A stretch of DNA of 64,000 nucleotides from a virus. Lineage: Duplodnaviria; Caudoviricetes. Under the pieces are notes generated by a model. It was not told the DNA's origin and did not search any database. It saw nothing but the letters and a program-made list of their open reading frames with translations. The first letter of the stretch is position 1, and every line of letters starts with the position of its first letter. The translations under genes and the position numbers were made by a program. Below are positions 1 through 64,000 of the stretch, in pieces. The DNA is taken from positions 35,953-99,952 of IMG/VR virus record IMGVR_UViG_2511231106_000002; one strand, 5' to 3'.

Positions 1-335
1 TCACCTGCCAGGAAGAGCTTGCGGATGATGTCACCAGGAAGTACGGCCCCGAATTTTTCCAGCAGATCCTTGTTCTTGAGGTCCGGGTCGGCAATCCCCG
101 CCAGGAGCGTCTGGGTCTGCATCTGATAAATGTCGATGTTATCGGCGCTGCCGTTGGTGAAGTCCACGGCCATCTTCTGGATATCGGCGTAGCGTTCTGG
201 GTCGATAGCCCGGAGCGTGATGATAAAATCGAATCCGAACAACTTCGAGAGCCGTTCCATCTTCACTTTCTTTTCAGGCCGTTCGGCCAGCTTGTTCACT
301 ACATCTGCTTTCAGCAGTCGGTCTACCATATTCAT
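1..335 (-). CDS. Tail assembly chaperone (XkdN-like), runs off window
   Basis: ATG at 335 after AGGAG; MNMVDRLLKADVVNKLAERP...; directly follows the tail tube gene. Confidence 0.75.
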   Translation of the reverse strand, partial: MNMVDRLLKADVVNKLAERPEKKVKMERLSKLFGFDFIITLRAIDPERYADIQKMAVDFTNGSADNIDIYQMQTQTLLAGIADPDLKNKDLLEKFGAVLPGDIIRKLFLAG

Positions 336-348
336 GTGCTTGTTCTCC

Positions 349-777
349 TTATGCTAAATCCAAGAGGTCCCAGTCCGAGAAAGTGAAGCTGTAGCTTTCC
401 TCGCCCATCTTGTCCACTTCCCAGTCGGCCAGAATGAGGCTGTCAAAGGTCGCATCCTTGATGACGATGCGTTCGCTGCCTATGGCATCCTTGTCATCTA
501 GGACGGAGACGATGGTCACGACGGTCTGCTTGCCCGCCTTAATGTTGTCGTTCATCTTCTTGATCATGTAGCTCGAGACTTTATGGAGCTTCAGCTGCCC
601 TTTGCAGTCATAGCCCGTGACCTTGTAGCCCTTGCCGACATGGCGGAGCATCTTCACTTCTTCCTTGGTCAGGGTGACCTCGGCCTTGAAAGCCGTGGCT
701 TCGGCCATGAGGTCGCCGTCGATATAGAGGTCGGCATACTTTCCGTTCATCACCCGTTTGGCTTCCATGCTGTTCAC
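349..777 (-). CDS. Tail tube protein (XkdM family)
   Basis: 142 aa; D(x)IGSERIVIKDATFDSLILADWE motif; follows sheath. Confidence 0.9.
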   Translation of the reverse strand: MNSMEAKRVMNGKYADLYIDGDLMAEATAFKAEVTLTKEEVKMLRHVGKGYKVTGYDCKGQLKLHKVSSYMIKKMNDNIKAGKQTVVTIVSVLDDKDAIGSERIVIKDATFDSLILADWEVDKMGEESYSFTFSDWDLLDLA

Positions 778-791
778 TGTACTTCACCTCC

Positions 792-1874
792 TCAGATATT
801 GACGGCAATCGTGACATCTTCCATGGCATCCAGGAGCGAAGCATCTACGGCGATGAAGACATTGCTGCCGATGTTGGCCAGCTTGATGTCCATTTCCGAC
901 ATGTCCGCCAGTTCCTCTTTCGTATATTTGCCATTGGATGCCAGCCAAATCTTCGTGGATTCCACATCGATATAAGCCGTGTTCTGCCCCTGTTCCAGCA
1001 GGCCCTCCTGGGCCAGCTGGTCAAGATACCCCTGGATAGCCGTCACCAGGAGGCATCGGTTGGCATAGCTGTTGGCATACTTGCCAAGGTAATGATCCTG
1101 GGCTGTGGTGCGGATATCGTCATACATCATGTCCATTAAATCGACGAGCTTGATTTTCTGGAACGATACGCCTTTTCCCTGGATTGTCGTGACCAGGGAG
1201 TTGATTCCGCGGCCCAGCTTGACCTTTTCCCCGTCAAAGAAAAAGAACAGCTTGCCGGCATCCGTCATGGTATCCATTTCTTCCTTCGTCCAGACGTCAC
1301 AGCCGATGACTTCCGGCAGCGGCGCATACGTACAGGCAATGGTCATCGGCGTTCCTGCGATGATGCCCGCGATGCGCCCGCAGTACTGGGCCGTCGTGTA
1401 GGTCTTCGTTTTCGTACGGATGACTTGATTGACGAAGTTGATGACTCCTTCCGTATCCGCCGTGCAGTCCGGCAGGACGGCCTTGATGCGCTTATTCTTA
1501 TTCGTCCGCATCCCCTTGATCCAGGTCGCGATAGTGTCGATGTGGTTTTCTTCGATGTCCGGGATGACTAGGTAATCGAAGCGCTTGTTCTCGATGGCCT
1601 TGAGGACATCGGTATAATCTTCTGCATCCTTGCTGATGATTTCGGCGATGACCTTCTTCGGACTGTTCACGTAGCCGCGAAGGGTCAGTTCCAGCTGCTC
1701 ACGGTTGCTGTCTGAGAGTTCTTTGGGAATGTCATCTGCCGTGTACAGGTTCACTTCCGTCTGGGACGGCAGTGTCTCTTCTTTCAGAATCAGAAGGACA
1801 ATACCGCGTTCGCTGCGTTCGACGGCACTGATGCCTTTTTCTTTGAACGCGATATTAATGGATGGCATTTTCAT
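792..1874 (-). CDS. Tail sheath protein (short XkdK-like)
   Basis: MPSINIAF...RSERGIV N-terminus, RIAGIIAG, RGINSLVT, LDAMEDV C-terminus. Confidence 0.9.
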   Translation of the reverse strand: MKMPSINIAFKEKGISAVERSERGIVLLILKEETLPSQTEVNLYTADDIPKELSDSNREQLELTLRGYVNSPKKVIAEIISKDAEDYTDVLKAIENKRFDYLVIPDIEENHIDTIATWIKGMRTNKNKRIKAVLPDCTADTEGVINFVNQVIRTKTKTYTTAQYCGRIAGIIAGTPMTIACTYAPLPEVIGCDVWTKEEMDTMTDAGKLFFFFDGEKVKLGRGINSLVTTIQGKGVSFQKIKLVDLMDMMYDDIRTTAQDHYLGKYANSYANRCLLVTAIQGYLDQLAQEGLLEQGQNTAYIDVESTKIWLASNGKYTKEELADMSEMDIKLANIGSNVFIAVDASLLDAMEDVTIAVNI

Positions 1875-1877
1875 GGG

Positions 1878-2318
1878 TTACGTCTCCTTTCCCTGATACC
1901 GCTGATGCAGTACCTTCATGATTTCTGCCGTTTCTTCTTTTTCCCGGGCGTCATAGTACTGGAAGGTCAGCGTCAGACGCCCGCCGTCATTGTCCGTCCC
2001 CATCAGCTCCTCACTCATAGACACGACAGGGAGATAACGGTTGCCGACTTTCAGTCCGTCCCGGAATAAATTTTCCGCAGCAAAAAGCACGGCGTAGATG
2101 GCCGTGCTTTTTTCCTGCTTCTTCGGCAGATACGTAATGTAGAGGTCCGTATCCCGGTAGACCTCGTTTTCTTTCTGCGGCGTCGCTACCGTCATTGTCT
2201 TCAGGAAAAAGGCCGGCGGCGCAAAGCCTTCCTTGACTTCCTGCAAATAGACGGGGTACGGGAACCGCTCTTTGAGTTTCTGCTGCACCGCCTGCAAGAT
2301 ATCGATATCATGGATCAT
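1878..2318 (-). CDS. Tail terminator/completion protein
   Basis: Position between HK97 gp10-like gene and sheath; EGFAPPAFF motif. Confidence 0.7.
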   Translation of the reverse strand: MIHDIDILQAVQQKLKERFPYPVYLQEVKEGFAPPAFFLKTMTVATPQKENEVYRDTDLYITYLPKKQEKSTAIYAVLFAAENLFRDGLKVGNRYLPVVSMSEELMGTDNDGGRLTLTFQYYDAREKEETAEIMKVLHQRYQGKET

Positions 2319-2734
2319 GTGCCGCCTGCTTTCTTGAGGAGCTTCTTCGTGAGTCTCTCCAGTCCCGGCTGCAAGTCGCTGGCTTCGAAGACCTTGACGG
2401 ATTTCTCCGTATAGTGCTGGCCTTCATAATAGCCCACGGTCCTGCCGCCAGGTGTTTTCTTCGCATGGCCGTTATTTAAGAGGTGATGTACGGGATGCTT
2501 GTTGATCAGCTCATAGACCAGCTCGGAACCGTTGTAGCCTTCCACCTTATGCTTCCAGCCTTTCTTCAGCTTGCCCGTGCTGCCTTCCGGCGTGTTTTTT
2601 ACGCACTCCTTCTTGAGCTTGTTGCCAAGCGTCACCAGGCCCTTTTCGGTAGTGCCGGGAAACTCTTCAATAGCAGAAAGCAGTTTTTCTGAAAGGTCAT
2701 CCAATCCTTTGACCTCAAAGTCACTTCCGCTCAT
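2315..2734 (-). CDS. HK97 gp10-like neck/tail protein
   Basis: TP..TGKLKKGW and HLLNNGH motifs. Confidence 0.85.
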   Translation of the reverse strand: MSGSDFEVKGLDDLSEKLLSAIEEFPGTTEKGLVTLGNKLKKECVKNTPEGSTGKLKKGWKHKVEGYNGSELVYELINKHPVHHLLNNGHAKKTPGGRTVGYYEGQHYTEKSVKVFEASDLQPGLERLTKKLLKKAGGT

Positions 2735-3062
2735 TGTCCGTCCCCCTCACTTCTTCCGTACAGTACAGTTCCAGAGCTTCATGGCGCATATACGGGTCAA
2801 CTATGGTATCGATGTCGTAGAGGTGATCCTGATACTTCACCTTCATATCGTGGGTGACACCCGGACGCCAGCGAATGGTGATCTTGCTGTACTCCGTGTC
2901 CGCCTTGCGTTCCATCTCATAGAACACTTTGCCCCGGGCAGGCTCGATGGATGCCCAGCAGCGGTACACTACGACGTCGGCCTGGGTATCGAAACCATAT
3001 TCATCCGTCACGGCCTGCTTTCCCAGAATCTCAATCCGTTTATTCAAAAGCCCCGTCTTCAT
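2721..3062 (-). CDS. Head closure protein (SPP1 gp16-like)
   Basis: GLLNKRI, WASIEP.RG, ITIRW, YDI..I.DP motifs; start chosen from RBS spacing. Confidence 0.85.
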   Translation of the reverse strand: MKTGLLNKRIEILGKQAVTDEYGFDTQADVVVYRCWASIEPARGKVFYEMERKADTEYSKITIRWRPGVTHDMKVKYQDHLYDIDTIVDPYMRHEALELYCTEEVRGTDNERK

Positions 3063-3076
3063 GGGCATCCCCCTTT

Positions 3077-3358
3077 TCAAAAACAGCTCCGCCGGACCCC
3101 GAACAGCAGCCAGCGCAGACGTTTCAAAAGGCCTGCGTAGTCCGCTTCCTCCCGGTGCTCATATAAAAAAGCCGCAGCGAAGAGAATCGCTTCGTGAAAA
3201 ACCACGGGATTCTCTTCGGCATCGGCTTCCTCGCAACGGGATATATCCAGGCAGAGGGCCTGGGCTGTTTCCAGGGAAGACTGGATGACGTCATCATTAC
3301 TCGTGTCATCTTCATCAATCCGCAGGTATTCCCTGGCTTCTTCCAGCGTCACAATCAT
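3077..3358 (-). CDS. Head-tail connector (HK97 gp6-like)
   Basis: VTLEEAREYLRID...AILFAAAFLYEHRE. Confidence 0.9.
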   Translation of the reverse strand: MIVTLEEAREYLRIDEDDTSNDDVIQSSLETAQALCLDISRCEEADAEENPVVFHEAILFAAAFLYEHREEADYAGLLKRLRWLLFGVRRSCF

Positions 3359-3361
3359 GGC

Positions 3362-4552
3362 TTATCCCTTCGCTTTCATCTCCAGGGCCTTGACCGCTTC
3401 CTTGAGCATCAGCATGCCATCGACGCGCTGGCTGGCAAGGAAGCCGATCTGGCCGTTGGCGGCATACAATTCGTTAAGCCGCTTGAAGGAGCGGTATTCC
3501 CTATCGGCAATCCAGTAGTAGCTGAAGTCCCCGAAGAGCATGGGACGGCTGCCCGCCGCCAGTTCCGGTGCAAAGGAAGTGCAGTAGCAGGGACGGTTCA
3601 GGATAGTATCCGGCGTACCTGCGGTGACAGACGGCTGCCAGATGTAGTTGCCGTTGTTGTCCTTCACCTTGCGCAAGGCCTTAATGGTTGCATCGTTCAG
3701 GAGCCATACGGCCTTGCGGCGGTACGGGATACGCAGGGAGTGATACAGGTCGATGACATCATCAAAGGTGATGGATGCGCCATTGGCTATCACGCCCAGC
3801 TCCGCGGACGGGAACACGCCAGTCGGCTTGTTCTTCCCGTCACCGGTGAGGAAGGCTTCTTCTTCCTTCGTGCCGATACGGCGGGCAAATTCACCGGCAA
3901 TGTAGCTTTCCAGGTCGAAAGCGCTGTCGTTCAGCAGTTCTTCCGACACACGGATAGCCGTCCCCAGCTTGTACGCCCCGATGGACTGCTGGCCGAAGGT
4001 ATCCTGGCTGTCCGGGTAGAGGCCGTTCTCTTCCATCCAGGACGCTTCGCCATGACCCGTCACGATGGGAATCTTGCGGTCGCCGCTGGTGTGGATGACC
4101 GTGGCCAGGCCGCGGAAGAAATTCTCTTCCTGGAGCTTGTCGATGAGCTGGTGTTCGAATTCGTCCGGTACCAGATAGCCACCATCAGCATCGGTGCCTG
4201 CACTCAGGGCGTTCTGTACATCAATGAAGTTCTTATGGCGGATGCTGTCCCAGAAAGCCTTACGATAGGCATCGGACGCACGGCCTCTCTTTTCTGCTCC
4301 ATTCTGGCCTGCGCCAGGGAGTTCAGTAATCGGCATCGTGGTCGGCTGGGACAGCTGGGCATCGAGCTGCTGCTGGCGTTCCAGGCGGTCGATTTCTTTG
4401 CCGAGGTTCACCACATCCGCTTCCATCTTGTCGTAGCGAGCCGCATCTTCTGCAGAGACCATGCCGTTTTCATCACGGACGGTATCCAGAAAATTCTTGG
4501 CGGCATCCCACAGATTCTTGCGTTTCTCACGCAGTGCTAAAATCGTATCCAT
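3362..4552 (-). CDS. Major capsid protein, HK97 family
   Basis: Coiled-coil delta domain, GGYLVP, AFLTGDG..KPTG, FGDFS.Y. Confidence 0.95.
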   Translation of the reverse strand: MDTILALREKRKNLWDAAKNFLDTVRDENGMVSAEDAARYDKMEADVVNLGKEIDRLERQQQLDAQLSQPTTMPITELPGAGQNGAEKRGRASDAYRKAFWDSIRHKNFIDVQNALSAGTDADGGYLVPDEFEHQLIDKLQEENFFRGLATVIHTSGDRKIPIVTGHGEASWMEENGLYPDSQDTFGQQSIGAYKLGTAIRVSEELLNDSAFDLESYIAGEFARRIGTKEEEAFLTGDGKNKPTGVFPSAELGVIANGASITFDDVIDLYHSLRIPYRRKAVWLLNDATIKALRKVKDNNGNYIWQPSVTAGTPDTILNRPCYCTSFAPELAAGSRPMLFGDFSYYWIADREYRSFKRLNELYAANGQIGFLASQRVDGMLMLKEAVKALEMKAKG

Positions 4553-4563
4553 TGTTGTCCTCC

Positions 4564-5271
4564 TTAATGAATGAGCAATGCCAGCCGGTTCTCCAGGGAA
4601 GCGGCTGGCACTTTATTGACAGGTTCACGTGGTTTTAATTTCTGTACTAACGAATTGGTGACAGTAACAGGGGTGTAAATCATGGCTTCCGGCTGCTCCC
4701 CATCGTCTTTCTTCTGGTCGAAGAGGATTTCATCGGCAAAGCCAAGTTCCACGGCCTTCTTCGCGTTGAGCCAGGTCTCGTCATCCATCATGTGCGAAAT
4801 CTTCGTGCGGGCCAGGCCGCTCTTGATTTCGTAAGCGTTGATGATGCTCTCCTTGACTTCGCTCAGCATGCCGATGGTCTTTTCCATCTCTGCCTGATCG
4901 CCATAGGCCAGGGTCGCCGGATTATGGATCATCAGCATGGCCACTGGCGACATGCAGACCTTGGTCCCGGCCATAGCGATGACGGACGCAGCCGAAGCGG
5001 CCAGGCCGTCAATCTTGACGGTGACGTTCCCCGGATAATCCATGAGCATGTTATAGATTTGGGCAGCGGCAAAACAGTCACCGCCCGGACTGTTGATCCA
5101 GAGTGTGATATCGCCGCTGCCCGCATTCAGTTCTTCTTTGAATGCCTTCGGTGTCACTTCATCGCCCCACCAGGTCTCATCCGAAATCTGGCCGTCCAGA
5201 TACAGCGTCCGTTCACTGCCGAAAGAATCCGGTGCTTCGTTAGTCACCCACTTCCAAAATTTATGTTTCAT
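4564..5271 (-). CDS. ClpP-like prohead protease
   Basis: INSPGG, DGLAASAAS, MIHNP, ETWL.A..AVELGFAD. Confidence 0.93.
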   Translation of the reverse strand: MKHKFWKWVTNEAPDSFGSERTLYLDGQISDETWWGDEVTPKAFKEELNAGSGDITLWINSPGGDCFAAAQIYNMLMDYPGNVTVKIDGLAASAASVIAMAGTKVCMSPVAMLMIHNPATLAYGDQAEMEKTIGMLSEVKESIINAYEIKSGLARTKISHMMDDETWLNAKKAVELGFADEILFDQKKDDGEQPEAMIYTPVTVTNSLVQKLKPREPVNKVPAASLENRLALLIH

Positions 5272-6517
5272 TCGTATCTCCCTTCTGGGCAAAAGCCCCG
5301 GCATCCTTGAGCTTGGTCATGCTGCCATTGACAAGGTATAGATTACCGCCCTCTTCATCCGACACGGGATTCATGTCTTCCATCTCCCGGATATCGTTGG
5401 CGGACAGCCAGCCGTTCTGCCGGCCGATGCTGTACCCGGTCATGCGGCTCTCATAGTCGCCGCGCATGAGACCGTTCACGTTGAACTTCAGGAAATACTG
5501 TTTCTTCTCTTCCGGCAGGAACAGGGCTTTCTGCATGGCCTGTTCCCAGCGGATGACCCATGGATCCAGCGTGTACTTCACAAATTCCATGGACTGCTGC
5601 TCAATATTATTGAAGGAACTTTTCTCCAGGTCGCCAATCATGTGTGGCGGGATGCGGTAGAGCCGGGCAATCTCATCGAGCTGGAACTTCCGTGTTTCCA
5701 GGAACTGTGCTTCTTCCGGCGGGATGCCGATCTGCTGGTACTTCATGCCTTCTTCCAGCACAGCCACCTTGTGGGCATTGCCCGTCCCCCGGTAGACGGC
5801 ATTCCACGAATCCCGGACTTTGGCCGGATCCTTCAGAACGCCTGGATGTTCCAGCACCCCGCTGGGGCTGGCCCCGTTCGCAAAGAAAGAGGCACCGTAT
5901 TCCTCGCAGGCCATGGTCATGCCCACGGCATTGCGGGCCATGGCAATCGGCGAATAACCGACCAGGCCGTCAAACCCAAGGCCGGGGATATGCAGCACTT
6001 CTTCCTTCTGCAGGGCCACCTGCCCGTACGGCTTGATGTTCGGATTCTCGTCTCCCGTCTTGGTATACAGATAAAAAATCTTTCCCCGGTCATCCCGGCA
6101 GACGGTCATCTTGTCCGGCCTGAGCGGGTATAGTCCCTGTACCCGCCCTAATCGGTCGCGGATGATCTGGGCGTAAGCATTGCCCCAGATGAGCAGGTGG
6201 CTCATGAGCGTTTCCCGGAAGATAAACGAAGTCATCTCCGGATTCGGCTCATCATGGAGCAGATGGTACAGCGGATGGTCATAGACCCGCTCCTTGCCGC
6301 CAGGCGTGTAACGGTACAGCTGGAGCGGCAAGGCCGCCAGAGTTTCCGCCAGGATGCGGACGCAGGCATACACTGCCGTCGTCTGCATAGCCGTGAACTC
6401 GTTCACCGTCTTGCCACTGGCAGAGGGGCCGAACAGATAACGAAAATCCGTGCCGATATAATAGTTCTGAGGCTTGTCCCGGGTACGGAACAGGCTGGAT
6501 AAAAAGGGGATTCTCAT
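5261..6517 (-). CDS. Portal protein, HK97 family
   Basis: AVYACVRILAE, GNAYA, QFLETRKF, IPPHMIG; ATG 6517 after GGAGG. Confidence 0.95.
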   Translation of the reverse strand: MRIPFLSSLFRTRDKPQNYYIGTDFRYLFGPSASGKTVNEFTAMQTTAVYACVRILAETLAALPLQLYRYTPGGKERVYDHPLYHLLHDEPNPEMTSFIFRETLMSHLLIWGNAYAQIIRDRLGRVQGLYPLRPDKMTVCRDDRGKIFYLYTKTGDENPNIKPYGQVALQKEEVLHIPGLGFDGLVGYSPIAMARNAVGMTMACEEYGASFFANGASPSGVLEHPGVLKDPAKVRDSWNAVYRGTGNAHKVAVLEEGMKYQQIGIPPEEAQFLETRKFQLDEIARLYRIPPHMIGDLEKSSFNNIEQQSMEFVKYTLDPWVIRWEQAMQKALFLPEEKKQYFLKFNVNGLMRGDYESRMTGYSIGRQNGWLSANDIREMEDMNPVSDEEGGNLYLVNGSMTKLKDAGAFAQKGDTNET

Positions 6518-6571
6518 AAAATACCTCCAAAAACGGGCACAAAAAAGCACCTGCCATTTTTGCAAATGTCT

Positions 6572-9184
6572 TTAAAATGCAATAACACCTCGTTCGTCAT
6601 AGACACTGCCACTGCCAGTCCCGTTGCGGATGCAGCGGTCTAGTGCCATGATGGACGCCACGATTCCGTCAATCTTTTCGACGGATTTTTCTTTGTCCGG
6701 CTTGATGTTTCCCGCAGGATCTTGGCGCATGACGACGTTGCTGGCCATCCATTTGAGAACGGGATTGCCGCCATGGATGATGTTCCCTTCCATCAGGAGC
6801 TTGAACAGCTCCTTCGACGGCGGCGACATATCCTTGAACCCCTGGCCGAAAGGCACCATGGTGAAGCCCATATCTTCCAGGTTCTGCACCATCTGGGTGG
6901 CGTTCCAGCGGTCATAGGCGATTTCCCGTATGTGGTACGTTTCCCCCAGGCGTTCGATAAACTTCTCGATGAAGCCGTAATGGATGACGTTCCCTTCCGT
7001 CGTCTGGATGAAGCCCTGCTTCTGCCAGACGTCGTAGAGAACATGGTCCCGGCGGCACCGCAGTTCCAGCGTGTCTTCCGGCAGCCAGAAGAAAGGCAAC
7101 AGGATGTATTTCTCATCATCGCTCCGTGGCGGGAAAGCCAGTACCAGGGCCGTGATATCCGATGTACTGGACAAGTCCAGCCCGCCGTAGCACATCCGTC
7201 CCCGCAGGGAATCCAGGTCAATGGGAAGGCTCCCCTTGTCGTAGACCTGTTCCGGTATCCAGCGGATGCTGGCCGAAGTCCAGATATTGAGCCGGAGCTG
7301 CTTAAAGACATTCTCTTCCGCCGGATTTTCGACAGCATTCCGATACGCTTCCCGGACGCGGTCAATCTGTATGGTATGGCCCAGGGACGGGTTCGCCTTG
7401 TACCAGTTCGCTTCGTCCGTCCAGTCTTCCTCATGTTCCAGCCCATAGACCACCGGGTAAAAGGTGGCATCCTTCTTCCGACCCGCCATCAGGTCCAGGG
7501 CCTTGGTATGCAGTTCGTAACAGATGCTGTTCTTGTCATTGCCCGCTGTGGTGATGATGAAAAAGAGCGGCTGCTCCCTTGCATCACCAGAGCCTTTGGT
7601 CAGGACATCGTAGAGTTTCCGGTTCGGCTGGGCATGGATTTCATCAAAGACCAGGCCGGATACATTGAGTCCGTGCTTGGTTCCTGTTTCCGCTGACAAT
7701 ACCTGATAGAACCCGGCATTGCGGTAGTTGATGATCCGCTTCCCGGCCGACCGTATCTTGGAACGGCGCATCAGGGCTGGACTCATCTCGACCATCTGCC
7801 GTGCCACATCAAAGACGATGGATGCCTGGTTGCGGTCACAGGCCGCACCATACACTTCGGCACTCGGTTCGTTATCGGCGTACAAAAGATAAAGAGCTAT
7901 AGCCGCCGCCAGCTCGCTGTTATGCGTCTTCACCATCGTCCGCCCCGCCAGATAGCAATGGCTCGGGCTGTCCACCTGGATGCACTGCATGGGAACCTTA
8001 TCATCCAGCGGCTTGATTTCTTTCAGATAATGAAAACAGGAACGCGTCTTTTTTTCGCGTTCCCGTCTGCGGATGCTTTTTCTATGAAGTTTGCTGACCG
8101 GCTGATCCGTAAAGGCGGTGAACCGTATCTGATACAAAGTCTCGCCTGTCGGTTTCCCATATCGGGTCGAAGGGCATGACGTCATGGCGTTCTTGATGCC
8201 AAGGCTCCACAACAGTTCCTGCACTGATTCTACTAATTCTTGAATGGTACTGACGTATACGCCCTGCCCTTTCCGTGTTCCGATGCAGCCATCGGAATCC
8301 ATCAGTCCCTGCAGCAAGGCCCATCGCTGCGTTTCGGAAGCCCTGAGGTATTCCGGCCGGATGACCTTATCCCGGAAGTTTTTCACCAGGATAGATTTCA
8401 ATGCCTTATACACCAGGATTTCGCTGCCGCCGCAGGTCTGTGGATAGCGGTTATGCAGCGGGTACGGAATCAGCGGAATCAGGTCTTCCACATCACTGTC
8501 ACGCACCGTGATTTCCGGTTTTGTTGCAGAACCGTTTCCCAACCAGTAGCCATATAAATAAGGATCTAACGGAAGGTTCCTTTCCGGAAGGTGTAATAGC
8601 TGGTTGACGGGAATCCGGATAAGCGAGCGGTTATCTTTGGATTTTTCCCTGTACTGTTTCGTGCGGCGGTAAATCTCGCCGGTTGTCCATTGCTTTTCCC
8701 GCGTCTTTCCATGAGTATATTCCACATCCCACAGATGACGTTCACCGGCCACAATCCGTCCTCCATCCCGGAAAACCAGTTCATAGGCTTGTTCGGTATC
8801 ATCTACCGGGCTTTTGGCGACAACATGGCAGGGCTTTCCCTGCTCGTCAAAGACTCTGTCGCCGACTTTTAAATCGGCCATGGTTTTCCATCCTTCCGGC
8901 GTGGGAATGGGTGTATCCAGTGCGAGCTGTTTCCCGTTCTTCTTTGGAATCTCTATATAAGCCGTCAGGAACTGCCGTTTCCCGTTTTCCTTGACGATGC
9001 CGAAGAGATCACGCACAATCTGTTCCTGCCACGGCAGGAGCAGGAACGGCTGCCCGGCCCATTTGCCTTTGGTATGACAGAGATGCTCGATGAAGGCAAC
9101 CGCCCTGTCGGCCTTGTCCTTGTCGTAATGGGAATCTGGCAGCATGAACGCTGACGGCTTATATACAAATGCCAAACTTGTCAC
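6572..9184 (-). CDS. Terminase large subunit containing an intein
   Basis: Walker A PKKNGK/SE split by a 337-aa insert; VFDEIH Walker B; GLDLS and KIDG nuclease motifs. Confidence 0.95.
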   Translation of the reverse strand: MTSLAFVYKPSAFMLPDSHYDKDKADRAVAFIEHLCHTKGKWAGQPFLLLPWQEQIVRDLFGIVKENGKRQFLTAYIEIPKKNGKQLALDTPIPTPEGWKTMADLKVGDRVFDEQGKPCHVVAKSPVDDTEQAYELVFRDGGRIVAGERHLWDVEYTHGKTREKQWTTGEIYRRTKQYREKSKDNRSLIRIPVNQLLHLPERNLPLDPYLYGYWLGNGSATKPEITVRDSDVEDLIPLIPYPLHNRYPQTCGGSEILVYKALKSILVKNFRDKVIRPEYLRASETQRWALLQGLMDSDGCIGTRKGQGVYVSTIQELVESVQELLWSLGIKNAMTSCPSTRYGKPTGETLYQIRFTAFTDQPVSKLHRKSIRRREREKKTRSCFHYLKEIKPLDDKVPMQCIQVDSPSHCYLAGRTMVKTHNSELAAAIALYLLYADNEPSAEVYGAACDRNQASIVFDVARQMVEMSPALMRRSKIRSAGKRIINYRNAGFYQVLSAETGTKHGLNVSGLVFDEIHAQPNRKLYDVLTKGSGDAREQPLFFIITTAGNDKNSICYELHTKALDLMAGRKKDATFYPVVYGLEHEEDWTDEANWYKANPSLGHTIQIDRVREAYRNAVENPAEENVFKQLRLNIWTSASIRWIPEQVYDKGSLPIDLDSLRGRMCYGGLDLSSTSDITALVLAFPPRSDDEKYILLPFFWLPEDTLELRCRRDHVLYDVWQKQGFIQTTEGNVIHYGFIEKFIERLGETYHIREIAYDRWNATQMVQNLEDMGFTMVPFGQGFKDMSPPSKELFKLLMEGNIIHGGNPVLKWMASNVVMRQDPAGNIKPDKEKSVEKIDGIVASIMALDRCIRNGTGSGSVYDERGVIAF
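7919..8929 (-). mobile_element. Class 3 intein with LAGLIDADG homing endonuclease
   Basis: Starts QLALDTPIPTP, ends VKTHN/S; WCT triad (HLW, MQCIQV, KTHN); YLYGYWLGNG and LLQGLMDSDG helices. Confidence 0.92.
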
Positions 9185-9651
9185 CCCCTTAACAGCAGTT
9201 CCATTTCATCCGTTTCTTTTTCTGCCCCGTTCTCTTCCCCAATCATGCGGCTCCGGGCTGACGGGGTCAGGCCAAACTGCTCACAGAATTTCAGCATGAT
9301 CTTGAGGTTCGTCTGGGCAATGGATACCTGCGGTACCTGCTGCAGGTATCCGTTCGGCGTCCGCACCATATCCCCATGCTGGGTGATGAACTCTTCCGCT
9401 CCTTTCCATCGGGCATATGCCTGGCAGTACCCGGCAAAGGCCATCATATCCAGATTGGTCAGCATCCCCATCTCAGCGAGGACTTTCCCCAGCCGCTTCC
9501 ATTCTTTCTTGGCATCGTATTCCAGCCAGTCCGGGCAGCGAGGGAGCCGTCCCTTTGGCATGGGTTCCTTCTTATTGAGGGGACGATGGCCGGGATTGCC
9601 TTCCAGCACCTTGAGCGCCGTCGGCTTCGGTTTTCTTCCTCGTACAGCCAA
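9181..9651 (-). CDS. Terminase small subunit, P27 family
   Basis: RGRKPKPTALKVLEGNPG; FGLTPSAR. Confidence 0.93.
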   Translation of the reverse strand: MAVRGRKPKPTALKVLEGNPGHRPLNKKEPMPKGRLPRCPDWLEYDAKKEWKRLGKVLAEMGMLTNLDMMAFAGYCQAYARWKGAEEFITQHGDMVRTPNGYLQQVPQVSIAQTNLKIMLKFCEQFGLTPSARSRMIGEENGAEKETDEMELLLRG

Positions 9652-9734
9652 TGGCGCTCACCTCCCAATAAAAAAGCCCTTGCGGGCTGTACGACAGAGG
9701 GGACCGCATCTGCGTTCCCCTCTGGTTCTCTTTT

Positions 9735-9797
9735 TTAATTCTTCATGACCCATTCGATGGCGTGGCCATTGTCTTCGAACAGTTCGACGCTGACTGC
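9735..9797 (-). pseudogene. 3' remnant of a deleted small accessory gene
   Basis: Reads AVSVELFEDNGHAIEWVMKN* with an in-frame TAG just upstream and no start; followed by hairpins at ~9675-9724. Confidence 0.45.
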
Positions 9798-9817
9798 CTA
9801 TCCGATATTTATGCATC

Positions 9818-10429
9818 TTATTCGATGACTTCCCATTCATCAGCTCCGGGTATCAGCCCAAGACTGCTGCCCGTATCCCACTGTACATGGATGATCCCGG
9901 CATCATCGACGAACTGGACGGTGCCTTCAGTTCCCTTGGGCGGAGCTTGCCTGTCATCCATGGCGATAAGCCGGACCCGCGTTCCTTCTATCCGTTCCCG
10001 GCTGTGCCGCAGGCCGGCCCGCAGGATGGACAGGTCGAAACCGAACCTGCGGTAATCCCGCTCCATGTTCTGATAATACCAGTCCTCCGGAATACCGAAC
10101 CGCCGGTCTTCGTGCATGATGTACACAAGACCGCTGATGATGCCGTCATCTGTTTCCACATCCACTTCTTTTTTATAATAGAATCGCGGGAAGCCTTCAT
10201 AGGCATCGAGCCGCCGTTCATCCGCCGGAGAAATGCGCCAGAAAACAACCGGCACGAAGGCACCCGCCTTCTTCTCGATGGTGGCGTAACATCCTGTCAG
10301 GGAACCTTTGAAGAGGAGTTCATAGCCCCGGATTCGGCCCGTCCCTGAAAGAACGGCGTCAGGACACCGTCTTGCCATCTGTACTTCACTCATGTTGCTG
10401 CCGTAGGCAATGTAGATTCTTTGTTTCAT
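9818..10429 (-). CDS. Gamma-glutamylcyclotransferase (AIG2-like) fused to DUF4314
   Basis: YIAYGSNM, LDAYEGFP.FY; C-terminal GTRVRLIAMDD...GTV..VDD.G.IHV.WD.GSSL. Confidence 0.88.
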   Translation of the reverse strand: MKQRIYIAYGSNMSEVQMARRCPDAVLSGTGRIRGYELLFKGSLTGCYATIEKKAGAFVPVVFWRISPADERRLDAYEGFPRFYYKKEVDVETDDGIISGLVYIMHEDRRFGIPEDWYYQNMERDYRRFGFDLSILRAGLRHSRERIEGTRVRLIAMDDRQAPPKGTEGTVQFVDDAGIIHVQWDTGSSLGLIPGADEWEVIE

Positions 10430-10505
10430 CGCTCTCATCCTTTCTGAAGGGATTGCCCTTCTACCACCCCAAGGGCAGCCGAAGCTGCCCGTAAGGCTAT
10501 CCCCT

Positions 10506-11402
10506 TCAAGCGGCGGCATTGCGCCATGCGGAATTGCCTGTGAGGTGTTTCAGGAAGTGGAGTCGGCAGGTCTTGAACTCGTCACCGATGAGTCCGAGCC
10601 GGAGCATCCAGCACCGGAAAGCGTATTTCTCATTGTCCGTTTCGGTCTTTCGGGCCGAGGCTTTCTTCTGGGCCAGGGCCTGATGAGCGACGGCCAGGCA
10701 GAACTGAATATATGCCTTGATTTCCCCAGCGTGGAGTGTCCCGTTGAAAAGCCGGAACTCGACGGTCCCTTTGGTGAAAGTGGCATGCAGGTTCAGCCCG
10801 TGGTAGCGGGTGCTGTTGTAATGATGGTTCCGTCCGTAAGGGGCTTCCTGATACCAGAGGTCGGCGATGCCATCCAGCGTGTCCGGCTTTTTCCGGTTGA
10901 GGTCCTTCAGGAAGGTGGTGTTCGTTTTCCGGCAGTATCGGCTTTCCCGCGAGGGGTTAATCTGAAGGGCGCGGTAAATCATGTCTTCTTTGCTCGCCAT
11001 AATGTTCACCAGGTTCCGCAGTGTCTTTGCCGTGAAGCGTTCGGCCCCGACATGGATGTGGATGCCGCAGGACTTATTGGCAAAGGCCCCGGCCTTGCGT
11101 AGCATCCGCACCAGTTCCTGCAGCTTCGGGATGTCTTCGTAGGAAAGAATGGGACTGACCACTTCCGTGCGGTAGAAGCTGGAAGCATCTGTAATGTTTC
11201 CGTTCACCTTCTTCTGTGGAACCAGGCTGGAGTCGTTCATGGCTTTCCATTTCCGTCCCTGTTCATCCCTTGCGGTGTAGGTATCGTAGGCACCGCCTTC
11301 GTGCCGGCTTTCCGTCCCGAAGAAACGGGCCATGAGGCTGGCAGCCCGGCTTCTCGTAATCCCTGTCATTTCCATTTCGATGCCAAAGTGCAGTGTTTTC
11401 AT
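10506..11402 (-). CDS. Amidoligase (COOH-NH2 ligase, Amidoligase_2 family)
   Basis: FGIEME, DSS, EVVSPIL, SCGIHIHVG, RYHGLN, TVEFRLF. Confidence 0.9.
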   Translation of the reverse strand: MKTLHFGIEMEMTGITRSRAASLMARFFGTESRHEGGAYDTYTARDEQGRKWKAMNDSSLVPQKKVNGNITDASSFYRTEVVSPILSYEDIPKLQELVRMLRKAGAFANKSCGIHIHVGAERFTAKTLRNLVNIMASKEDMIYRALQINPSRESRYCRKTNTTFLKDLNRKKPDTLDGIADLWYQEAPYGRNHHYNSTRYHGLNLHATFTKGTVEFRLFNGTLHAGEIKAYIQFCLAVAHQALAQKKASARKTETDNEKYAFRCWMLRLGLIGDEFKTCRLHFLKHLTGNSAWRNAAA

Positions 11403-11445
11403 AATCCTCTCTGTCCTTTCTATGTGTGCGTGTGTTCTTTTGGTA

Positions 11446-11488
11446 CACTATATATCACTCTAAAGGTACACAATAGCAAGTCATTTTG
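11446..11488 (-). promoter_or_regulatory. Repeated promoter box upstream of amidoligase
   Basis: AAATGAcTTGCTATT-N-AGAGTGATATAT; near-identical copy at 12406-12449. Confidence 0.7.
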
Positions 11489-11515
11489 AGAATAATTATG
11501 AATTAAATTGAAAAT

Positions 11516-12379
11516 TTATGGGTTCTGATGCCGGCGTTCTTTCTGCTTTCTGGCATGAGCCTTGGCTTCTTCTTCCGTGCGGAAGGCACTCCATCCCTTC
11601 AGGCCTTTCAGAAGGGCCATGCGCGATTCGTGGCTGGCCTTGGTCCCCATGCCGATGCGCAGGAGCCACATCCGCAGGTAGTACTTCTCGTTTTCAGGCT
11701 TCCGTGTGTCAGTCTGAACCCGTTTCGCTTTTTTCGCTGCGCTGACCATGAAGGCCGCTAGTTCAATCAGGGCGCGGTTCTTCACGGCATTGCCGGTTGC
11801 GGCAATGCAGAATGTCACCGTATCTGCCGCAATCCAGAAGCCCCGCCCTTCCTTGCGATAGTTCTGATAGATGGCAAAGAAGGAAGTCTGGTCGGTACCA
11901 GGTTCTTCTTTCAAGTCTTCCACCAGCCTGTCCGGCACATGGATGTTTTCATGTCCTGCCGCCCGGTTCAGCAGGTACTGCTGGGCGTGGAGCATGAAGA
12001 CCAGGTTGCGGAGCTGCGCCCCGTCCATGCCATCAATGGGAACCTTGATTTCCATCCTGTCCAGCTCCGTTTCCGTCTGCGGCAGTGCTTCCGATTCTGG
12101 CGTTTCATCCTGCTGTGGCGGGTCTTGCGTTACTTCGGTTCCTGTTCCTTCTTCCGGTTCCGGCTGCGGAAGGATTCCGGCTTCCTGCAGGAAAGCCGTG
12201 ATAGCGGCTTCTGTCTTTTCATCATCGCATTCGATATCGCCATTGCGAAGGATGCGGAAGCCCTGCCCTTCGTAGGCAAAGGCCGGCGTCCCGGTGTAAT
12301 GAAGCTTTTCGTTATGGTTGAAAGGAATCAGCCGTCTGGCCAGTTCCTTGCGGTCGTTCAGGTTCGTCTGGATTGTCAT
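11516..12379 (-). CDS. Hypothetical protein sharing its C-terminal domain with the amidoligase
   Basis: NEKYYLRMWLLRIGM...R..LLK.L.GWSAFR versus NEKYAFRCWMLRLGL...R..FLK.L.GNSAWR in the amidoligase. Confidence 0.8.
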   Translation of the reverse strand: MTIQTNLNDRKELARRLIPFNHNEKLHYTGTPAFAYEGQGFRILRNGDIECDDEKTEAAITAFLQEAGILPQPEPEEGTGTEVTQDPPQQDETPESEALPQTETELDRMEIKVPIDGMDGAQLRNLVFMLHAQQYLLNRAAGHENIHVPDRLVEDLKEEPGTDQTSFFAIYQNYRKEGRGFWIAADTVTFCIAATGNAVKNRALIELAAFMVSAAKKAKRVQTDTRKPENEKYYLRMWLLRIGMGTKASHESRMALLKGLKGWSAFRTEEEAKAHARKQKERRHQNP

Positions 12380-12405
12380 GGTCTATGTACCTCCTTGTTT
12401 TGCTA

Positions 12406-12449
12406 GTACATATATCACTCTGAACGCCGATAATAGCAAATCATTTTTG
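12406..12449 (-). promoter_or_regulatory. Repeated promoter box (second copy)
   Basis: AAATGAtTTGCTATT-N-AGAGTGATATAT followed by AAGGAGG RBS. Confidence 0.7.
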
Positions 12450-13955
12450 CATCTTTTTCTCAAAGAAGCAGGCAATGCCGGCCAAGACGAAATACACGCA
12501 GGGAAGGGCGACACCGTTGCCCCACATCTTGTATTCCGCAGAATCCCGGTACGGTTCCTTCAGCCATTTGATAATCTGGTTCCGGGTCTTGGGCTTTGTC
12601 TTTTTCCCCAGGGCTTTCCGATGGGTCTCAAAGACATCGCTCCAAAAGCGGATGTCTTCTTCAGACGGGTTCCCTGTTTCCAGATGGCTGCACCACCAGT
12701 CCGGGAATCCCTGGAGCCTTGCACATTCTGCCGGCATCAGGCGGCGGACACGAGCATGGCTGTTGATGAGCGGCGGATCTTTATAATCTGTAGCTACCAG
12801 GGAGCTGGCCACTTCCTTCGCTGCTCGTGTAAAGTGGGAATTCTTGCTGGCGCTGTAGGTCTGCTCCACCACGGCGATGCCGCCCTGGTTGCTCCCCGGC
12901 ACATTCCCCGAACGGTCGACGGTCCGGCAGGTATCGCTCTCATAGACATGGTTGCGCATATTGCGGGTGCCATCTGACGTCTGGCGCACATCATAGGTTC
13001 TCCGTGTTCCGTCAGCACCGCCTTGAAGCACCAGTGGCTGGTTATTGCCGCCAGTCCCGTACCGCGCCGTGAGTGATGGGTTCACAGAGAGCGGCCCCTT
13101 GTACCGGGCATCGGCTCCATGGTTCTCAAACACCGGCCCCGGCAGATTGACGATGACCGGAGGATGATGGGCTTCTGCCCGCAGCGTATTCGTCCGCTCT
13201 TCCGTCACATCCATGCGGATACCGCCCTGATCATTCAGGCAGACTGTGCCTGTTGCTCCAGTGCCAGGCGCAAGACCTCCGGCAGCACTCTGCCATGCTC
13301 GGAAGCCCTGCGCAGAATACCCTGACAGGCCCTCGGACTCAAATAGAACCTTGGCGGCACTTTGTCCATCAAAATCTGCGACAAGGTAGATGCGTTTTCT
13401 TCTTTGGGGAACACCCCAGTACTGGGCGTCGAGGACGCGCCAGGCCACAGAGTAACCGTTTCCCAGGATGCATCCGGCGGGCTTCCATTTCGCATATCCA
13501 GCCACTGAAACCGCAGGTTCTTTAATGCGGCAGATTTCTTCGAGGACCGTCCGGAAATCCTCACCCTTGTTACTGGAGAAAGCCCCAGGGACATTCTCCC
13601 ACACGATATATCTTGGATATTGTCCATTCGTTGCTTCCCTCATTTCCTTCACGATGCGCACTGCCTGATAGAACAGCGAGGACTGCGAACCGCCAAGGCC
13701 GTCCCTTTTTCCGGCAATCGACATATCCTGGCAGGGACTGCCGAAGGTAATGATGTCTACCGGCTCGATTTGTGCGCCGTTTACGGCACTCACATCACCG
13801 TAATGCTTCACAGATGGCAGCCGTCTCGTCGTCACGCGGATGGGGAACGGCTCGATTTCCGAGTTCCATACAGGACAGATGCCCGCCAGGATGGCGCCCA
13901 GTTCAAAGCCACCGCTCCCGGAGAACAGGCTGCCCAGCTTAATCTGTTCCATCAT
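12441..13955 (-). CDS. DNA (cytosine-5) methyltransferase
   Basis: SLFSGSGG (I), GSPCQD (IV), WENV (VI), PQRRKR (VIII), RRLMPAEC.RLQGFP (IX), GNGV (X); long variable region. Confidence 0.93.
   Translation of the reverse strand: MMEQIKLGSLFSGSGGFELGAILAGICPVWNSEIEPFPIRVTTRRLPSVKHYGDVSAVNGAQIEPVDIITFGSPCQDMSIAGKRDGLGGSQSSLFYQAVRIVKEMREATNGQYPRYIVWENVPGAFSSNKGEDFRTVLEEICRIKEPAVSVAGYAKWKPAGCILGNGYSVAWRVLDAQYWGVPQRRKRIYLVADFDGQSAAKVLFESEGLSGYSAQGFRAWQSAAGGLAPGTGATGTVCLNDQGGIRMDVTEERTNTLRAEAHHPPVIVNLPGPVFENHGADARYKGPLSVNPSLTARYGTGGNNQPLVLQGGADGTRRTYDVRQTSDGTRNMRNHVYESDTCRTVDRSGNVPGSNQGGIAVVEQTYSASKNSHFTRAAKEVASSLVATDYKDPPLINSHARVRRLMPAECARLQGFPDWWCSHLETGNPSEEDIRFWSDVFETHRKALGKKTKPKTRNQIIKWLKEPYRDSAEYKMWGNGVALPCVYFVLAGIACFFEKKMQK
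13235..13627 (-). CDS. Out-of-frame overlapping gene inside the C5 methyltransferase (M.EcoHK31I beta-like)
   Basis: 130 aa; GAGGGAAG RBS 6 nt before ATG; STLSQIL...FYLSPRACQGILRRASEHGRVLPEVLRLAL. Confidence 0.7.
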   Translation of the reverse strand: MDNIQDISCGRMSLGLSPVTRVRISGRSSKKSAALKNLRFQWLDMRNGSPPDASWETVTLWPGASSTPSTGVFPKEENASTLSQILMDKVPPRFYLSPRACQGILRRASEHGRVLPEVLRLALEQQAQSA

Positions 13956-15189
13956 CTGCCACCTCCGCATACGGGATTTTCTCATCTCCGCGCAGGATAA
14001 ACACACCCGCGTCCCCATATTCACTGATGTAGCGCCTGACGATGACGTCGACGAACTTCTCGTCCAGCTCGATGCCGTAACAAATGCGGCCCGTCTGCTG
14101 GCAGGCCATGAGTGTGGAACCGGAACCGAGGAACGGATCCAGGACGATACAGTGGCTCATAGACGAATTCTGTATTGGGTACGCCATCAGGGCTATAGGC
14201 TTCATGGTGGGATGCTCTTTGCTGGCTTTCGGCCGGTCGTATTCCCAGATGGTCGTCTGTTTGCGGTCGGAATACCATTGATGCCTGCCGTTCAGCTTCC
14301 AGCCAAAAAGGCACGGTTCATGCTGCCATTGATACGGGCTACGTCCCAGTACCAGGGCGTTCTTCTTCCAGATGCAGCAGCCAGACAAGTAGAATCCTGC
14401 GTCCTTGAATGCCTTGCGGAAGTTCAGCCCCTGGGTATCTGCGTGGAATACATAGATGGAAGCATCCTGCTCCATGTTCTGTTCCATATTGACGAAGGCC
14501 GCGAAAAGGAACTGGTAGAACTTGTCATCCGGCATATTGTCGTTCTTGATCTTGCCGGCCGTTTCTTCGACATCGACGTTATACGGCGGATCCGTCAGCA
14601 CCATGTTGGCCTTCTTCCCCGCCATCAGCCGTTCATAGGTTTCCGGCAGCGTCGCATCGCCACAGATGACGCGGTGGTCACCCAGGAGCCAGATATCTCC
14701 CGCACGGGCGACAGTCGGCTTTGCCAGTTCGCCATCGACATCAAAGTCATCTTCCTTGATTTTCTTGTTGTACACTTTCGAGAAGAGCTGCTCGACTTCC
14801 GGTGCTTCAAAGCCCGTCAGGTCGACGTTGAAGTCGACGCTCTGCAAATCGACGATGAGGTCGGCCAGGAGCTGTTCGTTCCAGGCACCCGTGATTTTGT
14901 TGAGCGCAATGTTGAGCGCCTTGACCTTATGCTCATCCTCGATATGGACAACGACACACTGGACTTCTTCGTAGCCCAGGTTCTTCAGTACGGTCAGGCG
15001 CTGATGCCCGCCGATGACCGTCATGTCGTAATTGACGATGATGGGTTCCACATAGCCAAACTCCTGAATGGACTTCTTGATTTTCTCGTATTCCTTGTCG
15101 CCAGGCTTCAGCTGCTTCCTGGGGTTATATGCCGCAGGCTTCAGCTGGCCGATGGGCAGCATCTTCCATTCCATATCCGATGTCTTCAC
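13939..15189 (-). CDS. ParB-like domain + N6/N4 DNA methyltransferase
   Basis: YNPRK/GGHQR ParB N-terminus; TDPPY, HPTMKP, DPFLGSG. Confidence 0.93.
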   Translation of the reverse strand: MKTSDMEWKMLPIGQLKPAAYNPRKQLKPGDKEYEKIKKSIQEFGYVEPIIVNYDMTVIGGHQRLTVLKNLGYEEVQCVVVHIEDEHKVKALNIALNKITGAWNEQLLADLIVDLQSVDFNVDLTGFEAPEVEQLFSKVYNKKIKEDDFDVDGELAKPTVARAGDIWLLGDHRVICGDATLPETYERLMAGKKANMVLTDPPYNVDVEETAGKIKNDNMPDDKFYQFLFAAFVNMEQNMEQDASIYVFHADTQGLNFRKAFKDAGFYLSGCCIWKKNALVLGRSPYQWQHEPCLFGWKLNGRHQWYSDRKQTTIWEYDRPKASKEHPTMKPIALMAYPIQNSSMSHCIVLDPFLGSGSTLMACQQTGRICYGIELDEKFVDVIVRRYISEYGDAGVFILRGDEKIPYAEVADDGTD

Positions 15190-15364
15190 ACGCTTGCTCC
15201 TCTCTGAAGGCAGCCGCCACCGCTCTGCCGTAACCGGCGAGGTGGTGCCACCTGCAATAATTCCGTACGCTGTCCCGTGACAGCTTGGTCTTCCTGGCGA
15301 TGGCTTTGTAGCCCATCCCCTGCTTCCGCATGGCTTCTATCTGCCGACGCTGGCAGTCGTTCAT
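15125..15364 (-). CDS. Small HTH protein
   Basis: RKQGMGYKAIARKTKLSRDSVRNYCR; AAAGGAG RBS. Confidence 0.7.
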   Translation of the reverse strand: MNDCQRRQIEAMRKQGMGYKAIARKTKLSRDSVRNYCRWHHLAGYGRAVAAAFREEQACEDIGYGMEDAAHRPAEACGI

Positions 15365-15386
15365 GACAGGCTCCTTTCACACAACA

Positions 15387-15415
15387 AAAAAGCTCCGGGC
15401 CAAATAGCCTGGAGC
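15387..15415 (-). terminator. Intrinsic terminator
   Basis: GCTCCAGGC-loop-GCCCGGAGC then T-run on the minus strand. Confidence 0.6.
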
Positions 15416-15439
15416 AGATGATTCGATTTTAGATGCCGG

Positions 15440-15535
15440 GTATCCCCCCTTATGAATTTCGCGTTTTTTCACGTTTGAGGGGGCGGCGGTCATGGACGGA
15501 AGGGCTGTAGAGATTGACATCCCCCCGGTCGCCCT
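15440..15535 (-). other. Putative cos packaging region
   Basis: GC-rich CCGCCGCCCCCTC core flanked by G-runs, downstream of HNH and upstream of terS as in HK97-type 3'-cos phages. Confidence 0.6.
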
Positions 15536-15554
15536 ATACGTGTGGATTAAACCA

Positions 15555-15617
15555 TTGACAAATTGCAGTCTGATTCTTATAATATTATTGTTAGTAATGT
15601 TATTATTGCTAGTAATG
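15555..15617 (+). promoter_or_regulatory. Consensus sigma-A promoter with two tandem operator-like repeats
   Basis: TTGACA(15555)-17 bp-TATAAT(15578); TATTATTGYTAGTAATG at 15583 and 15601. Confidence 0.85.
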
Positions 15618-15628
15618 ATTAGGGAGGT

Positions 15629-16033
15629 ATGATTATGTCAGAAAAAAAATCAGCTTTTATAGTTTCCTCTGTATCACAACAACCTACTGAACAAGAAAAA
15701 AAATCTCCAACAATTAAAGATACAGCCAACAATTTTATAAACAACTACAACTTTGATAATTATTCCCTTGACTACAAAAATGGTAAAGCTTTTGTAGTGG
15801 GACACAAAGGGAACCAAACATTAACGTTAAAAGTAGAACAAACGGGACACGGTGGCTCTATTGAAGCTACTAACTATAACCTGTCCTGTCCAAAGTCAGA
15901 TTTGACATCCGATATTATGGCATTACGCAAACAGGGAAAAACCCAAACTGAAGTTGCAGCAATATTAAACATCTCTCAGTCTTATGTGTCCTTTCTCGAA
16001 CGTCAATACAACAATAACCTAAAAAATGATTAA
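15629..16033 (+). CDS. AT-rich moron protein with C-terminal HTH
   Basis: GGGAGG RBS; LRKQGKTQTEVAAILNISQSYVS; opposite orientation to neighbours. Confidence 0.85.
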   Translation: MIMSEKKSAFIVSSVSQQPTEQEKKSPTIKDTANNFINNYNFDNYSLDYKNGKAFVVGHKGNQTLTLKVEQTGHGGSIEATNYNLSCPKSDLTSDIMALRKQGKTQTEVAAILNISQSYVSFLERQYNNNLKND

Positions 16034-16389
16034 TACCTGTACTCGATGTCCCGGTCTTCGATCATCGTCTTATGGTCATGGCAGCTCTTGCACAGGGGCT
16101 GCCAGTTCGTTTCGTCCCAGAACAAGTCCGGGTCGCCGCGATGCGGCTTGATATGATCCACGACTGTTGCCGGGACGAGCCGTCCTTTCTCTTTGCATCG
16201 GACGCACCAGGGGTGACGCTTCAGGAAGAACTTCCTGGCTTTCTGCCACTCTCTCCCGTAGCCACGCAGCACCGCGTTCTTCCGTTCACCCTGGCACTGC
16301 TGTTCATGTTCGTCACAATATTTTCTCCCATACGGCACCAGCCTTGGGCATCCCGGATACTTGCACGGTGTCCGCGGTCTTCTTGGCAT
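16030..16389 (-). CDS. HNH endonuclease (cos packaging-associated)
   Basis: CVRC...VDHIKPHRG...NWQPLCKSCHDHKT. Confidence 0.92.
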   Translation of the reverse strand: MPRRPRTPCKYPGCPRLVPYGRKYCDEHEQQCQGERKNAVLRGYGREWQKARKFFLKRHPWCVRCKEKGRLVPATVVDHIKPHRGDPDLFWDETNWQPLCKSCHDHKTMIEDRDIEYRY

Positions 16390-16457
16390 TCGTATCATCT
16401 CCGGCATCAAAAAAGGACCGATGGCTTCAAGCCTCGGTCCTTATCTTTTTCTTGCTG

Positions 16458-16521
16458 ATTATAGTATATCTTACAGAAGCCTGTGACATCAAGTGCTGCT
16501 TTAGTGACATTCAGTGACATT
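16458..16521 (-). promoter_or_regulatory. Late promoter with activator-binding direct repeats
   Basis: Three ATGTCAC repeats (16483, 16504, 16514) at the activator 3' end, upstream of TATACTATAAT. Confidence 0.65.
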
Positions 16522-16960
16522 CGCCAGGAATCTCGATGTGTTTCAGGGCTTCGTCATGCAGCCGGTACACTTGGCGGATATGAAGTCCGAGAGTATCGGC
16601 AATGGATGCCCAGTCTTTAAAGGCCAAGTAGCGGAGTTCTAAGATGACCCGTTCCCGGGCATCTGGCACTCGGCTGACAGCCATCATGATGTCTGCCTTG
16701 AGTTCGACCAGGACGTCGATGGCTTCATCCACTTCCTGTTCCATATCCATCATACGGGCGATGGTTTCTTCCAGACGGTGCGGATTGGGTGTCCCGCTTG
16801 GCGGCACCGGGCTGAGTGTCGATGACGCCTTGATAGCCAGCTGCCGCAAAGACGATACCTGCTCCAGCTTGCTGTCTATCTGTATGTTGATGTTCCGTGC
16901 CTGTTCCAGGTACGCCTTGGCTTCCATACGCTTTTCTTCTCCTTCTGTTTCCGGTTTCAT
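16511..16960 (-). CDS. RinA/ArpU-like late transcriptional activator
   Basis: AKAYLEQ...ILELRY...W..IA..LG...RQVYRLH..AL. Confidence 0.85.
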   Translation of the reverse strand: MKPETEGEEKRMEAKAYLEQARNINIQIDSKLEQVSSLRQLAIKASSTLSPVPPSGTPNPHRLEETIARMMDMEQEVDEAIDVLVELKADIMMAVSRVPDARERVILELRYLAFKDWASIADTLGLHIRQVYRLHDEALKHIEIPGECH

Positions 16961-18327
16961 AGTATACCCCCATTTTCTGTTTCCGTCATGCCCAGGTCAG
17001 CCTTTACGGCTTCAATCAAAGCCGCCTGGGTTCCGTCTTTGTGTTTCAAGACGTTCAGGATGCGTTCATCAATCGTGTCCTTGGCTACGATGTGCTGTAT
17101 GATGACCGTCTCGTCCGCCTGCCCCTGCCGCCAGAGCCGGGCGTTGGTCTGCTGGTACAGCTCCAGACTCCAAGTCAGGCCAAACCAGATCAAGATGGAA
17201 CCGCCCTGCTGCAGGTTCAGGCCGTGTCCGGCAGAGGCCGGATGGATGAGGGCCACAGGAATCTTTCCCGCATTCCAGTCGGCGAAATCCTGCGGCTCCT
17301 TCAGCTCCCGGGCTTCCATCCGCTGCTGGATACGGTCTTTATCATGCTTGAACCAATAGGCCACCAGGACCGGTTTCCCGTTGGCGCTTTCCACCAGGTC
17401 TTCTAAGGCATCCAGTTTCCGGTCATGGATGGCCGCCACGTCCTTGCCATCGGTATAAATCGCGCCATTCGCCATCTGCGAAAGCTTCAGGGTAAGCGAT
17501 GCGGCATTAGCAGAGGTGACCTCGCCGCCTGGAAGCTCCAGTACCAGGGACTTCTTCAGCTTATCGTACCGTTTCTTTTCCGTTTCACTCAAGCAGACCT
17601 CTTTCGCTACGCTCACCAGTTCCGGCATCTCCAGATAATCTGTTGCCTTCATGGACACGGTGATGTCGGAAATCTGGTGATAGATGGCTTCTTCCGCTCC
17701 CGGCAGTGGCTTGTAGGAATACACCACCATGCCGTTGCGTTTGTCTGGCTGGAAGTAGAGGTTCCGGTACTGGCTGATATATCTTCCCAGACGCTCTCCC
17801 ATATCCAGGATGCGGAACTCAGCCCAGAGGTCCATCAAGCCATTGCCGCTGGGCGTCCCTGTAAGGCCGACGATGCGTTTCACTTTAGGACGCAGGGCCT
17901 TCATGGCACGGAACCGCTTCGACTGGTGGTTCTTGAAACTCGACAGCTCGTCCAGAACGACCATATCGAAATCCAGGCGGCTGTTCTCATAGAGCCAGGC
18001 CAGGTTCTCGCGGTTCACGATATAGATATCCGCATCCTGCTGCAAAGCCCGCCGCCGTTCTGCCACGGTTCCCACGACCACACTGCAGGTCAGCTCTTTC
18101 AGGTGATCCCACTTTCTGAGTTCATCCGGCCAGGTGTCTCTCGCCACCCGCAGCGGAGCTATCACCAGCACCCGCTTAACTTCAAAGGCATCATACATGA
18201 GGTCACGGATGGCCGTCAGCGTTGTCACCGTCTTGCCAAGGCCCATGTCTAGGAACAGGGCTGTAATGGGATGGGACTTGATGTATTCGATGGCGTATTT
18301 CTGATAATCATGCGGCATGAACTTCAT
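16957..18327 (-). CDS. SNF2-family helicase
   Basis: DMGLGKT, DELS, LTGTP, GHGLNLQ, QTNARLWRQGQ. Confidence 0.93.
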   Translation of the reverse strand: MKFMPHDYQKYAIEYIKSHPITALFLDMGLGKTVTTLTAIRDLMYDAFEVKRVLVIAPLRVARDTWPDELRKWDHLKELTCSVVVGTVAERRRALQQDADIYIVNRENLAWLYENSRLDFDMVVLDELSSFKNHQSKRFRAMKALRPKVKRIVGLTGTPSGNGLMDLWAEFRILDMGERLGRYISQYRNLYFQPDKRNGMVVYSYKPLPGAEEAIYHQISDITVSMKATDYLEMPELVSVAKEVCLSETEKKRYDKLKKSLVLELPGGEVTSANAASLTLKLSQMANGAIYTDGKDVAAIHDRKLDALEDLVESANGKPVLVAYWFKHDKDRIQQRMEARELKEPQDFADWNAGKIPVALIHPASAGHGLNLQQGGSILIWFGLTWSLELYQQTNARLWRQGQADETVIIQHIVAKDTIDERILNVLKHKDGTQAALIEAVKADLGMTETENGGIL

Positions 18328-18632
18328 GCACCTCCGCCCCCTTTCCCATCAGGCATGTGGGCGATAGCCTTCAGGACTGCGGGAATATCCTCCATGGCAT
18401 CCAGGACGAATACCTGGTAGCCCAGCCGTCGCAACATGGCATGGCGCTTCAGCTGCAGCGGCCTTGGCTTCTGCCCCGGCGCCTTTACTTCCACAAAGCC
18501 CATCTTCCCATCAGCCAATAGAATCAAGCGGTCCGGCATACCTGCAAATGATGGCGAAACAAGCTTCACTGCCTTACCGCCAGCCTTCTCCGTTTCCATC
18601 ACCAGGTGGTGTTCGATTACTTTTTCTCGCAT
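18324..18632 (-). CDS. VRR-NUC nuclease
   Basis: GMPDR...FVEVKAPG.KPRPLQ. Confidence 0.9.
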   Translation of the reverse strand: MREKVIEHHLVMETEKAGGKAVKLVSPSFAGMPDRLILLADGKMGFVEVKAPGQKPRPLQLKRHAMLRRLGYQVFVLDAMEDIPAVLKAIAHMPDGKGGGGA

Positions 18633-18655
18633 ATTACTCACCTCTTTTTTATAGG

Positions 18656-18759
18656 GGTGCAGGTCGGTGAAGGTCGTTTCATAAACTTCCCTTAAAGACA
18701 TTTTTTCTATTTTTCAGCCCTAAAGGGGGTTTATATATTGACCTGCACCGACCTGCACC
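18656..18759. repeat. Putative replication origin: inverted pairs of 10-bp iterons around an AT-rich core
   Basis: GGTGCAGGTC-GGTGAAGGTC (18656-18675) facing GACCTGCACC x2 (18740-18759), right after the primase. Confidence 0.75.
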
Positions 18760-18771
18760 CTTCCCTTTTTC

Positions 18772-21015
18772 TTACAGGAAATCTGTGACTTTCAGCTTCA
18801 GCCCATAAATGAAATACCCGGCTTTCCGCTTACGCCTGTCAAACCCAGTTTTCTCTAATGCTCCGTAAAAATCCGTCGTACTGCGGGTATACTCGTTCAT
18901 CTGCTGGCAGTACAGCCGATAGGCCGTATAAAGTTCCCCGGACTTCTCGCTGAAAGAGGCATCTTCTTCACAGCAGTCATCCAGGAAATGCCGAAGCCAG
19001 TCATTCTGCCCGCGGTATTCATTGATGGCAGATGCGACGCAATCAGGCGTATCCAGGTGATAGTTCTTGGCAATGACCCTCTCCGCCCCTTCGATAATCC
19101 ACTGCAGGATGGCAGGACCGGCTTTCTCCACCAGGTAGTCTGCGTAGTTCTTGATGTCGCTCTTCCCTTCGAACTGGGCCTTGAAGGGCATGACGATAAG
19201 ACGCCGCCATGTCCCTTCGTCATTGGCTCCCACCCTGGGCAGGTGGTTCGTGTAGAGGACCAGCGTGTGTGTCGGTACGAACTTAAAAGGATCCTTATAC
19301 TTCTTTTCGCCGCTCACTTCATCCGTCGAGCAGAGCTGTTTCAGGATGGACGTAGAAAGCCGGACGCCTTCTTCCATTTCGGCGGCAATGATCATGCGCT
19401 TCCCCTTCAGCTCCGCCATTTCCGGACGGACGTTCCGCTTGCAGCCTGCCGTCAGGGCATCGGCAGAGATGCCGCCGCAGTAGCTGCCAAGGACGCGGGC
19501 CAGGGAATTCCAGTAGGTCGACTTGCCGTTGCGGCCGTCGCCGTACGCGATGACCAGGGCTTCTACATAGACTTTGCCGATAGCCATGAGACCGCTGATT
19601 TCCTGGGCGTAGTCGATGAGCGCCGTATCGCCGGTAAAGAACTGCCGGACGGCCTGTTCCCAAATAGCTTTCCCTTCGATGCCCGGGTCTACAGAGGTAC
19701 ATTTCGTGATGAAGTCCGTCGCTCGGTGTTCCTGCCGTCCCCGCATCCCTTTCCGCAGATCATATGTATAAGACGGGGTGTTCAGCAGGAATTCATCTGC
19801 ATCCAGTGCCTGGATAGGCATCTGGACCATGGGTTTCAATGCTTGCAAGGCCGACAGGATATAGCGCATATCGCGGCGTTTCAGGACAAACTTCCGGTAC
19901 GCTTCTGCGGCAAGGTAGGCGGCGTAGGCTTTGGTCTGCTTTTCCTCAATCATCTTCTCCAGGTTCCGTCCGCCCTTACGGATGATATCTTCCGAAATCC
20001 CTGTCCCTGCTAATTCCCTGAGTGCCTGCTCGGACTGTTCATTAGCATCAGCCAGCTGCAAATCCAGGAATTCTTCCGCTGCACCGACCGCTGCCTGCCG
20101 CGATTCTTCCCAGCAGATGCCATCGTAGCGGATGAAATCCGTGCTGTCGGTGTAGCGCAGCTCGTTGCCGTATTCTCTGGCGATGACCTTGGCCTGGCCG
20201 ATATCCGAATAATCCTCCGGCCGCAAGGAGTCCCGGGTGCCGAAATCGTTGTTGTATTCATCCGGGCTGACGTAACCTTCCTGCTTTGCGATGCGCTTGC
20301 CGAACCGTACGGCACTGCCCCAGATAGTGTTCAGCTCGGTGTCGGGAAGCGGCGGGTCGCACTTTTCCGCTTCGTCGAGGAAAATCTGGTACGCCTTTTC
20401 CGTCGCCCCGTAACGTTTGATGACGCGGCCGGCAAAACGGCTCATAGTGCTGTTCCGGCGTCCGGCCGGGATACTGCGTGACTCGGTATCTCCCACTTTG
20501 AGTACCTGGTCGATTGTCGTTTCCCCGTCCTGCCACAATACTTTCTCGACAGGGCAGCCATAGATGAACCGGGCTGCATCGAGAGCCGCTTCATCGAAGA
20601 AGGGATACGCCCGGTGGATTGCCCGTTTCAGTTCTGTATAGTGCTGTTCATCCGTAATATCCGGGATCCCGAAATAAGCATGGAAGCGCGGTCTGGCACA
20701 CTTCCCGTCCTTGGGTTTCATGTGATTCCTTGATGGCACGACGGCCACCGAGACTTTCGGCAGTATGGCCAGGAGCTTTTCCATGGAAATCCAGTCAGCA
20801 GGATTCTCCGAGTGGGTGTTGTCACAATCCATGACCAGGACGTCGGCGGAGAGAAAATTCTCCCGCTTCCGATAACAATCTTTGAAGGCTACGCAGACAT
20901 GATCGAAGGCGGCTGCCGCCTTCAGGTCCTCGGCACAGCTGATTTTCTGCTGCCTGGGATAGCGGCAATTCGCTTCCACGCCAGCAAAGTCTGACCTATA
21001 AAGTGTAAAATCCAT
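18772..21015 (-). CDS. P4-family primase-helicase
   Basis: MDCDN, HAYF, PriCT-like GRRNS, D5-type ATPase GDGRNGKST. Confidence 0.93.
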   Translation of the reverse strand: MDFTLYRSDFAGVEANCRYPRQQKISCAEDLKAAAAFDHVCVAFKDCYRKRENFLSADVLVMDCDNTHSENPADWISMEKLLAILPKVSVAVVPSRNHMKPKDGKCARPRFHAYFGIPDITDEQHYTELKRAIHRAYPFFDEAALDAARFIYGCPVEKVLWQDGETTIDQVLKVGDTESRSIPAGRRNSTMSRFAGRVIKRYGATEKAYQIFLDEAEKCDPPLPDTELNTIWGSAVRFGKRIAKQEGYVSPDEYNNDFGTRDSLRPEDYSDIGQAKVIAREYGNELRYTDSTDFIRYDGICWEESRQAAVGAAEEFLDLQLADANEQSEQALRELAGTGISEDIIRKGGRNLEKMIEEKQTKAYAAYLAAEAYRKFVLKRRDMRYILSALQALKPMVQMPIQALDADEFLLNTPSYTYDLRKGMRGRQEHRATDFITKCTSVDPGIEGKAIWEQAVRQFFTGDTALIDYAQEISGLMAIGKVYVEALVIAYGDGRNGKSTYWNSLARVLGSYCGGISADALTAGCKRNVRPEMAELKGKRMIIAAEMEEGVRLSTSILKQLCSTDEVSGEKKYKDPFKFVPTHTLVLYTNHLPRVGANDEGTWRRLIVMPFKAQFEGKSDIKNYADYLVEKAGPAILQWIIEGAERVIAKNYHLDTPDCVASAINEYRGQNDWLRHFLDDCCEEDASFSEKSGELYTAYRLYCQQMNEYTRSTTDFYGALEKTGFDRRKRKAGYFIYGLKLKVTDFL

Positions 21016-21016
21016 C

Positions 21017-21415
21017 TTATTTCACCTCGTTAATATACCGAATTGTTTTTCCTTTTCTTTGGGCGTACTGGATTTCTTTTTCCATTCCCGCCGAAATCAC
21101 ATCGCCAAAGACCCAGAGTTCGACGCAGCGGGACAATAGTGCGATATCCATAAAGAGTGCCAGTTCCCGTTCCGATTCTTCGTCGAGGAACTGCGGTAGA
21201 TACAGATGCGGTGCCAGAGGGATATATCCCTGGTCTACCGTATAGCGGCAGTAGGCACAGGCTTTCCGGATATTTTCTTCCACATCCCCGGCATAGGGCG
21301 AACACACGTACACAACAGGCATGAACGGGAACCTTTGTGGTTCCACGTTCCTGATTGCCTGATACGCTGTCGGGTCCGGATAGTACTCTGCATTACGTTT
21401 CGGATTGTTTTCCAT
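21017..21415 (-). CDS. Nucleoside 2-deoxyribosyltransferase-like (DUF4406-type) protein
   Basis: VYVCSPYAG, PLAPHL, LWVFG..IS.GM..EI. Confidence 0.75.
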   Translation of the reverse strand: MENNPKRNAEYYPDPTAYQAIRNVEPQRFPFMPVVYVCSPYAGDVEENIRKACAYCRYTVDQGYIPLAPHLYLPQFLDEESERELALFMDIALLSRCVELWVFGDVISAGMEKEIQYAQRKGKTIRYINEVK

Positions 21416-21614
21416 GCAGTTCCATCCACCCCTCCGCACATTCATCGCACAATACTGCCGTTCCCACCAGGTCAGCGTCACTGTCTGACAGGACATTCTT
21501 CAGATTGACAGGTACTTCCCTGCCACAGACCGGGCAACGGCAGAAAACGTTTTCGTCATTGATTTCGACCGTCACATCGACACCATCCTTAAGTGGTTCT
21601 TTTACGTAAAACAT
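21393..21614 (-). CDS. Small zinc-ribbon protein
   Basis: CPVCG...CDEC; GGAGG RBS. Confidence 0.75.
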   Translation of the reverse strand: MFYVKEPLKDGVDVTVEINDENVFCRCPVCGREVPVNLKNVLSDSDADLVGTAVLCDECAEGWMELHGKQSET

Positions 21615-21617
21615 GTT

Positions 21618-22280
21618 TCATCCCTCCAGTTCCGTCTTGTAATAGGTCATGAGCATCTGCTTGCGCTGCTGGAAATCCGGGCAGGAATACAGCAGGCCGT
21701 AATCCAGGTGCTGCAGCCGGTCCAGAGCATGGATCTGCTGTGCAGTCAGATAAGGCCGGATGCTCTGCCCTTTTTCGATGCCGTTGGCCAGCCGGAACTG
21801 CTTGGCAGACATCCCCAGGACGATGCGGTTCAGCATGTCGGCTTCATTGCTGAAGTGATATGCCTTCGGGCTTTCATGCAGCCGGCAGATCATGTCCGTC
21901 AGCATCGGGAATTCCTGCCGGGCAGACAGGAGCGACCGGATGCACTGCTCCATCTCGTTGAAACGCTGGATATAGAGTTCCTTGAAGTGCATCGCCTTCG
22001 AGCCTGTGTAGCCCATGACCAGCATGGTGAACCCATCGCGGGTCAGCAGGTAACGTGGCAGTTTTCTTCCCCTGGCATCACGATATGTATTGCCCTCAAA
22101 ATTGAGTGCAATGAATTCCGGGCTTAATCCAGAATTGGATGCAGTGATTCGTCCGATATCACGCAGAACGTTATAATGCTGTTTTTCAAAAGTCGCTGCA
22201 ACAAACAGGCTGTCGACCCTTGGTACACCTCTCTGATCAGCAAACACGCCAAATTCATCTTCTGGAATCAAAAACTTCAT
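21618..22280 (-). CDS. Rha family regulator
   Basis: SLFVA..FEK.HYNVLRDI; YLLTRDGFTMLVMGYTG. Confidence 0.9.
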   Translation of the reverse strand: MKFLIPEDEFGVFADQRGVPRVDSLFVAATFEKQHYNVLRDIGRITASNSGLSPEFIALNFEGNTYRDARGRKLPRYLLTRDGFTMLVMGYTGSKAMHFKELYIQRFNEMEQCIRSLLSARQEFPMLTDMICRLHESPKAYHFSNEADMLNRIVLGMSAKQFRLANGIEKGQSIRPYLTAQQIHALDRLQHLDYGLLYSCPDFQQRKQMLMTYYKTELEG

Positions 22281-22321
22281 AGCGAATCCCGCCTTTCTTA
22301 AAATAAATATCCGAGGAAATT

Positions 22322-22364
22322 CCCTCTGATAGTGAAAGGACAGGAATCACTATGTTAAGTACCG
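22322..22364 (-). promoter_or_regulatory. Putative phage-sigma promoter, copy 2
   Basis: CGGTACTTAAC-N11-TGTCCT-N3-ACT-N4-GAGGG; same spacing as 26818-26860. Confidence 0.7.
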
Positions 22365-22369
22365 GGAAA

Positions 22370-24358
22370 TCAATCTTTTTTATAAAATTCGCACTCATAC
22401 CCGTCTGCCCGGAGTAATAGCCCTTCAGCCCACGACGGCGTCCGGCCCATCTGCTCACAGATGGCATCGACGCTAGTGTCTTTGGAACACTCGATAATCA
22501 GTTCATCATGGACATGGCCGACGATGGCGCAGCATCGCAGCGTCTGCATGGCATAGCAGAGGATGTCCCGGCTGATGCCCTGGACGATGTTCTCCACGAA
22601 CTTCGGGCCATAGCTTTCGAGCCGTTCCCACTTCTTCGTTGCGCCGATGCCTTCATAGGTGACGGATTCCCCACCGAAGCGGTTCTCGCCTATCCGGGGC
22701 TTTATGTAGGAAAGCCGCCGTCCGCTGGGGAGCTGTATGAACAGCATGCCGCTCTGATACAGAAAGCGGATGCAGCCAGTCCGCATGGGGATACGTTCCT
22801 TGATGGCTGTCTTCACGGCGGCGTCCACCTGCCACCAGAAATCGACGATGTGCGGATTGGCTGACCGCCAGGACCGCACCAGAGGATACAGCTCATTTTC
22901 CGTAAGTCCCATGTCCAGGGCGCCCATGGCCTTCAGCGCTCCTACGGAGCCGCCATAGCCAAGGGCCAGTTCTGCGATTTTCCCTTTCTGCCGGAGATGC
23001 CCGTTGACGCCATGCTTTTCTACGGGAACGCCGAACATGGAGCTAGCCGAGGCGCAGTAAATGTCGCCATTCCTGGCAAAGACATCCGAACGCCATGTTT
23101 CTCCTGCCAGCCACGAAAGCACCCTGGCTTCAATGGCCGAAAAATCCGCTACGGCAAACTTCAGTCCCTGCCGGGGCACAAAGGCCGTACGGATCAGCTG
23201 GGAAAGGACATCGGGGATGGAATCATACAGGAGTTCCATGGCTTCGTAATTTCCCTGGCGTACCAGTTCCCGGGCTTCCGAAAGATCCGGCAGATGATTC
23301 TGGGGAAGATTCTGCAGCTGGATGTGCCGGCCGGCAAACCGCCCGGTCCGGTTGGCCCCATAGAACTGGAACATCCCTCTGGCCCGGCCATCCTCGCAGG
23401 CCGTCATCCCCATGGCCTGGTATTTCCGGACCGAGGATTTGGCCAGCTTCTGCCGGAGCAGCAACACACTGCGCAGCGGTTCTTCTGCCGTCTTCAGCAG
23501 CTTTTCTACCTGCTTTTTGCCCAAGGAATCGGTCTTCATCCCATGCTGTTCCAGCCAGCCGATCATCTGTATGACGGAGTTCGGGTTCTCCAGACCCGTC
23601 TTTTCCTTCAGCACAGCCATCAGGCTGTCCCGGCTGCGGGCATCGATGACGATGGCATTTTTAGCCAGCGTCCTGTCGATGGCGATGCCCCGGTCATTGA
23701 TTTCCTGGTCGAGATGATATTCATCCCATATCGGTTCCGGGACGGGATACTTCTTCAGCCGCTCCTGGATGGCCATTTCCACTTCCACATCCCGTTTGTT
23801 GTAGGACTTGAACAGTGTCCATTTGTCCAGCGCATGCTGAGGAAGGTTTCTTGTCCGGCCGCCATTCGATTTTGTTTCCTTGCAGGGAACACAGAAATAG
23901 CGGATCAGGTCTTTGCCTTCCTTTATCTTCTGGCTGTCCAGCTTCAGCACGGCTCCTACGCCTTCCAGGGAAAGGGGCAGGCCCATATAGGCCGACCAGA
24001 CCATGGAGCATTTCCATCCTGCCGGATTGAGGAACCTGGCACAGTCCTGGGAAAGCGGATGATGGTCACGGAACGGGTCCAGGCTCATCCCCAGGTCACA
24101 CAGGTAGCGCGACAGGCAGACCCGTTCAAAGCTGGCATTGAACGCCCACTTGGTAACGGATTCATCGGTCAGGGCATCCAGGATATCGTCCGGGATGCCC
24201 TCTCCCTGCGCCAGGTCAACGACCTGCACTTCGCCGCCGTCCACCGAATATCCAAAGAGAAGGATTTCAAAGGCTGGCGATTCGGCATATTTGTACACAC
24301 CGCATTTTGCCAGATTGATATCGCTGAATGTTTCAATATCGATACTGATGGTTTTCAT
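22370..24358 (-). CDS. DNA polymerase, family A
   Basis: IDIET and AFNASFER exonuclease motifs; RTGRF; ADFSAIEAR (A); RQKGKIAELALGYG (B); HVHDE (C). Confidence 0.95.
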   Translation of the reverse strand: MKTISIDIETFSDINLAKCGVYKYAESPAFEILLFGYSVDGGEVQVVDLAQGEGIPDDILDALTDESVTKWAFNASFERVCLSRYLCDLGMSLDPFRDHHPLSQDCARFLNPAGWKCSMVWSAYMGLPLSLEGVGAVLKLDSQKIKEGKDLIRYFCVPCKETKSNGGRTRNLPQHALDKWTLFKSYNKRDVEVEMAIQERLKKYPVPEPIWDEYHLDQEINDRGIAIDRTLAKNAIVIDARSRDSLMAVLKEKTGLENPNSVIQMIGWLEQHGMKTDSLGKKQVEKLLKTAEEPLRSVLLLRQKLAKSSVRKYQAMGMTACEDGRARGMFQFYGANRTGRFAGRHIQLQNLPQNHLPDLSEARELVRQGNYEAMELLYDSIPDVLSQLIRTAFVPRQGLKFAVADFSAIEARVLSWLAGETWRSDVFARNGDIYCASASSMFGVPVEKHGVNGHLRQKGKIAELALGYGGSVGALKAMGALDMGLTENELYPLVRSWRSANPHIVDFWWQVDAAVKTAIKERIPMRTGCIRFLYQSGMLFIQLPSGRRLSYIKPRIGENRFGGESVTYEGIGATKKWERLESYGPKFVENIVQGISRDILCYAMQTLRCCAIVGHVHDELIIECSKDTSVDAICEQMGRTPSWAEGLLLRADGYECEFYKKD

Positions 24359-24414
24359 ACGCTTCACCTCGAAAAAGCGGCGAGGCACAAGGCCCCGCCG
24401 CTATTCACTACTAC

Positions 24415-24609
24415 TTATTTCCGGAAGGATTCCATCTGCTTGCGGTGGTACTCTTCTTCCCGTTCATCCCGGTGCCGAGCCATTTCTTCATCCCGCTGGT
24501 CTTTTTTGATATCCGTATAGATCATAGCCACGAAGAATCCTCCGGCGCACAGTGCAACCAGGCAGTACAGGCCATCCAGAATCAGTCTCATCATAGTTTC
24601 CATAATCAC
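24415..24609 (-). CDS. Small single-pass membrane protein
   Basis: Hydrophobic N-terminal stretch, charged tail, AAGGAGG RBS. Confidence 0.65.
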   Translation of the reverse strand: MIMETMMRLILDGLYCLVALCAGGFFVAMIYTDIKKDQRDEEMARHRDEREEEYHRKQMESFRK

Positions 24610-24615
24610 GCCTCC

Positions 24616-25182
24616 TTATGCCAGGAAATCATCATCGTCAGCCGTAGCGAAGTCATCTTCTGCACGCGGCTTGCCGCCAAGGGGTTCACCATCACGGATT
24701 TTCTGCAGGTTGTTCAGGCCGCAGGCGATGCCCTTGTTGCCATTGCTGTTGAAGGCATAGAAGTTGATGGATGCACGGCCATAGACGCCGGAGTAGACTT
24801 CAGAGCGTTCCAGGATATGCTGGCAGTCAGCATCAACGATGCCCGGCTTGGTCGCCGAGTTGGCATTGACGAAGAAGCTGTCTTTATAGGCATCATCGCC
24901 CGGGCGTTCCAGGTCGCCGTCACGGAGCGGCGTTTTGATGGCTTCGAGAGCCGGTACAGTGCGGCCATTGCCCTTGAGCTTGCTTTCGCCTTCTTCGTAA
25001 GCAGCCTTGATGGCAGCGCGGATTTTTTCTACGGTCTTTGTATCCGACTTAGGGATGATCAGGCTGACGCTGTATTTCGGCGTACCGCCGTTGATGGACT
25101 TCGGTTCCCAGACGTTGGCGTAAGACCAGCGCGTATTGACTCCGGTGATTACCTTGCACGGATTGACGTAGTTGTTAGACAT
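24616..25182 (-). CDS. ssDNA-binding protein (DUF2815, gp2.5-like)
   Basis: KYSVSLIIPK, LRDGD, YSGVY, GLNNLQK, acidic DDDDFLA tail. Confidence 0.9.
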   Translation of the reverse strand: MSNNYVNPCKVITGVNTRWSYANVWEPKSINGGTPKYSVSLIIPKSDTKTVEKIRAAIKAAYEEGESKLKGNGRTVPALEAIKTPLRDGDLERPGDDAYKDSFFVNANSATKPGIVDADCQHILERSEVYSGVYGRASINFYAFNSNGNKGIACGLNNLQKIRDGEPLGGKPRAEDDFATADDDDFLA

Positions 25183-25195
25183 AGTAGTTTCCTCC

Positions 25196-26323
25196 TTAAT
25201 TTGCAGCGTTAAAATCATCAGCCGCCGTATGCATCGCCGGACGCTTGTCCGATTCCGGTACCAGGACCGGTTTTCCCTGCGGCTTTTCGACTAAATTTGA
25301 CAGCAGTTCTTCGAACCGCTTCTTGCCGAGCTGTTTTGTCATTGCCGTGATGCCGAGCAGCTTCTTTTCATATGGGTCGAAGCCCGCTTCTTCCACTTTG
25401 GCGGCGACTGCTTCTTCACTTACGTAGCGGCGGTTCGACCGGCCTTCGACCAGTTTCCATCCGTCCCACTGCTTGCCGGAAAGGGCTTGCTGCAATGCGT
25501 ATTCCTTGACATCCCCGGCCCAGTTCACCAGTTCATCGGCCCTCTCCAGGACGGCTTCGATTTCTTCATCCTGCAGCGTGGACGGGACGGCAAAATCATA
25601 CCGGGCCAGTTCCAGATTGTACTCGGCCCGCTTGCGGCAGGTTGCCTTGATCTTGCAGAAGCGGCAGTGGTCACCGGCTTTATATTCGCCCTCACCTTTC
25701 GCCGCCAGTTCTGCCGCAGGCTTCAGCACCGTTTCGGCCCACTGGAGCAGTTCTTCCTTGCTCATGGTGCAGGTGCTGACGTTGTCCCGGCGGGGCTGGA
25801 AGATCGTCATGGACACCTGGCGGATATCATAGATGCCATCAAACAGGTTCAGCGCACCGAGGGCATAGCACATCATCTGCGGATTCTTCTCGGAATCCAC
25901 CAGGACTCCCAAGCCATGCTTGTAATCGATGACTGTCAGGGTATCGTCGGCTACGATGAGGCAGTCGCCTGTTCCAAAACCGCCTGGCACCCACTGGGAA
26001 AAGTCCAGCCGCTGTTCGATCATGATCATCGGGTCCTTGCAGGATGCTTTGGCTGTGGCCAGGCATTCCATGACGAACTGCGCGTATTCATCAGTGCATT
26101 CCGCCATCTCCTCATCAAAGTACGTGAGTCCCTTCGTCGGATCTTCCAGTTTCTGCCCCAGCGCCGTCTTCACCTTGAATTCGCAGAGCGTATGGGCATC
26201 CGTTCCCTGGCGGGCGAATTCACTGGAGGTATCCGGCAGCTTGGCACATTCCTTCGCAGACGGCGGGCAGGCCAGCCAGCGGTAGCAAGAAGATGCGGAC
26301 AGCACCGCATGTTTATCCGGCAT
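25196..26323 (-). CDS. DUF2800 Cas4-like PD-(D/E)xK exonuclease
   Basis: SASS..RW..CPPS, GT.AH, FGTGD, IDYKHG, HCRFC....C. Confidence 0.88.
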   Translation of the reverse strand: MPDKHAVLSASSCYRWLACPPSAKECAKLPDTSSEFARQGTDAHTLCEFKVKTALGQKLEDPTKGLTYFDEEMAECTDEYAQFVMECLATAKASCKDPMIMIEQRLDFSQWVPGGFGTGDCLIVADDTLTVIDYKHGLGVLVDSEKNPQMMCYALGALNLFDGIYDIRQVSMTIFQPRRDNVSTCTMSKEELLQWAETVLKPAAELAAKGEGEYKAGDHCRFCKIKATCRKRAEYNLELARYDFAVPSTLQDEEIEAVLERADELVNWAGDVKEYALQQALSGKQWDGWKLVEGRSNRRYVSEEAVAAKVEEAGFDPYEKKLLGITAMTKQLGKKRFEELLSNLVEKPQGKPVLVPESDKRPAMHTAADDFNAAN

Positions 26324-26624
26324 GGCCAATCACCTCCAGTTCCTTCAGGAACGCTTCATACTGTGCCGCATCAATGCCGGACAGCTTGTCCGCCCCGTAC
26401 TTCTGGATAAGGCTGCGAACTTCGTCCGTGAATCCCTTGCGGGCCTTGTCGGCAGCGACTTTGCGGACATCTTCCAGTGTCAGCGGCTTTTCCAATTTCT
26501 CTGATTTCGCTTCCGAAGCTGTCGGATTATCTTCTTTCACCGCCATGGCCTCGGAAATCTTCAGCAGTGCCTTGCCGCAATCGCCCAGGGCCGCTGCCAG
26601 TTTCTGCAGTTCATCGTTTGTCAT
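26313..26624 (-). CDS. Conserved phage replication-module protein
   Basis: LTLEDVR...LIQKYGADKLS.ID. Confidence 0.75.
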   Translation of the reverse strand: MTNDELQKLAAALGDCGKALLKISEAMAVKEDNPTASEAKSEKLEKPLTLEDVRKVAADKARKGFTDEVRSLIQKYGADKLSGIDAAQYEAFLKELEVIGHAG

Positions 26625-26781
26625 ACGGATTGACTCCTTTCGCACATCTTTGCATTGATAAGAGATGGATGTTCCTAGCGATACTGCGGGTCGTGGCGCT
26701 GATGGTCATCAGCACCGCCGCCAGTTCCCGGTCCAGCTTTTGCTGCTGAGCCAGTTTTTCAGGTGTCTGTGTGTACATCAT
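26611..26781 (-). CDS. Small hypothetical protein (56 aa; not in ORF track)
   Basis: AGGAGG RBS; MMYTQTPEK...ELAAVLMTISATTRSIARNI...; overlaps next start. Confidence 0.65.
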   Translation of the reverse strand: MMYTQTPEKLAQQQKLDRELAAVLMTISATTRSIARNIHLLSMQRCAKGVNPYDKR

Positions 26782-26817
26782 CTTGGGTTCCTCCTTCCTA
26801 AAGGGCTTCTTCGTTCG

Positions 26818-26860
26818 CCCTCCACCAGTAATAGGACAACCGCATCATCGTTAAGTACCG
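26818..26860 (-). promoter_or_regulatory. Putative phage-sigma promoter, copy 1
   Basis: CGGTACTTAAC-N11-TGTCCT-N3-ACT-N4-GAGGG immediately downstream of the sigma-like gene. Confidence 0.7.
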
Positions 26861-26910
26861 ATTCCGAAAAAAAACCGGCCACATTTTTTGTGACCGGGTC
26901 TTTTTTCTTC

Positions 26911-27411
26911 TTAACGGAAGTCTTTGAGATGTTCCTTCAGGAGTGCATACAGCTTGTGTTTGCGCTTGTTCACCGCTTTCTGGCTCAAGCCGACGGCCTT
27001 CCCGGTCGCCGCTTCGCTGGCACCATCGGCAAGCATCAGCAAGATGGTCCGGTCGATATCCTGCAGAGCTGCCAGTTCATGGCGCAGCGCTGCCAGCAAC
27101 TCTTTCTTCACGACTTCTTCCTCTAGGTTTAAGTCATCAGGCACCTCCAGCTCGTAGTCATCCCGCACTTTGTCCGCCGATACCTCATCGGCACCATGCC
27201 GCTGCTGGCGCTTATCTTCCCGCCAGAGCGGACGCATGAATTCATAGTACTGTTCTTTGGTTGCTGGAATCAGGATTGTACGTACCTTACGACAGCCGAT
27301 TTTTGAGCAGCGGACTTCACAGTCCTTGTACGCCTCGGTGATGACGGTTTCTGGAGTGAGTTCCAGAGGAATGTAAAAACGTTTCTCATTGCTTGTCTGT
27401 TTTTTATACAT
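26911..27411 (-). CDS. Sigma-70 region 4-like regulator (phage sigma factor)
   Basis: C-terminal L..L...DR.IL....DG.SE...GK.VGLSQKAVNKRKHK HTH. Confidence 0.82.
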   Translation of the reverse strand: MYKKQTSNEKRFYIPLELTPETVITEAYKDCEVRCSKIGCRKVRTILIPATKEQYYEFMRPLWREDKRQQRHGADEVSADKVRDDYELEVPDDLNLEEEVVKKELLAALRHELAALQDIDRTILLMLADGASEAATGKAVGLSQKAVNKRKHKLYALLKEHLKDFR

Positions 27412-27640
27412 TTTTGTCTCCATTCCGTCCGAGAAGAACGGCGGAGACAAAAAGCTGGCACTGATACAGCATCAGCGCCAGTTTTCTGACAGCCCAAATA
27501 GGCATAGAAAAACACGGTGGATGCATGATCAGCAAAGTACAATCATCGGCTGTACTTTCTGCTTTATGCAACCGCCGCCCTTATAGCGCTATTCGGACTA
27601 CGATTTATTTGTGGCCAGGGGCTCTCTCCCTTGCCTGCCT
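27411..27640 (-). ncRNA. Structured 5' leader / attenuator of the sigma-like gene
   Basis: Long helix AGTCCGAATAG/CTATTTGGGCT, inner hairpin, terminator CTGGCGCTGAT/ATCAGTGCCAG+T5, RBS-sequestering TTTTTGTCTCC/GGAGACAAAAA. Confidence 0.6.
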
Positions 27641-27720
27641 ATAGTCTATGCCAAAATCAAAATCGTGTAATTGACATGAAGTGGCGTAAAATGGAATAAA
27701 ATGGTTTGCTGAAAAAAGGC

Positions 27721-27758
27721 AAAAAAAATAGGCTTCTCACCTTAGTGAGAAGCCTATT
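27721..27758 (-). terminator. Terminator of the defence operon
   Basis: 14-bp perfect stem AATAGGCTTCTCAC/GTGAGAAGCCTATT plus T-run. Confidence 0.88.
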
Positions 27759-27767
27759 ACAAATAGT

Positions 27768-29570
27768 TTATTCTTGATATCCGTCAATCAAGCCATATCT
27801 CCCTATCCCCTTGTTTTTTGTAAAGTGAATAAGGTTTGCACCTTCATAATCGATAGATGGAATTTCATTTTCAATAACAATCGTTTGTGGAGAATCCGCC
27901 CTTGTCAAAAAATATCTAAATAAATGCTCTTTCATGGGCTCCGTAACATACGAATCTCTCTTTGAATCTTTTTCTTTTAATGAAAGAATCGGGGAATCTA
28001 TAACGAAAAGCGTAGGATGATAATGCCCCATCTTTTCCAGACAATTTTCCATTGCAACAGCTAGTATCGTGTTCAAAAAAGCTCGGAATCCCTTTCCTTG
28101 GCTCTTTTTTTCATGACCATTAACGACAATATCATAGCTATCGATATCAAAATACGAATCCAAATAGTTCTGATAATTACAGTATTTTAAAAGTTCGTCT
28201 ACTTCCGTATCAAGGAGTTCTTTAAAGACCTCCTTGAATTTCTCTTTTACATTCAAATGAATGTCAGCAGTTTCTTCATTCTCAATAGCATCACGTTCTT
28301 GCTTAAGAAATGTTGAAAATTGGTCAATCATGGTATTCATTTCAGCAAATCTCAATGAAATTTTAAAATCATCAAGTTGCTTTTTCAACTGCTGGATTTT
28401 AGGTTCAAGTTCTCCTCGTATTTTTTCTTCCTGCTCATTTCTCTGATTAATAAGCATATCTCTTTTCTTTGACAAAGCAGCATATTCTTCCTGTATAGAT
28501 TCCTGGACTGATTGCAAATCCCTGACCTGCATTTCAATTTTTTGCTCTTCTGCTATCGCAGAACCTATACAATCCTCTTCATGTTCATGAGGAAGTTCTC
28601 CATTGCAGAAAGGGCACCTTTCTATTGTTTTGATTTTTTGCGAAACCATATTCCCTTCCGCAATAAAGGTCAGGCGCTTAATATCCGCCTTATATTGTGA
28701 TAAAAGGAGTTGATTCCGATTCATCAAAACCTCATCTTCCGAAATCTGCCGCATTACTTTATTGATTTCCTCTCCAATTTCACGGCATAAGTTCAGGGCT
28801 TCTTTAAGGATTCCTTTAGCAGCTCCGATTTCATCGATCGTTTGATTGATTTTGTTCTGCAATTCAACGGGTTGAAGTAAAGGTAATGCATCATCAAAAG
28901 ATGACTTTTGCCTTTCTAAAAAGCCCATACCTCTATTGACAATTTTCAGCACCCCTTCATCTTTTGCTTTCTTTATTTTGGGATCAATAAAAGCCAAATT
29001 TGGAAGATAGTTATTACCTGTTCCCAGGTACAATAATGCTGTTAAAGTCGGGGTTCCTACCTTTCCTCCTAATCCGTGCTTTCCTTTAAGAACACTGGCT
29101 TTATCATGAATTCGGTCCTCATCTATGATGAAAGTATGATAAAACGTTCTAACTGTCAAAGCCTGCGGTTTTCCTTCCTGCGTTTTAAGAATCTTAGTAT
29201 CAAGAGGAATGTCAAAAAGCTTCATCCAGACATCATTAATAGGTGGATTCTTTTTCCCGCCCTTTAGTTTGTAAGTAGATGTTTCTATACCGTCTACATG
29301 ACTAATTACTTCGAAAGATTGCGTGTTAACATCCCGGCTGATAGAAAGGCCTTCCCCATTAACATCTATTCCTATTTGAATCTTCTCCACTTTTAAATTG
29401 ACATCGAATCGATGAGTACCGGCTCCCATCATATAATCTATACAATCCAACACCATACTTTTCCCGGTATTGGATGGACCATAAATTATATTCAGACCCG
29501 GAGCAAAGTCTATTCTTGATTCTTTTTGATTTGCAGTAATCTTAATCCACTTTATGTAAAACATAAACAT
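27768..29570 (-). CDS. Rad50/SMC-like ABC ATPase of ABC-3C (Lamassu LmuB-like) system
   Basis: GPSNTGKS Walker A, coiled coils, CPFC zinc hook, QGKG signature, FVIDSP Walker B. Confidence 0.85.
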   Translation of the reverse strand: MFMFYIKWIKITANQKESRIDFAPGLNIIYGPSNTGKSMVLDCIDYMMGAGTHRFDVNLKVEKIQIGIDVNGEGLSISRDVNTQSFEVISHVDGIETSTYKLKGGKKNPPINDVWMKLFDIPLDTKILKTQEGKPQALTVRTFYHTFIIDEDRIHDKASVLKGKHGLGGKVGTPTLTALLYLGTGNNYLPNLAFIDPKIKKAKDEGVLKIVNRGMGFLERQKSSFDDALPLLQPVELQNKINQTIDEIGAAKGILKEALNLCREIGEEINKVMRQISEDEVLMNRNQLLLSQYKADIKRLTFIAEGNMVSQKIKTIERCPFCNGELPHEHEEDCIGSAIAEEQKIEMQVRDLQSVQESIQEEYAALSKKRDMLINQRNEQEEKIRGELEPKIQQLKKQLDDFKISLRFAEMNTMIDQFSTFLKQERDAIENEETADIHLNVKEKFKEVFKELLDTEVDELLKYCNYQNYLDSYFDIDSYDIVVNGHEKKSQGKGFRAFLNTILAVAMENCLEKMGHYHPTLFVIDSPILSLKEKDSKRDSYVTEPMKEHLFRYFLTRADSPQTIVIENEIPSIDYEGANLIHFTKNKGIGRYGLIDGYQE

Positions 29571-29578
29571 TTACCCCT

Positions 29579-30082
29579 TTAGTTTGCAATAGGACGATAC
29601 TGAATTTCTTGAAGCAGTTCCTCATCATTTTTGCAACTATATTTTTTCGCGGAAAGCCTTGATACCCTGCGGTATTCCTCTGCATATGTACTATGAAAGC
29701 CGTTTGATATCTCCAATCCATAGTCTGTGATTTTATACTGATATCCCTGATTATTTTTGACTTTCAATATTCCATGCCGTACTAACTTCTTGATTGCTTC
29801 TGTAATCAACGAACGTCTTCCTGCCATTTCAGCATACATAAAATCATTATTGCCATGCAGATTTTCAAGAGCTATACCAAAAACCTTTGCATAACAATTG
29901 ATGAAGTCAAATGCCAATATACGAGTACTCGAAAAAAACAGTTCTGGTACGGAACTCATCAGTAGCATTATTCTTAATTCCATTTCGAAAACCGTATTGA
30001 ATACTTCTTTATTTTTTCTTGCTGTTTCACCCTGGTTACAGATACTGAAGGTATTGAAAATATCCTTTTGCAGCTTAATCAC
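29579..30082 (-). CDS. ABC-3C middle component (LmuC-like)
   Basis: FNTVFEMELRIMLL...FDFI...NLHG...Y.E...RR.LI..AI..L motif; central position. Confidence 0.75.
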   Translation of the reverse strand: MIKLQKDIFNTFSICNQGETARKNKEVFNTVFEMELRIMLLMSSVPELFFSSTRILAFDFINCYAKVFGIALENLHGNNDFMYAEMAGRRSLITEAIKKLVRHGILKVKNNQGYQYKITDYGLEISNGFHSTYAEEYRRVSRLSAKKYSCKNDEELLQEIQYRPIAN

Positions 30083-31088
30083 CCTCTATCCAACTGAGTT
30101 TCTCATCATTGACCAACATATGACAAATTCCTTTCTTTTCCCCTGGTCCGATCCAATTCAGAGTCACTGTTTGTAAATTAGAAGAAAGCTCAACCAATGT
30201 CGCATGCTCCATTACAGCGTTCATTCTGTCATAGCCACAAGCATAATCTTTTTCTTCCGTCGTTACGACACCTTCATACATTTCTTCTTTTACTGCCTCA
30301 AAGTTTTCCTCCTCCTGTGGTGCTACGGTATCTCGAAGTCCCCTCCTAATAGTTTCTGCTAAATAGTAATCTTTTCTTTGTCTGTTAAAATTCTTTTTCA
30401 TATTAGGGCATGAATCGAGATCCTTTACACAATTACATTCCACTCCTGTTTTTTCCTGATAAACGCGGAATAGCTCTGTTACATATTTCATTTCTTCTGT
30501 TGCAATAGTCAAAGGTGGAGACAGCGGAGCAGGCTTTTTGAATTGCCCAACAAACTGCCTGAAAGCTTCTATTTCATGGTTAATATCTGCGGCTGTTACC
30601 TGGGCTGTTTTCGAATAGTCCTCATAAGATGCATCCTTTTTCATATTGTTTGGCAATATGGCATACAAGAACGCTCTACCTAAAAATCCTCCCAAATCAC
30701 CATCCTCATACAGTTTATTTAAATCACCTTTTTCCATTTCAGACAAATCTGATTCCTTGATGAGATTTAGCAACTCAGCCACCATATCATCGGCCTTAAC
30801 CCCACTAAGGACTTTGTCCAAAACCTCATCAGTAAAATATTTCCCTATTCCCTTATATACACGGCCATCATTCGCTGCTTTTTTCAAATTGCCTGGAATG
30901 TCTGCTTCTTGTTTATACCAAAGGCTTGCCGACTTATTATCGATAGTATATGGTTCCCCATGTCTATTGACACAGTCTCCAAGACTAATGACTGGCTCAA
31001 ATAAAATCTTAGCAATTTTAGTCATATTAGGCTTGATGATGCCCTTCGAAAACACCTTAGCAAAAGATGCATAATTGTAAACCCGCAT
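30075..31088 (-). CDS. ABC-3C effector (LmuA-like): unknown N-terminal domain + conserved CTD
   Basis: EMKYV.EL..VY, RQR.DYY.AE, KKGICHMLVN..KL.W C-terminal motifs; GAGGTG RBS. Confidence 0.75.
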   Translation of the reverse strand: MRVYNYASFAKVFSKGIIKPNMTKIAKILFEPVISLGDCVNRHGEPYTIDNKSASLWYKQEADIPGNLKKAANDGRVYKGIGKYFTDEVLDKVLSGVKADDMVAELLNLIKESDLSEMEKGDLNKLYEDGDLGGFLGRAFLYAILPNNMKKDASYEDYSKTAQVTAADINHEIEAFRQFVGQFKKPAPLSPPLTIATEEMKYVTELFRVYQEKTGVECNCVKDLDSCPNMKKNFNRQRKDYYLAETIRRGLRDTVAPQEEENFEAVKEEMYEGVVTTEEKDYACGYDRMNAVMEHATLVELSSNLQTVTLNWIGPGEKKGICHMLVNDEKLSWIEGD

Positions 31089-31223
31089 GAATTATCACCT
31101 CATCCAGACGATAACACACTTTTCATTGATAATAATATTGTACTACATTTTTTATCTTATCCATAGCAATACTACCAAACAATAGGAAACAAGTCAGATG
31201 GCACGACAAATTATCTTTCTATA

Positions 31224-31254
31224 CCATTAACGATGCCATTGCTATCGTTAATGG
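31224..31254. repeat. Inverted repeat near the prophage A end
   Basis: CCATTAACGAT-N9-ATCGTTAATGG. Confidence 0.6.
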
Positions 31255-31403
31255 CATATCCACAGTGTTGCTAAGAACTTATACGATACCTTCTGATTCT
31301 ACCTGCATTTCAGAGCATAAAAAATGCCGGCCTTCTGCCGACGTTTACCAAGCCCCCGCTATATATGGACTTTTCCACTATGCACACCGTTCCCAATATT
31401 GTA

Positions 31404-32423
31404 TCAATCCCAAGCATCTTTGCTCTGGTCATCCGTAATACTGATGTTCCCGTTACTGTCGTTGATCAAAAGCCCGCTGTAGTCATCGACTCCCGTTTTT
31501 TCATCGGTCAGGATCATATTCCCGACTTTGGCATAAGAGATCGTGGTTCCGTTGAAGTTTCGGCTCACGAAATAGTTGTTTAGCATGGTCTTGATGTAGT
31601 CTGCATCTCCGCTGCCGTTGGTTACAGTTAACTTAATGGTGAGGTCGAATAGGCTGGGCGATACCACCGTCACTTCTGGACCGATGGGCCGTACGCTTTC
31701 AATTTTAGCAATCACCTGATTCAGCAGATTCATGGAAGCCGGTTCCCCATTGGCGTCTGTTACTAGCACTTTTACCGTACCTGGACCTTTCCAGATGGGC
31801 AGCACTTTTACATGACCAACTCCGGGGATACTGGAGGCCCATTCAATGTAGTCGTTCACATTCCCGCTGGTGGCCGGCTGGGTTACGTAGAAGTGGAATC
31901 GGTCATACAAGTCTTCATCGCTTTCAGCGTCGAACCCGTCGGCCATGGCTTCTGGATTGTTCACCGACGTGATGCCAGGGATGCTCATGGGAATTACTGT
32001 GATGGTGTTCGCCGCTACGTTCCCAACCGTACCGGCCTCTGTACACTTGACAGGGATGGTGGCTTCATTCTTCACCGCGGTAGTAGTAGTAGTAGTAGTA
32101 AAAGTTACCCCTGCTTCCGTCTGGAACAGCGTGCCCACAGGGATGGTTCCTGTTCCTTTCACAAGGACATTCCCCACGGCTGCTGTAGCCTCTTTCCGTT
32201 CCACCCCGTGGTCAGCCGCAATCAGCGTCAGGTAGTCACCACTGGCCGTTTCGGCAAAAGCTGACTTGTACATTTCTTCCCGCTCCACTTCCTGTTTGTA
32301 GAATTCTATGGAGTTGGAAGCCAATACATCATTGGCAAAGGTCCCTTCATAGGTACTGACCCTGTCGCCGGTATTCTTCTGCAGCCGTTTCAGTATGGTC
32401 TCCTGGCTTTCTGCTTCATACAC
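31404..32423 (-). CDS. Baseplate J/gp47 protein (XkdT-like), probably 3'-truncated at the junction
   Basis: AFAETASGDYL, G.VGNVAANTI, DAESDEDL, SGNVNDY..WA, W.GPGTVKV; ends ITDDQ/SKDAWD with no downstream wedge or fibre genes. Confidence 0.85.
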   Translation of the reverse strand: MYEAESQETILKRLQKNTGDRVSTYEGTFANDVLASNSIEFYKQEVEREEMYKSAFAETASGDYLTLIAADHGVERKEATAAVGNVLVKGTGTIPVGTLFQTEAGVTFTTTTTTTAVKNEATIPVKCTEAGTVGNVAANTITVIPMSIPGITSVNNPEAMADGFDAESDEDLYDRFHFYVTQPATSGNVNDYIEWASSIPGVGHVKVLPIWKGPGTVKVLVTDANGEPASMNLLNQVIAKIESVRPIGPEVTVVSPSLFDLTIKLTVTNGSGDADYIKTMLNNYFVSRNFNGTTISYAKVGNMILTDEKTGVDDYSGLLINDSNGNISITDDQSKDAWD

Positions 32424-32850
32424 TTACACTCACCTCCCCGTAAATGGTCGTCAGGCTGATATCTACGGTCAGCTTCTCACGCTCTGCCGTAAACTCAATG
32501 CTGTCGATGCTCTTGATATAGGGATTCACCATCAGACATTCGATGATGATCCGTTTTATCTCACTGTAGCGTTCCTGGCCACCCATGACCTTACCGATGT
32601 AGGGCCGTACCTCCAGTCCGTATTGCCAGCTGTAGGCCAAATACCGAAAGCGCTCTGTCATAAGGGCTTTGTAGATCCAGATTTTCAAGGCGTCGTTCCC
32701 GGATACAATGATGTGCTGCCCGTTCCCGTCATATTTGAAATCGTGCTTTTCGAAATCGTAATCCATCTCCAGGGGCACGTTCAGGTTTTCCGTGTAATCG
32801 GTCTCTGCGCTGGTCCCCGTGAAGGGATATTCATCACTCACACCTGCCAC
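32416..32850 (-). CDS. XkdS/DUF2634 baseplate protein
   Basis: ALKIWIYKAL.TERFRY.AYS..YG.E; TIYGE. Confidence 0.88.
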   Translation of the reverse strand: MAGVSDEYPFTGTSAETDYTENLNVPLEMDYDFEKHDFKYDGNGQHIIVSGNDALKIWIYKALMTERFRYLAYSWQYGLEVRPYIGKVMGGQERYSEIKRIIIECLMVNPYIKSIDSIEFTAEREKLTVDISLTTIYGEVSVSV

Positions 32851-32854
32851 CTCC

Positions 32855-33250
32855 TTATAACTTCACCAGGCTGTCGGCAATGATGTACAGCTGGTCATCC
32901 TGCCCGCCTACCGGGATCACTGTCACCAGCGTCCCCGGTTTCAGGGTGTCCGTCCAGGTTTCATCGTTGTCGATGGGATGGTTGTGGCTCTCGTACTTGG
33001 CTTCCCCGCTGCCGCCGGCCCGGTTGCTGGTCTGCCCCACCATGTGGCGGGTGTAATTCGGCAGCAGGTACCGACTGATGTACAAATCCTTTGTATCCAA
33101 GACAATGTTGTTTATACGTACCGTCAGGGCGGGCGGCGACGTGACCACGATACCCACCTGGGTACCTGTTGGCCGGGCCCCGGTAGCTACCTGGTGCATC
33201 ACGTCAACCACCTTGGCCATGGATTGCGCTGCCGATGGGATTTCTGCCAT
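32855..33250 (-). CDS. XkdR/DUF2577 baseplate spike-like protein
   Basis: G.V..PP.L, HNH, DTLKPG..V. Confidence 0.82.
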   Translation of the reverse strand: MAEIPSAAQSMAKVVDVMHQVATGARPTGTQVGIVVTSPPALTVRINNIVLDTKDLYISRYLLPNYTRHMVGQTSNRAGGSGEAKYESHNHPIDNDETWTDTLKPGTLVTVIPVGGQDDQLYIIADSLVKL

Positions 33251-33253
33251 GGC

Positions 33254-34318
33254 TTACACCTTCCTTTCAGAGTCAGTAAGCTCCTGTTTGTTCATTAGGT
33301 TCTCGAATTCGATTTCCAGCTTCATCGTATGGATCCCATTTTCGAAGCTGTGGGTATCCGACTTGATCCAGAACTGGCCCGTCATTTCCGGCAGGATATC
33401 GCTGATCTTGATGGAGTAGGAAGCCTTGGCCCGATAGTCCCCCAGCATCTCAAGGATGCCGGTACGGTCAGGACCATGGAAGATCTTGGTCAGCTGGTCT
33501 TTCATGGCTTTCTTGGGGTTCTGCTTGTAGACCGCCTGTACCATGGAGTACTTCTTGATGGAGTCGTCCTTGGACTGATAGCCCGTCACATTGCCCTGCT
33601 GGTCCGTGAGCATGATCTTGTTGACCACCTTCTCGATGGATTCCTTATATCGGCTGTTCATGATATTGGAATACTGGTTCGCCTCGAAATTCTCGATGAG
33701 CGTCCCTTTCTTGATCACGTCCAGCTTGTCCCCATCCATCACCGGGTGGAACACCACGTCCGGATCACTTTCCTTTTTACTGGCATTGATCTGGGCAGAA
33801 GATTCCGTGTAGGCCATCATGATGATCTGGTAACCCGTTTTGTCTTGGGCGATGAAGGAAACCTTGATACCCGTTTCGGCCAGATTCCCTACCTTGATGC
33901 CCATTTCCTGGCAAATGGAACGGGCAATGTCCTCCGCCTTGATGTTGCTGAACTTCCGGGTGGTCTTGGAACGGGTCAGGATGAACAGATTGTCATAGGC
34001 CAGCACCTTCACGGTAGAAGCCTGCACGTTCTTTTCCACGGAATACACATTGCCCTGGAACTGCAAGTTTCCATCTTCGTCGTAGCCGTAGACGGTCTCC
34101 CCGCAGTTGATCACATAGTTGGGCAGGTTGGGGTCCCTAGCGTCTTGGGCATACTGAAACTCCAGACGTCTTGCGACCTGCAGCCGAGACCCTTCCCAAG
34201 TGATTTTCCCCATGGTTAAGGTGGATAAATCGTCCATTGACTCCGTGGTCTTAGTGGTTTTCTTGCCGGTCCTGTCGGTGGTTGTTTCTGTTTTGATACT
34301 CTTATGTTTGATAATCAT
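33254..34318 (-). CDS. XkdQ-like baseplate hub protein
   Basis: ITWEGS..QVARRLEF, AYD, GQFWIKSDTHSFENG.H.M.L. Confidence 0.85.
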   Translation of the reverse strand: MIIKHKSIKTETTTDRTGKKTTKTTESMDDLSTLTMGKITWEGSRLQVARRLEFQYAQDARDPNLPNYVINCGETVYGYDEDGNLQFQGNVYSVEKNVQASTVKVLAYDNLFILTRSKTTRKFSNIKAEDIARSICQEMGIKVGNLAETGIKVSFIAQDKTGYQIIMMAYTESSAQINASKKESDPDVVFHPVMDGDKLDVIKKGTLIENFEANQYSNIMNSRYKESIEKVVNKIMLTDQQGNVTGYQSKDDSIKKYSMVQAVYKQNPKKAMKDQLTKIFHGPDRTGILEMLGDYRAKASYSIKISDILPEMTGQFWIKSDTHSFENGIHTMKLEIEFENLMNKQELTDSERKV

Positions 34319-35028
34319 AATTTCTTCCCCAGAATCTTGCCGATCCGTCCGGCATTGTTGATTACGAGAGAGCCCAGGTTGTTGCTCTTCACGACCCTGC
34401 GCCAATGGTTGTAGTCACCATAGGCCTTCTTGGTTGCGTCCAGAAAGTCCCCGGCCTTCTTCTGCCAGGTCACTTTCTTGGGCGTGTCCCCTTCCGGCCG
34501 TTTCTTCAGCCCGGTGTTTTCGTCCATCGGCTTATTGTTGTTGGCCGCCGGGATGTTCAGGTCCTTGTACTCCGTAAAGGACAGTTCGTAGTAGATATCC
34601 CGCGTACCGTCCTTCTCGAAGTAGTTGAAGCCCATGAGCCCCATCATCAGGTTGACGGGGCTGTCTGTGATAATCACCCGCACGGGCTTCCTGGCCTCCT
34701 TCACCTTGGTGAAGTACTCCACCAGCTCCGCAGGGCTCTTGGAGTCGTCCACAGTGAAGGGGTATTCGTGGGTCTGGGGGGGAAAGAAGCTGGAAAAGGT
34801 CAGAGTGCGCGCTTTGGGCATCCCGAAAATCACCGCTTCCCCCACCCGGGTGATGTCTACCACCTTGTTTTTCTGTCCAGAACTCAGCTGGTACTTGGAG
34901 GGAGTCACCGGGATGATGACTTCCCCGAACTGCTCAGACTTCACCAGGATCTGCCGGCGGGTGCTGATCATATTCATGCCATTCAGGATGGCCGACAGCA
35001 CATTCAGTGCTGTTCCAAAAGTACTCAT
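34315..35028 (-). CDS. XkdP-like tail tube initiator (degenerate LysM)
   Basis: IPVTP, FSSFFP, DIYYELSFTEYK. Confidence 0.8.
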   Translation of the reverse strand: MSTFGTALNVLSAILNGMNMISTRRQILVKSEQFGEVIIPVTPSKYQLSSGQKNKVVDITRVGEAVIFGMPKARTLTFSSFFPPQTHEYPFTVDDSKSPAELVEYFTKVKEARKPVRVIITDSPVNLMMGLMGFNYFEKDGTRDIYYELSFTEYKDLNIPAANNNKPMDENTGLKKRPEGDTPKKVTWQKKAGDFLDATKKAYGDYNHWRRVVKSNNLGSLVINNAGRIGKILGKKL

Positions 35029-37874
35029 GCAAGCCCACCTCCATAGTTCTCCTGCCCCTGCATAATCAGCTGTGCCAGTTCATAGGCAATCTGCTGGATG
35101 TCGCTTTCCTGCCGCACCACGAAAGTATTCCCGCTGATGTTGACCACCGGGGCCCCTCCAGGTGCGGACTGGACGAACTGCTTTTCCAGCATCTTTTCCG
35201 TTGTCGCATGGGGATAGATCCGGCTGCCCTGTGGCAGGTCCACGATTTCACCGCCATGTTCATTGATTTCCGTGAGTCCGCCTTGATAAAATTCAGCACC
35301 AGCCGCATTGTGCTGGCTTCTCCACCATTTTCCAAGGGACGTGTTTGCCGCCCAGGAAGAGGCACCTGCAAGCGATCCAGACGCAGACGCACCAATATCG
35401 GACCAAGAACGGGATGCCGACTGTTTAATGCTCTCCCAGATGGATATTCCGCGATTCTTTAAGTTTTCAAGCGCGGATTCGATGTCAGCAACGGCATTAT
35501 CAACATACCCGCTCCACTCACTGGTAGTAGTTCCAACGGTTTGTTTTAGATCCTCCCAGGCAGATTGAGCGCTATCTTTCATGGTTTCAACCTGAACCCC
35601 AATATCATTACAGGCTTGGGTCAAAGAAACTCCAATCCCTATCAGACTGTCTAGAGCTGTCTGTTTCATGGCTGCCCAGTCTTGATTGAACCGTTCAGCG
35701 GTTCCATCCATGGCATTTCCCCAGGCATCCATTGCACTAGGTGCATCCGAACTAAAGAGCCATGCCTTGAAGTTATCCATATCAGCCTTGAAACGGGATG
35801 CCATATCAAGGCCGTTCCCCAGTGTGTCGCCATTGATATCGCCATTGAGCGCCGTCTGTTCATCGTTGCCTAGATTCAGGTACATTTCGCTGTTGGAATC
35901 ACTGCGCCTTGCAGACCAAACTGGATCCTGCATGGCATTGTTGATGGCTTGACCAACGCCAAACCCAACCAAAGAGCCAGCAGGCCCGCCGACAATTGTT
36001 CCTATTGCCGTGACGCCCGTTTGTACAGCGCCTCCGATTCCGGCCCTGGTCTTCGAATCTTTGTCTTCTGCATTGAAGACTTCATACACGGTTTTAGCAG
36101 CCGCCCCAAACGTAGGCAGCCAGCGAAGCAAGGTCATGGCAAGGCTAGCTCCTGAACCTCCATTCCCACCAGGAAGCGGAGTAGCTCCACCGCTACTTGT
36201 TACGGTGCCGTTCACAACGACGTTGTTAGCTTGAACAATCATATCCGTTGCGCCAATGCCACCGGTCCCAGGGATTCCTGGTGCTTGGTTCTTAAACAGC
36301 CCCTTGGCATTTTTCAAAAAGCTGACAATCTTTTTTAAGCCAAATACTAAGGTGCCTCCAGCCAGCACAGAGCCCACACCATCAAGCTGCAGGAATTTGT
36401 CAATGAGCTGCTGTACTGCTGTCTTAGCTAAATCCACGGCATCGGTAAAGGTAAAACCCTTTTCTAATGCTGTGCTGAGTTTTCGCAAATCAAAAGTCAC
36501 AGCATCGACAAACTCCTTAATGGTGCTTCCAGGGCCTTGTTTCATGAAAGACAGTTGAACAGATTCCCAAGCGGACTGCACACTCTTGATGGACCCCCAC
36601 AAGTTATCAGTGGCCGTTTTCTCCATTTTCTTGGCCGCACCTTGAGCATGATCCACGGCATCAGCAAGCTTGTTCCAGTTGCCATCAGATTCATTCATGA
36701 TTGCGAGGAACCCAGAAATCGCGTCCTCGCCAGCAAGCTGTTTAGCCAAACGGGTCTGGTCTGCCGTGCTCAATCCCTTAAAGTCCTTGCGCAGTTCCTT
36801 TAGGATGGTCCGCAGACTCTTTACTTTCCCCGCGCTATCTGTAAGGCTGAACCCAAGTTCGGCCATTGCGGAGGCAGACTGTTTTGTTGGCGCTGCCAGT
36901 CTAGTAAACATGCTGCGCATTGCAGTGCCCGCTTTTTCAGCCTTGATGCCACTATTCGCCATAAGTCCAATAGCAAGCGCCGTATCTTCAATGCTAAACC
37001 CCAACGTCCCAGCTAGCGGGGCCACATATTTGAAGGTGTAGCCCATCATGCCTACGTTGGTATTGGAATTGGTTGCGGCCTGCGCCAGTACATCGGCAAA
37101 CCGACCGGCATCTTGTGCCTGCAGCTTAAATGCGCTCAAGGCATCCGTCACAATATCAGAAACCTGACCTAAATCTTCGCCGGAGGCAGCAGCTAAGGAC
37201 ATGATTCCCGAAAGACCCTTCAGCATATCCTCCGTCTTCCACCCCGCCATTGCCATGTATTCCAACGCCTTACCAGATTCTGCTGCAGTAAACTGAGTAT
37301 TTTTCCCTTGCTCCCGAGCCTTCGCTGTTAAAGCCGCAAATTCGGCATCAGTAGCTCCAGAAATAGCCTTTACTCGGCTCATCTGGTGGGTGAAATCGGT
37401 ATAGACCCTAAGCGTATCAGCAACGCCTAGCCCCACTCCGGCCCAACCAATCATTTGTGTCGGAAGTCCAGAAAGAGCGCCGGATGCCGCGTTGGTTAAT
37501 TTATTTTTAATGGTCTTGAGCGGTCCGACGACTTTTTGTTTAATTCCCACATTGATGGTATGTGTCTTTCCTGTCAAAGCCTTGATGTCGCTGGCTACTT
37601 TCCGAATCGTGCCCGTCGCACTATCCCTTGTTTGGATTTTTGTCGTAAAGGTGCCTTTTATTCCTTCCAGCGATTTCTTGATTCCGTTGACCTTTCCTAC
37701 AGCAGCTACCGCAGACCGTCCCATCTTTTCCATGCTGGAACTGGTGCGGTCTACGGAGGCTCCCGCTCCTTCCACTGTCTGTCGGAAGGAACCCATGCCG
37801 CCCTTAGCCTTATTGACTGCAACGGTGAACCTATCTTTAAGTTCAAGTGTTGCACTTAATTTGTAGTCCGCCAT
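35025..37874 (-). CDS. Tape measure protein (TP901 family)
   Basis: MSRVKAISGAT, TQFTA.E, MAMAGW, LAAASGEDL; C-terminal E.GGEIV.LP.GS.I. Confidence 0.92.
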   Translation of the reverse strand: MADYKLSATLELKDRFTVAVNKAKGGMGSFRQTVEGAGASVDRTSSSMEKMGRSAVAAVGKVNGIKKSLEGIKGTFTTKIQTRDSATGTIRKVASDIKALTGKTHTINVGIKQKVVGPLKTIKNKLTNAASGALSGLPTQMIGWAGVGLGVADTLRVYTDFTHQMSRVKAISGATDAEFAALTAKAREQGKNTQFTAAESGKALEYMAMAGWKTEDMLKGLSGIMSLAAASGEDLGQVSDIVTDALSAFKLQAQDAGRFADVLAQAATNSNTNVGMMGYTFKYVAPLAGTLGFSIEDTALAIGLMANSGIKAEKAGTAMRSMFTRLAAPTKQSASAMAELGFSLTDSAGKVKSLRTILKELRKDFKGLSTADQTRLAKQLAGEDAISGFLAIMNESDGNWNKLADAVDHAQGAAKKMEKTATDNLWGSIKSVQSAWESVQLSFMKQGPGSTIKEFVDAVTFDLRKLSTALEKGFTFTDAVDLAKTAVQQLIDKFLQLDGVGSVLAGGTLVFGLKKIVSFLKNAKGLFKNQAPGIPGTGGIGATDMIVQANNVVVNGTVTSSGGATPLPGGNGGSGASLAMTLLRWLPTFGAAAKTVYEVFNAEDKDSKTRAGIGGAVQTGVTAIGTIVGGPAGSLVGFGVGQAINNAMQDPVWSARRSDSNSEMYLNLGNDEQTALNGDINGDTLGNGLDMASRFKADMDNFKAWLFSSDAPSAMDAWGNAMDGTAERFNQDWAAMKQTALDSLIGIGVSLTQACNDIGVQVETMKDSAQSAWEDLKQTVGTTTSEWSGYVDNAVADIESALENLKNRGISIWESIKQSASRSWSDIGASASGSLAGASSWAANTSLGKWWRSQHNAAGAEFYQGGLTEINEHGGEIVDLPQGSRIYPHATTEKMLEKQFVQSAPGGAPVVNISGNTFVVRQESDIQQIAYELAQLIMQGQENYGGGLA

Positions 37875-38062
37875 GAGCTAGGCACCTTCCCTTCTGCAAT
37901 AGCGATTGCTTGTTCCTGTTGCGCTTTCTTTTCTTCTTCCATGGCGCATAAGCAAAACAGTTTTTCTGTTCTAGATAGCGAAAAGAAATATGCCAGCGGG
38001 TGCCCTTTGAGGACCAGATAGGCAGCCGTAGTCGCCTCCCAGTCCTCCTTGATCAGTTTTTT
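37856..38062 (-). CDS. -1 frameshift extension of the tail assembly chaperone (lambda G-T analogue)
   Basis: A AAA AAC slippery heptamer before TGA; -1 frame open: LIKEDWEATTAAYLVLKGHPLAYFF... Confidence 0.8.
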   Translation of the reverse strand, partial: KKLIKEDWEATTAAYLVLKGHPLAYFFSLSRTEKLFCLCAMEEEKKAQQEQAIAIAEGKVPSSWRTTN

Positions 38063-38415
38063 ACTTCTTCATGGACCTTTGCTTCCACGCTTTCGCCGTA
38101 GCCAGCTTTGGCCATGACAGCCTTGGCAATGGCCGTTACTTCGCCAGGTTCGAAGAGCTTTTTCACGATATCGAGCGGTTCACTGCAGCCGTAAGCCTTC
38201 TGCAGTTTGTCATCCTTCAGATTTGGAGATGTGCACAGGTTGTAGACCATGTACTCATCGTTATCTTCTGTTAGATCAAGCACTTCTGCGACAAAGGCTT
38301 TTGTTGGTTTTTTCATTGTGATTGTGCCAACGGATGTCTCCAGGTCATACTCTTCTTTCCGCTTCTTTTCAATCGTTTCTTTCTGAGCAATCAATTCTTC
38401 AATAGATACAGCCAT
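38053..38415 (-). CDS. Tail assembly chaperone (XkdN-like)
   Basis: PNLKD..LQKAYG..EP.DIV..LF.PGEV; ends EEVKN. Confidence 0.88.
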   Translation of the reverse strand: MAVSIEELIAQKETIEKKRKEEYDLETSVGTITMKKPTKAFVAEVLDLTEDNDEYMVYNLCTSPNLKDDKLQKAYGCSEPLDIVKKLFEPGEVTAIAKAVMAKAGYGESVEAKVHEEVKN

Positions 38416-38473
38416 TTCAATACCTCCTTACATGTAAAAAGGAGCCAACGGGCTTTGTTAGCTCCTATATGAT

Positions 38474-38929
38474 TCATTCCACCGTTTCCATGAACTGCGC
38501 ATCCTGCGGCGTAAATCCAAAAGGAAGATCCTTTTCCACGACCTTTCCCTTTTCAAAAGTCATAAGCTGCAGTTCGTTGAACCAGACATTATCGATCACG
38601 ACGCGTTCCTTTTGTCCATCAATGGCATCGGGATCATCAATCAGCGCCGTCATCTGGAATCTCGGATCATGTCCGCTCTTCCATTCTTCCAAAACGGCGG
38701 CAATATTGCGGTTGATGACGCTCTTGATGGTCAGTGTGCCTTCCCCTTTGAGGCTCACAATCTTAGAGTCTTCAGAGATATCACAAGTTACGTCTTCCCG
38801 GTTGGCAATGACCTTACATTCATATTTTTGGATTTCAAAAATCAATTCGCCGTTGCACCAGACCTTACCATAAGACCCATTCCAACGGCGACGTCCTCTA
38901 TATTTCACGTCATATTCGCTTCTGTTCAT
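38474..38929 (-). CDS. Tail tube protein (XkdM family)
   Basis: DDPDA.DGQKERV....VWFNEL. Confidence 0.9.
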   Translation of the reverse strand: MNRSEYDVKYRGRRRWNGSYGKVWCNGELIFEIQKYECKVIANREDVTCDISEDSKIVSLKGEGTLTIKSVINRNIAAVLEEWKSGHDPRFQMTALIDDPDAIDGQKERVVIDNVWFNELQLMTFEKGKVVEKDLPFGFTPQDAQFMETVE

Positions 38930-38944
38930 GCTTCAAAACCCTCC

Positions 38945-40075
38945 TTAGAACGTAAAGTTGATGGTCAGGTCTTCCATAGCGTTGACCGGTTTCACGCTGC
39001 CAGCAAGTGCCACTTTGGTGCCAGTGTTGTACTGACGGATTTGCATCTTGGTCATTTCGGTTGGATCATCGCCATGGAGTTTTGCGTAATTAGCCTGGAA
39101 CTGCTCATCAATGTCCACCGTGTTATTGCCATTCTGGTCCAACACATTGCCCTTGATGCCTTCGAAGTATACCTTGATGGCTCCAATGAACAGCATCTTG
39201 CGGTCGTAGTCGTTGATGTACTTGCCTACGTAATACTTCTTAAATGTGTCACGAATATCGTCGGTAATCATATCCAAAGCTTCAATGATTTTAATGTACC
39301 GATAGTCCTCACCTTTATCCGTGGTAAAAGTAGTCAAGCTGTTACAAGCCCGGGCAATCTTAACTCCATCGCCATCCTGTTCATCAAGCAGCAGCATTTC
39401 CCCCTTATCAATCAGGGTATTGATATCCTCGTAGACTTCGACGCTCTCGACTTCAGTAAGCTTAAAGTAAGTCGCACTGCGGTCTAAAGCAAGGCCTGCC
39501 AAGATACCCGCAATCCTCGCCGTATACTGCAGGGCCGTATAATTTGTATAAACCGGCTTGCCAGTGGGATCCGTATCGGTCTGTACCTTAATGTCGTTCG
39601 TGCAAAAATTAACGATGCCTTCGTGGTCTGCAGCCTGATCAGCCAGGACAGCCTTAAAAGTCTTGCGCTTGATGGTCCGCTGCGTCTTAATCCAGCTGGC
39701 AAGGTCCTGCTGCTCCTGAGTAGTGGCCGTTGGCGCACACAACCAGTTCCATTTGATGGACGCAAGCATTTTAAGCACGTTCGCCTGAGTATTCTCAGCC
39801 TCTTCCACAGATTCCAATGGCAGCGTATAAACCAAAATCCTCAAAGGCGTCCCCAGCAAACACTTCTTGATCAAGTCAATATTGCCTTCAGTAAAGACTT
39901 CTTCCGGGATATCGGAAACATCTCGAATCGTATAATTTTTAATTTCATCAGTAGAATTGTTGTGCAAGATCATCGCAACAATTCCGCGGGCACTCCGCTT
40001 GATCGCAGTTGTAGCTTTCGTCCGGAAATTAATGATGACCTCGGGCAATCCAAACAGTTCCTGTTCATTCGCCAT
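38945..40075 (-). CDS. Tail sheath protein
   Basis: AIKRSARGIV, RIAGILAGL, RACNSLTT, NAMEDL. Confidence 0.9.
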   Translation of the reverse strand: MANEQELFGLPEVIINFRTKATTAIKRSARGIVAMILHNNSTDEIKNYTIRDVSDIPEEVFTEGNIDLIKKCLLGTPLRILVYTLPLESVEEAENTQANVLKMLASIKWNWLCAPTATTQEQQDLASWIKTQRTIKRKTFKAVLADQAADHEGIVNFCTNDIKVQTDTDPTGKPVYTNYTALQYTARIAGILAGLALDRSATYFKLTEVESVEVYEDINTLIDKGEMLLLDEQDGDGVKIARACNSLTTFTTDKGEDYRYIKIIEALDMITDDIRDTFKKYYVGKYINDYDRKMLFIGAIKVYFEGIKGNVLDQNGNNTVDIDEQFQANYAKLHGDDPTEMTKMQIRQYNTGTKVALAGSVKPVNAMEDLTINFTF

Positions 40076-40088
40076 TCGTCATTCCTCC

Positions 40089-40568
40089 TTAATCTTTTTC
40101 AGTCATTTCTGTTCCATTCAGGGTAAATACCAAAGTCTGCACCAGTTCACCACGGATATAACCAACTTCCTCATCCGTCCAGGCATCCGTGAACTGGAGG
40201 TCGAATATGTAGTGCAGCACATCATCCACCATGGTCGTTTCGGCCAACAGGATGGTGATGTACCGGTCCCCCACCTGCAGGTAAGGCCTGAACAGCAGGT
40301 CCAATGCGTCAGCTACATCAAAAACATCAGTACGATTCACTCTACCTTTGGCATCTTTTGGATGGATATACGTTACATCCACCTGGATCGTTCGGTCGTA
40401 ATAAACATCGTCAAGAGTTGTGTTAATACTAGTGGTAAATTCCACATAAAAATAAGGCGCCTTCGACTTTTCAACGTTGTCGAAATGCACCTTACAATTT
40501 GGATATTTGGTTTTTAGTTTCTCCGTAATAGCAGCCTTGAGGTTTCTCAATGCAATCAACGGCATCAC
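40089..40568 (-). CDS. Tail terminator/completion protein
   Basis: Position; PYFYVE, VDDVLHY.FDL. Confidence 0.72.
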   Translation of the reverse strand: MMPLIALRNLKAAITEKLKTKYPNCKVHFDNVEKSKAPYFYVEFTTSINTTLDDVYYDRTIQVDVTYIHPKDAKGRVNRTDVFDVADALDLLFRPYLQVGDRYITILLAETTMVDDVLHYIFDLQFTDAWTDEEVGYIRGELVQTLVFTLNGTEMTEKD

Positions 40569-40930
40569 CCTCCCAGTATGGTCTTTAAGATGGCTTCACA
40601 ATCAGCTTCAAAGCTTTTGCTCGCTTGAAGGAGTCCTCGATGCAACATTTTTCGGCCTTTCACAAAGCCTCCTTTTGGAGTTCGGTGTCCGTATTCGACG
40701 TGCGCAGCATAGTCCACGTTATTGTAAATTTCGACTTTCCCCTGGACTGCCCTTGACCGCTTCCATCCAGTTTTAAGCCTCCCGGTATCAGTCGGGGTGT
40801 TTTCCTTGACTCTCCCCAAGACAACCTCAGCTTCTTGCCTAACGAACATGTCCATCTTACGGACCCCCTGGTCTTCAACTTGCTTCAAACGGTCCTCAAA
40901 AATGTCAAACCCACCAAAATGAATCCCCAT
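40565..40930 (-). CDS. HK97 gp10-like protein
   Basis: TPTDTGRLK.GW, YAAHVEYGHR, FVKG..ML. Confidence 0.88.
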   Translation of the reverse strand: MGIHFGGFDIFEDRLKQVEDQGVRKMDMFVRQEAEVVLGRVKENTPTDTGRLKTGWKRSRAVQGKVEIYNNVDYAAHVEYGHRTPKGGFVKGRKMLHRGLLQASKSFEADCEAILKTILGG

Positions 40931-41299
40931 TTACGCCTCCTCCGTCCTTCTCACGATAACCTCTACATGGTCTGGATAATAGAAGGGTTGAGCAGCATTC
41001 AGTTGGAGAGTTTGGCCTTCATGGGTAACAGTCAGGATATCGTTGGGTAACACAATAATGGCTGGGTCCATGTCGACCCGCAAGTCATTCCTCATGACAA
41101 AGGCCCTCGCATCCTGTTCGCTCTGCAGACTCTTGCCATATTGACTAAGCTTGCAAGGGATATCCTTATAGACGTCCTTCGCAGTGAAGATGTCGGCCCC
41201 TTCTTCATCTAGAGCAATTTCTTGCCTTGTTACCGTAACCCTGTCACGATACATATACTGTGCTAAGAGAGCCTTACACCGGGCCCACGGCGCCATCAT
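40931..41299 (-). CDS. Head closure / head-tail adaptor
   Basis: Position; VY.DIPCKLS, Y.DH.EV. Confidence 0.7.
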   Translation of the reverse strand: MMAPWARCKALLAQYMYRDRVTVTRQEIALDEEGADIFTAKDVYKDIPCKLSQYGKSLQSEQDARAFVMRNDLRVDMDPAIIVLPNDILTVTHEGQTLQLNAAQPFYYPDHVEVIVRRTEEA

Positions 41300-41676
41300 T
41301 CTCTCCACCTTACCTTTCTGTAGAGGTTTAGTCGGGGACGCAAAGCATATAGGTCGCTTTCGATGGTACTCCCAGTCTGAGGAACCTCAGTAACGGCGAA
41401 CTGGTACTCCGTGTCATCTTGCTTGATGGATTTTAAAGCACTGCGACCTCCGTTCTCCAGGTCCTCTAACCAACGGACAATGATAGCAGCCCCTGCTACG
41501 CAAAGTGCTTGCGGGAAATCATCTCGGTTACAATAATCCAAGACTTCCCCCACAAAGTACCTAGCGTAAAGATCCAGTTTATCATCCGCAGGTTTCCCTC
41601 GGATTGTGACTACATTTTCCTTAATCTCTGAAGTAGCTGCAGCTGGTTCCAGATAGGTAGTAGCCATATACATCAC
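41296..41676 (-). CDS. Head-tail connector (SPP1 gp15-like)
   Basis: VLDYCNRDDFP.AL, KSIK.DDT...F, LN.YRK. Confidence 0.82.
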   Translation of the reverse strand: MMYMATTYLEPAAATSEIKENVVTIRGKPADDKLDLYARYFVGEVLDYCNRDDFPQALCVAGAAIIVRWLEDLENGGRSALKSIKQDDTEYQFAVTEVPQTGSTIESDLYALRPRLNLYRKVRWRE

Positions 41677-41691
41677 CTCATTTCAGGCATG

Positions 41692-41725
41692 AAAAAAGCA
41701 CCAGGCATTGCTGCTAGGTGCTTTC
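41692..41725 (-). terminator. Intrinsic terminator after the MuF cassette
   Basis: AAAGCACC...GGTGCTTTTTT. Confidence 0.65.
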
Positions 41726-41726
41726 G

Positions 41727-41918
41727 TTATTCAATATGTACAGGTGGGTCGTTCCACGGAAGATTGTTTACCTTTTTGTATAGTTCAAAGCTTTCTATCG
41801 CCTTTTTGGGGGCTTTATCAGTAAGAATAAAACGGTCTCTTTTCTCGCTGATAACATACCACTTTTTATCTTTCATCCAGTCCATTGCGGTATGATATCG
41901 GATTGACATTTTACTCAT
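41727..41918 (-). CDS. Small protein coupled to MuF (candidate immunity)
   Basis: 63 aa; ATGA overlap with the MuF stop; AT-rich. Confidence 0.65.
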   Translation of the reverse strand: MSKMSIRYHTAMDWMKDKKWYVISEKRDRFILTDKAPKKAIESFELYKKVNNLPWNDPPVHIE

Positions 41919-43720
41919 AACAGCACCCCCTTTTTAATTATTTTACGATAGTTTTCAAAATATTTCAATATAAACGAGTCATGTCTTCCACTTCTCAATG
42001 CAGCTAATAGTTCACTTGTTATTTCCGTTCCATCCATTTTGAATGCGCAATATTGAGAAACGCTATCATATAAAAATTGATATAAATCCGCATCTTTTAT
42101 ATGTAAAAGTTTCTCCAGAATTTGCTGCGCATTGATTTTGTAAACGAAATCAAGAACATGACCGAACTCATGATCCAGGATTGATTTATAATCAGTCCCT
42201 TTCACAAACCATCCAGCATCAACAGCTTTTTGATATTCTTCCTCTAGCCGCGTTTTGCTTCGAAAGGCATTTGCATTGATGGAAATTATACGTCCATTAG
42301 TTATCGCAAAATCATCGCTGTTCAAAGCATGTATCAGTGCAAGGGTTAAGGGATGTTTGGCATCCACAACTTCAGGAAATTCCATTAAGTTCTGATTCAG
42401 AGTATCAATGGACTCCTTGATAAGATCTACATCACCATCAAATTTTCTGAATCCGGACAGACTGATTCCCTTTGCACTGGCATAATCTCGCAGCTCCTTA
42501 TATTGTTCCCGGGTAATGATGTTATCCGGGTTCGGAGCTGGCCAATCTATTTCGTTGCCATCAGCGGACATTCTAGGGATTTTCTCTCCTTCATATACCT
42601 TCACCGTATTCCCGTCAGTACCATTTGTCGCTATATCCACCAGAACGGCCTTTCCAGCATGAGGATTTTTTGGCAGAGTTTGGGCCTGTACAACATACTT
42701 TTCTTCCCATTCCGGATAGGTCATATCTGCAGGCACATAGTAATTCTTTCCTTCTGCAGTCCTAGCGATTCGGGTCCCACCGCGTTTATGATCATCATCT
42801 GGGCCATAAATGCTACCGGATATGGTAGAGCGGCAGTTTGGATGTAGGGGCGGTAAATTGTCACCTGGAGAGGCTTCTTCCACACTTATGATACTTCCAT
42901 CATGAAAGCGGCAAATATCTGTTGTACGGCTGTCCAGCGTGGCCATAAACCGGTAATAATGCATGCCTGCATCCTTGACGCTTCGCAGCGCGGCCATGTT
43001 CTCCACATAGTTCAGTTCAGTGCGCACAAGGCGAGTAGCATGACTGGTTGCCACATTCATTTGGTTTGCAATCCGCTTAGAAATTGTACTAACCGATTCA
43101 CCTCGATGAATCGCAGCCGTCATTTCCTGCTGCAGCGTTCTGCCCAGGAGTTTTTGATTCTTCCAAATCCGTTCAGAATAGTTCTTCCCGCTCCAACGAT
43201 TGCGCAAGACATCCTCCAGGCTTTGATTCGTCACTGCAACCCGCGGGGCCTTTAAACCCATGGTCCTTCCGATTTCATACATGCCGTGAAAATAGTTGTC
43301 TTTGTAGGCATCTGTCAGGAAACTTTTCATGGCTGAATCCGTTTTTCGACCCAGGCTATCAAGCTCCATGAGCGTTTCGGCATATAGTTTATCCAACCGG
43401 CTGATTCGGCTGCGCATAGCAAGGGTGTTGAGTTCCTTCAGGAGCCCAACTTCCCCCGCACCAATCTTCTTCACATAGGTATCAATGGTATACCGCCATT
43501 TCCTAAATTCGGTCCCTTGCAGAAGCTTCCTGGCGTCGGTCATGCTCAGCTGGTTGTCCTTGGCAAAACGTCCATATAGCGCCTGGATGTCTTTCTGGAT
43601 TTCCTCCAGCGAAGAAGCGTAGTACCGGGCCAGTTCTTTTTCAATCGTTTCCTGGGATTTTTTGTGCCAGTAACGTTCCCGCTCATCGGCGCGTCTGGCC
43701 CAATACTGCTCGCTGTCCAT
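41915..43720 (-). CDS. MuF (SPP1 gp7) minor head protein with C-terminal HExxH domain
   Basis: RLVRTE, ATLD.RT..IC, PPLHPNCRS, Y.VP.DMTY.EW; extension with DHEFGH...E..SE. Confidence 0.88.
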   Translation of the reverse strand: MDSEQYWARRADERERYWHKKSQETIEKELARYYASSLEEIQKDIQALYGRFAKDNQLSMTDARKLLQGTEFRKWRYTIDTYVKKIGAGEVGLLKELNTLAMRSRISRLDKLYAETLMELDSLGRKTDSAMKSFLTDAYKDNYFHGMYEIGRTMGLKAPRVAVTNQSLEDVLRNRWSGKNYSERIWKNQKLLGRTLQQEMTAAIHRGESVSTISKRIANQMNVATSHATRLVRTELNYVENMAALRSVKDAGMHYYRFMATLDSRTTDICRFHDGSIISVEEASPGDNLPPLHPNCRSTISGSIYGPDDDHKRGGTRIARTAEGKNYYVPADMTYPEWEEKYVVQAQTLPKNPHAGKAVLVDIATNGTDGNTVKVYEGEKIPRMSADGNEIDWPAPNPDNIITREQYKELRDYASAKGISLSGFRKFDGDVDLIKESIDTLNQNLMEFPEVVDAKHPLTLALIHALNSDDFAITNGRIISINANAFRSKTRLEEEYQKAVDAGWFVKGTDYKSILDHEFGHVLDFVYKINAQQILEKLLHIKDADLYQFLYDSVSQYCAFKMDGTEITSELLAALRSGRHDSFILKYFENYRKIIKKGVLL

Positions 43721-43735
43721 CCAGCATCACTCCTA

Positions 43736-44704
43736 TCAGCCTAATTTGTGCTTAATGGCTACCAGTCGAACCTGCTTGGATTCATATACCCGATTCCAGT
43801 TGGTCCCATTGGACAGTTCCTCACGAGTAGGAGATTCCACTGCAGCCCGTTGCTTATTGGTCCAAGCAACACCCCGCGGATGCATGATGAAGGCATGGCG
43901 GTTATACAGAATATCCACACCAGCGCCCAGGTTTGGGTCACGGTTTACTTCGGTCTGTACAAAATCAACAGGAGATCCTTCACCAAAAGCGATGGCACCA
44001 GCGCCAAATAGGTACGTGGTATAAACTCCGTCCGCAACAGGACAACCATCATCAACAATGACTCGACGATCCTGATAGGTATCAAATTCCACAGAATTGG
44101 AATCCCGTTCCGTGACAATCAAGTTCTGTTTCTTCAGGTAAGCCTTTGTTGCAGAATGCATGGCCACAGCGGTCAGCTGGTCCTGGGCGTCTCCCATGAG
44201 CTGCAATGCATCAATGAAAGCTGCAGCAGAAATATTAGCAGCCTTGCCAGAGCCGGTAGAAATATCCTTCACGTGGTCTTTCATGCTGTCGGAAGCAAAA
44301 ACGCCAGCCAAGATGGCAATCAATTCCTTCTGGTACTGGCGGACCCAGTAATCCGCAACGAGGTTCCCAATGGCTGCCATGGGGTCTGCGCCTGCCAGTG
44401 CTCCAGACAGGTTCGTCGCGCTCCAGGCATTCTGCCGCATAATGGTCGTGGAAACGTCCTTATTGGACGTAATTTTGTTCTGTTCGATTTTGGTGCCTTC
44501 GACAATGTTCTGGGCATCACCAGTCAGATCTTCGAAGAAAGGCATGTTGTGAGTCCGAGCCGCTTCACCAGCAAGGGCATCAAACTCAGGGGATCTTTGG
44601 ATAATGCCAGATTTAAAAAGGGCAGAGCGTTCTGCCGTATGGTTAATGACATAGGGGTTAAATAATTCAGGGACGATAACGTCTTTAAGCGTCGTTCCAG
44701 CCAT
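43736..44704 (-). CDS. Major capsid protein
   Basis: T.L.DVIVPELFNPY, MPFF.DL.G, DPM.AI, HPRG; follows scaffold. Confidence 0.9.
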   Translation of the reverse strand: MAGTTLKDVIVPELFNPYVINHTAERSALFKSGIIQRSPEFDALAGEAARTHNMPFFEDLTGDAQNIVEGTKIEQNKITSNKDVSTTIMRQNAWSATNLSGALAGADPMAAIGNLVADYWVRQYQKELIAILAGVFASDSMKDHVKDISTGSGKAANISAAAFIDALQLMGDAQDQLTAVAMHSATKAYLKKQNLIVTERDSNSVEFDTYQDRRVIVDDGCPVADGVYTTYLFGAGAIAFGEGSPVDFVQTEVNRDPNLGAGVDILYNRHAFIMHPRGVAWTNKQRAAVESPTREELSNGTNWNRVYESKQVRLVAIKHKLG

Positions 44705-44718
44705 GGATAATTCCTCCT

Positions 44719-45342
44719 TTAAATCTTGACCCCAGCCGCGGAGGCCATTTCCCGGGCCTTTTCAGGGTTTTCTTTGAGCAGTTGGCCTTGTTTCGTCAGG
44801 TTGAAGGTTTCTTTCGCAAACGGATTATCCATCAAGGGCCCGCTCCCACCACGGGGATAATAGCCAGGCATTCCGCCCTCCTGTTTGAACAGGAAAGGTT
44901 TCGTTTTACGCAGATCTTCGACCTGTTCTTTAAGTCCGGAGACTTTTCCGTCTTCTCCGAGGACGAGGGCATCACGCTTGATCAGGCTGGAAACAATATC
45001 CAGGTCTTGAACAGATTCTCCCAGAGCCAGTTTGATTGCGCTGTCAAGCTGCAGAGTCTTAATTCGCGCATCCGCGGCTTCCCTCTGTTCCTTGTTTGCC
45101 TTTTGCAGGTCTTCAATCTGAGCTTTCAAACTTTCATTGTCTCCGGCAGCCTTTTTCAGGGTAGTCAGCTGCTTGTCACGGTCTGCAATTTGAGCAACCA
45201 GGTCTTTGTTCTTTTCATTGATTTCGTTAAAACGAGCCTTTGGGATATAGGACCCATCCAGAAACGCCTTAATTGCATCCGTGGCCATCGCTTGACCTTC
45301 CTGCGCAATGCCAAGATTCTTAATCAACTCTTCAATATTCAT
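44719..45342 (-). CDS. Scaffolding protein (GP20-like)
   Basis: YIPKARF.E.N, GL.EQ...L...KPFLF, NPF.KETFNLT.QG. Confidence 0.88.
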   Translation of the reverse strand: MNIEELIKNLGIAQEGQAMATDAIKAFLDGSYIPKARFNEINEKNKDLVAQIADRDKQLTTLKKAAGDNESLKAQIEDLQKANKEQREAADARIKTLQLDSAIKLALGESVQDLDIVSSLIKRDALVLGEDGKVSGLKEQVEDLRKTKPFLFKQEGGMPGYYPRGGSGPLMDNPFAKETFNLTKQGQLLKENPEKAREMASAAGVKI

Positions 45343-45400
45343 GTTTTCTCCTTCCGGTTTTTACCGAGGTTCACCTGCCTCGAATGAGAATGTAACTAGC

Positions 45401-45550
45401 TTATTTTTCACTAGACCCGCCATAGAGTGTATTGGTTTCCAAACATTCCTGAATCATCCGGCAAATTTCGTATTCATTCCGGTCTTTTACCTTCATGATG
45501 GGAAAATCTGCCCCAAAGGCATCAATGTAAGCCAGCAGCAATTTAAGCAT
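45401..45550 (-). CDS. Small hypothetical protein (49 aa; not in ORF track)
   Basis: GGAGGTGA RBS; MLKLLLAYIDAFGADFP...MIQECLETNTLY; overlaps the portal stop. Confidence 0.65.
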   Translation of the reverse strand: MLKLLLAYIDAFGADFPIMKVKDRNEYEICRMIQECLETNTLYGGSSEK

Positions 45551-46970
45551 TCTCGTCACCTCCTCCATCCTTCAGGTCAGAATAAGGGTCCATACGCGCA
45601 GCCTGGGCCTGTTCTTCTGCCAAAAGCTCCTTTTCTTCATCGGACACATCTTCAACGAAAGGATGGTTCTTGAGCAGCGTTTTGCGGCTCACAATGCCTT
45701 CCGACTTGGCGCACATATCCACCAGTTCTGCATCGTTGCGAACTGCCGTGCGGGTCCAGGTCTGGATGATTCCAGTTCTAGCCTTTCCAAGCTGTTCCAT
45801 TCCATGGAATCTTAAAATTGCTCGGATCAGTTCGTTAAAACTTAAGGAAAATTCCGTTTCTGTCAGCCCCGCCTTCAGTTCCAACAGAGCATATAAGAAT
45901 TTCATGGCCTCGCCAGAAGTCTTATCCATGCCTTGCTGCTCAGGGTCAACACCCTGGCCCATGCTGAAGATAGCCTTACGGGTAATGTCCAGCATCTTGT
46001 CCCGCGCTTCAACGGGAATATTGATGGTAAGGGTAGAAACATTCCCGCCCGACCCCGTCCCACCATCTTCCAGGCTAATGGCTTTGTAATATTTTAGTTC
46101 CTTCAGGAACTGCCCAAGGTCTTCACCGCCATAATTGGTTAAGACAAAAATTACTTCCTGAATGTCTTCCAGGTCGTTTAGAAAACCTGAAAAAACCCGG
46201 TCATAGCAGTCAATGAGTTTTTTGACCTGGTCTAGATCACTGGCAGCGCTGCTGTTATTCTGGAAGGGAATAAACGGCACCCTGCCAAACTTGTGATTGT
46301 ATACATTACTATCGGTCTCTGGCATATCAATCAATAGCATGCCCGATGCAAACCGTGCCCACGGCACAAGGCTGTCCAGGCCTTCATCACTCCGTTTGCG
46401 GAATGTCTGGCACTGTTTATCGTCCCAAATCTCATATAGGTCCCATGTTTTTCCATCATCGTCAATATCTTGGTAGGCCCTCAGGCAGGCAACTAGGCTG
46501 TGGTCCAGATCCGTGGACCATACGGGAATGACTTCTTCACTGGGGACCACACCCCAATGAAACTCGGTATCCTGCCCTTGCCAGTAGTGGACCCATCCGA
46601 TGCCAGCATTACAGGCGTTCACGCACAGTTCCATACATTTCTTTTTGTAGGCGTCACCAAGATCTTCCTGGATTTGTTCATTCGCCCTATCGTCTTTAAC
46701 ATCAAACAAAGGTGGCGCCGTGAACATATAGGACGCCTTTTGATTGACCAGCAACTGATAAAAAGAAAAGGGGATCCTGTTGTCTGCCTTTCGCAGTGGA
46801 TTCTCCATTGCGGATTCTCCCATGTTCACTTCTTGCCTTTGTTTCGACGCTGCATAGAGGATATCGTTATTGACCAGGTAGTAGCGCTTTGCGGTCATCG
46901 CCTGTGAAATAAACGCCGCATGCCCGGCTGTATATTTTTTGATAAGCTGTTTGGCAGCTTCAATGTTCAT
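45543..46970 (-). CDS. Portal protein, SPP1 family
   Basis: LVNQKASY, H.FGRVPFIPF.NN, K.LID.YD, SG.A.KF.Y. Confidence 0.93.
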   Translation of the reverse strand: MNIEAAKQLIKKYTAGHAAFISQAMTAKRYYLVNNDILYAASKQRQEVNMGESAMENPLRKADNRIPFSFYQLLVNQKASYMFTAPPLFDVKDDRANEQIQEDLGDAYKKKCMELCVNACNAGIGWVHYWQGQDTEFHWGVVPSEEVIPVWSTDLDHSLVACLRAYQDIDDDGKTWDLYEIWDDKQCQTFRKRSDEGLDSLVPWARFASGMLLIDMPETDSNVYNHKFGRVPFIPFQNNSSAASDLDQVKKLIDCYDRVFSGFLNDLEDIQEVIFVLTNYGGEDLGQFLKELKYYKAISLEDGGTGSGGNVSTLTINIPVEARDKMLDITRKAIFSMGQGVDPEQQGMDKTSGEAMKFLYALLELKAGLTETEFSLSFNELIRAILRFHGMEQLGKARTGIIQTWTRTAVRNDAELVDMCAKSEGIVSRKTLLKNHPFVEDVSDEEKELLAEEQAQAARMDPYSDLKDGGGDENA

Positions 46971-46974
46971 AGAA

Positions 46975-48249
46975 TCACCTCAGTATCCTGGCCCGGCCAT
47001 GAGGCATGCAGGGCTGGAGCCCGTAACGCACCGCATCAATGGCGTGGTTATTCTTATCCGGAAAAGCGTTGATGAACTGCCCGTCCCGGTTCCGGTCGTA
47101 TTCATAGCTGCTGAACTCTCTGTAGGTGTTCGGGCACCGGTGCCGGTCTATGTAGATATGGGCCCGGCTCTGCAGCCAGTTGATACCGAATCTGACGCTG
47201 TCAGGGCCTTTCTTAGCCCCGTTCACGTTGGTCCCATACTCCCGCATCTCGTAGATGGATTTCGGCTCTGCAGAGTCGCCCAGGATGCGTACAGAGGGGT
47301 ATTTCTTATTAATCATGTCGGCGGCGGCCCGGTTGGTCAGCTTCTGCTGGTAGATTTCATCAAAGATATACAGGTCCTCGTGCTTGGCATCGTAGTGCAT
47401 GGCCACGAAGGCTAGGGGGTCTACAGCAAAGCCAAAGTCCAAGCCAAAATACCGGTGGTCGAACTGCTGCAGCTGCTCACTGCTCATGGCCAGGTCTTCC
47501 ACATTTTCGAAGACAGCGCCACCGGTGCCTGTGACTTCGCCGAGGTATTCGTGACGGTAGGACATCTCGTTCTTTGATTTCAGCTTTTCCGCTTCAGCCA
47601 GGAACTGCGGCCCCAGCCAGTCTTTCGGCACGGTCAAATAGGTCGAGTGATGGACCAGCCGGTCTGGATCATCCACAAGGATTTCCTCGTTGACCCAGTT
47701 GTTCCGGCTCTTCGGCGGGTTATACGTTCCGAACACTTGATAGGACGGGCCACCGCGCAAGAGGGACTGCAACACGTTGCGAATCTCTTCCATGCCGCTG
47801 AACTGGTCCAATTCCTCGAACCACACGATGCCAACATAGCCAAAGGGCAGTTTGATGGATTTGACTTTGGCTGGGTCATCCAGCCCGAAGAAAAGGATTT
47901 TCTGCCCCGTCTTCTTGTACGTGATTTCCGGTGGCGACAATTTGACGCGGAACTTTTCCAGGACGCCCAACTGCTCCAACCCCCAGACAATCTGAGGCAG
48001 GACGCTGTTCTTGATGGTGTTGCCGACCTTACGGATGACGACGGCATGGATATTCGGGTCTTCCATCACCGATACGGGGATGCGGATACCGCCTACAAAC
48101 GATGACTTAGCACTGCCACGGCCCCCCGCCAGCAGATAAAAGGTATGCAGGTGCTGTTCGACGTCAAAAAAGACCTCATCGAACGATGGGGCAATCAGAT
48201 TGGCAATATTAACTTTTCGTTTCCGTTTTCGGTTCTCGTGCGAATTCAA
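46975..48249 (-). CDS. Terminase large subunit, PBSX family
   Basis: GGRGSAKS, WFEE, YNPP, GLDFG, NHAIDAVRY; TTG start chosen from AGGAGG spacing. Confidence 0.92.
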   Translation of the reverse strand: MNSHENRKRKRKVNIANLIAPSFDEVFFDVEQHLHTFYLLAGGRGSAKSSFVGGIRIPVSVMEDPNIHAVVIRKVGNTIKNSVLPQIVWGLEQLGVLEKFRVKLSPPEITYKKTGQKILFFGLDDPAKVKSIKLPFGYVGIVWFEELDQFSGMEEIRNVLQSLLRGGPSYQVFGTYNPPKSRNNWVNEEILVDDPDRLVHHSTYLTVPKDWLGPQFLAEAEKLKSKNEMSYRHEYLGEVTGTGGAVFENVEDLAMSSEQLQQFDHRYFGLDFGFAVDPLAFVAMHYDAKHEDLYIFDEIYQQKLTNRAAADMINKKYPSVRILGDSAEPKSIYEMREYGTNVNGAKKGPDSVRFGINWLQSRAHIYIDRHRCPNTYREFSSYEYDRNRDGQFINAFPDKNNHAIDAVRYGLQPCMPHGRARILR

Positions 48250-48973
48250 AAGTAATATCCTCCTCATCGTTATCCGTGCGCAATTCGGCCACCTCGGCCT
48301 TGAGTTTTTCTTTCTTGAGTTCTTCCATGGCATCGAAGCCCAGGTACTTGGCCAGCATCTCCCAGGCCCACTTCTTGTCTTCCATTTTGATGCTGATGCC
48401 GTCTTTCCCCTGCTTGACCTCGGACACAACGGACGTGTCGACGGTTTTACTATCCGCCAGCTTGACGTTAAAGCCGTTAAAAGTGACATAGTCGCCCAGG
48501 TCTGCCCCGACGACCTTCAAGCAGTACTGCACCAGGTCGGAAACGCCGACGTCCAGATGGTGCTGCATGATTTGACGCAGCCGTTTAACTTCCGCCTGGA
48601 CCTTAGCATTTCTTAACAATCTTGAGCCGCTCGCCATAGCCGTCTCTTTATCACATTTATACGCTTTCAGGTACGACTGGAGTGCATTGTATGAAGTGGC
48701 GTAATACAAGCAAAAAAGCCGCCTCTTCTCAGTCAGTTCTTCATTGCCATTGACCGATTCCAGCAGCTTATCTTTTAACTTTTTCTTGGGTTGCAAGGTT
48801 GCAACTTTTTCCGGTTGCGGTTGCAACTTTTTATCCTTGGTTGCAACCTTCCAGTGGCGTGTGGCCCAGCTTTTAACCGTAGATAAAGATACGCCGTATT
48901 TTACCGCAATGTCTCTGTATTTCATGCCATTGCAGTAATCATTGTACGCTTTATCCCGTTTTTTATCGCTCAC
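48209..48973 (-). CDS. Terminase small subunit
   Basis: N-terminal HTH (MKYRDIA.KYGVS.STVKSW..R), LTEK.RLFC.YY...NA.QSY.KA. Confidence 0.9.
   Translation of the reverse strand: MSDKKRDKAYNDYCNGMKYRDIAVKYGVSLSTVKSWATRHWKVATKDKKLQPQPEKVATLQPKKKLKDKLLESVNGNEELTEKRRLFCLYYATSYNALQSYLKAYKCDKETAMASGSRLLRNAKVQAEVKRLRQIMQHHLDVGVSDLVQYCLKVVGADLGDYVTFNGFNVKLADSKTVDTSVVSEVKQGKDGISIKMEDKKWAWEMLAKYLGFDAMEELKKEKLKAEVAELRTDNDEEDITFEFAREPKTETKS
48789..48848. repeat. GGTTGC/GTTGCAAC repeat cluster in terS (candidate pac region)
   Basis: Three palindromic GTTGCAAC plus two partial GGTTGC in 60 bp. Confidence 0.6.
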
Positions 48974-49009
48974 ATAATCACCACCCACCTTCGTTGTTTT
49001 CCTGCAATG

Positions 49010-49064
49010 AAAAAAGGACTCGCTGCCATGTCCCGCTGTCTCGGACACGTGCAACTAAGTCCCT
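49010..49064 (-). terminator. Long hairpin with T-run downstream of the tRNAs
   Basis: GGGACT..TTGC..TGTCC / GGACA..GCAG.GAGTCCTTTTTT. Confidence 0.6.
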
Positions 49065-49077
49065 ATTCGTATGTATT

Positions 49078-49166
49078 TGGCGGAAAGTGTGGGATTCGAA
49101 CCCACGGTGCGTTGCCGCATCACTAGTTTTCAAGACTAGCTCCTTAAACCACTCGGACACCTTTCC
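49078..49166 (-). tRNA. trnS: tRNA-Ser(UGA)
   Basis: Anticodon arm CTAGT-CTTGAAA-ACTAG, long variable arm, GTGGG-TTCGAAT-CCCAC, G73 + CCA. Confidence 0.92.
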
Positions 49167-49171
49167 ATGGC

Positions 49172-49247
49172 TGGCAGGCGCGGATCGATTCGAACAATCA
49201 CCTTTCGGTTTTGGAGACCGACGTTCTGCCAGTTGAACTACGCGCCC
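49172..49247 (-). tRNA. trnW: tRNA-Trp(CCA)
   Basis: TCGGT-CTCCAAA-ACCGA anticodon arm, TTCGAAT loop, G73 + CCA. Confidence 0.92.
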
Positions 49248-49252
49248 ATATA

Positions 49253-49352
49253 ACAAAAGGCACCAGGATAACCCTGATGCCCTATCAAAAAGGAGGTGCC
49301 TTGTACGGCCGCCGTTGTGGCGGACGGGGAAACATCACTGCTTCCCTCGTCC
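49253..49352 (-). ncRNA. Structured late-leader RNA / sRNA
   Basis: GNRA-capped hairpin, small hairpin, CACCTCCTTT stretch, terminator GGCATCAGG/CCTGGTGCC+T4. Confidence 0.55.
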
Positions 49353-49364
49353 CTTTTCTCATAC

Positions 49365-49420
49365 TACCATTATACTATGGAAAATCGCCTATTTCTGTCG
49401 ATTTTTGTCGAAATCTGTCG
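49365..49420 (-). promoter_or_regulatory. Late promoter with three 10-bp-spaced CGACA repeats
   Basis: CGACAGATTT CGACAAAAAT CGACAGAAAT upstream of TATAAT. Confidence 0.7.
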
Positions 49421-49961
49421 CTAGGATTTTTTCCTGCTCCAAACTGGTATCCATGTCGAGGACGCCTTGAATGGGGAAAGCTGCTGCACCGTAAACAATA
49501 CCTGTCAAGATATCAATGCCCTCGTCATATCGGCGTCGACAGTAACTGCTGTCTTCATTGAGCCTGTTCCCAATCTGGTTCCACGTCAATCGGTGATGCT
49601 CAAATCCCGCTTTCCAGCGCAGGATTCTTTCGTAGTCACCCGGAAGACGTCTAAGTCCCTGTTCCACCCGTTTGAGCAACAAACGTTGGTCATGGTAGCG
49701 TTGTTTCTTCCCTTCGAGCTGTTCCGTGGCCGTTTCCTTGCACAGACAAAAAGCTTCTTCCGGGCTCTTGTTCACCCCGCCTCCACCGCCGACTTCAGGT
49801 CCAAATCTAGTCGTTTTTGGCGATGGATCCACGCGCAGGACAGCGGTTTCCTGAATAATTTCATCTCTAAGGATGTCAAGGTTGGCCTGCAATTCGTAAG
49901 CGTGCTCAAGGGCATATTTGACACGGCTTCTATAAATCTTTTCCACCATCTCCGGTCCCAT
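49389..49961 (-). CDS. Late transcriptional activator (ArpU/RinA-like)
   Basis: L..LP.DY..IL.W......TWNQI...L......CRR; last gene before the late promoter. Confidence 0.72.
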   Translation of the reverse strand: MGPEMVEKIYRSRVKYALEHAYELQANLDILRDEIIQETAVLRVDPSPKTTRFGPEVGGGGGVNKSPEEAFCLCKETATEQLEGKKQRYHDQRLLLKRVEQGLRRLPGDYERILRWKAGFEHHRLTWNQIGNRLNEDSSYCRRRYDEGIDILTGIVYGAAAFPIQGVLDMDTSLEQEKILATDFDKNRQK

Positions 49962-50196
49962 CTCCCTTCAACACCTTCTGATGCTTTTCTTTGAGCCGTC
50001 CCATCAAGCGCTGCATCCTTTTCTCTCCAAAGCCGAACTCGTCATGGAGGATTTCCTTGCAGTCGTCAACGCCCAGGTTGTAAACGGTCATGGAATAGGT
50101 CATGATCCATTTCCTGAAAATAGGGACGGGCATCCTCATAATCTCCTTGATTTCCTGCCTGGATAAGGGATGGCTCCTTCTTGTCATTGGCTCCAT
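49930..50196 (-). CDS. Hypothetical protein
   Basis: LHDEFGFGEKR motif common in phage accessory genes; GGAGG RBS. Confidence 0.7.
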   Translation of the reverse strand: MEPMTRRSHPLSRQEIKEIMRMPVPIFRKWIMTYSMTVYNLGVDDCKEILHDEFGFGEKRMQRLMGRLKEKHQKVLKGDGTGDGGKDL

Positions 50197-50212
50197 GCTG
50201 CACCTCCAATGA

Positions 50213-50416
50213 TTATTTTTCTGTCCTTTTCATCGCAGTCATGGCTTTGATGCGTGAATCGTACCACTTCTTTACGGCTTTGGGGTTGTAGTCGGAGTCC
50301 CTTTCCTTCAGGACGCCCCATTTCCCTTCAGAAACATTGCGATAAAGGTGATATCCATTCTCCTTGATGCGATAGCAATAGATCAGCGGTTCAAGCATCT
50401 TCTTCGCCACCACCAT
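50213..50416 (-). CDS. Hypothetical protein
   Basis: Co-oriented 67-aa ORF. Confidence 0.55.
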   Translation of the reverse strand: MVVAKKMLEPLIYCYRIKENGYHLYRNVSEGKWGVLKERDSDYNPKAVKKWYDSRIKAMTAMKRTEK

Positions 50417-50807
50417 TCTCTTCTAGATAGTCTGCCGCCATGGTTGCATATTCAGCGATTTTTCTCAAATCCTCAATGTTGTTTTTCCGTGGATAGCGAT
50501 AAAGATACTTGATGATGTTCGCCTCACAGACAGCAAGGAAGGCGTCCTCTTGCCGCTTCACGAACTTCTTGATCAGGTCAATACCTTCAAACCCTCGCCA
50601 CGAATAATGCCGTGGGTGATGGACCGGATCATGGAATTTTTCTTCATGACGTTTTGGCAGTTCCCAGTCACATGGAATGTATGATAAGCAGCATCCTTTT
50701 TCGGGATCATCGGGATAAAATATACAGCCTTCGCAAGTATCTCCATTGCACTTACAGTTGCGTTTTAGTAACACCGCCGCTATCATTAGCTCATTTTCAC
50801 TTATCAT
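50391..50807 (-). CDS. Cys-rich mini-domain fused to DUF3310
   Basis: V.HP.HY...E.ID...NIIKYLYR...KN..EDL.K...Y. Confidence 0.8.
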   Translation of the reverse strand: MISENELMIAAVLLKRNCKCNGDTCEGCIFYPDDPEKGCCLSYIPCDWELPKRHEEKFHDPVHHPRHYSWRGFEGIDLIKKFVKRQEDAFLAVCEANIIKYLYRYPRKNNIEDLRKIAEYATMAADYLEENGGGEEDA

Positions 50808-50811
50808 GTTG

Positions 50812-50979
50812 TCATTCCTCCTCAAGCAGATCCAGATCCCACCCCGCAGGAATTGGTCCTCCCGGGGAAAATTTGCTCTTACAAAATAATTCAATGGCAC
50901 AACCGTCGCAGCCATGACGAACACAATAGTCTTTAATGGTGATAACTGCTTTAATGACGGCCTTGTCCTTATCGTTCAT
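50812..50979 (-). CDS. Small Cys-rich protein
   Basis: GGGAGG RBS; IKDYC...CDGC...C...P..W. Confidence 0.7.
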   Translation of the reverse strand: MNDKDKAVIKAVITIKDYCVRHGCDGCAIELFCKSKFSPGGPIPAGWDLDLLEEE

Positions 50980-51310
50980 TTCCGGCCTCCCATTCTCTGT
51001 ATAGCTTAAACCAATCGCATGCATCCATGGTGACCTTCCACTTGGTTCCGTTTTTACGATGAAAAACTGTCGGGATATTACCCGTCGTCTTTGCCGCGTC
51101 TCTCCGTGCCTGGTCAAGGGCATCGTCGAGATTAAGATGCTCCACACGCTTAACTTCGATGTGGATGCCTGGCAGGCCTACCACGTCAGCCGTGCCGTCA
51201 GGGGTGTTTCCACAGAACTGCGCTGAACGGCGGGCCTCATAGCCTTCCGCCCTGCAGAGCCTGGCCACTTCTAACTCGCCTTTTGCACCCTTTCTCTTGC
51301 TGTTAGTCAT
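50969..51310 (-). CDS. Holliday junction resolvase-like PD-(D/E)xK nuclease
   Basis: SKRKG..GE, ADV, IEVKR, ALDQA. Confidence 0.85.
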   Translation of the reverse strand: MTNSKRKGAKGELEVARLCRAEGYEARRSAQFCGNTPDGTADVVGLPGIHIEVKRVEHLNLDDALDQARRDAAKTTGNIPTVFHRKNGTKWKVTMDACDWFKLYREWEAGNER

Positions 51311-51387
51311 CGCTTCACTTCCATTTCCTAGTTTTACACTTCTATTTTGACTTTTAGACTTTTAATTACTTTCTCAGAACCACTGTC

Positions 51388-51515
51388 CATATGTCTGGAG
51401 AAGTAGGGAGAGGGGAAATGTGTGTGGGAAACGTAGTCCCACACATTTACCCCCTACTTCCTGACATATGCAGCTCAAAATAGCTCAATACTATATATAT
51501 AACTGTGCTGAGCTG
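51388..51515. repeat. Long imperfect inverted repeat plus CAGCTCA/TGAGCTG pair (candidate origin)
   Basis: CATATGTC..GAAGTAGGG..TGTGTGGGA / TCCCACACA..CCCTACTTC..GACATATG downstream of the primase-helicase. Confidence 0.6.
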
Positions 51516-51545
51516 TCGTTTTCTTTATCACGGTAAATCAATGTA

Positions 51546-53606
51546 TTATTTTTCGTTGTTTTGCGTCCTCTCCACAAGCCCGTTTTTGATGTTGAATCCG
51601 CCATGTTCTTTAATATATTTTCGAACGGTGTTTTCGCTTTTGGAAAAATAAGCCATGATGTCTTCCAGCTTAGCCTTTCCCGCTTTGTTCACATATGCTT
51701 CGAAAGCAAATTCCACGCTGTCAACATTTCTGGCGGCTTCTACCTTTTTCGCCTTGTTCGACTGCTCCCTACCCTTCTGGTAAACATCAGCCAGGCTGCC
51801 CTCTTCCATGGCATCCTTGAGCATGTCCGTGTCGTCAGCTACATGGACGGGATAACGGAAAAAGACGTTGACCGGAGGAAAGGACGGAAACTCTCGCAAG
51901 GTCCCTGTGATGCGCCAAGCTGTTGCAATATCGTCCGGGTCCTGGTCCTTGACCTTGAGCTGGATCATGTCCAGCATAGCGTCCGGGTCACGGGCAAAGA
52001 CGCCGGACCCGCTGGCGCGGTCCATGGACTTCTTGAGGCCTTGCCCGCCCTTGCTGTGATGGTGGCAGTAAATGACAGCGCAGCCAAGCTCAGTGCAGAT
52101 TTTGTCGAATTGGTTGCAGAAATGAGCCATCTGGTCGGCGCTGTTTTCGTCGCCCGTTATGACTTTGTAGATAGGGTCAATGATGATGGCCATGTAATCT
52201 GATTCCTGCGCCCTGGCAATGATTTTGGGCGCTAGCTTGTCCATCGGGACACTTTTCCCGCGCAGGTTCCAAATTTCAACGTTATAATCAGCCTCGTGAC
52301 CAATGCAAAGGGCCTTCCCCACAACGTCAAAGCGGTCAAAGCAGGATGGCTCATCAATTTCGAGGTTGACGTAGAGGACCTTTCCTTTTTCACAAGGAAA
52401 ATGTCCAAGCCAGGTGGTTCCTGATGCAATGGCCATGGCAAGCTCAATAAGGGCAAAGCTCTTGCCAGCCTTAGATGGTCCTGCAATGAGCATCTTATGT
52501 CCTTGTCGCAATACGCCGTGGATGAGCTCATCGGCTTTGGGCGGCAGCCCTTTGTCTTTTGCCTCTCCAAGATTCTTGATGACGGGCATGTCGTCATTGG
52601 TGTTCTCGATCCATTCCCGCCACTCGTCCCAGGATGCCTTTCCGATGTTTGTTCCAATGAGGAACTGTTTCTTGCCGCCTCGTTTGACGCCAGGAAGCCG
52701 GGAAAGCCTAGAGGGATTCTTATTGGCCGTGTCGATGGTAAGCCCATTCTTTTCGCAGATCTTATACAAAAATTCAACACGCTGCCGATATTCTTCCGCA
52801 TTGGCTGCATCAATCTTAACAATAGCGTGGATGCTTTTTGCGCCGCTGTAGGTCAGGGTTGCCACCGGCAGCTGCAGTTTTCTGATAGCCTCGTTCTGCT
52901 TAGCCAGGGAAAGGTCGTCGCATTCGACCAGGGCGTATTTAAAGGACGTCACATTATCATTGTTGACGCCGTGCCCATCCAGGGCATTGATACGGATCCA
53001 CATGCCCGCCTGCGGGTTATAATCTCCAAAGACAGCGCCAATGTCGCCATTGCACTTTTCCAGCTGCGTGATAAGGGTGCTGCTCGTCCTGCTCGTATAG
53101 CCACCATTGGCAGGAATGAATTTGTCCGTATCGTCTTTTTGCATGCTTTCGTTGACGTAGCCGACGTGATCAGAGGCGTCGAAGAGTGTCCTAAGAAATG
53201 TGATGATTTCCTGGACCGGTTTCCAGTCCCCTTGTGGTTCCCTAAAGGCTTCCCCTTCGAGGAGTTTGGTGTTGATGATGATCCCGCTTGATGGGTCTTC
53301 ACGAATCTCATCGTCCCACGAAAGCGCACGGCCTGCTTCCCGTTCCTTAGGTTTCCACCCTCGTTCCTTTGCCATCATGGTAATGGTGGCACCCGTTACA
53401 GGGTTGGGAGAGCCACGGAAGCCCTCCCATTTCTTGCTGCATTCACCGGAGTGGTAACGGACACTGTCAAGAGCGCTCCAATTGTCCCACGCACTGAGGG
53501 GATAGCCTTCTTTTTGTAGTGCCATGCCCACCTGCAGCCATTCCTGGTAAGAGCAGGAAGTTGGATCAATAAAATTGAGTACGCCTAAAAGGTCAAATGG
53601 TTTCAT
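51546..53606 (-). CDS. Primase-helicase (PriCT-2 + RepA/AAA_25)
   Basis: YQEW..VGMAL, LVECD, SG.KSIH, GPSKAGKS, IIDP, HH.SKG, RASGSG. Confidence 0.9.
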   Translation of the reverse strand: MKPFDLLGVLNFIDPTSCSYQEWLQVGMALQKEGYPLSAWDNWSALDSVRYHSGECSKKWEGFRGSPNPVTGATITMMAKERGWKPKEREAGRALSWDDEIREDPSSGIIINTKLLEGEAFREPQGDWKPVQEIITFLRTLFDASDHVGYVNESMQKDDTDKFIPANGGYTSRTSSTLITQLEKCNGDIGAVFGDYNPQAGMWIRINALDGHGVNNDNVTSFKYALVECDDLSLAKQNEAIRKLQLPVATLTYSGAKSIHAIVKIDAANAEEYRQRVEFLYKICEKNGLTIDTANKNPSRLSRLPGVKRGGKKQFLIGTNIGKASWDEWREWIENTNDDMPVIKNLGEAKDKGLPPKADELIHGVLRQGHKMLIAGPSKAGKSFALIELAMAIASGTTWLGHFPCEKGKVLYVNLEIDEPSCFDRFDVVGKALCIGHEADYNVEIWNLRGKSVPMDKLAPKIIARAQESDYMAIIIDPIYKVITGDENSADQMAHFCNQFDKICTELGCAVIYCHHHSKGGQGLKKSMDRASGSGVFARDPDAMLDMIQLKVKDQDPDDIATAWRITGTLREFPSFPPVNVFFRYPVHVADDTDMLKDAMEEGSLADVYQKGREQSNKAKKVEAARNVDSVEFAFEAYVNKAGKAKLEDIMAYFSKSENTVRKYIKEHGGFNIKNGLVERTQNNEK

Positions 53607-55200
53607 GGTTCATTCCTTCCTGGGGCTTAAAGGCAGCGGGAATGATGCCAGACGGGATTCGCCAGTCGTTCGCGGCAATGCGTCCAATCATGCTGCTTGC
53701 GGATTCAAAGCTCCAGGTTCCCACATGAGCAAAGCCCTTTCTTTCCAGGAAACGGATCTGTTTTGGCGTGGAAAGGCCATTTTGTTGGCGCATCTTGAGC
53801 CGTTCAATAAGCTGCGTTGCAAGGCCTGCATTTTCTACCGTGTCCGGTGCGATTCCGTGGGCTTCAAGGTATTGCAGCTGCTTTTGCGTCGCAGGGCCCT
53901 TTTCCCACATGAATGTCGGTTCGTATCCAGCAAGATCCCCTGCTTCGATGGAAAAGAAATATTGAATTGGGTCCACCAGCTTACGTTTGCGTTCACGCAT
54001 GGCCTTGAGTTCCTTGGCTAGACTAGCTTCCCGCTCAGCTACAGCATCCCTTTCTGCTTCATCTGCAGCTTCTTCAATATCAAGGGCCATCCCAGCGCTG
54101 TCTTCAAGGCGCTTTGTCATCTTTTCTGCAACCTTTTCGTCCTTGCAAACGAGAGATGCTGGCCTGCAGAGGTTATGACGCTCAGTAAGCCATAAAAAAT
54201 CCAAGAGGAGTAAATTCTTTTTTCCTGGCGCAAGTCTGCTCCCCCGCCCCACCATTTGCTGGTAAAGGCTGCGGATCTTTGTTGGACGAAGGACGACAAC
54301 ACAATCCACTGCGGGACAGTCCCATCCTTCCGTGAGGAGCATGGCGTTGCAGAGCACGTTGTATTCCCCGCGTTCATAGGCATCAAGGATTTCTGTCCGG
54401 TCCGCACTGTTTCCATTGACCTCGGCCGCTCTAAATCCATGGCGGTTCAGGATATCCCGGAAAGCCTTGCTCGTTGCCACAAGCGGCAGGAAAACCACGG
54501 TCTTCCGATTCTTGCAATATTGCTCCATTTCGGTGGCAATGGCTTCAAGATATGGTGACAGGGCATCACCCAAATCCCCTGCCGCATAGTCCCCATTTGC
54601 CATCTTGACGCCTCCAAGATCGATATTGAGCGGCACCGTAAGTGCTTTGATAGGAGAAAGATACCCCTCTTTGATGGCTTGCGGGAGGGAATATTCATAT
54701 GCGATGTTGTCAAAATACTCGCCTAGGCACGCCACATTTTGTCTCTCAGGCGTTGCCGTGACACCTAGGACTTCCGCATCAGGGAAGTGATTTAAAACCG
54801 TCTGATAGCCATTTGCAAGGGCGTGGTGGGCTTCATCAACAATGATGGTCTGGAAGGCATCCGAAGGGAAACGATTAAGCCGTTTTTCCCGCTGCATGGT
54901 CTGGACGCTTCCTACCGTGATCCGAAAAAAGCTATCCAGTGAAGTTTCGCTGGCCTTTTCCTTGCTGGTCATAAGCCCAGTTGCCTTTAAGATCTTATCC
55001 TGGGCTTGAGTCAATAGCTCATCCCGATGGGCAAGGATGAGGACCTTTTTGCCACGGGCCACGGCTCGTTTGGCCACGTTTGCAAAAACGATGGTCTTGC
55101 CGCATCCCGTAGGAAGAACAAGGAGCGTGCGCCTGTGTCCACGCTCCCAGTCTTGTTCAATGGCCTCAATCGCTTGCTGCTGATATGGCCGGAGTTCCAC
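53593..55200 (-). CDS. DEAH-box SF2 helicase
   Basis: LRPYQ, PTGCGKT, DEAHH, TATP, EGWD, QMVGRG.R. Confidence 0.93.
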   Translation of the reverse strand: MELRPYQQQAIEAIEQDWERGHRRTLLVLPTGCGKTIVFANVAKRAVARGKKVLILAHRDELLTQAQDKILKATGLMTSKEKASETSLDSFFRITVGSVQTMQREKRLNRFPSDAFQTIIVDEAHHALANGYQTVLNHFPDAEVLGVTATPERQNVACLGEYFDNIAYEYSLPQAIKEGYLSPIKALTVPLNIDLGGVKMANGDYAAGDLGDALSPYLEAIATEMEQYCKNRKTVVFLPLVATSKAFRDILNRHGFRAAEVNGNSADRTEILDAYERGEYNVLCNAMLLTEGWDCPAVDCVVVLRPTKIRSLYQQMVGRGSRLAPGKKNLLLLDFLWLTERHNLCRPASLVCKDEKVAEKMTKRLEDSAGMALDIEEAADEAERDAVAEREASLAKELKAMRERKRKLVDPIQYFFSIEAGDLAGYEPTFMWEKGPATQKQLQYLEAHGIAPDTVENAGLATQLIERLKMRQQNGLSTPKQIRFLERKGFAHVGTWSFESASSMIGRIAANDWRIPSGIIPAAFKPQEGMNHETI

Positions 55201-55740
55201 TTAGAAGGCCCCTGGTGTGAAGCTTGTCCCGTTCACAGGCTTTGGAGCAGGCATATGCGGGTCCCGTTTAGGGGCTTTGTCAGGTTCGATGAAGTAGGCC
55301 ACGTTGTTGTAGGTCTTGTCGTTAAATTCGCGCGGAGCCATGTGGCACCAGCCTTCAAGGCCTTGGAGGTTCCAGCGCATGTGAAGCGGTTCATGCTTTT
55401 TCTTGACACCGATGGCAAGGAAGAAGGTAGCAAGCTTCCATTCCTGGCTGCTATGCAGAAAGAGGTTTGTCGTCACCTCCACCGGTTCCGTTGCTGCTGG
55501 ATCATTAGGGATGACCATCAAATGGATGATGGCCTTTGGGCAGGGCGGAATCTTGCTGTTTGGGGTCTTAGGTTCATACATGGACCGCTCCACTTCCTTG
55601 ATGACGAAGGCATAGTCCCCTTCTTCAAGGAGGGTGTAACTTTTGTTCCCGCCTTCAGCGGTGATTTCGTCTTCCCAACCAAATACCTTATCTTCCACAA
55701 CTGTTCCCATATTTTCAAAACTCATGTTCATTTCCTCCAA
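55201..55740 (-). CDS. DUF669-like ssDNA-binding protein
   Basis: LEEGDY.F.I..VE; located between Sak4 and helicase; ends GAF. Confidence 0.75.
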   Translation of the reverse strand: MEEMNMSFENMGTVVEDKVFGWEDEITAEGGNKSYTLLEEGDYAFVIKEVERSMYEPKTPNSKIPPCPKAIIHLMVIPNDPAATEPVEVTTNLFLHSSQEWKLATFFLAIGVKKKHEPLHMRWNLQGLEGWCHMAPREFNDKTYNNVAYFIEPDKAPKRDPHMPAPKPVNGTSFTPGAF

Positions 55741-55746
55741 ACAAAT

Positions 55747-56847
55747 TTATTTTTTATTTGCAACAATAAATGATTTCAGCTGCGGCCAGGCACCAAGGAT
55801 GACGCCTTTCAAAAATTCAATGTCATAGTCCATGATACTGGTTTCTTCAGGATAGTAACCGCGCGCAGCAACGGCGCGGCGAACATCTGTTTCTGTCATG
55901 CCTTCCGTTTTTAAAAGGTCAAATACCTGCTTGATGACAGCTTGCTTTGGATCTGCTGCAGCAACTTGAGCAGCTGTTGCAATGACTTCTGGCTGTGGGG
56001 CGGGTCCAGATGCTTCGGCAGGATTGTCCTGGACATCCCAGAATGCCTCTTCTTCAGGTGAAGGATCTGGCGGCAATGGAACACTGCCCTGAGGTGAATC
56101 AATGACCACAGGCGGCTCTCCAAGGTCAGGGATATAAGGCGCAATGCTGGCATATTCAAATGGCACTTCTGGGGGCAAGCACCAGCGATTCTTGGCGTCC
56201 CATGTGCTTGCATGCTGGGTGTACATGACCCGCTTTCCGCCGACCCCTTTCTTCTTGTTGGTCGTCTGGTCCGTCATGATGATGGTCTTATAGTTCGCAA
56301 AAAGCAGGGCATCGGCCCATTCCTTCACGATGGCTGCCGTCTTGTTTGTGGTCTTGCTGTTGAGCTTCAGCTCCCATCGATCATAGGCGCCCATCTCATC
56401 AGGCTGCTCAAACTTCCTGATTTGAGCATGAGCATTAAGGACCACATTGATGCCTACCTTTGTTACGCCATTCAAGGCGTCTAGGAAGCGGGCAAAGGCT
56501 TCCATGAGCTTTGTATAGCCGCTCCCGTAGGCAAAGTCCTCGATGGAGCTTTTCTTTGCTTGGGCGCAGACGTATTGGATGCAGAGCTTTTCCGCCCAAT
56601 CCACCGTGTCAATAACAAGTGTCTTGCATGGTTTTTCCTTCGTAACCTCCTCAATGATTCCCATGAGCATGGCCCAGGAATTGATGTCTGGGATGCGCTT
56701 GACGTCAAGCTGGCTGGTACTGTCTTCAATATCCAGAAAAAGCGGGTCTGGGAAATGGCTCGCGAAGGTAGATTTTCCGATGCCTTCAGGCCCATAAACA
56801 ACGACTTTCTGGGGCCGTAAAACAATTCCTTTGCTGATATTAAGCAT
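55747..56847 (-). CDS. Sak4-like AAA_24 recombinase
   Basis: YGPEGIGKST, VIDT.DW, YG.GY, KEWAD, AKNR. Confidence 0.9.
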   Translation of the reverse strand: MLNISKGIVLRPQKVVVYGPEGIGKSTFASHFPDPLFLDIEDSTSQLDVKRIPDINSWAMLMGIIEEVTKEKPCKTLVIDTVDWAEKLCIQYVCAQAKKSSIEDFAYGSGYTKLMEAFARFLDALNGVTKVGINVVLNAHAQIRKFEQPDEMGAYDRWELKLNSKTTNKTAAIVKEWADALLFANYKTIIMTDQTTNKKKGVGGKRVMYTQHASTWDAKNRWCLPPEVPFEYASIAPYIPDLGEPPVVIDSPQGSVPLPPDPSPEEEAFWDVQDNPAEASGPAPQPEVIATAAQVAAADPKQAVIKQVFDLLKTEGMTETDVRRAVAARGYYPEETSIMDYDIEFLKGVILGAWPQLKSFIVANKK

Positions 56848-57070
56848 GCTGCTTTCCTCCTTTTTCGTTCATGTATGCTCTAAGCTCATCATTGACGCGC
56901 TGGTATTCCTGTTCCTTGTGAGCAAGGATCCCTTTCATGTATTCAACCTCGTTTGGCCAAAGCAGAGGATTCTTCAGTTGGTATTGAGCTTCCCGTAAGT
57001 CTTCCCAAGCCTTCTTCTGTTCAATCATGAGCGCCTTGAGCTTCAAATCTTTTTCCTTCAGCAGCTTCAT
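56840..57070 (-). CDS. Hypothetical coiled-coil protein
   Basis: 76 aa; translationally coupled on both sides. Confidence 0.7.
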   Translation of the reverse strand: MKLLKEKDLKLKALMIEQKKAWEDLREAQYQLKNPLLWPNEVEYMKGILAHKEQEYQRVNDELRAYMNEKGGKQHA

Positions 57071-58347
57071 TAGAATGTCCCTGCCTTCCAGGCCGGCTTA
57101 GCAGCGGCTTCTTCACTTTTGACCATGCCGTCTTCAATGATGACGCTGCATTCATCGCCCGTAGACACGCGGGTGGCAATCACTTGCAGCCCTTCCCGCT
57201 CAAGCCAGGCTCCGAAGTCCTGGAGCGTGTCCGGATCCATCTGTTCGAGTTTGTCCATCAGAACAAAGCCGCAGTTAGGATTGAGCTTCCTCACAATTGC
57301 TGTTGAAACTTTAAGTTGCTCGCTGGCGCTCATGCCATCCCAGGGAAGGCCCTTATAAAGGAGCTTGCCATCTTCCACAGAGAGCCCAGGAAGCGGAAGG
57401 TCAGCGCCATCAAGGAGGGAACGGCGGTCAGCACGGAGCCGCTCCAACTCTCCTGTAAGCTCTGCATATTCATTCCCATACCGTTCTGCTTCTTCGACTG
57501 CCTTCTTGTGTTCCGCATTCTTTCGAATCTGGGCATTGATCATCTCGACCTGCTGCAGGTTCTTCTCGATCTCTTCCGTGGACTCGTCCTGGAGCGTAGC
57601 AACGTCCTTGCCTGCGGTTTCAACATCACGGTCAATGATTTCCTTTTGGCTTCTTGCCTGTTCCAGTTCACTCATAAGAGCGTTGATGCGATTGGCAAGG
57701 TCCGTCTGTTTGCGTTCAAGCTCAGAGAGTTGATACCGCTTTTTCTGGTTTTCCCCATTCCTTGCCAGGATGGCCTGTTGCTGTTGGATAAGCTCAAAGG
57801 CGCTGATGGGCTCTTCCGGGGCTCCTGGGAAGGTCTGCATATCGGCAGCTGCCTTTTCCTTGCGTTCCTTGATGCGTCCAATCTCTGTACGCTGGTAGTA
57901 GATTTTGCGGATATTTTCGTCAATGGTCTGGAGCTGATTCCCTACTCCAATGATCTGCAGCAGGGTATCCGCTTTTTCCTTGTCCGTCGCCTTGAGGAAG
58001 CTGGGCAGGTCTAGGGCCAACTGACTGATGAACTCCTTGAGGAGGGACTGACCGCTCTTATTGCCATTGCTGTCAATGACCTTGAGAGCGCTGTTCTTTC
58101 CCTTCCGCTCTACAATGATGCCATTATCCAGCTCGATATGGATTGCAGGCGGGACCAAGGCCCCTTCCCTTGCAGGGACGGATGGTTTGTAGCGATCCCC
58201 GCCAAGCCCCCAAGCGATGGCATCAAGGACGCTTGTTTTTCCCTGCCCGTTCTTTCCTCCGATGATGGTAAGCCCATTGGGACTTGGCTCCAACCTGACG
58301 GCCTTGATCCGTTTGACGTTTTCAAGTTCCAAAGCATTAATTTTCAT
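57070..58347 (-). CDS. SMC/SbcC-like ATPase
   Basis: ENVKRIK, GKNGQGKTS, coiled coil, MS.SE, LMDKLE. Confidence 0.88.
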   Translation of the reverse strand: MKINALELENVKRIKAVRLEPSPNGLTIIGGKNGQGKTSVLDAIAWGLGGDRYKPSVPAREGALVPPAIHIELDNGIIVERKGKNSALKVIDSNGNKSGQSLLKEFISQLALDLPSFLKATDKEKADTLLQIIGVGNQLQTIDENIRKIYYQRTEIGRIKERKEKAAADMQTFPGAPEEPISAFELIQQQQAILARNGENQKKRYQLSELERKQTDLANRINALMSELEQARSQKEIIDRDVETAGKDVATLQDESTEEIEKNLQQVEMINAQIRKNAEHKKAVEEAERYGNEYAELTGELERLRADRRSLLDGADLPLPGLSVEDGKLLYKGLPWDGMSASEQLKVSTAIVRKLNPNCGFVLMDKLEQMDPDTLQDFGAWLEREGLQVIATRVSTGDECSVIIEDGMVKSEEAAAKPAWKAGTF

Positions 58348-58361
58348 TTTCTTACCTCCTG

Positions 58362-58442
58362 TGATAGAATGGAGGTGAATCCTGTGGAAAGATTCATCTC
58401 CTTGCCCTGTCAGCATTGCCGTGCTGATAGGGCTTTATTTTT
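58362..58442 (+). ncRNA. Candidate antisense sRNA (two hairpins) opposite the replication operon
   Basis: TGaTAGAAT extended -10; 11-bp and 12-bp stems; TTGCCG loop; T-rich tail. Confidence 0.55.
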
Positions 58443-58464
58443 GGCCTTTTTCAAGATTCAATTT

Positions 58465-58614
58465 TCATTCCTCCTCCGCGTACCATTCTTCTGCAGGGAT
58501 GCAGATCTCACAAATGTCGCCGTTAGAAAAAGGGCAATCTGGGCATCTTGTATTGAGGCAGTAGTTAATCAGGTTTTCAGCGGCGGCCAATGCCTCGCTA
58601 TTTGAGATTTTCAT
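58465..58614 (-). CDS. Small Cys-rich protein (49 aa; not in ORF track)
   Basis: GAGGTGA RBS; MKISNSEALAAAENLINYCLNTRCPDCPFSNGDICEICIPAEEWYAEEE. Confidence 0.7.
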   Translation of the reverse strand: MKISNSEALAAAENLINYCLNTRCPDCPFSNGDICEICIPAEEWYAEEE

Positions 58615-58702
58615 GAAAATCACCTCATTTCTGTGAAATTTTTAGCAAAATTTCTAAAGATATTTCACTAATTTCTTGTCAAAAAGGCCCTATTTTGACA
58701 AG

Positions 58703-58891
58703 TCAACCCTTCTGTAGATTTTCCCTCGCTTGGTCAACATCCCATTCTTGCGGGAGTCCATCTATCAGCATACACTCTGGGCAAATGCCCGGATCTGGGA
58801 TAGCAAAAGGACATTCCGCGCAATCCATATGGAAGCAAAAATCTGCCAATTTATCAGCAAGGATGACGGCTTGTTTTTTACCAATCATCAT
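58703..58891 (-). CDS. Small Cys-rich protein
   Basis: LADFC...CAECPF...C..C...P.EW. Confidence 0.7.
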   Translation of the reverse strand: MMIGKKQAVILADKLADFCFHMDCAECPFAIPDPGICPECMLIDGLPQEWDVDQARENLQKG

Positions 58892-59181
58892 CTTCCACCC
58901 TTTCTCACTCTAACCTTAATCTTTTGACCTGGCTGCAGTGCCCCTGGATTTTTGATTCCATTGTCCTCCCTGACCCGCTGGATAATGTCTTGGATGTCCT
59001 CATAGCCGCTGTACCTCTCGCACAGACTCCACAAGCTGTCGCCTGTGTAGACCACGTGCTCAAAGGTGAGGTAGTCGGTCGGCTCTGGCTTGATTCGTTC
59101 TCTCCAGATGGCTCCTGCTGCAATGATGCCAGCAGCGATAAGGGCCGTGGCGATGATGGACGCTTTCTTTCTTGTTCTCAT
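58888..59181 (-). CDS. Membrane-anchored LysM protein
   Basis: N-terminal TM helix; V..GDSLWSL...N.I.....LQPGQ.I. Confidence 0.85.
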   Translation of the reverse strand: MRTRKKASIIATALIAAGIIAAGAIWRERIKPEPTDYLTFEHVVYTGDSLWSLCERYSGYEDIQDIIQRVREDNGIKNPGALQPGQKIKVRVRKGGR

Positions 59182-59183
59182 GT

Positions 59184-59525
59184 TTACCCTCCTTTTAGTC
59201 CATCTAAGATTGTCGATGCCGCTCCTCGGAGCAGCGCTTCCAATGTCTTAATCCTGGCGTCCTTACGGTCCAGTTCCCTCTGCAACTCTTTCATTCTTGC
59301 GGGCGTGAAAAAGTAGGTGTTCTCGCCAACGATATCCATCACGTCCTTCGCCGCAAAGCGGACGCCTGGGAGCTTGGTGAGCTGTGGCAGCGTTCCGCGG
59401 TCTCTAAGGTTGTAGATGGTGGAGAGCGAGACGTTAAGGACCTCAGCGGCTTCCTGCGCCGTCATGACTTGCGGGACAAGCCTAGGAGTCGGTGGATCCG
59501 TGCCGCGGGAAAATTCTGCTTTCAT
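59184..59525 (-). CDS. Excisionase-like HTH protein
   Basis: MTAQEAAEVLNVS.STIYNL...G.LP. Confidence 0.78.
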   Translation of the reverse strand: MKAEFSRGTDPPTPRLVPQVMTAQEAAEVLNVSLSTIYNLRDRGTLPQLTKLPGVRFAAKDVMDIVGENTYFFTPARMKELQRELDRKDARIKTLEALLRGAASTILDGLKGG

Positions 59526-59530
59526 AGGGA

Positions 59531-60298
59531 TTACCTCCTTGTATCGGTCAGGAATTTATTGACAAAATACTGCTGCCCCTTCCCCGTGATTTTCGGCGTC
59601 TTGGTGATGATGTTGACGCCTGATCCATTCACATAGGACCCCTCTTTGATCTCAAAGAGTCCAAGTTCCATGGCCCGCTGGGTCGGCATATTGTAATCCG
59701 TCCCTTTGCGGCGAATCAGATAGCCGTTCTCCCTTAACCAGTCGAAGAATCTCTTTTGCCCGATTTCAACACCATTGCCACGGAGGATCTTCGCCATCTC
59801 ACCTACAAGGATGCTCGTATGACTAGCTGAAACCGCATCGGCGAAAATGGTCTTCGGTCGGTCCATTTCAATTTGCTTTTCTGCAGCAAGTCGCTTTTCT
59901 TTCTCTTCTTTCAGCTGAGTTGCCAGCTGAATCAGGAAGTCTGGGCTAGTCAAGGCTTTTTCAAGCGTGTCCTCGGTCATGTAGGCGCCGTGTTTCCGGA
60001 TAGCGGGAATGACTTCATCCGCCAGCACTGCCTGGAAGCGCTGAGCCACCTCATTGTTGGCCTTGAAACCTAGGCGGTAAACCATGTTTTCTGGGAGAAA
60101 ATCGTTTTTCCGCACTTGTGTGGAAAATCCGAATTCAGCAAGGTAGCGATTAACCCGGTCCCACATGACATATTCAACACCGTTCTTTTCGCGAGTAAAC
60201 CCAAACCCTCTAGCCACGTCTTCAGCGTTTAGATACGCTATCCCAGTTTTCTTTTCCGAGTAACCCCGGATGTTACTGATTGATAAAACCTCATTCAT
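59531..60298 (-). CDS. Phage antirepressor (BRO-like N-terminus + KilAC)
   Basis: FQ..L.DEVIPAIRKHGAYMT; PK..FADAV; ITGKGQQYF. Confidence 0.92.
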   Translation of the reverse strand: MNEVLSISNIRGYSEKKTGIAYLNAEDVARGFGFTREKNGVEYVMWDRVNRYLAEFGFSTQVRKNDFLPENMVYRLGFKANNEVAQRFQAVLADEVIPAIRKHGAYMTEDTLEKALTSPDFLIQLATQLKEEKEKRLAAEKQIEMDRPKTIFADAVSASHTSILVGEMAKILRGNGVEIGQKRFFDWLRENGYLIRRKGTDYNMPTQRAMELGLFEIKEGSYVNGSGVNIITKTPKITGKGQQYFVNKFLTDTRR

Positions 60299-60361
60299 TT
60301 CATCCCTTCTTTCTTTTCGATCATTTCCCACCTATAGACATCTGTTATCTAGATTTATTTT

Positions 60362-60565
60362 CTAGTTGCAAGGCGAAAAATTAATGCAATTTACGGGCAG
60401 ATTATAAGCCTTAGAAATTTTTTCTTGATAAATGGGATTAACTAGTCCGGGATTTCTTTCCCACTTAATGAGCGTATCTTTCCCGATTCCTATTGCTTTT
60501 GCACCCTGAATAAGAGTCATTTTAGCATTTACTCTAGCAGCTTTTAAGCTTATCTGAAATTCCAT
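60362..60565 (-). CDS. Cro-like HTH regulator
   Basis: ISLKAARVN..MT...AK.IGI...TL..WE. Confidence 0.88.
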   Translation of the reverse strand: MEFQISLKAARVNAKMTLIQGAKAIGIGKDTLIKWERNPGLVNPIYQEKISKAYNLPVNCINFSPCN

Positions 60566-60586
60566 CGGTCTCACCTCCTCCAACAC

Positions 60587-60670
60587 ATTCTACTAGAATT
60601 AATTTCTATAGTCAAGATTTTTTTTCTATATTTTTATTTTCATTGTTGTTAGATTTAGAATTTTATTCTA
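60587..60670. promoter_or_regulatory. Lysis/lysogeny switch: lytic promoter and 15-bp operators
   Basis: Minus strand TTGACT-17-TAGAAT; TAGAW-N5-TTCTA at 60594, 60614 (one mismatch), 60656, plus 60350. Confidence 0.8.
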
Positions 60671-60706
60671 TAATAAAGATAAATCTAGTGAACGGAGGTA
60701 TTAATT

Positions 60707-61099
60707 ATGCCGACACCAGAAGAAGCAATGGCCCTATTTAGCAAACGTTTGTCTGCTCTTCTCAATGAACATAATATTAATCAGGCTGAATTAGCCAAAA
60801 AACTTGGAGTAAGTGAATCCACCGTTGGAAAGTGGCTTCTTATGAAGTCCCTTCCTAGAATGGGCATTATTCAGAAACTCTCTGAACTATTTCAAGTCTC
60901 AAAAAGTTATTTCCTCGAAGAGATTGTCGATGACCGTCGCACCTACTATCTCAATCCAGAAACCGCAGAACTAGCCGAACAACTCAGAACCAATGCCGGT
61001 TTGCGCATGCTCTTCAAAGCTTCGGCGGATCTTGATCCGGATAAAATGAAAGAGGCCTATAATTACGTACAGTATCTAAAAAGCAAGGAGCCAAAATAA
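60707..61099 (+). CDS. CI/ImmR-like XRE repressor
   Basis: INQAELAKKLGVSESTVGKW....PR; divergent from cro. Confidence 0.9.
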   Translation: MPTPEEAMALFSKRLSALLNEHNINQAELAKKLGVSESTVGKWLLMKSLPRMGIIQKLSELFQVSKSYFLEEIVDDRRTYYLNPETAELAEQLRTNAGLRMLFKASADLDPDKMKEAYNYVQYLKSKEPK

Positions 61100-61102
61100 A
61101 AC

Positions 61103-61375
61103 ATGGTAATTAATGTCATCCAGACGCCCCGCCTCCCTTCCGGGGTTGATGCGCTCTCTGTAATCAACGCCGACGACAGCCTGACCGTCCTCGTTTCTGA
61201 ATTACTCTCTCCACAAAAAATGCATGCCGCCGTCGTGCATGAAATCGCGCATATCCTCCGGGCCGACTTCTGCAGCGATACTGATGCATCGCAGCTAGAA
61301 AAAGACGTCCGCAAGGACGCCTTGACCAAGATAGACTGGACTGACCTAGATATTCACTATAATGTGGTTGAATGA
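61103..61375 (+). CDS. ImmA/IrrE-like metallopeptidase (short)
   Basis: HEIAHI...DF; directly follows the repressor. Confidence 0.8.
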   Translation: MVINVIQTPRLPSGVDALSVINADDSLTVLVSELLSPQKMHAAVVHEIAHILRADFCSDTDASQLEKDVRKDALTKIDWTDLDIHYNVVE

Positions 61376-61401
61376 ATTTATATTGTTTTACTATGAAATT
61401 G

Positions 61402-61507
61402 TTGACAAAATCTATAATTTTACCTATAGTGGAGCTGCAGGAGTGCTGGAATCTCTACGGGGACCAGTGCGAATACCCTCTCCATTATTGGGGAGGGTAT
61501 TTTATTT
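61402..61507 (+). ncRNA. Promoter + short structured RNA + terminator upstream of rhuM genes
   Basis: TTGACA-17-TATAGT; hairpin with C(UACG)G loop; 13-bp terminator stem. Confidence 0.65.
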
Positions 61508-61532
61508 ATACTAAATCGTTTGAAAGGAAGGA

Positions 61533-61769
61533 ATGACGCAAATGACAAATGAACTGCAAAAAATGCAGGTACTTCTGTACCATATGGAAGATACTGATGT
61601 CAATATTAACGCCATTGTGAAAGATGATACCCTGTGGATTACCCAGAAGGCGATGTCAGAATTGTTTGATGTTACAACTCAAACAATAAGCCGACATTTA
61701 TCTAATGTTTATCAAGAAGGTGAATTATCAGAAGCGGCAACTTGTACAAAAATTGTACAAGTTTGTTGA
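61533..61769 (+). pseudogene. Truncated RhuM N-terminal paralog
   Basis: TLWITQKAMSELFDV....ISRHL.NVY.EGEL...ATC...QV parallels the N-terminus of the next gene. Confidence 0.7.
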
Positions 61770-61803
61770 GCACCTTGATTGAATAGAAAGGAATTAATAA
61801 TCC

Positions 61804-62811
61804 ATGGACAATATTATTATTTACAACACAGAAGATGGTCAATCAAATGTCCGCCTGTATGCAAAAGACGGCACTGTGTGGATGACGCAAGCTCAAATGG
61901 CTGAATTATTTCAATGCACCCGTTCCAATGTCAATTTACATCTTCAAGCCATTTACCGCGAAGGAGAGCTTATAGAACAGGCAACCTGTAAGGAATTCTT
62001 ACAGGTTCGAAAAGAAGGTCTGCGTGAGGTTCAAAGAAAGATTTCTTTCTATAGCCTTGATGCAATTCTTGCCGTTGGCTTTCGAGTACGTTCCCCTCGT
62101 GGCACCCAGTTCCGACGTTGGGCAAATACAACATTGAAAGAATATATGCAAAAAGGCTTTGTCATTGATGATGACCGGCTAAAGAACCCAGATGGCCGTC
62201 CAGATTACTTTGATGAACTGCTGGAACGTATCCGTGATATTCGAGCCAGTGAAAAAAGATTCTATCAAAAACTGCGTGATCTCTTTGCTCTTTCCTCTGA
62301 CTATGATAAAACAGATAAGGTCACTCAACAGTTCTTTTCAGAAACGCAAAACAAACTTATCTATGGAGTCACCGGCAAGACGGCTGCTGATTTAATCATT
62401 GACCGAGCCAATCCTCAAAAGCCCAATATGGCTCTCACTTCATGGAGCGGAGCCATTGTCCGCAAGAAAGATATTATCATAGCCAAGAATTATCTTTCAA
62501 AAGATGAAATTGATTCCTTGAATCGGCTGGTAACCATTTTCTTGGAAAGTGCAGAATTGCGTGTGAAGATGCGGAAGGACCTGACGCTTGATTATTGGCA
62601 TCAAGCGGTAAATAAACTTCTATCTGACCATGACATTCCTGTCCTTCACGACCGTGGCCGTCATTCTCACCGTGAAATGGTGCAGCTTATGGATACAGCT
62701 TATGACATTTTTGATGAAAGAAGAAAACAAGAAGAGGCCAGACAGGCAGATGAAGATGATTTAGCGGAACTAGAAAGCGAAATTCCTACTATCCAATCTC
62801 GTAAAAAATAA
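61804..62811 (+). CDS. rhuM: RhuM-family protein
   Basis: WMTQ.QMAELF, Y.LDAI.AVGFRV.S.RGTQFR.WA, DYFDELLERIRDIRASEKRFY. Confidence 0.9.
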   Translation: MDNIIIYNTEDGQSNVRLYAKDGTVWMTQAQMAELFQCTRSNVNLHLQAIYREGELIEQATCKEFLQVRKEGLREVQRKISFYSLDAILAVGFRVRSPRGTQFRRWANTTLKEYMQKGFVIDDDRLKNPDGRPDYFDELLERIRDIRASEKRFYQKLRDLFALSSDYDKTDKVTQQFFSETQNKLIYGVTGKTAADLIIDRANPQKPNMALTSWSGAIVRKKDIIIAKNYLSKDEIDSLNRLVTIFLESAELRVKMRKDLTLDYWHQAVNKLLSDHDIPVLHDRGRHSHREMVQLMDTAYDIFDERRKQEEARQADEDDLAELESEIPTIQSRKK

Positions 62812-62894
62812 AAAAAATCCCCGCTGGTACCGCAAATACCAGCAGGGAAAACGCAAACCATCATCTCACAGTGGCTTACTGTAATATTGTACCA
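62811..62894 (-). ncRNA. Candidate antisense RNA / terminator in the integrase leader
   Basis: Minus-strand TGgTACAAT; stem CCCTGCTGGTA-TTTGCGG-TACCAGCGGGG then T-run. Confidence 0.5.
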
Positions 62895-62932
62895 CAGGAG
62901 CCCCTCCCCTATCCATAGAAGGAGGTCTTTTT

Positions 62933-64000
62933 ATGGAATATACATTCAGTTATCGCGAGAAAAATGGCGGTGTCTGCTTAATTCTCTCCTACAAAATCGG
63001 TGCCAAGTGGCGCCAAAAAACAAAGCAGGGTTTTAAGAATCAAAGAGAGGCACGACGCTATCAGGACGAGCTTCTAGCCCAGGTCAAGGAATTGGAAGGG
63101 CTGACGGACGACGCTACCCTTATAAATATTACACTTCAACAATTTTTACCCATCTTTATGCGTGACAAAAAGGAATTTTTAGCTCCAAATACATTGAAGA
63201 ATTACGCCCTGGCCTTGAAAAAAATGGGAAATCTTGCCACTGTGCCAATTAGGGATATTACCACGGCAAATCTTACCAACGCTTTGATGCAGATTGAAGG
63301 GAAGGCCAGTTCTAAGAGGGCTCATCTACGCTGCATCTCGCCGGTGCTTGAGCATGCAAAGGAGATATACAAGATTATCCCCTCTAATCCTGCTAAAGGA
63401 ATTAAACTCCCACAATCAAAGAATCCTACTATCCTGCGTGCCTTCACGAAGGAAGAACTTTCCAAGCTCCAAGATATTGTTGAATTTAATCCGATTTATA
63501 GTTTGGTCATTACCTTGGCCGCTAACACAGGTATGCGGTTCGGTGAAATTTATGGGCTACCCTGGAATGCCATCGACTGGTTTAAAAAGACCATTACCAT
63601 CACCCAGCAATACACGCTCATTGGTCAAAATAGCTACGGTATTGGTCCATGCAAAACGCGAAACAGCCACCGAACCATTCCAGCTTCTCCGCTTGTCCTG
63701 CAGAAACTAAAAAAGTGGCGTGACACACGCCAAATGGAGATTACAGGAACTGTTTTCCCAATTGATAAAGGGCACTCTGTTCAGACTGAACTGAATCGTG
63801 TGATTGGTCGCAACTTTCCCGGTAGGTCCATCCATGCGTTACGCCACACCTTTGCTACTCTCCTGTTGTCCAGGACGGGAGATATTAACCTTGTCGCTCA
63901 TGTCTTAGGGGACACTGTGGCCACCGTTTGCAAGGTTTACGTCAATTACACGGACGACATCAATAAGGTTGCAGCTAAAGCCATTGAATCTCTATACTAA
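62933..64000 (+). CDS. Tyrosine integrase
   Basis: Arm-binding KQGF....EA; TGMRFGE, KT, HALRHT, LGD, VY; AGGAGG RBS. Confidence 0.95.
   Translation: MEYTFSYREKNGGVCLILSYKIGAKWRQKTKQGFKNQREARRYQDELLAQVKELEGLTDDATLINITLQQFLPIFMRDKKEFLAPNTLKNYALALKKMGNLATVPIRDITTANLTNALMQIEGKASSKRAHLRCISPVLEHAKEIYKIIPSNPAKGIKLPQSKNPTILRAFTKEELSKLQDIVEFNPIYSLVITLAANTGMRFGEIYGLPWNAIDWFKKTITITQQYTLIGQNSYGIGPCKTRNSHRTIPASPLVLQKLKKWRDTRQMEITGTVFPIDKGHSVQTELNRVIGRNFPGRSIHALRHTFATLLLSRTGDINLVAHVLGDTVATVCKVYVNYTDDINKVAAKAIESLY

Follow-up and report, generated by a model that had tools for sequence, protein, structure and literature searches.

Two natural two-chain C5 DNA methyltransferases are known from the literature, M.AquI and M.EcoHK31I (PMC2836561, PMC3404938). 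In M.EcoHK31I (E. coli HK31, YGGCCR) the beta polypeptide is encoded inside the gene of the alpha polypeptide, in another frame and from its own start; alpha lacks motif IX, which is supplied by beta, and beta is needed for activity and associates with alpha through its N-terminal part (PMC2836561, PMC3404938). In M.AquI the alpha chain has motifs I-VIII and the beta chain motifs IX-X (PMC3404938). A related arrangement is present in the databases as annotation only. In Streptococcus phage MM1 (AJ302074.2) ORF13 is a complete methyltransferase, and ORF14, of 141 aa, is nested within it in the +1 frame. The labels given in MM1-1998 (DQ113772.1) are 'C5 methyltransferase alpha subunit' and 'beta subunit', the latter being no more than an annotation label.

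The locus described here lies in a stretch of 64,000 nucleotides (the window) of an IMG/VR provirus, whose record of 99,952 bp was found in pig-gut metagenomes. The minus strand encodes a C5 methyltransferase of the PF00145 family, with motifs I, IV, VI, VIII, IX and X in a single frame (Table 1). In fact, the main frame holds all ten motifs and the enzyme is without an obvious gap. The gene starts at the ATG at 13955, behind the ribosome-binding site GGAGGTG (13960-13966). This start is overlapped by the stop of the upstream gene, which encodes a ParB_N domain and an N6/N4 DNA methyltransferase, so the two genes probably form one operon; the same neighbour is found at the related loci L001, L002 and L006. 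Long antisense ORFs are common across the GC-rich stretch of the window, for instance one of 455 codons opposite the ParB/N6 methyltransferase gene (13840-15207, plus strand) and one of 219 codons opposite the C5 gene (12318-12977). The same provirus has a second, ordinary C5 methyltransferase of 355 aa outside the window (G000:C1:22094-23116; L173:1474-2541), which is adjoined by a gene of 362 aa and of unknown family; the two may form a restriction-modification pair.

Table 1. Positions, within the window, of the methyltransferase gene, its motifs, the nested gene and the upstream neighbour.
Feature	Position	Strand	Basis or remark
C5 DNA cytosine methyltransferase, 504 aa	12441-13955	-	PF00145 E=9.9e-46, translation, homologues 45-95% identical
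Motif I	13905-13925	-	translation, main frame
Motif IV (PCQ)	13728-13742	-	translation, main frame
Motif VI (ENV; E120-N121-V122)	13590-13598	-	translation, main frame
Motif VIII (QRRxR)	13392-13406	-	translation, main frame
Motif IX (RRLMPAECARLQGFPDWW)	12693-12749	-	translation, main frame
Motif X	12501-12521	-	translation, main frame
Shine-Dalgarno-like GAGGGAAG of the nested gene	13634-13641	-	built from main-frame codons E-M-R-E
Nested +1-frame gene, 130 codons and stop	13235-13627	-	ATG start, wholly inside the methyltransferase ORF
Leader of the nested product, residues 1-75	13403-13627	-	pLDDT 44-52, predicted disordered
C-terminal module of the nested product, residues 76-130	13238-13402	-	alignment A1, predicted three helices
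ParB_N + N6/N4 DNA methyltransferase, upstream neighbour	13939-15189	-	PF01555, PF02195

The initial annotation had pointed to a second ORF of 130 aa on the same strand, in another frame and wholly within the C5 gene, with a Shine-Dalgarno-like stretch 6 nt before its ATG, a start just before motif VI and motif IX left in the main frame. All four observations were borne out. The ORF is in the +1 frame relative to the main frame, and along the minus strand the order is GAGGGAAG (13641-13634), the six nucleotides CAACGA and the nested ATG (13627-13625). The latter spans the main-frame codons N110 and G111, ten codons ahead of motif VI, and translation places motif IX, and likewise motif X, in the main frame.

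By its description the arrangement resembles that of M.EcoHK31I, as the methyltransferase gene holds, in an alternative frame, the complete coding sequence of a second polypeptide. However, the main frame of the enzyme in the window has the whole set of motifs I-X, including motif IX (RRLMPAECARLQGFP), and the nested protein has none. The system is therefore not an M.EcoHK31I system as defined, because its main frame lacks no motif. The likeness to M.AquI concerns relatives of the locus: in the rare family variants L006 and L177 the enzyme is split and the nested start opens the second chain, and in Mycobacterium phage Omega the products gp127 and gp128 are split in the M.AquI manner, with gp128 starting at its own ATG after the end of the nested ORF. 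The enzyme in the window is unsplit, unlike M.AquI, and whereas the second chain of M.AquI carries motifs of the catalytic domain, the small nested protein does not.

Within the window alone the nested ORF is not significant. The +1 frame was open in 37% of the reshuffles of synonymous codons of the main frame (P(open)=0.37), and the region, with 55-60% GC, is rich in long chance ORFs, so the significance of the ORF rests on the comparison with homologues. For this, 160 loci were gathered from viral and genome collections with the main-frame protein only (identity 45-95%, GC 0.32-0.63). In 159 of them an ATG preceded by GAAATGAGG is present at the same aligned position and opens a +1 ORF of 126-157 codons, mostly 129-131. 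The exception, L167, has lost the ATG and has the C-terminal module intact behind a later one. Counted as distinct sequences, 142 of 143 homologues are open against a shuffle expectation of 0-0.4 per locus, values that cannot simply be multiplied since the homologues share phylogeny. The frame is open in low-GC homologues (GC 0.32-0.40), for which 3-7 stops are expected. For those from the low-GC hosts Ligilactobacillus, Helcococcus, Anaerococcus and Streptococcus the expectation is 4-7 stops (4.4-7 at GC 0.32-0.37), and there are none before the natural stop. After dereplication all 67 homologues have an open leader part (codons 1-76) versus 14.4 expected, and all 67 have an open module part versus 31.2. 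A second sample of 80 loci, picked by the N-terminal 215 aa only, had the ATG at the aligned position in 79 cases and comprised 69 uninterrupted methyltransferases, 2 that were broken and 5 cut by a contig end. Frequent stops among close homologues, which the initial annotation had named as evidence against a nested gene, are thus the opposite of what was found: ORF, start and stop are kept across diverged homologues beyond what the main frame demands.

The start region carries its own mark of selection. The nested ATG is invariant in the 67 dereplicated homologues. The main-frame codon that precedes it ends in T in all 67, versus 58% of the Asn/Asp codons in the rest of these genes. The Shine-Dalgarno GAGG of the nested gene comes from an Arg codon that is the rare AGG in 66 of the 67, as against an AGG share of 17% among the Arg codons of those genes, and a GAA is present in the Shine-Dalgarno region in 63.

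The variation within the overlap was analysed in the same 67 sequences, dereplicated at 85% identity, as the entropy at third positions of 4/6-fold degenerate consensus residues of the main frame. Outside the nested ORF this entropy is mostly 1.6-1.9 bits. It is 1.1-1.3 bits in the first part of the nested ORF, falls over the last 60 nested codons to 0.83, 0.70, 0.45 and 0.26 bits, and is back at 1.63 bits directly past the nested stop. In nested codons 101-127 the entropy at positions 1, 2 and 3 is 0.63, 0.54 and 1.30, i.e. the wobble is in the nested phase, and the most variable base is the first codon position of the main frame. Synonymous variation of the host frame is suppressed only in the overlap, and with the periodicity of a second frame. 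When the closest relatives are compared, 12-17 differences in the leader leave the main-frame protein unchanged and affect the nested one, and 1 does the reverse; in the module the two types number 3-4 and 4-5. Taken together, the comparisons show strong purifying selection on the C-terminal ~55 residues of the nested protein, and show the ORF to be a separately initiated coding sequence of which the leader is only kept open. Selection has preserved the nested gene in practically all of the relatives inspected, among them phage P1. The reading of the initial annotation, a hidden gene that is real, selected and separately initiated, is strongly supported by the conserved ORF, the start signals, the entropy and the periodicity, and judged from these sequence comparisons the nested ORF is very probably a real, translated gene. 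Metatranscriptome contigs (X16-X18) were considered as proof of transcription and rejected, as they cover parts of the gene in relatives that are 90-99% alike.

The nested product consists of two unlike parts. The sequence of the leader is dictated by main-frame motifs VI-VII and is fast-evolving; its conserved letters mirror these motifs out of frame, SGKTSPE in alignment A1 being WENVPG shifted by one base. The module has the signature STLSQIL..YLSPRACQGILRRA..G..LP..L..ALEQQ and in alignment A1 the consensus STLSQIL..VPEKYYLS.KAC.GILRRA..RGK.LP..L..ALE.Q. AlphaFold predicts residues 1-80 to be disordered and helices at 82-88, 98-111 and 117-128, with mean pLDDT per block of ten residues of 56 (81-90), 76 (91-100) and 83-91 (101-130). 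The DNA that encodes the module covers motif VIII and, after it, a poorly conserved main-frame linker (0.44) between the catalytic core and the highly variable recognition region. The module is ~70% identical across relatives; the total length of the methyltransferases is 457-789 aa, with the recognition region varying. Searches of Pfam, PHROGs and the PDB sequences with the window's own protein gave no significant family, including no match to PF00145. Foldseek and VIA-align searches with AlphaFold models of the nested protein and of P0228, a natural module-TRD-IX-X protein modelled for the fold search, returned only weak helical look-alikes with Z below 5, none of them informative. Profile A1 picked up no second nested module anywhere in the provirus record, and the provirus's canonical Dcm (L173) is without a segment that resembles it.

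A relation to MM1 ORF14 did emerge at the level of profiles. Profile A1 matches ORF14 with an hhalign probability of 95.7% (E=9e-9), and phrog_16143, the PHROG of ORF14, is matched by 65 of the 67 family members (best E-value 5e-9) and by the window's nested protein only at E=0.028. MM1 ORF13/ORF14 and the window have in common a complete C5 methyltransferase with a nested ORF in the same +1 position, which in MM1 comprises ~140 codons over motifs IV-VIII, and the two nested families share the core W..G..E.P..SLS.ILE..V.E.YFLS. There are clear differences as well: MM1 ORF14 has a more upstream start and stops just past the YFLS helix, it is without the GILRRA..RGK.LP..L..ALE helices of the window's protein, and its host enzyme belongs to another branch (ENVKGL/QNRER). 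From the profile matches and the shared position, the nested protein is a distant homologue of MM1 ORF14. The initial annotation further likened its STLSQIL segment to the N-terminal part of M.EcoHK31I beta, a putative resemblance for which the 'beta subunit' label of MM1 ORF14 is an indirect hint. The kind is thus already in the databases, as annotation only, and the window holds a distant new member, from a clade in which the nested gene is unannotated.

The explanation that we consider best overall, with confidence a little above even, is a dual-coding stretch in which a nested gene with its own start encodes a non-catalytic partner of the methyltransferase. Translation of the nested gene would most likely begin at the internal, conserved ATG (13627), with the GAGG of the main-frame E-M-R codons in front of it, and proceed in the +1 frame over 130 codons. 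The first ~75 residues would form a disordered leader, free to drift and only kept stop-free, and the last ~55 a strongly conserved three-helix module, the coding sequence of which overlaps motif VIII and then would take over the constraint in the main-frame linker. The small protein would share its mRNA with the methyltransferase and act as its non-catalytic partner subunit. Its probable docking site is the conserved core and not the variable recognition domains, since the module holds ~70% identity despite a recognition region that varies. A partner role is favoured by the exclusive and ancient linkage of the module to this enzyme clade, by the obligatory co-expression from one mRNA, and by natural variants in which the module is joined in frame to TRD-IX-X (L006, L177 and the permuted L008); with these fusions a position of the module next to the recognition region fits. 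The reading as an accessory subunit is plausible, and whether the product is a partner of the methyltransferase rather than something else we regard as evenly balanced. More tentatively, the 14-kDa protein could be an obligatory subunit throughout the phage and prophage C5 clade, including P1 Dmt, with enzymes that would otherwise be inactive or mis-targeted.

It is also conceivable, if rather unlikely, that the overlapping gene is real and translated and that its product is not part of the methyltransferase and serves in tuning or inhibition, expression control, anti-defence or DNA handling. All of the selection evidence fits such an independent function equally well, the main-frame enzyme has every catalytic motif, and the module is without similarity to methyltransferase structures and is conserved independently of the very variable recognition region. 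However, the module is strictly tied to a single C5 clade in phages of at least four bacterial phyla, the in-frame fusions to TRD-IX-X exist, and M.EcoHK31I provides a precedent for a nested partner (PMC2836561).

The fused and split relatives bear on another possibility, namely that the +1 frame has no start of its own and is the relic of an ancestral alpha/beta split enzyme or a device for ribosomal or mutational shifting, with (I-VI + module) or (module + TRD-IX-X) as alternative products. Many database proteins of ~240 aa indeed begin in the main frame and switch to the +1 frame (P0265, P0278, P0280), and others of 400-540 aa start like the nested ORF and continue into TRD-IX-X. Nevertheless, frame switching of this kind is improbable. 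The switch points vary between the proteins and look like ordinary indels, as at the C9 run of L006, and sampling without bias yields, as a rule, the fused form with its nested ORF of ~130 codons. Moreover, frame switching needs no invariant ATG, no selected Shine-Dalgarno codon and no open, unconstrained leader, all of which are predicted by an independent start. A clean split occurred in 0 of the 71 classifiable loci of the unbiased N-terminal sample. The 'split' variants, on which the partner reading draws, may have arisen by indel mutation or faulty assembly, and the numerous database proteins of 240 aa and 400-540 aa represent frame-switch artefacts or mutants; both points, like the complete set of motifs in the main frame, weigh against certainty about a partner role.

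Several of these relatives deserve a description of their own. The C9 run of L006 (2690-2705) lies exactly where the methyltransferase changes frame, and it may reflect a sequencing error or else a phase-variable tract by which the locus alternates between fused and split forms. The gene at L008:2781-4335 is circularly permuted: one frame starts with MKHLGD and carries motifs IV-VIII, and an overlapping +1 ORF of 444 aa (P0190) has a nested-like N-terminus, followed by the TRD, motifs IX and X and, C-terminally, motif I. L006, L177 and L008 were rejected as proof that the nested start is used, as a single indel near the nested stop yields them. In L001 an in-frame stop replaces a Ser codon just past motif VI (4054-4056; NVPGAFS*NKGEDF), and gene callers have split the locus into three pieces, the nested ORF among them. 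Database 'proteins' of 130 aa were likewise rejected as independent evidence, as in the four inspected contexts the caller had turned to the nested frame because the main frame was interrupted, by a stop, by a frame disruption or by what we read as a run of unreadable bases in the scaffold. A single-chain version with the module in frame was looked for and not found: the ~240-aa proteins with PF00145 and the module were rejected, being frameshift fusions that lack motif VIII, and Bacillus was absent from the ten commonest organism names in either tblastn search of phages with the module. An equivalence of the module to the 'L.DILE..KYYLS' piece of one-chain enzymes is therefore no more than a suggestion.

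That the frame is open by chance, through GC content and main-frame amino acids, or is held by a non-coding RNA or DNA constraint, is very improbable: the reshuffling of the window alone and the many long chance ORFs nearby would allow it, but the frame is free of stops even at GC 0.32-0.40, for which 3-7 would be expected, the nested start and stop keep their positions, the constraint extends exactly to the nested stop, the homologues are not near-identical copies (main-frame identity 45-68%), and the periodicity shifts to the nested phase, which an RNA or DNA element would not bring about.

The preferred reading, a separately started gene for a partner protein, would apply to a clade of considerable spread. 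A tblastn search with the last 55 residues gave matches in 137 phage records. The module was found in the +1 frame of the C5 domain in P1 dmt, Vibrio CP-T1 gp12, Mycobacterium Omega gp127, Pseudomonas D14E, Akkermansia Chantilly, Roseobacter CRP-821 and Burkholderia Bcep22; in these seven opened records it lies within a stop-free stretch of 152-194 codons that is unannotated. More specifically, P1 dmt has a stop-free +1 stretch of 163 codons in the N-terminal C5 domain (AF234172.1 66710-67201; L258:2177-2668), which ends in the conserved module and has candidate ATGs for 162, 157 or 137 codons; the P1 reference genome has no feature annotated at this stretch. The C5 methyltransferase of Omega is annotated as two 'hypothetical' same-frame genes, gp127 and gp128 (L259:1466-2770), separated by a stop codon and one further codon, with an unannotated +1 ORF of 157 codons within gp127. 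In the Omega relative Schatzie (L265) an HNH gene lies within the methyltransferase gene, which carries the remark 'unable to determine intron boundaries'. The expectation of the initial annotation that pipelines drop the nested gene held as well, as none of the 11 inspected annotated phage records with a methyltransferase of this clade lists it. Gene callers forbid long same-strand overlaps, and the nested gene is therefore missing from almost every inspected record, including the P1 reference.

Long same-strand overlapping genes with solid evolutionary support are, to our knowledge, rare in bacteria and phages. If the product is a subunit or a regulator, cloned enzymes may carry or lack a needed second protein unnoticed, and this would concern those used for the assignment of specificity, for the interpretation of methylomes and as tools. 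In that case synonymous recoding of such genes would destroy the nested protein, and variants in motifs VII-VIII that look silent would not be so. P1 dmt constitutes a tractable system in which the nested gene can be tested. If the small protein is indeed an obligatory subunit, thousands of annotated 'single-gene' methyltransferases would be two-chain enzymes, both chains of which are encoded by one dual-coding stretch.

Follow-up and report, generated by a model that had tools for sequence, protein, structure and literature searches.

The window analysed here is a stretch of 64,000 nucleotides corresponding to bases 35953-99952 of the 99,952-bp contig C1 (IMG/VR record IMGVR_UViG_2511231106_000002), and the 36 kb lying to the left of it on the same contig were examined as well. 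One minus-strand ORF of the window encodes a baseplate J protein of 339 residues in which the Baseplate_J domain is complete (PF04865, the family of Mu gp47, P2 gpJ and PBSX XkdT; residues 62-301 match positions 2-253 of the 255 in the profile with E 1.6e-68). The gene closes a PBSX/Mu-like tail module, where Pfam identifies sheath, tube, chaperone, tape measure, YQBQ, DUF2577 and sheath initiator genes, the last of which overlaps the start of the J gene by 8 nt. The C-terminus translates as ..NISITDDQ-SKDAWD-stop, and a sequence-only reading of this DNA, in which J was described as normal up to ...NISITDDQ and then continuing SKDAWD*, is borne out both by the translation and by the full Pfam domain. 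On the 3' side of the ORF a non-coding spacer of 315 nt (31089-31403) is followed by three genes of low GC content (0.36-0.39), which make up an ABC-3C defence operon, and beyond these lie the replication module and then the head and contractile-tail modules of another phage. No Gp48/XkdU-like, fibre or lysis genes were found among the ORFs and Pfam matches directly downstream of the J gene in the window, in agreement with the same reading, where the expected wedge, fibre and lysis genes were noted to be replaced by a spacer and the defence end of an unrelated prophage. In the following the phage that carries the ABC-3C operon is called A and the one to which the J gene described above belongs is called B; the J proteins of the two are 42% identical. 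The coordinates are collected in Table 1.

Table 1 Features of the interrupted J gene and of the two prophages (positions refer to the window unless C1 or L001 is given).
Feature	Position	Strand	Basis or remark
Hybrid baseplate J ORF, 339 aa	31404..32423	minus	Pfam Baseplate_J
Native 5' part of B's J, codons 1-333	31425..32423	minus	95% identity to intact J of L003-L006 and DNA alignment
Foreign tail of hybrid J', 6 codons (SKDAWD) and stop, from the P' arm of A	31404..31424	minus	Translation; relatives have IPHVKEVVFL
Crossover dinucleotide GA (TC on the plus strand)	31424..31425	minus	Only sequence common to attB, attP and both junctions, within a 3-nt AGA identity
Second core copy	C1 7567-7568		P arm at C1 7569-7594
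P' arm of A, 26 nt	31398..31423	minus	Outer 10-bp inverted repeat at 31398-31407; same arm recurs beside many flanks
Conserved end segment of A next to P'	31307..31397	minus	31307-31425 conserved 76-100% in ~100 relatives
Variable cargo slot of A	27401..31306	minus	Relatives share the backbone to 27400 and the end segment from 31307
CTD6 of ABC-3C operon	30075-31088	minus	Pfam, low GC
MC2 of ABC-3C operon	29579-30082	minus	Pfam, low GC
ABC/SMC-like ATPase of ABC-3C operon	27768-29570	minus	Pfam, low GC
A backbone in the window	1..27400	minus	Pfam; continues past the window start
Large serine recombinase 1 of A, 566 aa	L001 17763..19463		Resolvase, Recombinase and Zn_ribbon_recom (Pfam)
Large serine recombinase 2 of A, 522 aa	L001 16210..17778		Resolvase, Recombinase and Zn_ribbon_recom (Pfam)
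B right-hand part upstream of J	32416..64000	minus	Pfam
B tyrosine integrase	62933..64000	plus	Runs off the contig end; RhuM-family gene beside it

Intact versions of the B-type J gene are present in four IMG/VR contigs (L003-L006), where the protein has 343 residues and ends ..TDDQ-IPHVKEVVFL, the stop codon overlapping the start of a Gp48-like gene. The match between these proteins and the J protein of the window shows 95% identity over residues 1-333 and ends exactly at residue 333 (..TDDQ), and for this reason we regard the last six codons as foreign and the break as no natural protein end. Gln333 is the last native residue, and the final base of its codon is the G of the GA core described below. 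The junction had been placed from the letters at about position 31425, between ..GATGACCAG and AGCAAAG.., and this placement proved exact to the base, the crossover dinucleotide being 31424-31425. A natural SKDAWD ending of J proteins, which had also been considered, is not what the homologues have.

The part of phage A lying within the window encodes, according to Pfam, a DUF2800 nuclease, an Enc34-type SSB, PolA, Rha, a D5-type primase, a VRR-NUC protein, an SNF2 helicase, two DNA methylases, TerS, TerL, portal, ClpP, capsid and tail sheath, and past the window start (L002/L001) follow YQBQ, DUF2577, sheath initiator, an own J of 355 aa, Gp48, a Gp10_C fibre and an amidase. The earlier statement that the inserted phage encodes a contractile tail of its own is thus confirmed by the Pfam matches for sheath, baseplate and J. 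Phage A furthermore carries two tandem large serine recombinases (LSRs), a pair with many relatives in IMG/VR, most of them in the same tandem arrangement. At the end of A next to the hybrid J gene, a slot between the shared backbone and the shared end segment holds the ABC-3C operon here and in about a dozen contigs, and in other relatives it holds different cargo of 1.6-3.9 kb.

Prophage B looks complete, with a size of ~40 kb, and is cut into two halves flanking A. Its genes include a tyrosine integrase, RhuM, an HTH repressor, an antirepressor, replication genes, terS and terL, an SPP1-type portal and a capsid gene, followed by the sheath, tube, tape measure, YQBQ, DUF2577 and sheath initiator genes of the tail module that ends with J. 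The 100-kb record has no host DNA on either side, and neither the attachment site of B itself nor the host species can be read from it.

The missing half of J was found on the far side of A. With the Gp48 and fibre proteins of A as tblastn queries against the contig, second and divergent copies were obtained at C1 6996-7517 and 5573-6286, respectively, on the strand of J, and Pfam identified a Gp48-like gene, two Gp10_C fibres and an Amidase_2 endolysin in this left end of C1. Immediately 5' of B's Gp48 copy, at C1 ~7,570 and below, are the ten codons that J lacks (..IPHVKEVVFL-stop), the stop again overlapping the GTG start codon of the Gp48-like gene. The J remainder and the Gp48-like, fibre and lysis genes are therefore located 59.8 kb from the break, on the same contig and strand and outside the window. 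In a three-way alignment the window tracks the intact gene up to the break and the left sequence of C1 tracks it from the break on, the BLAST match of the left half stopping at the same nucleotide. The sequence-only reading had proposed to look for the missing J 3' codons and a DUF2313 gene at the far end of the insert, and the J codons are there, joined to a Gp48/DUF2313-type gene and followed by fibre and lysis genes. A directly adjoins both parts of B, with no host DNA in between. The insert is flanked on each side by part of a single prophage, and attB thus lies inside the resident prophage, in the coding sequence of the core virion gene for baseplate J and not in a host-derived accessory or cargo region. 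The same site is kept with at most one mismatch over 82 nt in the four B-type relatives, and it is empty in all four of them.

When the two junctions and the intact J of L003 are aligned, they share only AGA/GA, and there are no long direct repeats at the ends of the insert, the length of which is 59.8 kb between the junctions. The attP site has 54 bp and is exactly symmetric, with a 10-bp outer inverted repeat and 16 nt on each side of GA as well as an inner 5-bp inverted repeat. An intact attP in the related contig L144 has its arms separated by a central GA, which identifies the core as GA and not AG, and GA is constant at the core in all seven B+P' junctions from viral contigs and in all 37 distinct junctions from metagenomes. 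The two arms of the contig were joined in silico, and the resulting 54-nt attP was found exactly in 5 independent gut metagenome contigs, one of which contains an 82-nt version of the rebuilt site. Likewise, joining the two halves of J gave an 82-nt attB that matches L003-L006 with one mismatch. The proposal of an att junction, and of a rebuilding of attP and attB from it, is in this way supported, as both sites could be rebuilt from the junctions and both are intact in independent contigs. Judged from the DNA, the features of the junctions are signatures of a large serine integrase.

The recombinase genes do not adjoin the left junction and are separated from it by 8.6 kb, where cargo and IS elements are found and where relatives share most of the cargo. 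An interpretation of this 8.6-kb stretch as a separate element was rejected, since it is mostly shared downstream of the recombinases in relatives and since the outer P arm pairs exactly with P' 59.8 kb away. Inside A only a 10-11-nt attP half-site recurs, upstream of the recombinase operon. There a third exact copy of the outer 10-mer of attP (L001:19479-19488, on C1 outside the window) is positioned just 5' of the first recombinase gene and within the spacer of a promoter-like TTGATA-N18-TATATA, and it is kept in 25 of 37 relatives, down to ~58% protein identity. This third copy of the outer repeat may be an operator for integrase autoregulation.

The sites used by relatives of A were surveyed by scanning viral, metagenome and genome contigs for the 26-nt P' arm. 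It is present exactly in 7 viral, 83 human-gut metagenome and 10 genome contigs with many different flanks, and the ten genomes are all Negativicutes (Megasphaera, Veillonella, Acidaminococcus, Allisonella and Selenomonadaceae). The ~100 junctions represent 37 distinct B arms, and ~13 loci have an intact attP. Approximately 30 of the 37 B arms, when read in frame with GA as part of an Asp codon, end in a hydrophobic strand and are preceded by FxTP-type methylase or ComFC motifs. Pfam classifies the ORFs on the B side as HsdM_N+N6_Mtase proteins cut at profile position ~50 of 311, or as ComFC zinc-ribbon N-termini, and the B' arms encode DPxCGxG or DDIYTTG. In the closest relative of A (recombinases 97-98% identical, same arms, a 55-kb contig) the P' arm is joined to hsdM (L166), and in three further contigs (L101, L163 and L192) an identical P arm is joined to DPACGSG or DPTCGTAG codons, that is, to methylase motif I. 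L101, with a second recombinase that is 94% identical in DNA, sits in hsdM. Other members of the family are joined to comFC-type genes, which are split between ILLV and DD. Right ends that are 98-100% identical to that of A and carry the same ABC-3C cargo adjoin at least eight different B arms; these come from short contigs that do not include the recombinase genes, and a direct link from recombinase to target is available for only 2-3 loci, namely this contig (J), the relative with 97-98% identity (hsdM) and L101 (hsdM). From these codons we take the usual sites of the lineage to be the motif I (Asp-Pro-x-Cys-Gly) codons of N6-adenine methylases, mostly hsdM, together with the ILLVDD codons of comFC, and integration should inactivate the restriction-modification or competence gene of the host.

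Two loci from this survey have an unusual layout. In L192 (844-3437) the B+P' and P+B' junctions in a methylase gene are only ~2.6 kb apart, and this could be a mini-element or a deletion remnant devoid of recombinases, while in L210 (271-3742) a further P arm lies at a distance of 3.4 kb from an intact attP.

The J gene is the site in none of the other junctions (0 of the 37 distinct B arms, in ~100 junctions with the same P' arm, among searched contigs from which close relatives of this record may be missing), so the suggestion that related elements recurrently target baseplate J finds no support there. As to the site itself, the right half-site of J fits the conserved positions of the methylase B' arms, and its B arm departs from the weak B consensus (T at -5 in 30 of 37). 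With a weight matrix built from only 6-7 true B' arms, the B' half-site of J ranks 16-18 among the 13,328 GA positions of the contig (top 0.13%), near the weakest true sites. The idea that J is a unique mimic of the methylase half-site was rejected, as about 15 positions in the contig score higher with this matrix. The homologous position in A's own J, which gives a poor ungapped alignment, has no similar site. Because the matrix rests on 6-7 sites and about 15 positions score higher, the argument for a pseudo-site from the matrix is suggestive, not strong. Relatives of A sit in 37 other sites, none of them J, and the fit of the J half-site is one-sided; for these reasons J is, on the population data, most likely a secondary (pseudo-attB) site and no dedicated anti-prophage target. 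The sequence-only reading had left two options, targeted prophage parasitism and integration with relaxed specificity, and it is the second that is favoured by the 37 other sites and by the near-identical phages in at least eight of them, while the first is disfavoured by the lack of any other J junction.

Taken together, the data are quite probably explained by two nested prophages, of which A integrated by serine recombination into the J gene of B, with J serving as a secondary site of a multi-targeting LSR phage. According to this explanation, A would be a temperate myophage of 59.8 kb with two tandem LSRs, and the resident B a prophage of ~40 kb with a tyrosine integrase and a PBSX/Mu-like contractile tail. 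Conservative serine recombination would have taken place between the symmetric 54-bp attP of A and a site in B's J that lies ten codons ahead of its stop, with strand exchange at GA. The lineage of A would be one of multi-targeting LSR phages of gut Negativicutes, for which the usual landing DNA would encode a beta-strand followed by Asp. Such landing motifs would be motif I of N6-adenine methylases (mostly hsdM, DPxCGxG) and ILLVDD of the ComFC phosphoribosyltransferase, and J would resemble the methylase site on its right half only.

An improbable alternative is a dedicated warfare between prophages, in which A, or a sub-lineage, would have become adapted to the J gene of B-type prophages as its target, so that a competitor is disarmed and its induction is tied to the excision of A. 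The position of the insertion would suit this purpose, as the late operon of B is split at a structural gene and a terminator-like hairpin lies behind the truncated J, and the site is reusable, given its conservation in the B-type relatives mentioned above; serine-integrase ICEs that target traG of other ICEs provide a precedent (PMC4701971). Against it stand the ~100 other junctions with the same arm, none of which is in J, and the whereabouts of the closest relatives, since phages with the same P and P' arms and recombinases that are 97-98% identical are in hsdM and right ends with 98-100% identity are at eight or more other sites. Moreover, all four B-type relatives that were found have an empty J site. 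It is also possible, though doubtful, that the integrases have evolved to read a degenerate DNA site that is set by a protein motif (a beta-strand followed by Asp-Pro-x-Cys-Gly or Asp-Asp), whereby many Negativicutes would be lysogenised and the type I restriction-modification or competence of the host switched off, and occasionally a rival prophage, the nested B needing the excision of A for its tails and lysis in a hierarchical and reversible control.

The record is a metagenome-derived virus contig, and two unrelated prophage contigs might have been joined at a short shared sequence during metagenome assembly. Such a chimera would have to account for a pair of reciprocal junctions, 59.8 kb from each other, at which a single gene is divided with base precision and which have the symmetric halves of attP on their inner sides, for an identity at the joint of just 2-3 nt, and for the presence of the rebuilt attP as well as the rebuilt attB in independent contigs, and because of these signatures of the junctions and att sites we consider it very unlikely. 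The physical continuity of the contig is taken here from the reciprocal structure of the junctions alone. The same signatures rule out that there was no insertion, with J ending naturally in SKDAWD or with B being a deleted remnant to which A is merely adjacent (tandem prophages at a host site). The complete J domain in an ORF of 339 aa, near the typical length of J proteins, would lend itself to such a reading, but the 95%-identical relatives end differently, and beyond A, in the orientation of J and with no host DNA intervening, the contig has the codons that J lacks as well as every distal tail and lysis gene of B.

With A nested in the J gene, the truncated J' lacks its last 10 residues and has 6 foreign ones instead, and the genes for the Gp48-like wedge, the two fibres, the holins and the endolysin are 60 kb away from the rest of the operon. 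A consensus scan found a terminator-like hairpin (31342-31326) with a T run about 60 nt past the stop of J', within the 119-nt end segment that is conserved in the relatives. On account of this hairpin at the end of A, the distal late genes of B are presumably cut off from the late transcription of B. Between the DUF4268 gene of A and the Gp48 gene of B no promoter-like or terminator-like site was found, and read-through from the former into the latter is possible. As long as A is in place, we infer, transcription from the late promoter of B would allow neither the completion of B's tails nor lysis. Excision by the integrase and a directionality factor would restore J exactly, and both products of such an excision, attP and attB, exist in nature in independent contigs.

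Prophages that split host genes by means of serine integrases are textbook knowledge, as exemplified by A118 and phi10403S in comK, SPbeta with SprA in spsM, and skin in sigK, and serine integrases are likewise known from phiC31 and Bxb1. Phage A shares with A118, SPbeta, skin, phiC31 and Bxb1 the LSRs with Resolvase, Recombinase and zinc-ribbon domains, the attP of ~50 bp with imperfect inverted-repeat arms and the 2-bp crossover. In common with the gene-inserted LSR prophages it has the position inside an ORF, the precise restoration expected on excision and a competence gene (here comFC) among the targets of its lineage. Unlike them, A hits a gene of another prophage, has two tandem recombinases and belongs to a lineage with many sites.

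Another parallel is provided by the multi-targeting LSRs, which place closely related elements in a wide range of divergent genes, with a degenerate motif around a fixed core dinucleotide (Durrant et al. 2022, PMC10083194). In that study a cluster of recombinases at least 90% identical was called multi-targeting when present in more than three divergent target gene clusters, and DUF4368 was common, though not obligatory, in the multi-targeting clade (PMC10083194). The lineage of A resembles these LSRs in occupying many divergent genes with a degenerate motif around a fixed core, but differs from them in that the recombinases of A have no Pfam hit to DUF4368 in either of the two proteins and in that the targets are not AT-rich and are tied to the codons of conserved protein motifs.

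Integration of prophages into prophages has been described in E. coli, where the attB is of host origin and lies in accessory or cargo DNA of the resident prophage (Nakamura et al. 2021, PMC8112680). An attB inside a resident prophage and a nested cluster are found here too, but in the present case the site is in a virion structural gene, the late operon is split, the integrase is a serine integrase and the host would be a gut Negativicute. Streptococcal ICEs with triplets of serine integrases are inserted in hsdM, mutT or the traG gene of another ICE and occasionally in secondary sites (Ambroset et al. 2016, PMC4701971). A resembles them in having more than one serine integrase in tandem, in the use of hsdM by its lineage, in very short repeats, in the insertion into a core gene of another element and in occasional secondary sites; those elements are conjugative and belong to Streptococcus, whereas the element studied here is a tailed phage of Negativicutes with a pair of integrases and with a baseplate gene as the one that is hit. 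Each of the concepts has thus been published before, be it the nesting of prophages, serine integrases with many targets, or insertion in hsdM or a core gene of a second element. The present case stands apart in that the element is a tailed phage with two recombinases, that it sits in a gene for a virion structural protein of a second prophage, and that its degenerate range of targets has been sampled very well.

The locus provides a natural case in which a temperate phage has interrupted, with base precision, a gene for a virion structural protein of a second one, and both recombination products are present in independent samples. The nesting should leave the resident prophage non-productive until the intruder leaves, which bears on the competition between prophages. 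It also bears on provirus predictions, as the 100-kb "virus" of this record is two. The wider result on the targets may matter more, namely a common phage lineage of gut Negativicutes found in methylase motif-I codons and comFC. It brings a natural collection of attB variants of a serine integrase pair, sampled in depth and useful for studies of integrase specificity and of the inactivation of host defence genes by prophages.

Phage A carries further cargo. At its left end (L001:9600-16100, on C1 outside the window) are genes for a class A beta-lactamase, an rve-type IS, two DDE_5 transposases, RtcB and the DUF4268 protein, the beta-lactamase being a resistance gene carried within a prophage. 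The closest relative, L013, lacks both an IS (C1 12441-14021) and a 680-bp piece (11206-11885) of this region, and we therefore regard both as recent insertions. A low-GC cassette between the lysis genes of A and the recombinases (L002:2267-5134, C1 20267-23134) encodes a SacI-type restriction endonuclease, a C5 cytosine methylase and an HhH-GPD glycosylase-like protein, and constitutes a second defence cargo of this phage. Finally, the large terminase of A (6572-9184 in the window) is a protein of 870 aa with a LAGLIDADG domain (residues ~289-339) N-terminal to its ATPase and nuclease domains, pointing to an intein or to fusion with a homing endonuclease.
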